From NCBI RefSeq assembly GCF_964194155.1, contig NC_135907.1, forward strand, positions 15,872,001 to 15,936,000: a stretch of 64,000 nt of DNA. The letters are read 5' to 3'. The notes under the pieces were generated by a model. It was given only the letters and a program-made list of their open reading frames with translations, was not told the DNA's origin and searched no databases. A program made the translations under genes and the position numbers. Source of the stretch: Cetorhinus maximus (Eukaryota). Positions 1 through 64,000 of this stretch are shown here, piece after piece. The first letter of the stretch is position 1. The number at the start of each line of letters is the position of its first letter.

Positions 1-1448
<1,448 letters not shown>

Positions 1449-2659
1449 AGAGCAGTTAATGTGGCATCTGATTGTAGATTACTTTGCTTGTATGTGATGT
1501 TTCCAACTAGACCTGGACAATTTGGCTTTCTCCAGGAAGAAAGAACTTGTAGCATTGAATTAAATTGCTGTGTCACATGAACTGAAATAAAAATCTTTCA
1601 TTGACCTTGCCTATTGCTCATCATTCAGATCACTGATACCTGCATTAGTTTGACACCTTTAGCACCTCCAAAGCAGCTAGTCAGGAATCATTATTGTAAT
1701 TTGATAGTTAGTTAGTGATTAGACTGTTGTTCCTCCCCTGGACTTTATGTCAGATCATGGAAAGTGGTGAGCAAATGACCAGACTTCCACATGCCAGTAC
1801 CTTTTCTTGTCCCTTGTTATGATGGTTGGTTGGTGGCCTAGAGATTGTCATCCCCCAACCAGAATTCAGATGTGAGGTGCTGCAGACCTAATGTTGGAAA
1901 TTTGATGATATGTGGCAAATGTTGAACAAGAATTTCTGTTCCACATCAACACTAAGTGCTTGTTGTGTTTCAAGGCTACAATTAAAGCAAGTTCTTGACC
2001 TCCTTACCTAGCCTCTACTTTGAATGCCTTCACCTTTTATAGGTTTAGTTCACAAGAATATGTTTACAAGGAGACTTTGGGAAGATTATATCACCACCTC
2101 TTCCTCTTCTGAAAGCCATCCTCCATGCTTGGATTCCAGGCTTGTACAATTTTTAACTTTGTTCCTGTCAGTTGGCTGAGGGGCAGATACAAGTGTTTTC
2201 TTATGTGAAAGTTAACAGTAATTGTGTTTAAAACCAGAAATGGACATGTAAACAATCCTCTGGTGGTCCCAGGTCAAATCTGGGTGTTCCCTATTAGATC
2301 CTTTAAATATTCAAATGAGTTGCCCACTTCCATTCGATGGGAAATAGATATTTATCTCAATTCTCCCTGTGAATTCTCTTCTCCCCCCCACCCACCCCCC
2401 CTCCCCCACCCACTTTAGCAGGAATGCAGTGGTGAGCTGACCTGATGTGGTTCCCTGTTTTTCTCAGCCACTCCTGGGCTGGGGAACAATCCACACAAGA
2501 TTTCATAGCAGCAATGTTCCAGGAACTGATCTCAAAAACCCACACACTCCTTTTAATTAACGCTGACCTGAACTGCTTTGGATTATGCAGTTTACTTTAA
2601 ATGCCATCCACTGTTGGAGAAGAATGGTGGCCTGGAAGTAATACTGTAGTGTCACTGAG

Positions 2660-3802
2660 TAAATACTTTTTGAGCTGACGTCTGAATGAATTAGTGGCAA
2701 AGCCAGCACTTGTTGTCTTTGAGACATTAGTGCGCTAAGCTGCTGCCTTGGGGCACTTTAGTCCATGTAAGTGCCCCAGGATCTTGACCCCCAGCGATGA
2801 CGGAGCGGTGATTTCTGTCCAAATCCAGATCGTGTGTAACTCCGAGGGGAAGTTTGGGGGTGGTGGTTTTCCCATGCACCTGCTTCCTTTGTCCTTCTGG
2901 ACAGTGGAGGTCATGGGTCAGCAGGGGCTATTCAAGAAGCCTTGACAAGTTGCTACAGTGCATCCTATAGATGGTACATGCTGCAGCCTTGGCAAAGTAA
3001 GTGGAATTTTAAGCCACTTGATGTGTTGTTTTGTCCACTCCCAAGTTAGTCCATTTATTTTAAGCTACTTCATGTATTCACTAAAGTACCAGACAAAGGA
3101 GTTAATTCTTATTGTGTAATATTGCACAGCATGTTTTTTTTATATATTTGATGTTGGGATATAAGAACTAGGAGCAGGCAATTCAGCCCCGCCATTCAAT
3201 ACGATCTCATTTCGGCCATGAGTGCAAATGGCTAGGCTACATTTATTGCCCATCCACAATTACACCTGAGAAGGTGGTGATGAGTCACTTTCTTGAACCA
3301 CTGCAGTCCATCTGGTGTGGGAACAACCAGGGTGCTGTTAGAGAGGGAGTTTCAGAATTTTAGCTGAATGGTAATATGGTTCCAAGTCAGGATGGTGAGA
3401 GACTAGGATGGGAAGTTGCAGTTGGTGGTGTTCTTAAGCACCTACTGCCCTTGTCCTTCTAGATAGTAGAGGTTGCGAATTTGAAAGGTGCTGCTGAAGG
3501 AGCCTTGGCGAGATGCTGCAGTGTATCTTGTAGATGGTACACACTGCCGCCACTGTGCGTCAGGGGTGGAGTGAATGTTTCACAAATTGGAAGGGGTGCC
3601 AAACCAATCAGCTTCTTTGTCCTGGATGGTGTCAAGGTTCTTGAGTGTTGTTGAAGCAGGGTCATCGCTGGGGGTCAAAATCCTGGAGCACTTACATGGA
3701 CTAAAGTGCCCCAAGGCGGCAGCTTAGCACACTAATGTCTCAAAGACAACATGTGCTGGCTTTGCCATTAATTCATTCAGATGTCAGCTCAAAAAGTATT
3801 TA
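2660..3802. repeat. 142-bp inverted repeat pair (2660-2801 / 3661-3802)
   Basis: 3661-3802 is the near-identical reverse complement of 2660-2801 and interrupts a LINE fragment. Confidence 0.9.
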
Positions 3803-3950
3803 TGTAGGATCCAGGCAAGTGGAGAGTGTTCCATCACACTCTTGGTTTGTGCCTTGTAGATGGTGGAAAGGTTTTGAGGCGAGAATTCCCAGCCCCTGAC
3901 TTGCTCCTGTAGCCACAGTATTAATATGGGCGGCCAGTAAGGTTTCTGGT
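3220..3950 (-). mobile_element. LINE 3' fragment (CR1/L2-clade-like), interrupted
   Basis: Same family at about 10590-11210, 31370-31970, 42000-42590 and 52655-53210 (shared gaaggtggtggtgagc...cttcttgaac...catccaggcaagtggagag). Boundaries approximate. Confidence 0.65.
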
Positions 3951-4969
3951 GTAATATCCAAATTTGTAAGTGAATTCAACAAGATTGGGCTAAACTGCAA
4001 CTTGGCATTTGAAGCAACTATTGAACAAAAGTAACTTACTTCCACCAATCTATATGTCAAGACTTTGATCATACCCTTTAATTGAGTGGGAATCTTCAAT
4101 TCTCCACTTCCACACAGGCCACCAAGCCATTGTTGAAAGTTGCCTCAGTTTAACGGAATCAATTGTAGGGTGGGTGGACATCACGAAGACATAAATGCCA
4201 GCATGAAGCTGTTGGACCGAGTGGCCAATTTCTGTGCTGTACCTTCAATGTAATTTTATCTAAACAGTAGCAGAAAATATCTCTTCGGAAACATTCTTGA
4301 GAGTGGATGGTTGTCCTTGGAACAATAAAAAAACTAAAGATTGAGATAATACAATGGTGGGCAGACAATACGCAACTGAATCCTGGGGAAACTACACATG
4401 GAGGCCTGAGGCCTACCATGTAGCTGAGGGGCTCAGCACATTGCTACGGCATTAATTCTCAAGCTGGCTTTCCTGTGACCCAGGGAATCCTCTAGAGATT
4501 CCTCAAGAGATTCAGAATGGGTCCACAATGCCATCAATTGTCAATCTATCATCACATCCACATATTGGATGACCACAGCATATTCTTTCTGTTACTATAA
4601 GCTAAGAGGAAAATATTGTTTGCTATTGGTATCTCCATTTGTGTAAATATCAGTGAGCCAGTTAGCTGTGAAGGGAGCATTGCAGCATCTGACTTTTCCC
4701 TTTGTCCAAACCCTGGGGTATCTCTATTTCCCAATGGGCTCCCTACACTATCATTCAAAAATTAGAATAAAAGAGTCCTGCGCAGTAACAAACTAATGCA
4801 ACTCTGCGGGACTGCGTCAATTCTCTTCATACCTTCACTCAAATGACATAATGAGGTTTTAGAGTATATTTTATTAACATTTTCAGATAGAGATACTTTA
4901 AGCTTCATTTTAAGATCAATCAGCAATTCTATCATGGTTGAATTATCAATCACATGAGACTCTCATTTA

Positions 4970-5126
4970 ACGTTCTGATCGATTCCTGGGTCCCACATCC
5001 AATCCTGTGCTGATTGGAATCCAATTAGACATGCCAACTGATTGATTGGTTAACAAGATAGGTTGGCCATTGCTGATTATGTAATATCCTGCTTAATAAT
5101 ATGATGCTGTATTCCTAGAGTATAAA
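4970..5126 (+). promoter_or_regulatory. Ferritin copy 2 promoter (CCAAT boxes, TATA)
   Basis: TGATTGG/CCAAT motifs at about 5010-5050. TATAAA at 5121-5126, ~115 bp upstream of the ATG. Homologous to the promoters of copies 3-5. Confidence 0.7.
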
Positions 5127-5236
5127 TTCAAGTGTTTATGGCCATGAAGTTTAGCTGTAGCTGGTGTTGATCCTAAATTTGTGGTAAGGTTTGAGTTTTG
5201 GTGGGAGTTAGCAAAAAAAAAGCATGCAGTCACAAA

Positions 5237-8272
<3,036 letters not shown>

Positions 8273-9419
8273 CGTGGCATCTAGTATCTGATTGTAGATT
8301 AATTTGCTTGTATGTGATGTGTTTCCAACTAGACCTGGACAATTTGGTTTTCTCCAGGAAGAAACAACTTGTGGCAAAGAATTAAATTGCTGTGTCCCAT
8401 GAACGGAAATAAATCTTTCATTGATCTTGCCTTTATCTGTCATTCAGACCACTGATCCTTTAATCTTACACTTTGCATTCAAAGTAGCTTGTGAAGTCAC
8501 AGAATAATTTAGTCACGAATTAAAATAGTGATTAGGCCGGATCCCCTGCTAGATTTCCCTTCGAATTAGGGGAGGATGGTGGGGAAAAAGTGTTTTTGAG
8601 CTCAGTTCCTGGGATATTGCTGTTGTGAAATCTTACACTGACCATGCTTTACTTCCCAGCACCTTCTCGTTTCTCTTTTATGTGGTGACCCATGAGTTTG
8701 TCATTCCCAACAAGCATTCCGATTTGAGGTGCTAATTTGGTGAGGGGAGGGTGGCAAATCTTGAGCAAGAATTTCTATCCTACGTAGCATTAAGTGCTTT
8801 TTTTTTTTGGCCTTTCAAGACTACAATTGAAGTGTGCCCTTCCACCTGCTACCCAGCTTCACATGTGAATGCCCTCTCCTTATAGGTTTAGCACCCGTAC
8901 AGGAATGTAATTTTAAAGGTGACTTTGGGGAAGGAAGGTTACACCACCCATCTCTTCCTGTCCTGTAAACAAGCCTCAACCCTTGATTCCATGCTCATAC
9001 AGTGAAGTTGTTGCCTATCAGGTGGCTGGGAGGGGAAGGCACGAAAAGGTGTTGATTTTTCATGTGAAAAGTTAATCCAAATCAGGATTTGGAGGCAGAG
9101 TATGTGACATTCGTGTCCCAGGTCACGACCTGCCTGAAATGCACATCTAACCAAATGCATAGCTTCCGGGTGTTCACCTCTCTCAATCCACATCGGAATT
9201 CTCCCCTAGAGGTGGGAATTCATTGTTGGACCATCCTGATGTGCTATTTTCCTGGACACTCATGCCAGCTGCCCCAGGGCAGGGGGGAAAATCGGCAATA
9301 TTCTAGGAACTGAGCTCAAAACCCTTTTTAATTGATGCCGAGCATTGGATTACACCATTTTGTTTCAATGGAGCTCACTGTTGGTGAAGAGAACAAAGCA
9401 AAATGGCCCGGAAATAACT

Positions 9420-10075
9420 GCATGAATCACAAAAGGTTAGTGTGAAACAAGTCATTAGGAAAGCTAATAGAATATTATCATTTATTGAGAGGGGATTCGA
9501 ATGCAAAAGTAGGGAGGTTATGCTTCGGTTGTACAGGGCACTGGTGAGACCACATCTGGAGTATCATGTACAGTATTCTCATTTTATGAAAGATCTAAAT
9601 GTGTTAGAAGCAGCTCAGAAAAGGTTTACTAGATGAATACCTGGAATGGGTGGGTTGTCTAATGAGGAAAGGTTGGACAGGCTAGGCCTGTATCCACTGA
9701 GTTTAGAAGAGTAAGAGGCGACTTGATCGAAACCTTTAAGATCCTGAGGGGTCTTGACAGGTTGGATGTGGAGAGGATTTTTCCCCTTGTGGGAGAATCT
9801 AGAACTAGGGGTCACTGCTTAAAAATAAGGGGTTGCTCATTTAAGACCGATGAGGTGAAATTTTGAGGATTGAGTCTTTGGAACTCTTCCTCAAAAGGCA
9901 GCGAAAGCAGAGTCTTTGAATACTTTTAAGGGAGAGCTGGATAGATTCTTGATAAGGGGGTGAAACGTTATCAGGGGTAGTCAGGAATGTGGGGTTGACG
10001 TTACAATCAGATCAGCTATGATCTTACTTAATGGTGGAGCAGACTCGAGGGGCCTACTCCTGCACCATGTTCATA
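9420..10075 (+). mobile_element. CR1-type LINE 3' fragment
   Basis: Degenerate RT C-terminus (KANRILSFI...[12 protein letters not shown]...) followed by a CR1-like 3' tail. Confidence 0.85.
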
Positions 10076-10589
10076 TATATTAGTGGGTAAGAAATTTATT
10101 CAGGAGATTCAATGGCAAGGTAAGCATTTGTCTTTGCGAAGTTAGTGTTCTAGAGCTGCTGCCTTGAGTGCTGTATGTGGTGAAGGTGCTGCCACAGCGC
10201 TGTTAGAAAGGGAGTTTCAAGGATTTGACCCAGCAATGATGAAAGAGCAGTGATCTCTGTCCAAATCAGGGTGGTGTGTAATTCAGAGAGGAAACTTAGA
10301 GGTGGTGGTGTTCCCATGCACCTGCTTCCTTTGTCCTTCTCAATGGTGGATGTCACGGGTAAGGGAGGGGCTGTCGAAGAAGCCCTGACAAGTTGCTACA
10401 GCGAATCCTAAAAATGATACTCACTGCAGCCTTTGTGAAGTGAATTGAACTTTAAGCCACTTGATATGTTGTTTTGTCCCCCAAGTTAATCCATTTTATT
10501 TTAAGCTACTTCATGCATTCACTAAAGTACCAGACAAATGAATAGATTCTTATTGTGTAATCTTACACAGCATGTGTTTTATATATCTG

Positions 10590-11210
10590 ATGTTGGGATG
10601 TGAGCATCAATGGCTAGGCTACATTTGTTGCCCACCCCCAATTGCACTTCGGAAGGTGGTGGTGAGCCACCTTCTTGAACTACTGCAGTCATCTGGGACG
10701 AGAACAACCAGAGTGCTGTTAGAGAGGGAGTTCCAGGATTTTGACTGCGTGAGATGTAGTTCCAAGTGAGGATGGTGAGAGGCTTGAATGGAAATTTGCA
10801 GGCTGTGCTGTTCTTAAGCATCTACTGCCCTTGTCCTTCTGGATAGTCTAGGTCACATGTTTGGAAGGTGCTGTTGAAGGAGCCTTGACAAGTTGCTACA
10901 GCGTATCTTGTAGGTGTACACACTTCTGCCACTTGCATCAGGGCTGGAGGGAGTGAATGTTCCACATATTGGATGGGGTGCCAATCAAGTGGGCTGCTTC
11001 GGTCCTGGATGGTGTTGAGCTTCTCGTGTGTTGTTAGAACTGCACTCATCCAGGCAACTGGAGAGGATTCCATTGCACCCCTGACTTGTGCCTTGTAGAT
11101 GGTGGACAAGATTTGGGGAGTCAGGAGGTGAGTTACTCTCCGCAGAATTCCCAGCCACTGGCCTCTTGTAGCCACAATATTTATATAGCTAGTCCAGTTC
11201 AGTTTCTGGT
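10590..11210 (-). mobile_element. LINE 3' fragment (paralog of 3220-3950, uninterrupted)
   Basis: ORF remnant ILSTIYKAQVRGAMESS. Same family as the other copies. Confidence 0.7.
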
Positions 11211-11836
11211 GTAATATCCAAATTTGTAAGTGAACCTAATAAGATTGGGTTAAACTGCAACTTGGCATTTGAAGCAACTATTGAACAAAAGTAACTTACT
11301 TCCACCAATCTTTATGTCAAGGGTTTGATCATACCCTTTAATTGAGTGGGAATCTTCAATTTTCCACTTCAACACAGGCTACCAATCTGTTATTGGTGTC
11401 TATTATACTTAGTTTCAGTTTGTTTAACTGAATCAATTGTTGGGTGGGGAGACATTGTGGAGACATAAGTGCCAGCAGGAAAGAATTAGGCTGAGTGACC
11501 AGTTTCTGTGTCGTACATTCAATGTAATTCCATCCAAACAGTAGCAGAAAATATCTCGTCAGAAATGTTCTTGACAATACATGGTTGTCTTTGAATCAAT
11601 TAAAAACTGAATATAGGGATAATACAATGGTAGGCACACAATATGCTTCCAGCAACTAATTCCTGGGGAAATTAGACATGGAGACCTGAGGTCTACCATG
11701 TAGCTGAGGCACTCAGTACACTAGGACATTGATTTTCAAACTGGGCTCCTGCGACCCAGAGAATTCTCAAGGTGACCACAGAAGGTTCAGGATGGTTGCA
11801 CACTGTCATAATTTGTCAATCTATCATCAGATCAGC

Positions 11837-12330
11837 GGAGAGGTGATGGTGTCATGGTATCGTTGCTGGACTAGTAATCCAGAGACCTCGGGTAATGCTC
11901 TGGGGACCTGGGATCGAATCCCACCACGGCAGATGAATTCAATAAAAATCTGGAATTGAAAGTCTAATGATGACCGTGAAACTATAGATAAAAGCAAAAT
12001 ACTGCAGATGCTGGAAATCTAAAACAAAAATAGCTGGGGAAAAACTCAGCAGGTCTGACAGCATCTGCGGAGAGGAACACAGTTAACGTTTCGAGTCCGT
12101 ATGACTCTTCCTCAGAATTGAGTCCGTATGACTCTTCATCAGAAATGATTGTTGTAAAAACCCACCTGGTTCACTAATATCCTTTAGGGAAGGGAAATCT
12201 GCTATCTTTACCTGATCTGGCCTACATGTGACTCCAGACCCACAGCAATGTGGTTGACTCTTAAATCTGAACAAGGGTGATTAGGCAATACATGCTGGCC
12301 AGTGATGCCCACGTCCCATGAATAAAAAAA
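11837..12330 (+). mobile_element. tRNA-derived SINE with nested short element
   Basis: tRNA-like head (ggactagtaatcc...gggatcgaatcccacc), conserved body and A-rich end. Same family at 29103-29470, 44320-44685, ~58200-58500 and 63630-64000. Confidence 0.75.
11988..12142 (-). mobile_element. Short non-autonomous element with minimal hammerhead motif
   Basis: Minus strand 12115-12085 reads CTGAGGA-A-GAGTC-ATACG-GACTC-GAAA-CGTT. A partial tandem copy with CTGATGA lies at 12120-12142. Confidence 0.65.
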
Positions 12331-12509
12331 AAAGGTCAGTATACTGGATATTGTTTCTGTTGCTCTAAACCAGCAGGAAAACATTTTCTGCAAACCATGT
12401 CTCTATTTTCTAATAGTTTTCCAACACTGTCACTCAAAGGTTAGAAAAAAGGGTTCCTCAGAGGAACAAACTAACGTAACTCTGCGGGGCTGAATCAAAC
12501 CTGTCTTAA

Positions 12510-13539
12510 TGTTAATGGTTCTACTACCTTTAACCCCGCCTCCTGGCAGCAAGGTTCTAGCTTTGAATCTCAACTGATAAAAATTTCCAATCATGAAAGG
12601 AACATAATCTGTTAGACCAACTAGAGACTGGGCCCTAAAATAAAAGATCCTCTCTCCCAGGAGTCCCCAACCTAACAAAATCATCTTAGGATAGAACATA
12701 CATTGAGGTATATTATAACAATGAACAACTTTAGAGTTTCCCAATATCAGCTCTTAGGATTCTACCTTAAAGACCTCTAATATTGTTACTTTATATGTCG
12801 GCTCTCAAGAGAATGTAGATGAGACCACAGCTATTCTATACTTAGTTAATCTATTTTTATTATTCAAACCAATTATGGATTGCAGCTTATACATTAGGGT
12901 TAGAGATGGTAACTAAAGATAATCATAACGCGCCAATAATGTTTCAAAATTGATGCAATTTTTAGATCCACTGTAATAAACAGTTTTATTTTGATAAACA
13001 AATATTAATTGAAGACATTTATACTCATAATCTAGCATAATTTTCCTTTAATCTGGAGTGCCTTGGTCTCAAATATAGGGAGGCCCAGCTAGGCCAAGAC
13101 TTACCAATGCCTGTATAGATGGCAGACTGACTGCCTAAGCGAATTGTCAAACATTTTAAAGAGACCTTCAGCAGAGAATAAAAATGACTTCCATTATGCA
13201 TTGTTCTTTGTCTTTTGACAAAAACACTTAGGAAAAAACAAGTTCTTTGACAAAAACAAGGTTATCAATTAAGCTTCTCAATTTAAGAATTTGTGTGGGC
13301 TATGTGCATCAGACATTACTGTCTGAAAATACAGTTGGATTGTCTAGTTAGCTGCCTCCCAAGGACTTCACTTCTGAATACCTGAGTTTTCCATAGGAAC
13401 TGCCTTTCTGGATATGATCCATTTGCTATGGCAGTGTTTTAACTATGGCAATGTTTTTACTTATGTTGATCCGCATTCTTAATTATTTGTCTGTAATTAG
13501 CATCTTAAATTTTCCATTAATGGTGTTAGATTTTTTACA
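12510..13539. mobile_element. Solo LTR (~1030 bp)
   Basis: TG...CA termini with 4-bp TSD TTAA (12506-12509, 13540-13543). The homologous site upstream of copy 2 (~4815-4835) is empty. Confidence 0.75.
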
Positions 13540-13874
13540 TTAATACCTCCAATCAAATGTCAAAATAAGGTTTGAGAGTATATTCTGTTGTCACTTTTTA
13601 GGTAGAGATACTTTCAGAGTTTGCATTTGTGAATACTTAAGAAGTATTTGGATGTGCACTTGCAATGCCATAATATACAAGGCTATGGGCCTAGTGCTGA
13701 AAAATGGGATTGGAATAGTTAGGTACTTGTTTGAGCAGCGCAGACTCGATGGGCCGAAGGGCCTTTTTCTGTGCTGTAGACCTCTATGACTCTATGACTC
13801 TAAGATGGTCAAAGATCAATCAGCAATTCCATCATGGTTGAATTGTCAATCAATGGAGCCCCTCCTTTAACATT

Positions 13875-14026
13875 CTGATTGGCTCCTGTGTCCCAAATCC
13901 TACCCTGCGCTGATTGGAACCCAATTGGACCTGGCAGCTGTTTGATTGGTTAACAAGAATGGCTGCCCATCATTGATGTTGTCACTTCCTGCTTAATAAA
14001 ATGAGGCTGTGGCCCTGGAGTATAAA
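13875..14026 (+). promoter_or_regulatory. Ferritin copy 3 promoter
   Basis: CTGATTGG 13875-13882 and 13910-13917, CCAATTGG 13921-13928, E-box CAGCTG 13935-13940, TTGATTGG 13942-13949, TATAAA 14021-14026. Confidence 0.75.
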
Positions 14027-14133
14027 TCTAAGTCTGATAAGTGAAGTTTTAGGTATTGTTGGTGTTCATCCTAAATTTGTGATAGGGTTTGTGTTTTGGT
14101 GAAAATTAAGGAAAAGAAGCCTGCATTTACAAA

Positions 14134-16709
<2,576 letters not shown>

Positions 16710-18392
16710 CGTGGCATCTAGTATCTGATTGTAGATTACTTTGCTTGTATGTGATGTTTCCAACTAGACCTGGACAATTTGGCTTTCTCCAGGAAGAAAG
16801 AACTTGTAGCAAAGAATTAAATTGCTGTGCCACATGAATTGAAATAAAAATCTTTTGATTGACAATTGCTTTAATTTCTACCTTGGAGCTAATGGTAGCT
16901 TGGAGTACTGCCCGGCTTACCTAGACACAACATTGATAGACCGTGGGTCTTCCACTGGGCTCCCCTTCAGATCGGGAGGGTGGTGAACAATTGTCCGTGT
17001 CTCCTTGATGGGCTCCTCCTGAGCTGACATCATCAACAAGAGTGCTCATAGGCTGGGATGCAGTCCTACAATGGAAATGTGAGGCAGGAATGTGGGGGTG
17101 TGACAAATCTTCATTGGACACCAATGTTCCATGTAGCCTTCAAAGACCAGAGGGAAATCAATTCAATTGAAGCAAGCTTCCCCCCTTCCCACCACCTTTT
17201 CCTCCAGACCGCCTCAGACTCAAATGTATTCTCATTAGCACTGAGTTCTCTATGATCATGCAATTGTCTTTTAAATGAGTAGAGATTTTTTTTGGTGAAA
17301 GGAAGATTAAGATTCCATCTGTTCTGGTTTCCCCCAAAAAAACATCCTAGATGCCATATCATCTACAACTTTTAAGTTGTTTTCTCTCTGGGAATTAGTC
17401 AATCCAAATAGGCCCCCCATAGCCTGGAGTTTAGACAAATGTGTGCAGCAAAGGACATGATGTTATTTCCTGCTGAAGGAACAAAATGTGTCCTTTATTG
17501 TGATTCCAAGATACCCAAAATGAGAATTCAGGAACACATCCAATTCTGTTCACACCACTACTGCTGTCGCTTTCAAATCAAAGTTTGTGGTCAGCCACAC
17601 AATTGGCTAGAAGGCTCAGTGTAGGCCATTTAGCCCCTTGACTTTGTCAAAACTGAGATCGATAGATTTCTATGTATTAAAAACATTGAGCGATATGGGG
17701 GATAATGCAGGAAAATAGTGTTGAAGTAGAAGATGAGCCATGATCTCATTGAATGGCAGAGCAGGCTTGAAGAGCTGAATGGCCTGCTCCTGCTCCTATT
17801 TATGTTCTTGTTCTGCCATTGAATTAATTCATAGCTGATCTGTATCTTAACTTATGCCCATCCTGGTTCCACACGGCTTAATGTCCCTGCCTAACAAGAC
17901 ACTACCCATTTTAACTTTGAAATGTCATTGGTGTCAGCCTCAGTTTTTTTGAGTTGGGTGTTGGAGCGCACAGAGCTCCAGATTTCCACTGTCCTCTATG
18001 TGTAGAACTGTTTTCTGGACATCAACCCTGACTGTTCAAGCTCTAAGGTTCTGCCCCTTGTTCAGGACTCTGGGAAATAGGGTGAAACTATCAAATCCTT
18101 TAATCATCTTAAACACTTCAATATAAGATCACCCCTTAATCTTAATTTGAGGGATTACAATGTATTTGGAAGCAAGAGGAACTGGAGCAAAAGCAGTATG
18201 GAGTAGTGGTGGGAGGGTAGGGTAGTGGTCACAGAACTGACCATCCCCGGTGATCACAATCTCACCGATTACTCGTCTATTGTCAATTTGAAACTTGTTT
18301 GTAATTAGAAATGTGGACCCAGTAAACATGGTGTGCAGTTCTGTTGGGTCTGAAGACCCAGAGACACTAATCCAACCACTCATACTCAACGA

Positions 18393-18635
18393 TGGAAAAG
18401 GTACTCATTCCATTGCTTTAAAAGCCTTGCAGAGCATAATGATACAAATTTTAAATGAGGGTCAGTCTGGGTGTATAGATCCAATAGACACTGGCTCAGG
18501 CAACGTGCATTTTAACCCAGCAATAATGGAGAATTTGTGATATCGAGATGAACTTCATGTTTATAAACAGCTTTTTGGTGCCAAAAATCATGATTTACTT
18601 TTACTGCCAGTTCCAGAATAATCAGATATTGTGCT
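18393..18635 (-). pseudogene. Collapsed ferritin gene remnant in the palindrome spacer
   Basis: Collinear short matches to ferritin exons 1, 3 and 4 on the minus strand, including AGACTGACCCTCAT 14/14 at 18455-18468 and 21/26 at 18473-18498. Confidence 0.7.
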
Positions 18636-18805
18636 TCGTTGAGTGTGAGTGGTTGGATTAGAGTCTCTGGGTCTTTAGACCCAACAGAACTGCACAAAAT
18701 GTTTACTGGGTCCACATTTCTAATTACGAACAAGCTTCAAATTGACAATAGATGAGTAATCGGTGAGATTGTGATCACCGGGGATCGTCGGTTCTGTGAC
18801 CACTA

Positions 18806-19680
18806 TCCCACCCACCACCCACCCCACTCCCCCCCACCCCACTCCTCCCCCCCCCCCCCCACCCCACTCTCCTCCCCCCCCACCCCACTCTCCTCCCCCA
18901 CCCCCCCACCCCACTCTCCTCCCCCCCACCCCACTCTCCTCCCCCCCCCCCCACTCTCTCCTCCCCCCCCACTCTCCTCCCCCCCCCCCACTCTCCTCCC
19001 CCCCCCCCACCCCACTCTCCTCCCCCACCCCACCCCACTCTCCTCCCCCCCCCCACCCCACTCTCCTCCCCCCCCCACCCCACTCTCCTCCCCCCCACCA
19101 CCCCACTCTCCTCCCCCCCACCCACCCCACTCTCCTCCCCCCCCCACCCCACTCTCCTCCCCCCCCCACCCCACTCTCCTCCCCCCCCCACCCCACTCTC
19201 CCCCCCCACCCAACACCCCACTCCTCCCCCCACCCCCACCCCCACCCCACTCCACTCTTCCCCCCACCCCACCCCACTCTTTCCCCCCACCCCCACCCCA
19301 CTCTTTCCCCCCACCCCCACCCCACTCTTTCCCCCCACCCCCACCCCACTCTTTCCCCCCACCCCCACCCCACTCTTTCCCCCCACCCCCACCCCACTCT
19401 TTCCCCCCACCCCCACCCCACTCTTTCCCCCCACCCCCACCCCACTCTTTCCCCCCACCCCCACCCCACTCTTTCCCCCCACCCCCACCCCACTCTTTCC
19501 CCCCACCCCCACCCCACTCTTTCCCCCCACCCCCACCCCACTCTTTCCCCCCACCCCCACCCCACTCTTTCCCCCCACCCCCACCCCACTCTTTCCCCCC
19601 ACCCCCACCCCACTCTTTCCCCCCACCCCCACCCCACTCTCTCCCCCCCCACCCCCCACCCCACTCCACTCCCCTACCCC
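18806..19680. repeat. C-rich minisatellite (G-quadruplex/i-motif prone)
   Basis: Irregular CCCCACTCTCCTC(C)n units, then ~15 near-perfect 24-bp units ACCCCACTCTTTCCCCCCACCCCC. Confidence 0.95.
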
Positions 19681-21163
19681 ACTACTCCATACTGCTTTTG
19701 CTCCAGTTCCTCTTGCTTCCAAATACATTGTACTTCCTCAAGTTAAGATTAAGGTGTGATCTTATATTGAGGTGTTGATGATTAAAGGATTTGATAGTTT
19801 CACCCTATTTCCCTGAGTCCTGAACAAGGGGGCAGAACCTTAGAGCTTGGACAGTCAGGGTTGATGTCCAGAAAACAGTTCTACACAGAGGGAAGAGGAA
19901 ATCTGGAGCTCTCTGTGCTCCAACACCCAACTCAAAAAACTGAGGCTGAGAGAAATGACATTTCAAAGTTAAAATGGGTAGTGTCTTGTTAGGCAGGGAT
20001 ATTAAGTCTTGTGGAACCAGGATGGGCATAAGTTAAGATACAGATCAGCTATGAATTAATTCAATGGCAGAACAAGAACATAAATAGGAGCAGGCCATTC
20101 AGCTCTTCAAGCCTGCTCCGCCATTCAATGAGATCTTGGTTCATCTTCTACTTCAACACTATTTTCCTGCATTATCCCCATATTACTCAATGTTATTAAT
20201 ACATAGAAATCTATCGATCTCAGTCTTGACAAAGTCAAGGGGCTAAATGGCCTACACTGAGCCTTCTAGCCAATTGTGTGGCAGATCACAAACTTTGATT
20301 TGAAAGCGACAGCAGTAGTGGTGCGAACAGAATTGGATGTGTTCCTGAATTCTCATTTTGGGTATCCTAGAATCACAAAAGGACACATTTTGTTCCTTCA
20401 GCAGGAAATAACATCATGTCCTTTGCTGCACCCATTTGTCTAAACTCCAGTATTGGGTTGTTGGAGGTCTATTTAGATTGGCTAATTCCCATCTTAAAAG
20501 TTTAGATGATATGGCATCTAGGATGTGCTTTTTTTTTTGGGAAACTACAACTGGAACAGATGGAATCTTAATCTTCCTTTCGCCAAAAAAAAAATCTCTA
20601 CTCATTTAAAAGACAATTGCATGATCATAGAGAACTCAGTGCTAATGAGAATACATTTGAGTCTGAGGCTGTCTGGAGGAAAAGGTCGTGGGAAGGGGGA
20701 AGCTTGCTTTAATTGAATTAATTTCCCTCTAGTCTTTGAAGGCTACATGGAACATTGGTGTCCAATGAAGGTTTGTCACATCCCACACTCCTTCCTCACA
20801 TTTCCATTGTAGGACTGCATCCCAGCCTATGAGAACTCTTGTTGATGATGTCAGCTCAGGAGGAGCACATCAAGGAGACATGGACAATTGTTCACCACCC
20901 TCCCGATCTGAAGGGGAGCCCAGTGGAAGACCCACGGTCTATCAATGTTGTGTCTAGGTAAGCCAGGCAGTACTTCAAGCTACCATTAGCTCCAAGGTAG
21001 AAATTAAAGCAATTGTCAATCAAAAGATTTTTATTTCAATTCATGTGGCACAGCAATTCAATGCTACAAGTTCTTTCTTCCTGGAGAAAGCCAAATTGTC
21101 CAGGTCTAGTTGGAAACATCACATACAAGCAAAGTAATCTACAATCAGATACTAGATGCCACG

Positions 21164-23744
<2,581 letters not shown>

Positions 23745-23851
23745 TTTGTAAATGCAGGCTTCTTTTCCTTAATTTTCACCAAAACACAAACCCTATCACA
23801 AATTTAGGATGAACACCAACAATACCTAAAACTTCACTTATCAGACTTAGA

Positions 23852-24003
23852 TTTATACTCCAGGGCCACAGCCTCATTTTATTAAGCAGGAAGTGACAAC
23901 ATCAATGATGGGCAGCCATTCTTGTTAACCAATCAAACAGCTGCCAGGTCCAATTGGGTTCCAATCAGCGCAGGGTAGGATTTGGGACACAGGAGCCAAT
24001 CAG
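23852..24003 (-). promoter_or_regulatory. Ferritin copy 4 promoter
   Basis: Reverse complement of the copy 3 promoter. TATAAA at 23857-23852, with the CCAAT boxes and CAGCTG retained. Confidence 0.75.
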
Positions 24004-25528
24004 AATGTTAAAGGAGGGGCTCCATTGATTGACAATTCAACCATGATGGAATTGCTGATTGATCTTTGACCATCTTAGAGTCATAGAGTCATAGAGGTCT
24101 ACAGCACAGAAAAAGGCCCTTCGGCCCATCGAGTCTGCGCTGCTCAAACAAGTACCTAACTATTCCAATCCCATTTTTCAGCACTAGGCCCATAGCCTTG
24201 TATGTTATGGCATCGCAAGTGCACATCCAAATACTTCTTAAGTATTCACAAATGCAAACTCTGAAAGTATCTCTACCTAAAAAGTGACAACAGAATATAC
24301 TCTCAAACCTTATTTTGACATTTGATTGGAGGTATTAATGTACAAAAACTAACACCATTAATGGAAAATTTAAGATGCTAATTACAGACAAATAATTAAG
24401 AATGCGGATCAACATAAGTAAAATGATTGCCATAGTTAAAACACTGCCATAGCAAATAGATCATATCCAGAAAGGCAGTTCCTATGGAAAACTCAGCGAT
24501 TTGAATTGACCCGCCCGCGGAAAATGGCGGCGCGGAGCCAATTGGTCAGCTCTGTGACCGTCCCTGCCCGTTCCCCCGAGCCTGCCCAACGTGGGAACAA
24601 TTCAGGTCTTTGTATCAGACTCCAGATCAGCATCCGAAGTGGGGAGGTAGATTGCAGTAGGGGAGTAGTTTTGGTTGAAGGGCCCCGAGTCTCGCTGGGT
24701 TACGGTTTCAATCTCAGCCGCCATTTTCTGCGGCCAAGCATGAATAATAACTGCACACATCCAAAACAGACAGGCCCAAAAAGACCATCAACCATCAAGC
24801 CTGTCCCACACTCATGATGTCCGGAGCATGAGTGTGGGCAACACCGGAAAAGCCGGCATTTATTGCCCATCCCTAATTGCGTTTGCGAAGGTGACGGTGA
24901 ACAAATTGCTGTCTTCGTTTCAGCAAAATACCCTGAAGTAAGTCCTGTTCTTTCAGCACGTACTTAATAAAAACCAAAAACGCTGCTGCAAAATCTATGA
25001 AGGGAAAACTCACTTGACCCCCACCTTCCCGTCCTCTCCTGCACATAGGGCAGGTTTTTTTGCTCCTATATGGGGGACAAGGGAGGGGAAGGTACAAATT
25101 ACATGCTGCTGGCACCATCCCCACCATGTTCCTGGTGAGGGTATTGGCAACAGAAGGGCTGGAAGGCCTGCAAGCTGGTAGCCTGGTTCCCGCACCATGG
25201 TGGGGTAGGGGGCTGCAGGATGACTGGAAAATTCCAGTAGCTCTTCCAGTGCAGATCCCGCCTTGTGAAAATGGCCCAGCGTCGAGATGTTGCTGGCAAA
25301 CCAGCAACGCCATTTATGTCCGTGCTCCCCTGGACAACTAGCTCCATAACATAACCCTTATGCTACCACCCATGATGGGCTCATAAGTGCACTTCCCCTT
25401 TCCTTGGACTTTTATCTTGGGTCCAGTTTCTTGTTTTCCATCATTTTCTATCCTGGGACTAATCCAATTGAATCCAGAAAGTGACAGGTGGTCTTTTGTT
25501 TAGCATAACTGGGTGCTTCTACATAATT

Positions 25529-25913
25529 AATTGCTGAAAAAAAAGAGACATGATGCTGAAGCTTTTCATCTTGATCTCATCAGGACAGATGCAAAAATGC
25601 CAAATTTCAAAAGGAGCAACGGGTTATAATGCATGAGAAAAGGGTGGTGATTGGTTGGTAAGTCGGTTCTGGTTGGTCAAGGCATTACCATGGAGAATGC
25701 ACCAGGGAGCTATTGTCCCTCAAGCTTTTGTTCAATTCAAAAATGCATCCTCCACGGCAATGCCTCAACCAATCAGAGTCAACTTGTCAACCAATCAGCA
25801 CCTTTTTCTCATGGAGTTTAATTTTTGTTCCCTTTGAAATTTGGCATTCTTGCATCTGTCCTGGTGAGTGCAAGGTGAAAATCTTTGATAGCATGTCTCT
25901 TTTTTCAGCAATT
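25529..25913. mobile_element. Palindromic (fold-back) element with inverted hammerhead-like motifs
   Basis: ~170-bp imperfect terminal inverted repeats (AATTGCTGAAAAAA...TTTTTTCAGCAATT). CTGTC-CTGRTGA...GAAA motifs at 25558-25588 (-) and 25856-25891 (+). Confidence 0.75.
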
Positions 25914-26063
25914 CTCAAGTTCGCTACTACCAAGAGACTACACAGCTAATTATTGGCTAGTCGCACAATGTTACTTCAAGTAATTCAATGCAGGCGGAGA
26001 GGAGACAATAAGAAACACAAATTCAAGCAGAGGAACTAACCTCTCCATTTATTTTCTCAATAG

Positions 26064-27419
26064 ACCGTCAACCAGATTCACGTGCACCTAATTGGGGCCT
26101 TTCTCACCTTCTTTATTGGGAACCTCTACTTCTGGCTCCAGGTGGCACTCACCTACAAGATACAACCAAGGCATGGAGGGAAGTGGATTGGCCCTGTCCG
26201 GATAATCTGCTGCCTTGTATGCACAGTCTGCCTCATCCTGTGTATCCTTTAGCCAGAAGGCAATATATTGATTAACATTATCAACGCGCACAAAGACTGT
26301 GTGACTGCATCACCTTCGTTCAAATCCGACCCAGGATAAGAAGGGATGGTGAAAAGAATGGTTCCAGGGAGGAACGTCGGTTACATTGATAGCTTGGAGA
26401 AGCTGGGGCTGTTTTCCTTGGAGAAGAGAAGGCTGAGAGGAGATTTGATAGAGGTGTTCAAAATCATGAGGGGTTTGGACAGTAGATGGGGAGAAACTGG
26501 TGGAAGGATTGAGAATGAGAGGGCACAGATTGAAGTTGGTTGGTGAAAGAAGCAATGGAGACGTGAGGAGAAACTTTTTCACACAGCGAGTGGTTAGGAT
26601 GTGGAATGCGCTGCCTCAGAGCGTGGTGGAGGCAGGTTCCATCACGTTAGGGAATTGAAGAGAGAATTGGATTATTATCTGAAAAGAAAGAATGTGCAGG
26701 GTTACGAGGAATGGCACTAGTTGCATTGCTCATTCGGAGAGCCAGCACCTCATGATGGGCAGAAAGGCCTCCTTCTGTGCTGTGCTGTGATTTTGTGAAG
26801 ATCCCATTCTCTGAAGAGGTTCAGTGAGCCAGAAAGACATTTCTTCTCAGGGACCCGATCAAATTGGCACTCTCAGCTCCCTCGGGCGCTTTAGTGTTGG
26901 TAGGCCCCGGAGACCAGAAGGCCTCAGGCTCTATTCCTGCTTTTCGGTGGTTCGGCAGGTACTGACACTTTGATTGTCCTCTGGGCCCTGGGACTAGATG
27001 GAGAATCCGGGGTCAGGTGGGGCGGAGTAAAATCAACCTGAATTCTTGCTCACTATGGAATGTCAGCCAGTTGGGATAGATACTGGAGGGGAGCCAGCAT
27101 TTGGGGAATAGTCACTTCATGATAAGTTAGGAGACTCAATAAGACAGATCAGGAGAGAAAGTCCTTCACCTCATAGGCGGTATTCTGGAACTAAACCACC
27201 ATCTTTGAGCCTGTTTCCTTGACCATTCCACCAGTGGTGCTGCTGCACAATTTGAAGAGAAGAACAGCTGCGGCGATATGTGAATGGATTGCTGGGATGG
27301 TTCTCCTCCTGCTCTTTGGCCTCTTTGCTGTGGATTTTCGGCACATTAACGGTCAATACTTCCACGTCATGCTGGACAAGACCAGAATTCAAAACTCAAC
27401 CACCACATTGGAGTTATAG
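26064..27419 (+). pseudogene. TMEM150B: Partial inverted duplicate of TMEM150B (last two coding exons only)
   Basis: Exons 26064-26241 and 27235-27419 match 47642-47465 and 46471-46287. The breakpoint at 25949 lies in intron 4, so exons 1-4 are missing. Confidence 0.9.
26350..26790 (+). mobile_element. CR1-type LINE 3' fragment (mirror copy ~46915-47350, minus)
   Basis: [27 protein letters not shown] motif. Confidence 0.85.
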
Positions 27420-28019
27420 CAGGAGCCATATTGAACTGCAATGCCTATTCTTTTTTAAGAGAAAAATAACATTTTATAGAGTTTGACTGGTCTCTTTTGC
27501 TGCTCTGTGGGGCTGGGAAGACTGTGGGATGATTCATCACACGCCCGTGACGTGGCCTGGGATGTTTTATTGCATTAAAGGTGCTACAGGAATGCAGGTT
27601 GTTGTAGTGTAAAAATGAGTGCAAGGCATCGGTCAATCCCAGTCATTTGAGGGAGCTCAGAATTAGGGGAAAAAGGAAATCACCGTTATGATCAATATCC
27701 TTCTGCTTGTTTTTACCCAGCTTGATTAATCTGTGTTCACCAAATCTAGTCATCTCTGTATGGCATTAAGATAGATGTCACCATGATCCATTGAAGCCAG
27801 GAACAAGCTGGATGGGCTGAGTGGTCTCCTCCTGTTCCTACCAATCAACTCATGGAATTGTTATGGCGAACTGACTGTGCCGGACCATTTCAGGGCACTG
27901 GATTAACAGCAATACAGATACAAAGGCATTTCTATGCCACCTTTTTATAATCTCAGGAGGTGCCAAAGTGCTTTAGAACCATTGAAGTACTTGCACTCAC
28001 TGTTGGAATGGTAGGAAGT

Positions 28020-28440
28020 ACATCAACAACAACTTAGATTTCTATACCACCTGGAATTTAGTGGAACAGTCCAAGGCGCTTCACAGAAGAAAAATAAAAT
28101 TTGACACCGAGCCACCTAAGGAGATATTGGGGCAACTTACCGAAAGTTTAGACAATGAAGTAGGCTTTAAACTGAGTCTAATGGAGGAGGGCAAGACAGG
28201 AAGAGAGGTTTCGAGAGGGAATTGCAGAGTTTAGGGACTTGGCCATTCGAGGCACGGCCGCCAATGTCGGAAAGATAACAATCGGGAATGAGCAAAATGC
28301 CGGATTGGGAGGAGTGCAGAGATCTCGGAGGGTTGTAGAGCTGGAGGAGATGACGGAGAGTGGGAGAGGCGAGGCTGGTAAAAACAAGCATGAGGATTTT
28401 TAAAATGAAAGAGGTGCCGTTGTGGGTTAGCGAACATAGG
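28020..28440 (-). mobile_element. L2/CR1-clade LINE 3' fragment (mirror ~45330-45750; related 58775-59160)
   Basis: ORF remnant FKILMLVF...LLQLYNPPRSLHSS...KLCNSL. Confidence 0.65.
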
Positions 28441-29102
28441 GATGATGGATAAACAACAATCAATTTGTCCACAGCAAGCTCCCACTAACAATGTGATAAT
28501 GACCAGGTAAGCTGTCTATGTGATGTTGATTAAGGGATCAATATTGACCAGGTCACTGGGGAGAACCCCCTCTGCCCTTCTTCGAAGCAGTGCTGTGATA
28601 TCTTTTACGTCTGCCTGTGAAGGCAAACGGGGTCTCGCGATGTTAGCATCTCATCTGAAAGATGCCACCTCAGCACTGCAACTGGAATGTTATCTTGTGT
28701 AGAGATACAGACAACAGCACAGGAAACCAGACGGGAGGGTCATTGAGCCCACAGCGTGAGAACTTGATGAGAGAGAGAGAGAGAGACACTGCCGGAAAGC
28801 TTGATTAATGTCATACCGTCACTGAGCTGGGTTCATCGGTCTTCTGCTTGTTACCTCACATCCTTCTTAATATCAAAGTTCAATGAGTCCTTTTATCCAG
28901 TTCATTGGAGTTAGCAACACACTCCATTTATTGACATTTAGTAATATGAGCAGATATATAGAGAGCAATTAAGTTCAATGATGTTTGTTAGCAGTATGAC
29001 TTCTTCTAATGATGTGAAGACTGGCCGTGTGCCTGTACATTAGCAATCGTCACCCAGACACCCCACCCCTCCCACAGGTTAATCCACAATATCGAGCAGT
29101 GT

Positions 29103-29470
29103 GGGGAGGTAGTGGCATAATGGTATTGTCACTGGACTAGTATTCCAGCTAACCCACCATCATGCTCAGGGGACCCTGGGTTCAAACCTCACTACTGAAA
29201 ATGGTGAAATTTAAATTCAATAAAAATCTGGAATTAAAAGTCTAATGATGAAACCATTGCTGATTTTTGTAAAAACCCATCTGGTTCCCTAATGTCCTTT
29301 AGGGAAAGAAATCTGCTGTCCTTACCTGGTCTGGCCTACATGTGACTCTAGACCCAAAGCAATGTGGTTGACTCTTAAAACAAAACGCCCTCTAAATGAG
29401 GGCAGGTAGGGGTGGGCAATAAATGCTGGCCTAGACAGCGATGCCCACATCCCATGAATGAATTAAAAAA
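29103..29470 (+). mobile_element. tRNA-derived SINE (mirror 44320-44685, minus)
   Basis: Same family as 11837-12330. Confidence 0.75.
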
Positions 29471-29939
29471 AGTAGAGGTACTAATATTATACTTAGCAAA
29501 GATCACGTTCTCTAGGAGAGGGAAATTTGTGTATAATTATATTACATACAAGATTCTAAAACAAAGGCAAGTAAGTATGTTTTCAAAGAAAAGAAACTGG
29601 AAAAGAGGTTGATCATTGTATTTATTTAATTTATATGTTGTCCAATGGCTTGTGATGAATTCTGATGAACAACGGAAACTGCATGATTTGTACATTGACA
29701 GACTGGAATTTAAACCCAGCCATGGAATCAGAGGCTTGGTCTTATTTCAGCAGAACGTGGCCTTTCGTAGAAGAATGCAGTATAGAAGGAGGCCATTTGG
29801 CCCACTGGGTCTGCACTAGCTTTTTTGAAGAGGATCTCAGTCCTACTGCCAGGCTCTTTCCCCATAATCTTGCAATTTTTTTTCCGCTTCAAGTTCGGTC
29901 CCACCTTCTGCTGGGAAATGATCATAAGATCATTAGTTC

Positions 29940-30670
29940 ATAAAAAATAGGAGCAGGAGGAAGCCATTCAGCCCCTCGAGCCTGCTTCACCATTCAATGA
30001 GACCATGGCTGATCTGATTGTGGCCTCAGCTCCACCTTCCTGCCTGTTCCCCCATACCCTTGATTCCTCTGTCAATCAAAAATCTGTCTCACTCATCCTT
30101 AATGTATTCAGCCTCCATTGCTCTCTGGGGTGAGAATTCCAAAGATTATCAAGCCTCTGAGAGAAGAAATTCCTTCTCATCTCAGTCTTAAATTGGAGAC
30201 CCCTTATCTTTAAATTGTGACCCCTAGTTCTAGATCCCTCCATGAGAGGAATCATCCTCTCAGCATCTACCCTGTCAAGCCCCCTCAGAACCTTATATGT
30301 TTCAATAAAATCACCTCTCATTTTTCTAAACTCCAATGAGTACAGGCCCAACCTGCTCAACCTTTCCCATAAGATAACCCCTTCATCCCACGAATCAGCC
30401 TGGTGAACCTTCTCTGAATTGCTTCCAATTCAAGTATATCCTTTCTTAAGTAAGGAGACCAAAACTGTACACAGCACTCCAGGTGTGGTCTCACCAATGT
30501 CCTCTACAGTTGTAGCTAGACTTCCCTAATTTTATACTCCCATCCCCCTTGCAATAATGGCCAATATTCCATTTACCTTCCTAATTAATTGCTGTACCTG
30601 CATGTTGACATTTTGTGATTCATGTACAAAGACATCCAGATCCCTCTGAACTGCAGCTTTTTGCAGTCTT
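29940..30670 (-). mobile_element. CR1-type LINE 3' fragment (mirror ~43135-43860, plus)
   Basis: [35 protein letters not shown]...RTRGHNLKIRG. Confidence 0.85.
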
Positions 30671-30692
30671 AGGATGACCAAACATTTAGTAA

Positions 30693-30839
30693 CTCAGTTC
30701 TGCCGAAGGGTCGTGAAGGCTCGAAACGTTAACTGATTTCTTCTCCACCGATGCTGCCAGACCTGCTGAGTTTTTCCAGGTAATTCTGTTTTTGTTTTGG
30801 ATTTCCAGAATCCGCAGTAGCTTTTAGCTTTTTGTTTTT
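30693..30839 (+). mobile_element. 147-bp hammerhead-motif element with 9-bp TSD
   Basis: Flanked by ATTTAGTAA (30684-30692, 30840-30848). Absent from the mirror arm, which has a single TTACTAAAT at ~43112-43120. Confidence 0.85.
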
Positions 30840-31369
30840 ATTTAGTAAGTGGTGCCTAACAGGGCTACACCACAGGGAAGGGAGAGCATAGTCTTCACCT
30901 TCAACCATCTCCAGTAGTAAGGCTGAGACTGGGTTATCACTGCCGTGGGAAATCACTCATGCTTAACCAACCCAGTAGTATCCAGTCACATGTATTTCTT
31001 TACCGTGTCTCAGGGAAGAAATGATTTTTTCCCAAAGACTTTTTCCAAAATTGAGTTCCGATGTCAACATGATCTGTTTTTTTCTGATTGTAGTGTTTTA
31101 TTTTACACATTTATATGGTGGAACTGCTTTGTGTAGGGATGAATTACCTGTCTCCTTTGTATCCTGACATTCAAGCCCTCGGAGCCCTAGCGACTCAGGT
31201 CTTTCTGCACAATTTCAAATTTAAAAAGACTGTTCTTAGCGCTGTTGTCTCATTGGCGAATAAACATTAATTCTGTATTGACAAATTGAGATATCTGCAA
31301 ATGAACAGCAACGTGGACTTAAAGTATTCTGTAATAAAGAGAATCGATTCCAGTTCAGTTTTTTGACCA

Positions 31370-31970
31370 GCCACATAAACACAATGGCTACAAAAGCAGG
31401 CCTGGCTCTGGTTATACTGTGAGTGACTCACCTCCTGACTCTCCAGAGCCCTTCCACCATCAGCAAGAGTTAAGTCAAGAGTGTGATGGAGTACTCTCCA
31501 CTTGCCTAGATGAGTGCAGTTCTAACACTCAAGAAGCTCAGCATCGCCCAGGCTAAGGCAGCCCCCTTGATCGACACCCCATCCAGCACCTTAAATATAC
31601 ACCCCTCCACCATCAGACTACCGTGGCTACAGAGTACAAGATGCACAGCAGCAACTTGTCAAAGCTGCTTTGACATCACTTTCTAGACTTGCGACCTTTC
31701 TCATCTAGAAGATGAAGGGCAGCAAATGCAAGGGAAAACCACCACCTCCGAGCCCCTTGTCCCATCCCCAAGTCACTCACCATCCTGACTTGGAACCATA
31801 TCAGTGTTACCTCACTGTCGCCGGGTCAAAATCCTGGAACTCACTCCCTAACAGCACAGTGGGTGTACCTACACCACATGGACTGCAGTGGTTCAGGAAG
31901 GCGGCTCACCACCACCTTCTCAAGGGCAATAAATGCTGGCCTTGCTAGTGATGCCCACAGCCCAAGATTA
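31370..31970 (+). mobile_element. LINE 3' fragment (mirror ~42000-42590)
   Basis: Same family as 3220-3950. Confidence 0.7.
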
Positions 31971-33249
31971 AGTTTTAAAAAAAGGACAAGGGGTGTAACA
32001 TCAAAATTAGAGTTAGGCTATTCAGGGGTGATGTCAGGAAGCACTTCACAAAAAGGGTGGAGGAAATTTGGAACTTCCACTCAAACAGTTGCTGAGGCTG
32101 GAGGGTGATCAATGAAAATGTCAAATCTGATATTGATAGATTGAACTTTGGCAAGGTTATTAAGCATTATGGAACTAAGATGGGTAAATTGAGTTAAGAT
32201 ACAGAGGTGCTGTAATCTAATTAAATGACAAAGCAGATACGAGGGGCTGAATGGCCTCCTCCAGTGCCTATGCCCCTTCCTATGAGTCCTGGGTATCACG
32301 TGAACACACCCCTACATAGTACACAAAGTCAAAGGTTTGACAAGTCCTAACATAGCTCACTAGCACAGGAGCACACTTTAGTCATCCTCTATAATAAGCC
32401 TACAAAATAGAGTTGTATTGTAGGGTGGCTGAGTTGTGCTGTTAATGATTGAGTTGATCTGCAGACACTTCTTGACTGGAAACATTAAGTTTATTTACAA
32501 TATACTTAGCAGCAACTACACGTGTGCTTTCAACTCCACCTCCACCATTAGACTGACTGCTGAGGTGGCCCGCACTACTCTCCTATTGGTTACTACAGAT
32601 CCTGTGATCTTCCTTAACAAGTATTATTCTTAAAGATACATTGCACACTAAATAAAACCATAATTACTACAAGTCGTCAAGCTTCCCGACATATTCCAAG
32701 AGAACTCACCACATGGCCTTTCACCTCCAACTCCTGCCCCCACATTCCTGCCATTGATCACCTGATCTAGCCATCCTTGTGGTGCCCCATTTCCCACGCC
32801 AATTGGAAAGCAAATAGACTCTCCCAAGGATCTTCCCCAGATCTCCAATAGTTTGTGTAACTAAATGAAAGTGTTCAAAGAAAATGATTTTGTTTGGACC
32901 ATGATTTATCTCCCAGTTTTGCCAACAGCAACATCCAAGCGATTAACATTTAATTCTTGGAAACCCGCGGGGTAAACCTGGAGAGTTGGTAAGCCCACCC
33001 TTCACTATGGCACAGCATCATTGCCAGTACCCGCAGGACATCTGTTTGATGTAATCTGCAATAATTCAAATTGTTCTTTTTTTAAAAATTAAGGGCCATA
33101 ACTTCCGATGGAGTGGCAATTGAGTCGGATTGAGCCTGAAAATCCAGCTGATCCTATCACGCCCGACCTAAAGACTGATTCAGAGAGCAGGGGGGGTCTT
33201 TATAATTCTACCCTTGACCGACTTCCTATTCGCTCTGCCATGTGACATG

Positions 33250-34040
33250 CGGACATACGAATTAGGAGCAGCAATAGGCCACTCGGCCCCTCGAGCCTGC
33301 TTCGCCATTCAATAAGATCATGGCTGATCTCATTTTAACCTCAACTCTTGATTTGGAAATATATCGCCGTTCCTTCACTGTCGCTGGGTTGAAATCCTGG
33401 AAATCCTTCCCTAACAGCACTGTGAGTGTACCTACAACACAAGGACTGCAAGCGGTTCAAGAAGGCAGCTCGCCACCACCTTCTCAGGGGCAATTAGGGA
33501 TGGGTAATAAATGCTGGCCCAGCCACAGCCATATCCCATGAATGAATAAAAAAATTATTCCCGCCTACCCTTGTTAACCTTTCACCCCCTTGCTTATCAA
33601 AAATATATCTGCCTCTGCTTTAAAAATATTTCGTTTCTGCTTCCACTGCCTTTGGAGGAAGAGAGTTCCAAAGATCATAACCCATTGAGAGAAAAAAATT
33701 CTCATCTCTGTTCTAAATGGGCGACCCCTTATTTTTAAACAGTGGCCCTTAGTACTAGCTTCTCCCACAAGAGGAAACACCCTCTCCACATCGACCCTGT
33801 CAAGATCCCTCAGGATCTTACATGTTTCAATCAAGTCGCCTCTTACTCTTCTAAACTCCAGTGGGTACAAGCCTAGTCTGCCCAATCTTTCCTCATAAGG
33901 CAACCTGCCCAATCCAGGTATCAGCCTTGTAAACCTTCTCTGAACTGCTTCCAATGCATTTACATCCTTCCTTAAATAAGGAGACCAATGCTGCACACAG
34001 TACTCCAGATGTAATCTCACCTATGCCTTATAGAACTGAA
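33250..34040 (-). mobile_element. CR1-type LINE fragment with a nested opposite-strand LINE tail (~33350-33555)
   Basis: ORF 33574-34020 [35 protein letters not shown]. Confidence 0.85.
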
Positions 34041-34699
34041 GCATATACTATGGCACAGCTGATGGTATGTGCCGAGCTGCCCAAATCCCAGAGGGAAACT
34101 TGAAACAGCTGCCAAAATGGTTTTGGCAATTTGTACAGTATGAGGAGAGGTTCTGAAATCAGGAAACGATGTCCCCAACTACTTGTGATGATTTTATAGT
34201 AAACTAAACTTTCATTAAAAGAATAAGGGGAAAGAAACATAATTACACTTAAACACAAGGATGGCTTTACACAGTAAACAGTGCTTTAAAACAGTTCCAC
34301 AAGTTCTTAACTCCGCTACCCGCAGAGCTAACCGTCCCCTTTTCTGTTCAGCAACTATCCTTATAGATTCGAAAATCTTTAGAATTCCAGTAATTTTTAC
34401 CACACAGTGCCTTTTCCCTTGGGACCACTCAGTTTCCATTCAGCCTCCCTCATCCCACGAGGAGTGTAAAATCCAGTCCATTTACTCTGTTTCCCTCTCC
34501 ACAGATGCTGCCTGATCTGCTGACTATTTCCAGCATTTACGTTCTTGGTTTCAGATTTCCAACATCCGCCATATTTTGCTTTTGTCGTTAAAACAGGCTG
34601 TTCACATAATTGTTAACATTAGATAATGATGTAGAAAAATTCAACCAAAACTTGTGGTAATATAAATTAAAGCCTGTAGCCAGGAACTCTTTATATATT

Positions 34700-35609
34700 A
34701 GCCAATCTAAATAGGCCTCCAACAACCCAATACTGAAGTTTAGACAAACGCGTACAGCAAAGGACATTATGTTATTTCCTGAAGGAACAAAATGTGTCCT
34801 TTTTTCTGATTCTAAGATACCCAAAGTGAGAATTCAGGAACACATCCAATTCTGTTCACACCACTACTGCTGTCGCTTTCAAATCGAAGTGTGTGATCTA
34901 CCACACAATTAGCTTGCAGGACTAGAAGGCTCAGTGTAGGCCACTTAGCCCCTCGACCTTCTCAAGACTGAGATTGATAGATTTCTATGTATTACAAACA
35001 TTGAGCGATACGGGGATAATGCAGGAAAATAGTGTTGAAGTAGAAGATGAGCCATGATCTCATTGAATGGCGGAGCAGGCTTGAAGAGCTGAATGGCCTA
35101 CTCCTGCTCCTATTTATGTTCCTATTCTGCCATTGAATTAATTTGTAGCTGATCTGTATATTAACTTATGCCATCCTGGTTCCACAAGGCTTAATATCCC
35201 TGCCTAACAAGACACTACCCATTTTAACTTTGAAATGTCATTGGTGTCAGCCTCAGTTTTTTTGAGTTGGGTGTTGGAGCACAGAGAGCTCCAGATTTCC
35301 ACTGCCCTCTATGTGTAGAACTGTTTTCTGGACATCAACCCTGACTGTCCAAGCTCTAAGGTTCTGCCCCCTTGGTCAGGACTCAAGGAAATAGGGTGAA
35401 ACTATCAAATCCTTTAATCATCATAAACGCCTCAATATAAGATCACCCCTTAATCTTAACTTGAGGGATTACAATGTATTTGGAAGCAAGAGGAACTGGA
35501 GCAAAAGCAGTATGGACTAGTGGTGGGGGGGTGGGGTAGTGGTCACAGAACTGACCATCCCCGGTGATCACAATCTCACCGATTACTCATCTATTGTCAA
35601 TTTGAAGCT
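34700..35609 (+). repeat. Copy of the ferritin 3'-flank block placed upstream of copy 5 (direct repeat with ~39225-40079)
   Basis: Matches ~17400-18298, ~39225-40079 and the reverse complement of the copy 4 flank. It joins the promoter-side flank at ~35618. Confidence 0.9.
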
Positions 35610-35731
35610 TTTTTCAAGCCTTTTTCTGTGCTGTAGACCTCTATGACTCTATGACTCTAAGATGATCAATGATCAATCAGCAATTTCATCATGGTTGAAT
35701 TGTCAATCAATAGAGCCCCTCCTTTAACATT

Positions 35732-35882
35732 CTGATTGGCTCCTGTGTCCCAAATCCGACCCTGCGCTGATTGGAACCCAATTGGACCTGGCAGCTGTTT
35801 GATTGGTTAACAAGGTGGCTGCCCATCATTGATGTTGTCACTTCCTGCTTAATAAAATGAGGCTGTGGCTCTGGAGTATAAA
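35732..35882 (+). promoter_or_regulatory. Ferritin copy 5 promoter
   Basis: Same CCAAT/E-box array. TATAAA at 35877-35882. Confidence 0.75.
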
Positions 35883-35989
35883 TCTAAGTCTGTTAAGTGA
35901 AGTTTTAGGTATTGTTGGTGTTCATCCTAAATTTGTGATAGGGTTTGTGTTTTGGTGAAAATTAAGGAAAAGAAGCCTGTATTTACAAA

Positions 35990-38538
<2,549 letters not shown>

Positions 38539-40798
38539 CGTGGCATCTAGTATCTGATTGTAGATTACTTTGCTTGTATGTGATGTTTCCAACTAGACCT
38601 GGACAATTTGGCTTTCTCCAGGAAGAAAGAACTTGTAGTATTGAATTGCTGTGCCACATGAATTGAAATAAAAATCTTTTGATTGACAATTGCTTTAATT
38701 TCTACCTTGGAGCTAATGGTAGCTTGAAGTACTGCCTGGCTTACCTAGACACAACATTGATAGACTGTGGGTCTTCCACTGGGCTCCCCTTCAGATCGGG
38801 AGGGTGGTGAACAATTGTCCATGTCTCCTTGATGGGCTCCTCCTGAGCTGACATCATCAACAAGAGTTCTCTTAGGTTGGGATGCAGTCCTACAATGGAA
38901 ATGTGAGGCAGGAATGTTGGGGTGTGACAAACCTTCATTGGACACCAATGTTCCATGTAGCCTTCAAAAACCAGAGGGAAATCAATTCAATTAAAGCAAG
39001 CTCCCCATTCCCACCACCTTTTCCTCCAGACAGCCTCAGTGCTAATGAGAATACATTTGAGTCTAAGCTCTCTATGATCATGCAATTGTCTTTTAAATGA
39101 GCAGAGATTTTTTTTTGGTGAAAGGAAGATTAAGATTCCATCTTTTCTAGTTTCCCCCAAAAAAACACATCCTAGATGCCATATCATCTACAACTTTTAA
39201 GTTGTTTTCTATCTGGGAATTAGTCAATCCAAATAGGCCCCCCATAGCCTGGAGTTTAGACAAACGTTTGCAGCAAAGGACATGATGTTATTTCCTGCTG
39301 AAGCAACAAAATGTGATTCTCAGATACCCAAAATGAGAATTCAGGAACACATCCAATTCTGTTCTCACCACTACTGCTGTCACTTTCAAATCAAAGTTTG
39401 TGGTCAGCCACACAATTGGCTAGAAGGCTCAGTGTAGGCCATTTAGCCCCTTGACTTTGTCAAGACTGAGATTGATAGATTTCTATGTATTAATAACATT
39501 GAGTGATATGGGGGATAATGCAGGAAAATAGTGTTGAAGTAGAAGATGAACCATGATCTCATTGAATGGCGGAGCAGACTTGAAGAGCTGAATGGCCTAC
39601 TCCTGCTCCTATTTATGTTCTTGTTCTGCCATTGAATTAATTCATAGCTGATCTGTATCTTATGCCCATCCTGGTTCCACAAGGCTTAATAGCCCTGCCT
39701 ACCAAGACACTACCCATTTTAACTTTGAAATGTCATTGGTGTCAGCCTCAGTTTTTTTGAGTTGGGTGTTGGAGCACAGGGAGCTCCAGATTTCCACTGT
39801 CCTATATGTGTAGAACTGTTTTCTGGACATCAACCCTGACTGTCCAAGCTCTAAGGTTCTGCCCCCTTGTTCAGGACTCATGGAAATAGGGCAAAACTAT
39901 CAAACCCTTTAATCATCTTAAACACCTCAATATAACATCACCCCTTAATCTTAACTTGAAGTACAATGTATTTGGGAGCAGGAGGAGTATGGAGTAGTAG
40001 TGGGGTAGTGGTCACAGAACTGACCATCCCCGGAGATCCCGATCTCTCCGATTACTCATCTATTGTCAATTTGAAGCTTGTTCGTAATTAGAAATGTGGA
40101 CCCAGTAAACGTTTTGTGCAGTTCTGTTGGGTCTGAAGACCCAGAGACACTAATCCAACCACTCACACTCAACAAAGTACAATATCTGATTACTCCAAGC
40201 TCCAGGGCACCTTCCCACGGGTAATTACTTTGCACTGGTAACCATCTGAAAATTGCAATGTAAATCGCAAACTTCAGATGGTTCCAACTATATTACATCA
40301 ACAGTTAGCCAGAAAAAGTTCGAAGAATTAAAATCACTTCCAGTTTCTGGATAATTATTGTACAGACCCACACCCACTCCCCCCAAAGGGATACCCCTCG
40401 AATCCCAAGCCCCCAGGAGACTCCTCCCACCCCCTAACTACTCCCCCCACCCCCGATAGGACTCCTCATCCACACGATTCCCCCCCTCCATGGGACCTCC
40501 TCCCTCCCCCTGGGACTCCCACAACCCCCTCCACTGTGGGACTCACCCACCCCACCTCCACCAAGGCCTGACCCAACCCAACCCAGCCACCCCACCCCTC
40601 AAATCCTACCCACTTACCTTAAGTGCACTTTCCTTGTCAAAGACCTTAAAACTTGGCTGGACCTTTAACCTTACCTGGTTTACAGCAGCTGGTGCTGTAA
40701 AAAAGGGGGCGTGGTTTACTTACCTTCGCCTCTACAGCCCTCGACGCTAGGCCCGGGGACGCGCTGCACTGCCCAGATCTCGCCTGGCCTGAGTCGGA

Positions 40799-43700
40799 AG
40801 GTCGAGCGTGATAAGATCAGCTGGATTTTCAGGCTCAATCCGACTCAATTGCCACTCTATCAGAAGTTATGGCACTTAATTTTTAAAAAAGAACAATTTG
40901 AATAATTGCAGATTACATCAATCAGATGTCCTGCGGGTACTGGCAATGATGCTGTGCCATAGTGAAGGGTGGGCTTGCCAACTCTCCAGGATTACCCCAG
41001 GGTTTCCAAGAATTAAATGTTAATCGCTTGTATATTGCTGTTGGCAAAACTGGGAGATAAATCATGGTCCAAACAAAATCATTTTCTTTGAACGCTTTCA
41101 TTTAGTTACACAAACTATTGGAGATCTGGGGAAGATCCTTGGGAGAGTCTATTTGCTTTCCAACTGGCGTGGGAAATGGGGCATCACAAGGATGGCTAGA
41201 TCAGGTGATCAATGGCAGGAATGTGGGGGCAGGAGTTGGAGGTGAAAGGTCATGTGATGAGTTCTCTTGGAATATGTCGGGAAGCTTGACGACTTGTAGT
41301 AATTATGGTTTTATTTAGTGTGCAATGTACCTTTAAGAATAATACTGGTTAAGGAAGATCACAGGATCTGTAGTAACCAATAGGAGAGTAGTGCGGGCCA
41401 CCTCAGCAGTCAGTCTAACGGTGGAGTTGGAGTTGAAAGCACACGTGTAGTTGCTGCTAAGTATATTGTAAATAAACTTAATGTTTCCAGTCAAGAAGTG
41501 TCTGCAGATCAACTCAATCATTAACAGCACAACTCAGCCACCCTACAACTCTATTTTGTAGGCTTATTCCAGAGGATGACTAAAGTGTCCTCCTGTGCTA
41601 GTGAGCTATGTTAGGACTTGTCAAACCTTTGACTTTTTGTACTATGTAGGGGTGTGTTCATGTGTTACCCAGGTCTCTTAGGAAGGGGCATAGGCACTGG
41701 AGGAGGCCATTCAGCCCCTCATATCTGCTTTGCCATTTAATTAGATTACAGCAACTCTGTATCTTAATTCAATTTACCCATCTTAGTTCCATAACGCTTA
41801 ATAACCTTGCCAAAGTTCAATCTATCAATATCAGATTTGACATTTTCATTGATCACCCTCCAGCCTCAGCAACTGTTTGAGTGGAAGTTCCAAATTTCCC
41901 CCACCCTTTTTGTGAAGTGCTTCCTGACATCACCCCTGAATAGCCTAACTCTAATATTAATGTTACGCCCCTTGTCCTTTTTTTAAAACTTAATCTTGGG
42001 CTGTGGGCATCACTAGCAAGGCCAGCATTTATTGCCCTTGAGAAGGTGGTGGTGAGCCGCCTTCTTGAACCGCTGCAGTCCATGTGGTGTAGATACACCC
42101 ACTGTGCTGTTAGGGAGGGAGTTCCAGGATTTTGACCCGGCGACAGTGAGGTAACACTGATATGGTTCCAAGTCAGGATGGTGAGTGACTTGGGGATGGG
42201 ATGGGGGGGCTCGGAGGTGGTGGTTTTCCGATGCATTTGCTGCCCTTCATCTTCTAGATGAGAAAGGTTGCAAGTCTAGAAAGTGATGTCAAAGCAGCTT
42301 TGGCAAGTTGCTGCTGTGCATCTTGTACTCTGTAGCCATGGTAGTCTGATGGTGGAGGGAGTGTATGTTTAAGGTGCTGGATGGGGTGTCGATCAAGGGG
42401 GCTGCTTTAACCTGGGTGATGCTAAGCTTCTTGAGTGTTAGAACTGCACTCATCTAGGCAAGTGGAGAGTACTCCATCACACTCTTCACTTCACTCTTGC
42501 TGAGGAGGACTCTGGAGAGTCAGGAGGTGAGTCACTCACAGTATAACCAGAGCCAGGCCTGCTTTTGTAGCCATTGTGTTTATGTGGCTGGTCAAAAAAC
42601 TGAACTGGAATCGATTCTCTTTATTACAGAATACTTTAAGTCCATGTTGCTGTTCATTTGCAGATATCTCAATTTGTCAATACAGAATTAGTGTTTATTC
42701 GCCAATGAGACAACAGCACTAAGAACAGTCTTTTTAAATTTGAAATTGTGCAGAAAGACCTGAGTCGCTAGGGCTCCGAGGGCTTGAATGTCAGAATACA
42801 AAGGAGACAGGTAATTCATCCCTGCGCAAAGCAGTTCCACCATATAAATGTGTAAAATAAAAAACACTACAATCAGAAAAAAAAGATCATGTTGACATCG
42901 GAACTCAATGTTGGAAAAAGTCTTTTGTGGCATAATCATTTCTTCCCTGAGACACGGTAAAGAAATACATGTTACTGGATACTACTGGGTTGGTTAAGCA
43001 TGAGTGATTTCCCACGGCAGTGATAACCCAGTCTCAGCCTTACTACTGGAGATGGTTGAAGGTGAAGACTATGCTCTCCCTTCCCTGTGGTGCGTCCCTG
43101 TCAGGCACCACTTACTAAATGTTTGGTCATCCTAAGACTGCAAAAAGCTGCAGTTCAAAGGGATCTGGATGTCTTTGTACATGAATCACAAAATGTCAAC
43201 ATGCAGGTACAGCAATTAATTAGGAAGGTAAATGGAATATTGGCCATTATTGCAAGGGGGATGGGAGTATAAAATTAGGGAAGTCTAGCTACAACTGTAG
43301 AGGACATTGGTGAGACCACACCTGGAGTGCTGTGTACAGTTTTGGTCTCCTTACTTAAGAAAGGATATACTTGAATTGGAAGCAATTCAGAGAAGGTTCA
43401 CCAGGCTGATTCGTGGGATGAAGGGGTTATCTTATGGGAAAGGTTGAGCAGGTTGGGCCTGTACTCATTGGAGTTTAGAAAAATGAGAGGTGATTTTATT
43501 GAAACATGTAAGATTCTGAGGGGGCTTGACAGGGTAGATGCTGAGAGGATGTTTCCTCTCATGGAGGGATCTAGAACTAGGGGTCACAATTTAAAGATAA
43601 GGGGTCTCCAATTTAAGACTGAGATGAGAAGGAATTTCTTCTCTCAGAGGGTCAATAATCTTTGGAATTCTCTTCCCCAGAGAGCAATGGAGGCTGAATA

Positions 43701-46700
43701 TATTAAGGCTGAGTGAGACAGATTTTTGATTGACAGAGGAATCAAGGGTATGGGGGAACAGGCAGGAAGGTGGAGCTGAGGCCACAATCAGATCAGCCAT
43801 GGTTTCATTGAATGGTGGTGCAGGCTCAAGGGGCTGAATGGCTTCCTCCTGCTCCTATTTTTTATGAACTAATGATCTTATGATCATTTCCCAGCAGAAG
43901 GTGGGACCGAACTTGAAGAGGAAAAAAAATGCAAGATTATGCGGAAGGAGCCTGGCAGTAGGACTGAGATCCTCTTCAAAAAAGCTAGTGCAGACCCAGT
44001 GGGCCAAATGGCCTCCTTCTATACTGCATTCTTCTACAAAAGGCCACGTTCTGCTGAAATAAGACCAAGCCTCTGATTCCATGGCTGGGTTTAAATTCCA
44101 GTCTGTCAATGTACAAATCATGCAGTTTCCGTTGTTCATCAGAATTCATTACAAGCCATTGGACAACATATAAATTAAATAAATACAATGATCAACCTCT
44201 TTTCCAGTTTCTTTTCTTCCCTTTGTTCTAGAATCTTGTATGTAATATAATTATACAGAAATGTCCCTCTCCTAGAGAACGTGATCTTTGCTAAGTATAA
44301 TATTAGTACCTCTACTTTTTTTTATTCATTCATGGGATGTGGGCATCGCTGTCTAGGCCAGCATTTATTACCCACCCCTACCTGCCCTCATTTACAGGGC
44401 ATTTTGTTTTAAGAGACAACCACATTGCTTTGAGTCTAGAGTCACATGTAGGCCAGACCAGGTAAGGACAGCAGATTTCCTTCCCTCAAGGACATTAGGG
44501 AACCAGATGGGTTTTTACAAAAAAATCAGCAACGGTTTCATCATTAGACTTTTAATTCCAGATTTTTATTGAATTTAAATTTCACCATCTTCAGTGGTGA
44601 GGTTTGAACTCAGGGTCCCCTGAGCATGATGGTGGGTTGCTGGAATACTAGTCCAGTGACAATACCATTATGCCACTATCTCCCCACACTGCTCGATATT
44701 GTGGATTAACCTGTGGGAGGGGTGGGGTGTCTGGGTGACGATTGCTAATGTACAGGCACACGGCCAGTCTTCACATCATTAGAAGTCATACTGCTAACAA
44801 ACATCATTGAACTTAATTGCTCCCTATATATCTGCTCATATTACTAAATGTCAATAAATGGAGTGTGTTGCTAACTCCAATCAACTGGACAAAAGGAGTC
44901 ATTGAACTTTGACATTAAGAAGGATGTGAGGTAACAAGCAGAAGACCGATGAACCCAGCTCAGTGACGGTATGACATTAATCAAGCTTTCCGGCAGTGTC
45001 TCTCTCTCTCTCTCTCATCAAGTTCTCACGCTGTGGGCTCAATGACCCTCCCGTCTGGTTTCCTGTGCTGTTGTCTGTATCTCTACACAAGATAACATTC
45101 CAGTTGCAGGGCTGAGGTGACATCTTTCAGATGAGATGCTAACATCGCGAGGCCCCGTTTGCCTTCACAGGCGGAAGTAAAAGATGTCACAGCACTGCTT
45201 CGAAGAAGGGCAGGGGGGGTTCTCCCCAGTGACCTGGTCAATATTGATCCCTTAATCAACATCACATAGACAGCTTACCTGGTCATTATCACATTGTTAG
45301 TGGGAGCTTGCTATGGACAAATTGATTGTCGTTTATCCATCATCCCTATGTTCGCTAACCCACAATTTTAAAATCCTCATGCTTGTTTTTACCAGCCTCG
45401 CCTCTCCCACTCTCCGTCATCTCCTCCAGCTCTACAACCCTCCGAGATCTCTGCACTCCTCCAAATCTGGCATTTTGCTCACTCCCGATTGTTATCTTTC
45501 CGACATTGGCGGCCGTGCCTCGAATGGCCAAGTCCCTAAACTCTGCAATTCCCTCTCTAAACCTCTCTTCCTGTCTTACCCTCCTCCTTTAGACTCAGGT
45601 TAAAGCCTATTCCATTGTCTAAAATTTCAGTAAATTGCCCCAATATCTCCTTAGGTGGCTCGGTGTCAAATTTTATTTGATAATCTCTCCTGTGAAGCGC
45701 CTTGGACTGTTCCACTAAATTCCAGGTGGTATATAAATCTAAGTTGTTGTTGCTGTACTTCCTACCATTCCAACAGTGAGTGCAAATACTTCAATGGTTG
45801 TAAAGCACTTTGGCACATCCTGAGATTATAAAAAGGTGGCATAGAAATGCCTTTGTATCTGTATTGCTGTTAATCCAGTGCCCTGAAATGGTCAGGCACA
45901 GTTAATTCGCCATAACAATTCCATGAGTTGATTGGTAGGAATAGGAGGAGGCCATTCAGCCCATCCAGCTTGTTCCTGGCTTCAATGGATCATGGTGACA
46001 TCTATCTTAATGCCATACAGAGATTACTAGATTTGGCGAACACAGATTAATCAAACTGGGTAAAAACAAGCAGAAGGATATTGATCATAATGGTGATTTC
46101 CTTTTTCCCCTAATTCCTGTAGCACCTTTAATGCAATAAAACATCCCAGGCCACATCACGGGCGTGTGATGAATCATCCCACAGTCTTCCCAGCCCCACA
46201 GAGCAGCAAAAGAGACCAGTCAAACTCTATAAAATGTTATTTTTCTCTTAAAAAAGAATAGGCATTGCAGTTCAATGTGGCTCCTGCTATAACTCCAATG
46301 TGGTGGTTGAGTTTTGAATTCTGGTCTTGTCCAGCATGACGTGGAAGTATTGACCGTTAATGTGCCGAAAATCCACAGCAAAGAGGCCAAAGAGCAGGAG
46401 GAGAACCATCCCAGCAATCCATTCACATATCGCCGCAGCTGTTCTTCTCTTCAAATTGTGCAGCAGCACCACTGGTGGAATGGTCAAGGAAACAGGCTCA
46501 AAGATGGTGGTTTAGTTCCAGAATACCGCCTATGAGGTGAAGGACTTTCTCTCCTGATCTGTCTTATTGAGTCTCCTAACTTGTCATGAAGTGACTATTC
46601 CCCAAATGCTGGCTCGCCTCCAGTATCTATCCCAACTGGCTGACATTCCATAGTGAGCAAGAATTCAGGTTGATTTTACCCCGTCCCACCTGACCCCGGA

Positions 46701-47757
46701 TTCTCCATCTAGTCCCAGGGCCCAGAGGACAACCAAAGTGTCAGTACCTGCTGCACCACCGAAAAGCAGGAATAGAGCCTGAGGCCTTCTGGTCTCCGGG
46801 GCCTACCAACACTAAAGCGCCCGAGGGAGCTGAGAGTGCCAATTTGATCGGGTCCCTGAGAAGAAATGTCTTTCTGGCTCACTGAACCTCTTCAGAGAAT
46901 GGGATCTTCACAAAATCACAGCACAGCACAGAAGGAGGCCTTTCTGCCCATCATGAGGTGTTGGCTCTCCGAATGAGCAATGCAACTAGTGCCATTCCTC
47001 GTAACCCTGCACATTCTTTCTTTTCAGATAATAATCCAATTCTCTCTTCAATTCCCTAACGTGATGGAACCTGCCTCCACCACGCTCTGAGGCAGCGCAT
47101 TCCACATCCTAACCACTCGCTGTGTGAAAAAGTTTCTCCTCACGTCTCCATTGCTTCTTTCACCAATTAACTTCAATCTGTGCCCTCTCATTCTCAATCC
47201 TTCCACCAGTTTCTCCCCATCTACTGTCCAAACCCCTCATGATTTTGAACACCTCTATCAAATCTCCTCTCAGCCTTCTCTTCTCCAAGGAAAACAGCCC
47301 CAGCTTCTCCAAGCTATCAATGTAACTGAAGTTCCTCCCTGGAACCATTCTTTTCACCATCCCTTCTTATCCTGGGTCGGATTTGAACGAAGGTGATGCA
47401 GTCACACAGTCTTTGTGCGCGTTGACAATGTTAATCAATATATTGCCTTCTGGCTAAAGGATACACAGGATGAGGCAGACTGTGCATACAAGGCAGCAGA
47501 TTATCCGGACAGGGCCAATCCACTTCCCTCCATGCCTTGGTTGTATCTTGTAGGTGAGTGCCACCTGGAGCCAGAAGTAGAGGTTCCCAATAAAGAAGGT
47601 GAGAAAGGCCCCAATTAGGTGCACGTGAATCTGGTTGACGGTCTATTGAGAAAATAAATGGAGAGGTTAGTTCCTCTGCTTGAATTTGTGTTTCTTATTG
47701 TCTCTTCTCCGCCTGCATTGAATTACTTGAAGTAACATTGTGCGACTAGCCAATAAT
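40799..47757. repeat. Right arm of second large inverted duplication
   Basis: Reverse complement of 25949-33169. Contains the native TMEM150B 3' end. Confidence 0.95.
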
Positions 47758-50700
47758 GAGACTCCGGCGCGCGCCCGCCAAACGAAGCGTCGCGAGACAG
47801 CGCGATGGCGTCGGGACGCACGCCTGATGTCACCGCGCGTCATTTTACGTTCTGGCCTGTCGGGCCCGCCCCAGCACGCCGACTGAAAAATCCTGGCCCA
47901 CGAGTTACCTGAAAATTCCCCACCAAAGAGCCTCCAACTGCACACAAACACCCGGCCACCAGACTGACAATGTTCAGGGAGGACTGGTATCCGTAGTCTA
48001 CCACTTGCTGGTACCGGATGACACAAACCCAAGTGACTGCAAAGAATGAGAAAGAGCAGCTTAAAAAAGACAAACAGCCTTTCCCAATCATAGATTGTTT
48101 GCAACGTAACCTCTTTTAGGTCATGAGTGATACAACGCCGAAGACAGATGATCCAGCTGTTCTCACATTGCTGTTTGTGGGGGCTTGCTATGCGCAAAAT
48201 GGCTGCCACATTACCCACATTACAACAGTGAAAACACTTCAAGAGTACTCCATTGGCTGTAAAGCACATTGGGACATCCTGAGGTCATGGAAGGTGCTAC
48301 ATAAATGTAAGATCTTTCTAGTCTTCCTTTATGATGAATCCCTCAGATTTCTTTCCAACATTTGTGTCTCTTTTCTGTATTATTACATAGGATTACATGG
48401 GATATATGGCCATTCAGCCAGTCCATGCTAGCGTCAATGCTCCACTCAAGTTTGATCATCCAAATCTATCATCGCGAACCTCTATTCCCTTCTCCCTCAA
48501 AATGCTTGTCTAGTTTCCCCTTAAATGCATCTATACTATTTGCTTCAGCCACTCCCTATGGTAGCGAGTTCCACATCCTCACCACTCCTTGGCCTAAGAA
48601 GTTTCTTCTGAATTCCCTATTGGATTTCGTGGTGACTATCTTGCATGACTATCTTGCATGGCTTAGAAGACATGAGTTTTCTAAGCTATGGCACCTGTCC
48701 CTAGTGAAGACGAACCACCCCCTCACCCTCCCATCCCATCCCATCCCCCACCACTTGAGGGGAACTGTGGCACCCAACCTGGATTGTCCTGGACTCTCCA
48801 AGATTAATCCCTGTAAGCAAACCCTGGAGGCAAATCATAGGGTGGTTTAAAAAGTAGTGTTGTTTTTCATTTTTTTTTGACTAATTCTGTCTATAAGTTA
48901 TAAAAATATTAGAGAAAGGGAAAAAAGGCTTTTTGACTGACAGTCAAGCACCACCAGGGAATGACGTCCTTTCGATTTCCAATTGGTTTAGGGAAGCAGG
49001 ATGCGGCAATGATAGACATGTCAAGTGACCAATAGCAGTAGCCTAGGGGTGGGGCAGTTGGAGGCAAGAGGTCATGTGATGAAACCTCCAGTGATACATC
49101 CAAGTAGAGTTGGCAACCCCAGCCAGGCCATTCCCTCTTTATCATTGGGTAACCTGGCACCGACCAGCGATTTATCCTGTGCTCTTTATGCAAGCAGGGG
49201 ATTTACTCACTAAACCCTGGATCAATAACTTGTCTTCATGAGGTATGATTGAAATACTTCTCTCAAAGAAGATCCAATTGAAGATCTCATCCGAGACCTA
49301 CTCACCCAGAAAAGCCCCGATGTTCATGATTTGGCCAAAAATGCAGCTCTGGGGAGGTTCAGCCCCACAGACACTGAGGAGGAAACAGGAAGTCAAAGGT
49401 GAAACGTTTATCACTCAACCAGCTCACAGTAACTTACATTACTAGAATTTACAGCACAGAAACAGGCCATTTGGCCCAACAGGTCAATGCCAGTGGTTGT
49501 TCCAAACATATCTCCTTCACGCCTACTTCATCTAACCCTATCAGCATATCATTCTATTCCTTTCTCCCTCTTGTATTTATTCAACTTTCCCTTAAACGCA
49601 TCTGTGCTATTCACCTCAACTACTCCCTGTGGTAGCGAGTTCCACACTCTCAGTGAAGACGTTTCTCCTGAATTCTTTACTGGGTTTGTTGGTGACTATC
49701 TTATATTTATGGCGGTTAATTTTGGACTCCCCTGCAGGAAGAAACTTCTCTATGTCTCGTCTCAGAATTTTTTTCAACAACTCCAACACGGGTCGAATGT
49801 CCTGTAATTCAGGGCCGACCCTTCCCTAAGATGAAAGCAAAATACTGCGGAAGCTGGAAATGCGAAGTAAGAAACAGAAAACGCTGGAAACACTCAGCAT
49901 CGGTGGAGAAAGAAACAGAGTTAACATTTCGAGTCTGTATGACCCTTCTTCCCACCAGTTCCTCAGGGAACTGTCCCTTCCCTACTAGGGCTATCCCTTC
50001 CCCCCCCTTATTAAACCACGGTATAATATTAGCAGTACCTGGAGCTAGAAGTTGGGGAAATGATGGTCGCAGCCTCTGCTATTTCCTCCCTTGGCAGCCT
50101 GGGATATGTTTCACATGGGCCTGGTGGCTTATCCACTTTCAAAGATGCTAAACCCCTTAATATTTGCCCCTCGCTATGTTTATCCCATCCAATATTTCAC
50201 AAACACCCTTCAGTCTAATGACTGCATCGTCCACCTCTTTTGTGAAGACTGATCCTCCTTAAATGCTTCTCACGGCTCTGACGTTTCAAATAGCTATTTC
50301 AAGTCCACTTTTGACGAGTCGCATCTCTGCTCAGTAAAATTGTTCTTTCCCTGATTTGGGGCGATTACTCTTGGTCTATCTTTATTCCTTCCTATAACTA
50401 GACTATACTATATCTAACGGAATTATTACCACTACCACCAAAATGCTCTCTAACTGATACCAGTTTCACCTCCCCAGTTTCATTGCCTAAAACTAAGTCC
50501 AGAATTTCCACTTCTTCTCGGACTTATTATGTATTGGTTAAAAAAAGTTCTCCTGAATGCATTTTAAGAATTCTGCATCCTCTATACCTTTTACACTGAT
50601 ATTATTCCGGTTAATATTAGGATAGTTGAAATCCCCTACTACTGCTGGCCTATTGCTTCTGCATTTCTCTGCACTTTGTCTACATATTTGCTCTTCCATC

Positions 50701-53700
50701 TCCCTCTGTTTTGGTGGCTGTAGTGCACTCCTAGCGGTGTAATTTCCCCTTTTCTGATCTTCACTTCAACCCACATAGCCTCATTCGATGATCCTTCCAG
50801 CATATTATCCATCCTCGCAGCTGTAGTTGTTCCTTTAACCAATGTTGCAATATTGCTGTCGGAAACCCTCTGACCGGCTATGCTGGCAATGCTGGCACGC
50901 CTTTCCTGCCCTTGCAGCTGTATTTCAATAATAGATTATGCTATCATACTTTCATCTGTGCCCTAGTCTTATTCACCGGGCTCCTTGTATTGTACTGATC
51001 ACTAACAACTCCTTTGTCTATTTTCTAGCCTTTGTTTACCCGGCCTTCCAAACTCACCTGCTAATTTGCTGCCTTCAAATTCCAACTTTGCTTCTGTTCC
51101 TTATGAATTTATGCTTAGGTGTCCAACCCCTGCCAGGCTAGTTTAATCCCCCCAAGCAACTCTTGTTGACTTGTCCACAACCTTTGGCACAGTTAACTAT
51201 GCTGCCAATGCTTCTGCACTCCTCCAATTCTGGCAACTCGTACATACGTTATTTTATCCTGAGGGGTCTTGATAGGGTGGATTTGGAGAGGATGTTTCCT
51301 CAGGGGGAGGTGAATCTAGAATCAGGGGTCACGGTTTAAAAATAAGGGGTCGCCCATTTAAGACAGAGATGAGCAGAAATGTTTTTCTCTGAGGGTCGTG
51401 AGTCTTTGGAACTCTCTTCCTCAAAAGGCGGTGGAAGCAGAGTCTTTGAATATTTTTAAGGCTGAGCTGGGATAGACTCTTAATAAGCTAGAGGGTAAAA
51501 GGTTATCGGAGGTAGGCGGGAATGTGGTGTTGAGGTTACAATCAGATCAGCCATGATCGTATTGAATGGCAGAGCAGGCTCGAGGGGCCGAGTGGCCTAC
51601 TCCTGCTCCTAATTCTTATGTTCGTATGTATGTACCCGATTGATCATATTTTAATGATCTCTAGCAGACCAGCCGTTTATTTTCTAGACAAAAGAGTCCC
51701 AACCTGTTCAGTCTTTCCTGATGGTTGTACTCTCCCAGCTCTGGTAAATCCTTTCTGAAATTTCTCCACTGTTCCTACATTCTTTTTGTAACATGGAGAC
51801 CAGAAATGTGCACAGTACTCAAAGTGAGATGTAACCAAGGCTCTATATAAGTTTAAGATAAGTTCTTTGGTTTTGAATTCTATTTCTCCAGAAACAAACT
51901 CCAGTGTTTCTTGAATCACAAAAAATCAATATGGAGGTACAGCAAGTGATTAGGAAGGCAAATGGAATGTTGTCATTTATTGCAAGAGGAACGGAATATA
52001 AAAGTAGGGAAGTTTTACTGTAGCTGTACAGGGCCTTGGTGAGACCACAGCTGGAGTACTGTGTACAGTTTTGGTCTCTTTATTTGAAAAAAGACATAAT
52101 TGCATTAGAAGCAGTTCACTCAACTCATTCTTGGGATGAGGAACTTATCTTATAAAGAAAGGTTGAACAGGTTGGGCCTATACCCATTAGAGCTTAGAAG
52201 AATGAGAGTTGACCTTATTGAAACATATAAGATCCTGAGGGGATTTGATAGGGTAGATATCAGGAGGATGCTTCCACTTGTGGGAAAGACTTGAAGCAGG
52301 GGACACGGCTTAAGAATAAGAGGTCTATCATTTAAGACAGAGATGAGGAAAATTTATTTTTCTTAAAGGGTCATTAGTCTGTAGAATTCTCTTCCCCAGA
52401 GAGCAGTGGAAGTCAGGTCAATGGATTTATTCAAGGCTAAGTTAGACAGACTTTTGATAGACAAGGGAGTCGAGGGTTATGGGAGGTCAGACAGCAAAGT
52501 GGCTTGAAACACAACCAGATCAGCCATGATCTTATTGAATGGTGGAGCAGGCTCAAAGGGCTGAATGGCCTCCTCCTGCTCCCAAGTCCTACGTTCCTAT
52601 GTGTTTTGTTTGCACTTTTTCTGGCTTTGTTAACCTCCATTGCCACTTTTTTTGAATTTATTCTTTCATGGGATGTGGGCTTCGCTGGCTTGGCCAGCAT
52701 TTATTGCCCATCCCTAATTGCCCTTGAGAAGGTGGTGGTGAGCTGCCTTCTTGAACTGCTGCAGTCTATGTGGTGTCGTTACACCCACAGTGCTGTAAGG
52801 AAGGGAGTTCAAAGGTTTTGACCCAGCGATAGTGAAGGAATGGCAGTCTAGTTTCAAGTTAGGATGGTGAGTGACTTGGAGGGGAATTTGCAGGTGGTGG
52901 TGTTCCCATACATCTGCTGCCCTTGTCCTTCTAGGTGGTAGAGGTTTCAGGTTTGGAAGGTGCAGTTGAAGGAGCTTTGGTGAGTTGTTGCAGTGCATCT
53001 TATAGATGGTACACACTGCTGTTACTGTGCGTTGGTGGTGGAGGGAGTGAATGTTGAAGGTGGTGGATGGGGTGTCAATCAAGCTTCTTTGAGTGTTGCT
53101 GGAGTTGCATTCATCCAGCCAAGTGGAGAGTATTCCATCATTCTCCTTACTTGTGCCTTGTAGCTGGTGGACAGGGTTTGGGAGTCAGGAGGTGAGTTGC
53201 TGCAGAATTCCATACTTTGAATGATTTGTACTGAACAGGAAGGTCAACACTAAGTTTGCTGTCACAATTGTGACAGCTGTGAGGAACAACTGACTTCAGT
53301 GTCACTGGGCTAGGGGGAAAGGAAACTTCAGTTGAAGATTATGCCTGGGCCTTCCTGATCTCCAATACTATAAACTAGCTCCCATTGACATTTGTACTTT
53401 GATCAATGACAAAAGTTGTAGCATTTGCTCATTCACATGGTATAATACCCTGTTTGTGGTGTTCAGTTGTTCAGTGTTCGCTTATGAAAGTCTGGTAACT
53501 GATCTATGCTCACTGTACTTGATTGGTTAAGTCTGGGTTTTGACTCAGAGCAAAGTAAACAGACACCACAGAAGCTGCTAGAAGAAGCTAGAGCTGGGAG
53601 AAGCATGAATGCGGACATTTTGTGATTGCAGAGATATTTCAAAGCATTGTAAATGAACCTGTTTCACACTTAGACGCTAGTGTCACCTCTGCATTGCTCT

Positions 53701-56700
53701 GAGGAAAATCAAATATATAAAATGTACAACAAACAGGGAAACACGGCACTGTTGACACCCTCAGTGTGAGCTCGCATGTTGAGACTGGTTAGTTGGCCAT
53801 GATGGTACAGGATTCAGGTGCCTCTGGAATCGTTTCGAAGCAAAAGTGAGTGTCTCCAAGAGAGGAGGGGAGAAAGTGGGAGAGAGGTGAAAGAAGATGA
53901 TCCCTAAGGCTTGAAAACATTAACTGGAACACCACTGGCTGTGCAGAGTGGGGATATTGGGAAGCAATGCGGCAGTCATGCTGACACCTAGTCTGACACA
54001 CCTTGCATTTCTACACTATTAAGTGCGGGAAATAACGCAATATCTTGTAAGATTTGCAGAGTACATCTGCCAGCAATTCCTAAATTACCTGATGTAGGGG
54101 AATTGCACGGTGATGTTCACAGAGCCATTTACCATCGCTATTCCAAACCTGCAGGAAATTTACAAGAAAGTAAGTTTGGTGTGAAATGGATTGGTTAATG
54201 TTAACACATGACCACATAAAACAACACAATAAATGAACCAGGCAAGATAGCATTAAACTGTAAACTGATATTTGACAGAGTTGCCAACTGTAAAAGAGTT
54301 ACTAAACTTCACAATGACATAATCGCGTATCGGGTGTAATGTGTTGGCAAAGAGTCAACACAAGTCCAAACTTAACAATTGTTAAATTACCATCAAAAAA
54401 ATATTTGGGCATGCCTGAATAAATAGAAATGCAGGCCTCCCAAAAAAGGACGAAGAAACTGATGCTGCTTTAAAAGAAAAACTTGCATTTATATAGCACC
54501 CGTCACAACCTCAGGGTATCCCAAAGTGCTTTTGAAGTGTAGTCATGTTTGAAAGGAGGAAAAGTGGGCAGTTAATTTACACAGAATCTCTGTGCCCAAG
54601 TCCTGGAATGGGACTTGAATCAACAACCTTCTGGTTCAGAGCAAGTGGAGCTGCAGGATAAGAGTAATCTAAGAGTAGCCCAGGCTCTCAGAGTATATGA
54701 AACACAGTAACGCAAGAGGAGTTCTCAGCAGTCAGAGAAAAGAATTGTGAGGCTTCAAACCACAATGGGATCTGCCTCATGGGAGACTTTGAGATGTGGT
54801 GGGCATTCAATAAGGTGCCACATAAAAGATTACTGCACAAGATAAGAAATCATGGTGTTGGGGATGATTCATTAGCATGGAAAGAGGATTGGTCAACTAA
54901 CAGGAAACAAGAGATTCGGCATAAGCGAGTCATTTCCAGCTCAGTAAACTGTAACTAGTGGAGTGCCACAAGGATCAGCGCTGGGGCCTCAACTATATAC
55001 AATCTACATTAATGACTTGGATGAAGGGACTGACTGTATTATAGCCAAATTTCTAGAGAATACAAAGATAGGTCGGAAAGCAAGCTGTGAGGAGGATACA
55101 AAGAATCTGCAAAGGTATAGTAATAGGTTAAGTGAGTGGGCAAAATTTGGTCGGTGGCGTATAATGTGAGAAAGTGTGAGGTTGTCCACTTTGGCAGGAA
55201 GAATAGAAAAGCAGAATATTATTTAAATAGAGAGAGTTGCTGCAGTACAGAGGGATCTGGGTGTCCTTGTACATGAACCACAAAATGTTAGTATGCAGGT
55301 GCAGCAAGTGATTAGGAAGGTAAATGGAATTTTAGTCTTTACTGCAAGGGGGATGGAGTATAAAAGTAGAAAGGTCTTGCTACAACTGTACAAGGCATTG
55401 GTGAGACTGGACCTAGAATTCTGTGCTTTGCTCTCCTTATTTAAGGAAGGATATATTTGCATTGGAGGCAGTTCAGAGATTCACTCGGCTAATTCCTGGA
55501 ATGAAGGGGTTGTCTTCTGAGAAGAGGTTGAGCAGATTGGGCTATACTCTCATTGGAGTTCAGAAGAATGAGAGGTGAGCTTATTGAAACGTAAAGGATT
55601 CTGAGGGGGTGGGGTGCTTGACAGGGTCGTTGCTGAGGGGATGTTTCCCCTCATGGGGGAATCAAGAACTAGGGGGCACAGTTTCAAAATAAGGGGTCTT
55701 CCATTTAAGATGGGGATGAGGAGGAATTTCATCTCTCAGAGGATCTGAACATTAGAAATTGGCAGGCTTCCCGAGCTTAACTCCATCAAGATAATGATAA
55801 AGGGCAGGAATGTTACTTTCTGCTTCCCTTGTGCACTGCGGTGGATCATGGTATCATTACCGTTATCTGGCTATGATCAGCATTTGCCCCAAGATTGGGG
55901 CTACCTGGGCCTAAGATTTTTCAGGCCATGTTGCCCATATTCTTGCAGCAAATCCTACCAGATCCTTCTTCTCATCTCTTCCTGGGCTTCAAGCGATAAC
56001 CAGGTCTCTGCCAATTGTGCATGCCATACGTAGGGTGTGAGCTGGTTAATCTTTGGAATTCTCTTCCCCAGAGAGCAGTGGGGCCTGGGTCATTGAATAT
56101 ATTCAAGGCTGAGTTAGACAGATTTTTGATTGAAAAGGGAGTCAAGGGTTATGGGGGGTAGGCAGGAAAGTGGAGTTAAGGCCACAATTAGATTAGCCAT
56201 GAATTCACTGAATAGCGGGGCAGACTCTATGGGCCGAATGGCCTACTTCTGCTCCTATTTCTTATGATCTTATAATCTTGCTTTGCAATCAAATAACCTC
56301 TGCAATATTTGTTCCGGTATTTTAATTTTGAATCCATAATGCAACAGGGCTAAGATGCACTTATATTTTTATAAAATATTTATATGTATATACCCTCATG
56401 GCTAATATATAAAATTTTAAAACTGGATAATGACCTTTTAAAATGGCTGAAGCCATGTCAGGCTGTGACCCTCAAACAATAAGCTATTTGACAGTATTGC
56501 AGCAGCTTGCGCCTCATTATCTCTACCCTAACGAACCCTGTGGACTGCAGAGACCAAATTCAAAGGGAATCATACGAAGGCCATCTATATTTCATAGGGC
56601 AGGCCTGGCCAACCAAAGCCAAGTTGTCTACTAGGACAAAAAGACCTGCAACCTTCCTTTCAAATTCTTAATGGTTAGAACATTAACAATCTCAGGAACC

Positions 56701-59700
56701 CAGACAAAGGAATATACATCCTTTGTCAAAGCCAAAGTGGAGAGGTTGGAGTCATGTGACATGACCCCCCCTAGCTGGGAGAACCAGTTATACTATCTTG
56801 CTATACTGCAAATCGATCTGCCAGCTTCCATCTACCTGCAGCAGCAGAGAAAAGGGGGTCTGTCCCAGTTTGAATGCCTGACCCCCATCTACACTGTTTC
56901 TACTTTGGTCTTTGCCCTGTAAATCCTTCTTTTCGTATCCCCCATTTATTGTATGAACGCATAGGGGGCTACGTAGCAACGCCTCCCCCCCCGGCAACGT
57001 TTTGAGCATGTGCGAATAAACTAACCTTCTGAGTTTACCCTATCTCCAGTTTGCTGTGGGGTTATTAATAGAAATTAGATCACACCAAAACTGAGGGAGT
57101 TGGGAAGTACACCACTGCTTCTGAAGGAGGAAATCCAAATCAAAGCCACTTTCTGTTTACGGACGGGTGGTGAGAGAAGAAATCGGGCTGTTTAAATTGA
57201 ACTCCCTCCCCGATCTGTAACAATAATATAAATTATATTTAACTGAATCTAGGTTGTGTTAGGCTGCTGTGATTGTGAGTGAAACTGTTGTAACGATATC
57301 GTGAATGATATTATCTTCCTTGTTTTTGACACATTAACTCAACATCCGTTAGGCATGTGATAAATGACATCTCAAGTGTTAACCGTATTCCAGCTGGCAG
57401 TCAATTTGACTTTGATCCTTTAGTCCAATTGACATTGGGTGATAAAGGATGAGCTAAATCTGGCATCCTGTATAACTCCCGAAGCAATATGAATTTCGAC
57501 ATTTTATATGACGCTTTATCAGGGTTCATCGTTTCAAAGTTCTTAGCACGATGAATCACTTAGAGCAAAGTGCTGTGACATATGGCAGCAAATGTGCACA
57601 CTAAGAATCAGATAGTCCATTCAGCTCATTTCAGCTCATCACTCCAGCATCCTAGCTCACTCAGTAAAGTATCCACCCTCAGTGGAATGAACCTATTTGC
57701 CTCACCTTCCTTGTACCAAGCAGATTGCGCCAAACATGTCTCGTTCTTCGAGAAAGGCATCTCTTCTTAGTATTTGATCTGAAATTATTTCTCACTTATT
57801 CAAACGTGTGATCTCTAATCTTACTTTAAAGTAATATTCTGTCCCAAGTCAGCCCTGCCGCAGTTGGTAGCTCTCTTGCCTCACGAGGTTCTGGATTCAT
57901 GTCCCACTCCAGGGCTTGAGCACAAAAATCAAGGCTGACACTGTCGGGAGTGCTGCGCTGTCGGGAGTGCTGCACTGTCGGGAGTGCTGCGCTGTCGGGA
58001 GTGCTGCACTGTCGGGAGTGCTGCGCTGTCGGAGTGCTGCCTTCTGAATGAGACATTAAACCAAAGCTTCATCTGCCTGTGTGAATGGATATATAAGATC
58101 CCCTGGCACTATTGTGAAGAAGAGCAGGGGAATTCTCCCCAGTGTCCTGGGCAATATATCCCTCAATCAACATCACAAAACAGGTTATTTTATTTTATTT
58201 GTTCATGGACGTGTGTGGGTGTCACTGGCAAGGCCAGTATTTATTGCCCTTGTTCAGAGGGCATTTTTTTTTTTTTAAAGAGTCAACCACATTGCTTTGG
58301 GTATGGAGTCACGTGTAGGCCAGCAGAGTTCCTTCCCTAAAGGACATTAGTGAACCAGATGGGTTTTTATGACAATTTCATGGTTATCATTAGGCATTTA
58401 ATTCCAGATATTAACATCTGCCATGGTAGGATTTGAACCCAGGTCCCCAGAGCATTAACCCTGGGTCTCTGGCCAGTGACAAAATCACTATGCCTCCCCC
58501 TGGTCATTAAAACATTGCTGTTTGTGGGAGCTTGCTGTGCACAAACTTGCTGATGTGTTTTCTACATTACAACAGTGACTAGACTTCAAAAAGTATTTCA
58601 TTGGTTTTAAAGCACTTTGAGATGTGAGGTGAAATGCGCTACATAAATGCGAGTCTTATCTTCTCTGTACAGTTTAACATTTTGTATGCTTCAACATTTC
58701 TACCCCATACCTAATCGTCAGCATCCAATTAGACCCATACAGCTAAAGCTTACCTCATAGTTCATAGCCTTAACAACAACTTGCATTTATATAGCATCTT
58801 TAATGCAGTAAAATATCCCAAAGCACTTCAGAGGTGGGCTATCAAACTAAATTGGACACTGAACCACATAAGGCGATGTGATAGGACAGGTGACCAAAAG
58901 CTTGGTCAAAGATCTACATTTTAAAGAGGCTCTTAAATGAGGAGAGAGAAGTGGAGAGGTTTATAGAGGGAATTCCAGAGCTTAGGGCTGAGACGAATGA
59001 AGGCACAGCCGCCAATGGAGCAAATAAACTCGGGGATGTACAAGAGGCCAGAATTGGAGGAGCGCAGAGATCTCGGAGGGTTGTGCAGCTGGAGGAGGTT
59101 ACAGAGATAGGGAGGGGGCGAGACCATGGAGGGATTTGAAAACAAGGAAGAGCATTTTAATGGGACCAGTCTCATTGTTCTCTCTGAACCCTTCTCTAGT
59201 TTTGTGGCTAGAACTGAGCACAATACTTCAAATATGGTGGATGGGGTTCCTCCAATTTCTCTGAGACGTGCCTGCTCTTAGCCTAGCTTTATGTCTGTCT
59301 CTTATTCCCGTAGCGCCCCTCCTCTCCTGAATAAAGATCAGTTGCAATTCCACAGTTACCTCCCCAAATGGGAACTCTTTATGTGAAAGCCTGGACATTG
59401 GAAGTTGGCATGTTTCCCGAGCTTAACTCCACCAAGATAGTGATAAAGGGCAGGAATGTTACCTTCTGCTCCCCTTGTGCACTGCAGTGGATCACAGTAT
59501 CATTACCGTTATCTGGCTATGATCAGCGCTTGCCCCAAGATTGGGGGCTACCCGAGCCATGTTGCCCATATTCTTGCAGCAAATCCTACCAGATCCTTCT
59601 TCTCATCTCTTCCTGGGCTTCAAGCGATAACCAGGTCCCCACCCATCGGGCCATGGCATAGGTAGGGTATGAGCTGGTTAATGAACAGCAGGCTGAAGGG

Positions 59701-61163
59701 AAATTGTTGTGTTCAGGTTAAGCTTGAGCACTTTCCTCCTCCCACTGTCAAGGTATTGCCATAGAATATAGAAATATTCATTGTTCTTGGCCACGCGTCT
59801 TCTGAGTCACAAAACACTTATTTATTTTTAACTCTATAAAGACATAAAACAAGTTTTCTTTGAAATTCTCATAGGCTACTAACAAACTACTAACAGCCTT
59901 AATTTTCAGCCTTTCATTAGAGGTAGTGCACTCACTCAGAATCTGAAGATTACCTTGTTCTGAGATTGAGCACACAGACTAGACTGATTCTTTCATTGCA
60001 TTACTGTATTTGTGGCCTCGTCTTTCTCTATCTCAGTAACATCCAGTCCTACAATGAACTCTCTGTTCTTCTGAATCTGCCTTTTTATACATTCCCCTCT
60101 CCATTTACCCCACCAGCGGCAGCCGTGCCTTCAGCTTTTTCAGCCTGCGTAGCAACATCGGAGCGGGAGTAGGCCATTCGGCCCCTCGAGCCTGCTCTGC
60201 CATTCAACTAGATCATGGCTGATCGTCTACCTCAATCCCATTTTCCCGCGCTATCCCTCGACGTCATTAGTATCTAGAAATCTATCGATCTCAGTCTTGA
60301 ACATACTCAATGACTGAGCCTCCACAGCCCTCTGGGGTAGAGAATTCCATAGATTCACCATCCTCTGAGTGAGGAAATTCAGTCCTAAATGGCTTGCCCT
60401 TTATTCTGAGATTGTGTACCCTGGTTCTAGACCCGCCCTGCCAAGGGAAACATCCTTTCTGAATCTACTCTGTCTGGCCCCTTAAGAATTTTGTAAGTTT
60501 TACAATACCAGAATTCCCTATCTAAACTTCTCTGCCTCCTTCTCTCTTTTAGGACACTAGCTGAAACAAATAGCTTTACCCAAGCTTTTAGTTACCCATC
60601 CTAATATCTCCTTCTATGTCCCAGTTTCTGTGAAACGCCTTTGAGGGTTTTCTTATGTTAAAGGTTCTATCCAAATGCAACTTGTTGTTATTAGAATAAG
60701 GAGGATGATGGGAAGAGATTTGGTCTATTGTAGAAGAGGAATGTATTAGGAAAGTTCCTTCAGATATAATTTGTCCTTGGCACTTGGGTAACATTGGAGA
60801 GAGCATATTTATTGCCCATCCCTAGTTACAGGGAATGCATTAAGATTTGAGCTCAAAATATGGGGCTGGAGGCACATGTAGACCATACTAGAAGTAGAGA
60901 ACGACTTGGGCTGTTATAGCAACGTAGTGGCTTGTTGTTTTATCTGTATACGGAGAATGAATTGGGAAGGGGATAGATTGGTGAATTGGAACCTCATTCG
61001 CTGATCATTGACCTGGCCTGGAACCGAGAGTAATCTAACTAGGTTGTCACGGCGACGTCCATAAACATGACATGCACAAGTGCTCAATGCATACTTACAC
61101 AGCCCAGCAGCCTCCTACAGCAGTGACTGCCAGCAAGATGGGGAGTAGACACCATGCCCACAT
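46287..61163 (-). CDS. TMEM150B: Transmembrane protein 150B (DRAM/TMEM150 family, 227 aa)
   Basis: Exons 61163-61099 ([22 protein letters not shown]), 54148-54089 ([20 protein letters not shown]), 49373-49306 ([22 protein letters not shown]), 48036-47909 ([11 protein letters not shown]...SLVGNFQ), 47642-47465 ([26 protein letters not shown]...), 46471-46287 (...[24 protein letters not shown]...LEL*). The phases are compatible and total 684 nt. The motifs match the TMEM150B subfamily. Confidence 0.93.
46472..47464 (-). other. U12-type (minor spliceosome) GT-AG intron
   Basis: 5' splice site GTATCCTTT at 47464-47456. Branch site TTCCTTGAC at 46491-46483, ~11 nt before the CAG acceptor. Duplicate at 26242-27234. 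Confidence 0.9.
49829..49950 (-). mobile_element. Truncated copy of the short hammerhead-motif element family
   Basis: aaagcaaaatactgcgga...gttaacatttcgagtctgtatgacccttc, homologous to 11988-12115. Another partial copy at ~34470-34585. Confidence 0.65.
50280..53210. mobile_element. Cluster of LINE fragments in TMEM150B intron 2
   Basis: CR1 endonuclease-region remnant ~50280-50850 (-). CR1 RT/3' pieces at 51260-51630 (+), 51660-51915 (-) and 51915-52600 (+). Second LINE family at 52655-53210 (-). Confidence 0.75.
54800..56270 (+). mobile_element. CR1-type LINE RT fragment with a 300-bp insertion
   Basis: [22 protein letters not shown]...[11 protein letters not shown] motifs, degenerate. Confidence 0.9.
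56340..57222 (+). mobile_element. Solo LTR (883 bp)
   Basis: TGCAACAG...CTGTAACA termini, 4-bp TSD ATAA (56336-56339, 57223-57226), AATAAA at 57015-57020. Confidence 0.75.
57941..58037 (+). repeat. 17-bp tandem repeat inside a SINE (~57850-58170)
   Basis: CTGTCGGGAGTGCTGC(G/A), about 5.5 copies. Confidence 0.9.
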
Positions 61164-63629
61164 CCTTCACGATCTGGAACAAGTTGCAAATCAGTGGTTA
61201 CTCTGAAACATAACGTTACCCAATGCTATACCATAAAACATTCCTCAAGCAATCATCTGTGTACCTTGTCACAAGGTATCGTCACAGGCAGTGGCCTCTT
61301 TACTAAGATAGCCAGTGTCTGCTTGTAGATGAGCTTTTGGCTGGTATTAGAGGTACCTCTAGATTTTAACCCAAACCCAGTGTTTAAAGTAAGTTCATTT
61401 GTCCATTCACTGTTGTGCGTTTTGCAGACAGATTGAGATTGTTAAGGTTTCTGCTGAGTCTTCTTCAGTAAAATCAATGTCACAACTCAAGCCACAATCC
61501 TGTCTTTTGTCCAGTTTTAGCCATGAAAAACGGTAACATACGAAATTCTTAAGGAGTTCCGCAGGGTAGGTGCTGAGGAAGTGTTTTCTCTGATCAAGGT
61601 TCAAGTCCAAATGGTTATCTTCATAATCATACGGCATTTATTGTTTTCTCTTTGTACAGATTGTCTTTCAATAGAGCAGCACGGGGTGGGCAGGGACAGT
61701 TTATTTATTCATTCACAGGATAATGGGCGGCACTGGCTAGGCCAGTATTTATTGCCTATCCCTAATTGTCCCTTGAGAAGGTAGTGATGCGCTATCTTCT
61801 TGAACCACTGCAGTCCCTTTGGTGAAGGTCCAGCCTCAATGCTGTTAGGTAGGGGGTTCCAGTGACAATGAAAACATGGTGCTATCTGTCAAGTCATTTG
61901 GGGCACTGATCCCTTGCCTTTTCTCTGCCAATTTCCTCTCTTTCTCTTCTCTCCTGAAGGTGTTGCCCCCTAAATGAAAATACAGTTCCAAGAAATTCCT
62001 TCAGCAGCTTTGCATACTTGTCTATTGTTCAAGTGTTTGGGTTTAATGGTGAATCTCACCAGGTGGAGCCATAAGAACAGAAGAAAGACAAGCTGGAGTA
62101 GACCATTTGGTCCTTCAAGGATACTCCATCATTCATGGCTGATCTTCTACCTTAACTCCACTTCCCACACTTCCCACTTTCCAAATGTCTTAATAACCAA
62201 AATGTCCTGTACCCTTAGTACCCCAAAGAAAGCTATCGACCTGTGGCTTGAATATACTCAATGACAGAGAATCCACAACCCTCTGGGGTAGAGAATTTCA
62301 AAGATTCGCAACCCTTTGGAGTGAAGAAATTTCTCCTCGCCTCAGTCCTAAATGGCCGCCCCCTTTTTCTTCTCAGGCTGGAACCCCAGGTTCTAGATTC
62401 CCCAGCCTGGGAAAACCTTTCCTCAGCATCTACCCTGTCAAGCTCCTTAAGAATTTCAAATGGTTCAATTCAATCATCTCTTGTTTTTTTCTAAACTCCA
62501 AGTAATATAGGCCTGGCCTACTCAATCTCCCCTCATGCCACAAAGTAGCCTAGTGAACCTTTGTTGCACTGCCACTGGGTAAGGAGATTCTGTGTGAATA
62601 TTACATCCACAAGGCATTCAATAGTGAATATTACATCCACAAGGCATTCAATCCGATGCTATGGCTGGTTACTAATCCTTAAGGGCTGCACTGACGGTTT
62701 AGTAAGTAACCACCCCACCTTCTGTACCAAACCAAGATGGTTGCAATTTTAACCTCTGGTCTCTGTTGAATCAGTCGGACTCCATTGAAGGGGCAGCTAC
62801 CTCACAACTGGAAAGGACAATTTGACTTAGGGAGGATGTGGACATTCTCTAGTGCAATGCCCTACATAGTTGAATAGTCCGACACTATCATGTACTGAAC
62901 AGAATCTGAACCTTCTGGAAAGGAGGTGAGAGGGGAGGAAGTGGCAATTCAAAGGGACCATTAATCCCACAGACTTCGTTTCTTGCACTAAATCGTTTCA
63001 GACAAAATGTTGCATGTACATTCCCTGCTTACTAAACCGCCATACATCATAAATTGTGGCTTTCAAGCAAAGTTTGTATAAGTATATCATAATTTTTATA
63101 TTTTTATTCCCCACTCTTTCCCACTAAATCCCACATAGCTTACTTGTCTTCTGTACTCTACCAGGAACTAGCCGAGAGGATGTCTGTGTCAATGTGGTTC
63201 CCTATAGAAGTTCATATGCAGGATATTAACTATTTATAATCACTAAATATTTACTTGACCATAATTTGTATATTTATCCTTTGGCACAGCTCAGTCAATC
63301 TCTCTCCATGGGAACACAGAAGCTTTCTCCAACAAGTCCTCTTCTGTTCATGGCTGGAATATAATCTCTACAAGCAGAGATTCCATCATGAACCAACACT
63401 TGCATCAACACTTCTCCCCCCTCTTATAATTACCGTGTCCAGTTTTGACATATTTTTGTTCCATATCTCTTACTGCAAAATACAGGGGATGCCCACAAAG
63501 TATATCATTCCCATTTTATGTCCAACAACAGAAAGGAACACACCACCAGATCAGTGCTCACAGGCTAAGATTAGGTGGTTAAATTTATTGACCGATGTAA
63601 TATTATAGAGAAGCAAAAATATATTTTTG

Positions 63630-64000
63630 TTATTCTTTCATGGATGTGGGCATCGGTGGCAAGGCCAGCCTTTGTTGCCCATTCCTAAATGCTCTTGAAC
63701 TGAGTGGTTTGCTAGGCCATTTCAGAGGGCAGTTAAGAGTCAACCGCATTGCTGTGGCTCCGGAGTCACATATAGACCAGACCAGGTAAGGGTGGCAGAT
63801 TTCCTTCCCTTGGATATGGGTGAACAAGAAAGGTTTTTAATGATAATCAATGATAATTCCGTGGTCACCGTTACTGAGACGAGCTTTTAATTCCATATTA
63901 TTTCATTAATTGAATTTAAAATTTCACCAGCTGCCGTGGTTGGATTTAAACCCGTGTCCCCAGGGCATTCGTCTGGGCCTCAGGATTGCTAGGCGAGTGA
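63630..64000 (-). mobile_element. tRNA-derived SINE
   Basis: Reverse complement of the 11837/29103 SINE family. Confidence 0.75.

Follow-up and report, generated by a model that had tools for sequence, protein, structure and literature searches.

What occupies the centre of a palindrome whose two arms each carry a ferritin gene, and how did it come to lie there? The window, that is, the whole 64-kb stretch of DNA analysed here, is part of a tandem array of four-exon ferritin genes in a 4.0-Gb genome, and once 100 kb had been fetched on each side the array was found to hold nine ferritin copies, c0, cA, cB, and cC upstream, followed by c1 to c5. Five of the nine are broken: c0 lacks exons 1 and 2 (only exons 3 and 4 are left), cA lacks exons 2 and 3 (exons 1 and 4 are left, and the promoter is kept), exon 2 is frameshifted in cB and cC, and c1 has a stop inside exon 3. 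Copies 3 and 4 face each other in the palindrome arms (13382-18392 and 24496-18636), which are laid out, together with a related unit, as follows.

13382..18392, plus strand: left palindrome arm, with ferritin copy 3 and its downstream flank (self-BLAST)
14134..16709, plus strand: ferritin copy 3, four exons, 531-nt open CDS (exons and translation)
18636..18822, minus strand: inner right arm, partner of 18206-18392 (92% over 187 bp; stem in the predicted fold)
18823..19660, no strand assigned: C-rich simple-repeat expansion, right arm only (sequence; 861-nt gap in the arm alignment)
19661..24496, minus strand: outer right arm, with ferritin copy 4 at 23744-21164 (self-BLAST and exon mapping)
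35618..40195, plus strand: third copy of the unit, with copy 5 at 35990-38538 (alignment)

Exon 2 of copy 3 matches solved ferritins with an E value of 1e-14. Alignment of the arms over 4989 nt shows 157 substitutions (92 transitions, 65 transversions) and 27 indels; 10 of 164 nt differ where they adjoin the centre, and copies 3 and 4 differ at 58/3038 positions within the genes versus 74/1461 in the flanks. Over the promoter and the start of exon 1 (13782-14181), the two copies are identical (0/399) and the flanks are 4-6% apart, reflecting either recent conversion or strong constraint. The C-rich expansion, about 840 bp long, is built of two unit variants and is G-rich on the minus strand. 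A second, larger palindrome is also present in the window (25946-33169 / 40799-47760, arms 96-99%), and its 7.6-kb centre includes copy 5 together with an incomplete duplicate of the flank of copy 5 (34697-35614). The orientation of copies 3, 4, and 5 (plus, minus, plus) resembles an inverted triplication.

Two more ferritin clusters are found at C30:21.08-21.36 Mb (L022-L041) and C2:191.12-191.15 Mb (L042-L045), along with many intronless copies, and the fetched stretches yielded 51 to 55 copies of each exon. The titles and abstract openings retrieved mention no such ferritin expansion in sharks or rays. All five readable local copies carry SEEK in exon 2 (15490-15636; likewise in c1, c2, c4, and c5); solved H-type ferritins, like almost every copy in the other clusters, show SHEE or SEEE at this site. 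Because SEEK replaces what we take to be the site of the ferroxidase ligand Glu62, the local subfamily, judging from sequence, may be L-like and without ferroxidase activity.

The initial annotation had placed the palindrome centre at 18230-18635. The arms in fact extend to 18392 and 18636, adding 187 bp at 92% identity, and the centre is 18393-18635 (243 bp); it had seemed to start at 18230 because the simple-repeat expansion of the right arm (18823-19660) interrupts the arm alignment. It consists of two parts.

18393..18615, minus strand: unique palindrome centre (spacer), 223 bp; one match in its own genome, spanned by a contig, present in organism B
18616..18635, minus strand: 20-nt flank continuing the right arm, also found downstream of copy 5 (alignment)

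As expected of a fold-back inverted duplication, a single-copy spacer thus lies between inverted copies: the sole genome match of the 223-bp part is itself (very common words were skipped by the search), and genome searches with the whole centre and with its 5' half returned nothing beyond the centre. The flank of copy 5 loses its match where the centre begins, and a high-copy repeat is met about 15 nt further on.

The location of this segment, at a palindrome centre and adjoining a simple repeat, is one that could favour an assembly artefact of a fold-back or garbled long read, a reading that is refuted by contigs and to which we give practically no credence. A 378-nt contig of run X1 spans 18353-18730 with 0 differences from the window, although run X1 is probably the source sample, and this contig is therefore not independent support. 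Sixteen runs of a second species, organism B, from six studies share 0.29-0.31 of sampled words, and the centre is covered in all five of the organism-B runs compared (X5, X10, X14, X19, and X6; four studies), with contigs crossing both of its junctions. The centre is thus not a single-read product, and the search in a related species proposed in the initial annotation recovered it together with its junctions. An artefact is also difficult to reconcile with arms that are 157 substitutions apart, with transitions exceeding transversions. Each of the five runs contains at least two versions of the centre, which are alleles or paralogs, and two gap-free 202-nt contigs of X6 show 9 and 13 differences from the window. 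In X19, one contig departs from the centre at 18481 into, in reverse orientation, the same abundant repeat family that is probably represented at 18509-18543, and in X5 and X19 another version (18640) is missing most of the inner right arm; in organism B, rearrangement of the centre may be continuing.

The initial annotation had described the centre as a whole ferritin gene, from promoter to exon 4, collapsed into collinear words on the minus strand. What is present is a real ferritin remnant with close-set deletions, smaller than claimed, namely, a 65-nt relic of exon 3 (18511-18447) in pieces of 13, 25, and 27 nt, with first a 19-nt and then a 12-nt deletion between them. Read along the minus strand, the components of the centre are as follows.

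18604..18615, minus strand: promoter-like 12-mer, unproven; 11/12, such a match occurring in 201/2000 shuffles
18549..18564, minus strand: exon-1-like 16-mer, unproven; 13/16, p 0.04-0.36
18509..18543, no strand assigned: 35 nt that probably derive from an abundant interspersed repeat and share 3 nt with the exon-3 piece; 28.8 bits on the family profile
18499..18511, minus strand: first retained exon-3 piece; 12/13 to cB, cC, c0, and c2
18474..18498, minus strand: middle exon-3 piece, between the 19-nt and 12-nt deletions; 20/25, such a word arising in 3/500 centre shuffles against the whole gene
18447..18473, minus strand: exon-3 end, followed by what are probably the initial 8 nt of intron 3 (donor site dead); 23/27 to cB
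18396..18429, minus strand: exon-4-like words, borderline; p 0.02-0.15 against exon 4 and 0.06-0.5 against intron 3 plus exon 4

When compared with 100 shuffles, the whole centre beats them for eight of the nine local copies (z 5.3-10.5). The exception is cA (z 0.7), which has promoter, exon 1, and exon 4 and is devoid of exon 3, indicating that exon 3 is the source of the ferritin signal in the centre. For the exon-3 block, the scores are 56-70, as opposed to null maxima of 26-48 (1000 shuffles or 1500 genomic windows). Its pieces match eight local copies at 52-55 of 65 positions, whereas the 47 other copies fetched reach at most 45/65; the remnant is of local origin and, by its sequence, closest to the neighbouring paralogs of the tandem array. 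It mismatches the best single copy at 10/65 positions, and 8/65 if the best letter of any local copy is taken. The reading frame is disabled, with a stop four codons after the exon-3 ATG and no ATG in the ferritin-like frame. On the minus strand, 18512-18390 forms a 41-codon stop-to-stop frame without ATG in which the exon-3 and exon-4-like pieces share one ferritin frame, an arrangement that was spotted post hoc and has a chance of about 1 in 27.

The remnant might have been a cDNA piece of ferritin mRNA that was captured at a break, which would explain the exonic nature of the recognizable pieces. Every recognizable ferritin word is indeed exonic, exon-restricted tests give the lowest p values, and intronless ferritin copies are numerous in the genome; intron bits at about 30% divergence, however, would presumably be undetectable anyway. 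No exon-exon join is found, and the 8 nt that follow exon 3 match intron-3 starts at 5-6/8 positions and the start of exon 4 at 1/8, so that these eight nucleotides lean towards an unspliced donor. Moreover, the remnant is located inside the array that it most resembles, head to tail with copy 4, whereas all nine retrocopies that lie near a fetched parent derive from another cluster. We therefore regard cDNA capture as quite improbable. The 3' end of the remnant is cut by the inversion junction.

Beyond exon 3, the correspondence is much less secure. The words at 18396-18429 are probably exon-4 scraps: the 3' part of the centre gives p 0.02-0.15 against exon 4 alone, 0.06-0.18 once intron 3 and the UTR are included, and 0.15-0.5 against a profile of the local paralogs that was built for power. 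Alternatively, this part would comprise the end of intron 3 and a single exon-4 word. Its assignment to the end of the c0 intron 3 was rejected, since the p value of 0.002-0.013 was obtained in a window narrowed post hoc and becomes 0.05-0.10 against all intron 3 plus exon 4. The 5' part yields p values of 0.04-0.36 for exon 1, 0.11-0.47 for the promoter, and 0.5-0.9 for the whole upstream gene; exon 2 is absent from the centre (p 0.6-0.9 for the 5' part), and the local-paralog profile is matched at chance level (p 0.85-0.92). Three exon-4 words in order arose in 0/2000 shuffles against exon 4 alone but in 177/2000 with intron 3 and the UTR, and the promoter and exon 1 words in 4/2000 but in 167/2000 against the whole upstream gene, the thresholds of these word-order shuffles having been fitted afterwards to the observed words. 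The repeat score of 18543-18509 was reached by 0/300 shuffles (the family was picked post hoc), and unrelated contigs with loose ends pile up on 18509-18543. When donors of the 5' and 3' parts were sought in 557,716 bases, the best scores were 31.5 and 29.0, which fall within the shuffled maxima (28.4-37.0 in 12 shuffles and 26-33 in 20 shuffles, respectively). In L043 and L045, 17/18 positions match across one of the deletion joins, which was dismissed as chance because both matches sit in long text that we take to be LINE-like.

All eight of the words on which the collapsed gene had been built do lie on the minus strand, where and in the order that the initial annotation gave them. The exon-3 13-mer, quoted at 12/13, reaches this value with copy 2 but only 11/13 with copy 3; the exon-4 words are present, and the 17-nt word has no other ungapped match with up to 3 mismatches in the window, whereas the 9-mer has 31 other near-matches. 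In the shuffle tests of collinearity, the exon-3 block stands far above the null, exon 4 is borderline, and exon 1 and the promoter are mostly at chance level. The gene from promoter to exon 4 is consequently reduced to exon 3 as its one certain part, with exon 4 borderline, exon 1 and promoter inseparable from chance, and exon 2 missing. It is improbable that a single germ-line replication event skipped along the whole 2.6-kb ferritin gene in steps of 10-25 nt, leaving a 220-bp digest that runs from promoter to exon 4 in an inversion junction kept across species, so that the centre would be the fossil of a one-step gene collapse. This case shows that collinear chains of 9-16-nt words picked by eye exaggerate homology.

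The reading that we favour, with modest confidence, is that the centre is a deletion-riddled exon-3 relic of an already decayed, unspliced tandem copy, which was left as a single-copy spacer on inverted duplication of the copy-3/copy-4 unit. The donor would have been a broken tandem paralog, possibly 5'-truncated like c0, and most of its mismatches would be older than the divergence of the versions now seen. The decayed copy was probably left as the spacer when the unit was duplicated in inverted orientation, and deletions would have shortened it before or after that inversion, a kind of loss that has been reported for small spacers of palindromes. Because the centre now reads on from copy 4, either a later arm-to-arm crossover would have flipped the spacer, or copy 4 may be the parent. 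The abundance of broken copies in the local array provides a supporting context. In c0, the same repeat family is found in the same sense and ends about 40 nt before exon 3, an order like that of the relic; no c0-specific letters were found in the remnant, and the 5' part has no match in the DNA upstream of c0 (p 0.5-0.8).

The mismatches bear on when this decay took place. With 3-5.5% decay since the inversion, a copy newly made at that event would show at least 8 differences with a probability of 0.0007-0.026. At the six variable sites of the exon-3 block listed for organism B, four changes lead away from ferritin, two swap one mismatch for another, and none restores a ferritin letter. This excess of mismatches, together with the failure of organism B to restore a ferritin letter at the listed sites, makes it likely that most of the decay predates the versions seen. 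The age argument is weakened because arm-to-arm conversion may hide an inversion older than the arms suggest. Both mechanisms offered in the initial annotation can be judged by the same mismatches, with which erosion of an old copy agrees better than one-off template skipping.

The deletions are a difficulty for a decayed pseudogene. Two deletions of at least 10 nt accompany 10 substitutions in the remnant, whereas nine ferritin retrocopies have 2 such deletions per 334 substitutions (4 of 13 intronless copies, more than 20% from any fetched parent, are left out of this background), and local introns have from 0.013 (strict count) to 0.08 (loose count) per substitution. The remnant is thus unusual beside the retrocopies, but less so beside the introns. 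A short block between two gaps of at least 10 nt was observed in 3 of 44 block triplets of the local introns, two of which are probably one event. Three versions followed over 202 nt (the window and two in X6) show about 17 substitution events and no gap; the comparison with the gaps of the remnant gives a Fisher p of 0.16, in which gapped contigs may be missing. These data hint that erosion is not visibly ongoing and that the deletions came in an episode. Both the high deletion density and the putative flip required by the present orientation count against the pseudogene spacer, and the spacer deletions reported for primate palindromes are kilobases long, unlike the 12-19 nt here (PMC8327919, in excerpt).

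Such a density, about 30 times that of the retrocopies, would be accounted for if a single event at the inversion junction had generated the centre, through serial replication slippage or template switching in which the polymerase jumped forward repeatedly along a ferritin gene nearby and took up the repeat and unassigned bits as well, possibly with errors. We consider this a serious rival, possible though doubtful. The centre is located at a rearrangement breakpoint, its skips are forward and collinear, its make-up is a patchwork, overlaps of 2-3 nt (TG, CAC, and AAT; read off the alignments without a null) occur at the joins, and later versions have no new gap. Local templated insertions at inverted-duplication junctions have been described (PMC3907307, in excerpt), as has serial slippage (PMC2583991, in excerpt). 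However, 8-10 mismatches in 65 nt, apparently common to all versions, are excessive for a fresh copy and depart from the near-identity expected of one; local insertions in the reported cases are 4-16 nt long and identical to their template, as far as the excerpts go. For about 70 nt of the 5' part, the 557,716 bases searched contain no donor, and no second fragmented relic occurs among the best 22 windows of the fetched ferritin loci. The scan of these loci for other collapsed relics, comprising 14,164 window scores, gave contiguous exon pieces for all the others among the best 22. An origin as a MITE or Pack-type element with 187-bp terminal repeats was also rejected: all 4 occurrences of the stem sequence lie in the window, and the arms continue for 5 kb.

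The initial annotation had further proposed that the ferritin piece is antisense to ferritin mRNA and forms the loop of a hairpin in copy-3 read-through, and both the orientation and the predicted fold agree with this arrangement. In this fold, 187 bp would pair as a stem and the antisense remnant would lie in a largely unpaired loop, at a predicted minimum free energy of -378 kcal/mol (z -39 versus 20 shuffles). Co-option of the centre as an antisense or hairpin RNA damping ferritin expression, for which its retention in two species might also speak, would nonetheless be very unlikely. Stems, not loops, are what is diced; here the stem is locus-specific flank rather than ferritin, and the ferritin piece is in the loop. 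The longest exact match of the centre to any exon is 14 nt, and the centre is about 1.5 kb beyond the AATAAA of copy 3. Between the species, it differs at 9 and 13 of 202 positions, compared with 3/97 and 3/114 in the left arm, varying as freely as the arm. An Rfam scan of 13000-25000 found no family at threshold (one match, E 0.5, was far below it), and the same interval yielded no iron-responsive element close to copies 3 and 4 at E up to 1. The proposed co-option thus finds no support, and the spacer is likely without function.

Compared with known systems, the centre resembles an unprocessed pseudogene of a tandem array: its nearest matches are the neighbouring paralogs, it lies head to tail with one of these, it is disabled, and it probably retains an intron start. 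It differs in that it is far shorter, has deletions just 25 nt apart, and makes up the entire palindrome centre. Excerpts from PMC8327919 describe primate X palindromes, which likewise have a single-copy centre and gene-bearing arms with genes more alike than flanks, and for which spacer instability and flipping are reported; their arms, however, are tens of kilobases long at >99% identity, as opposed to 5 kb at 97% here. Fold-back inverted duplications likewise have a spacer, itself not duplicated, that separates a segment from its inverted copy (PMC3907307, in excerpt), but their spacers of 766-70,466 bp exceed the 223-243 bp here, and, unlike in the excerpted cases, the centre continues the inverted arm and is fixed in the germ line across species. 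At the spacer-end junction, where 2-8 bp of inverted microhomology would be expected for a fold-back, the arms are 6-8% diverged. As in serial replication slippage, or FoSTeS, several short collinear pieces of a nearby template are present at a junction (PMC2583991, in excerpt), but the pieces here show 12-15% divergence from all extant templates.

The titles and abstract openings retrieved contained no description of this locus or of such a relic. Read as a small example of a pseudogene scrap in this position, it provides a marker with which to date rearrangements in a large ferritin array. If its deletions came in one step, it would be of greater importance, as dense serial skipping, fixed in the germ line, would then be directly readable.
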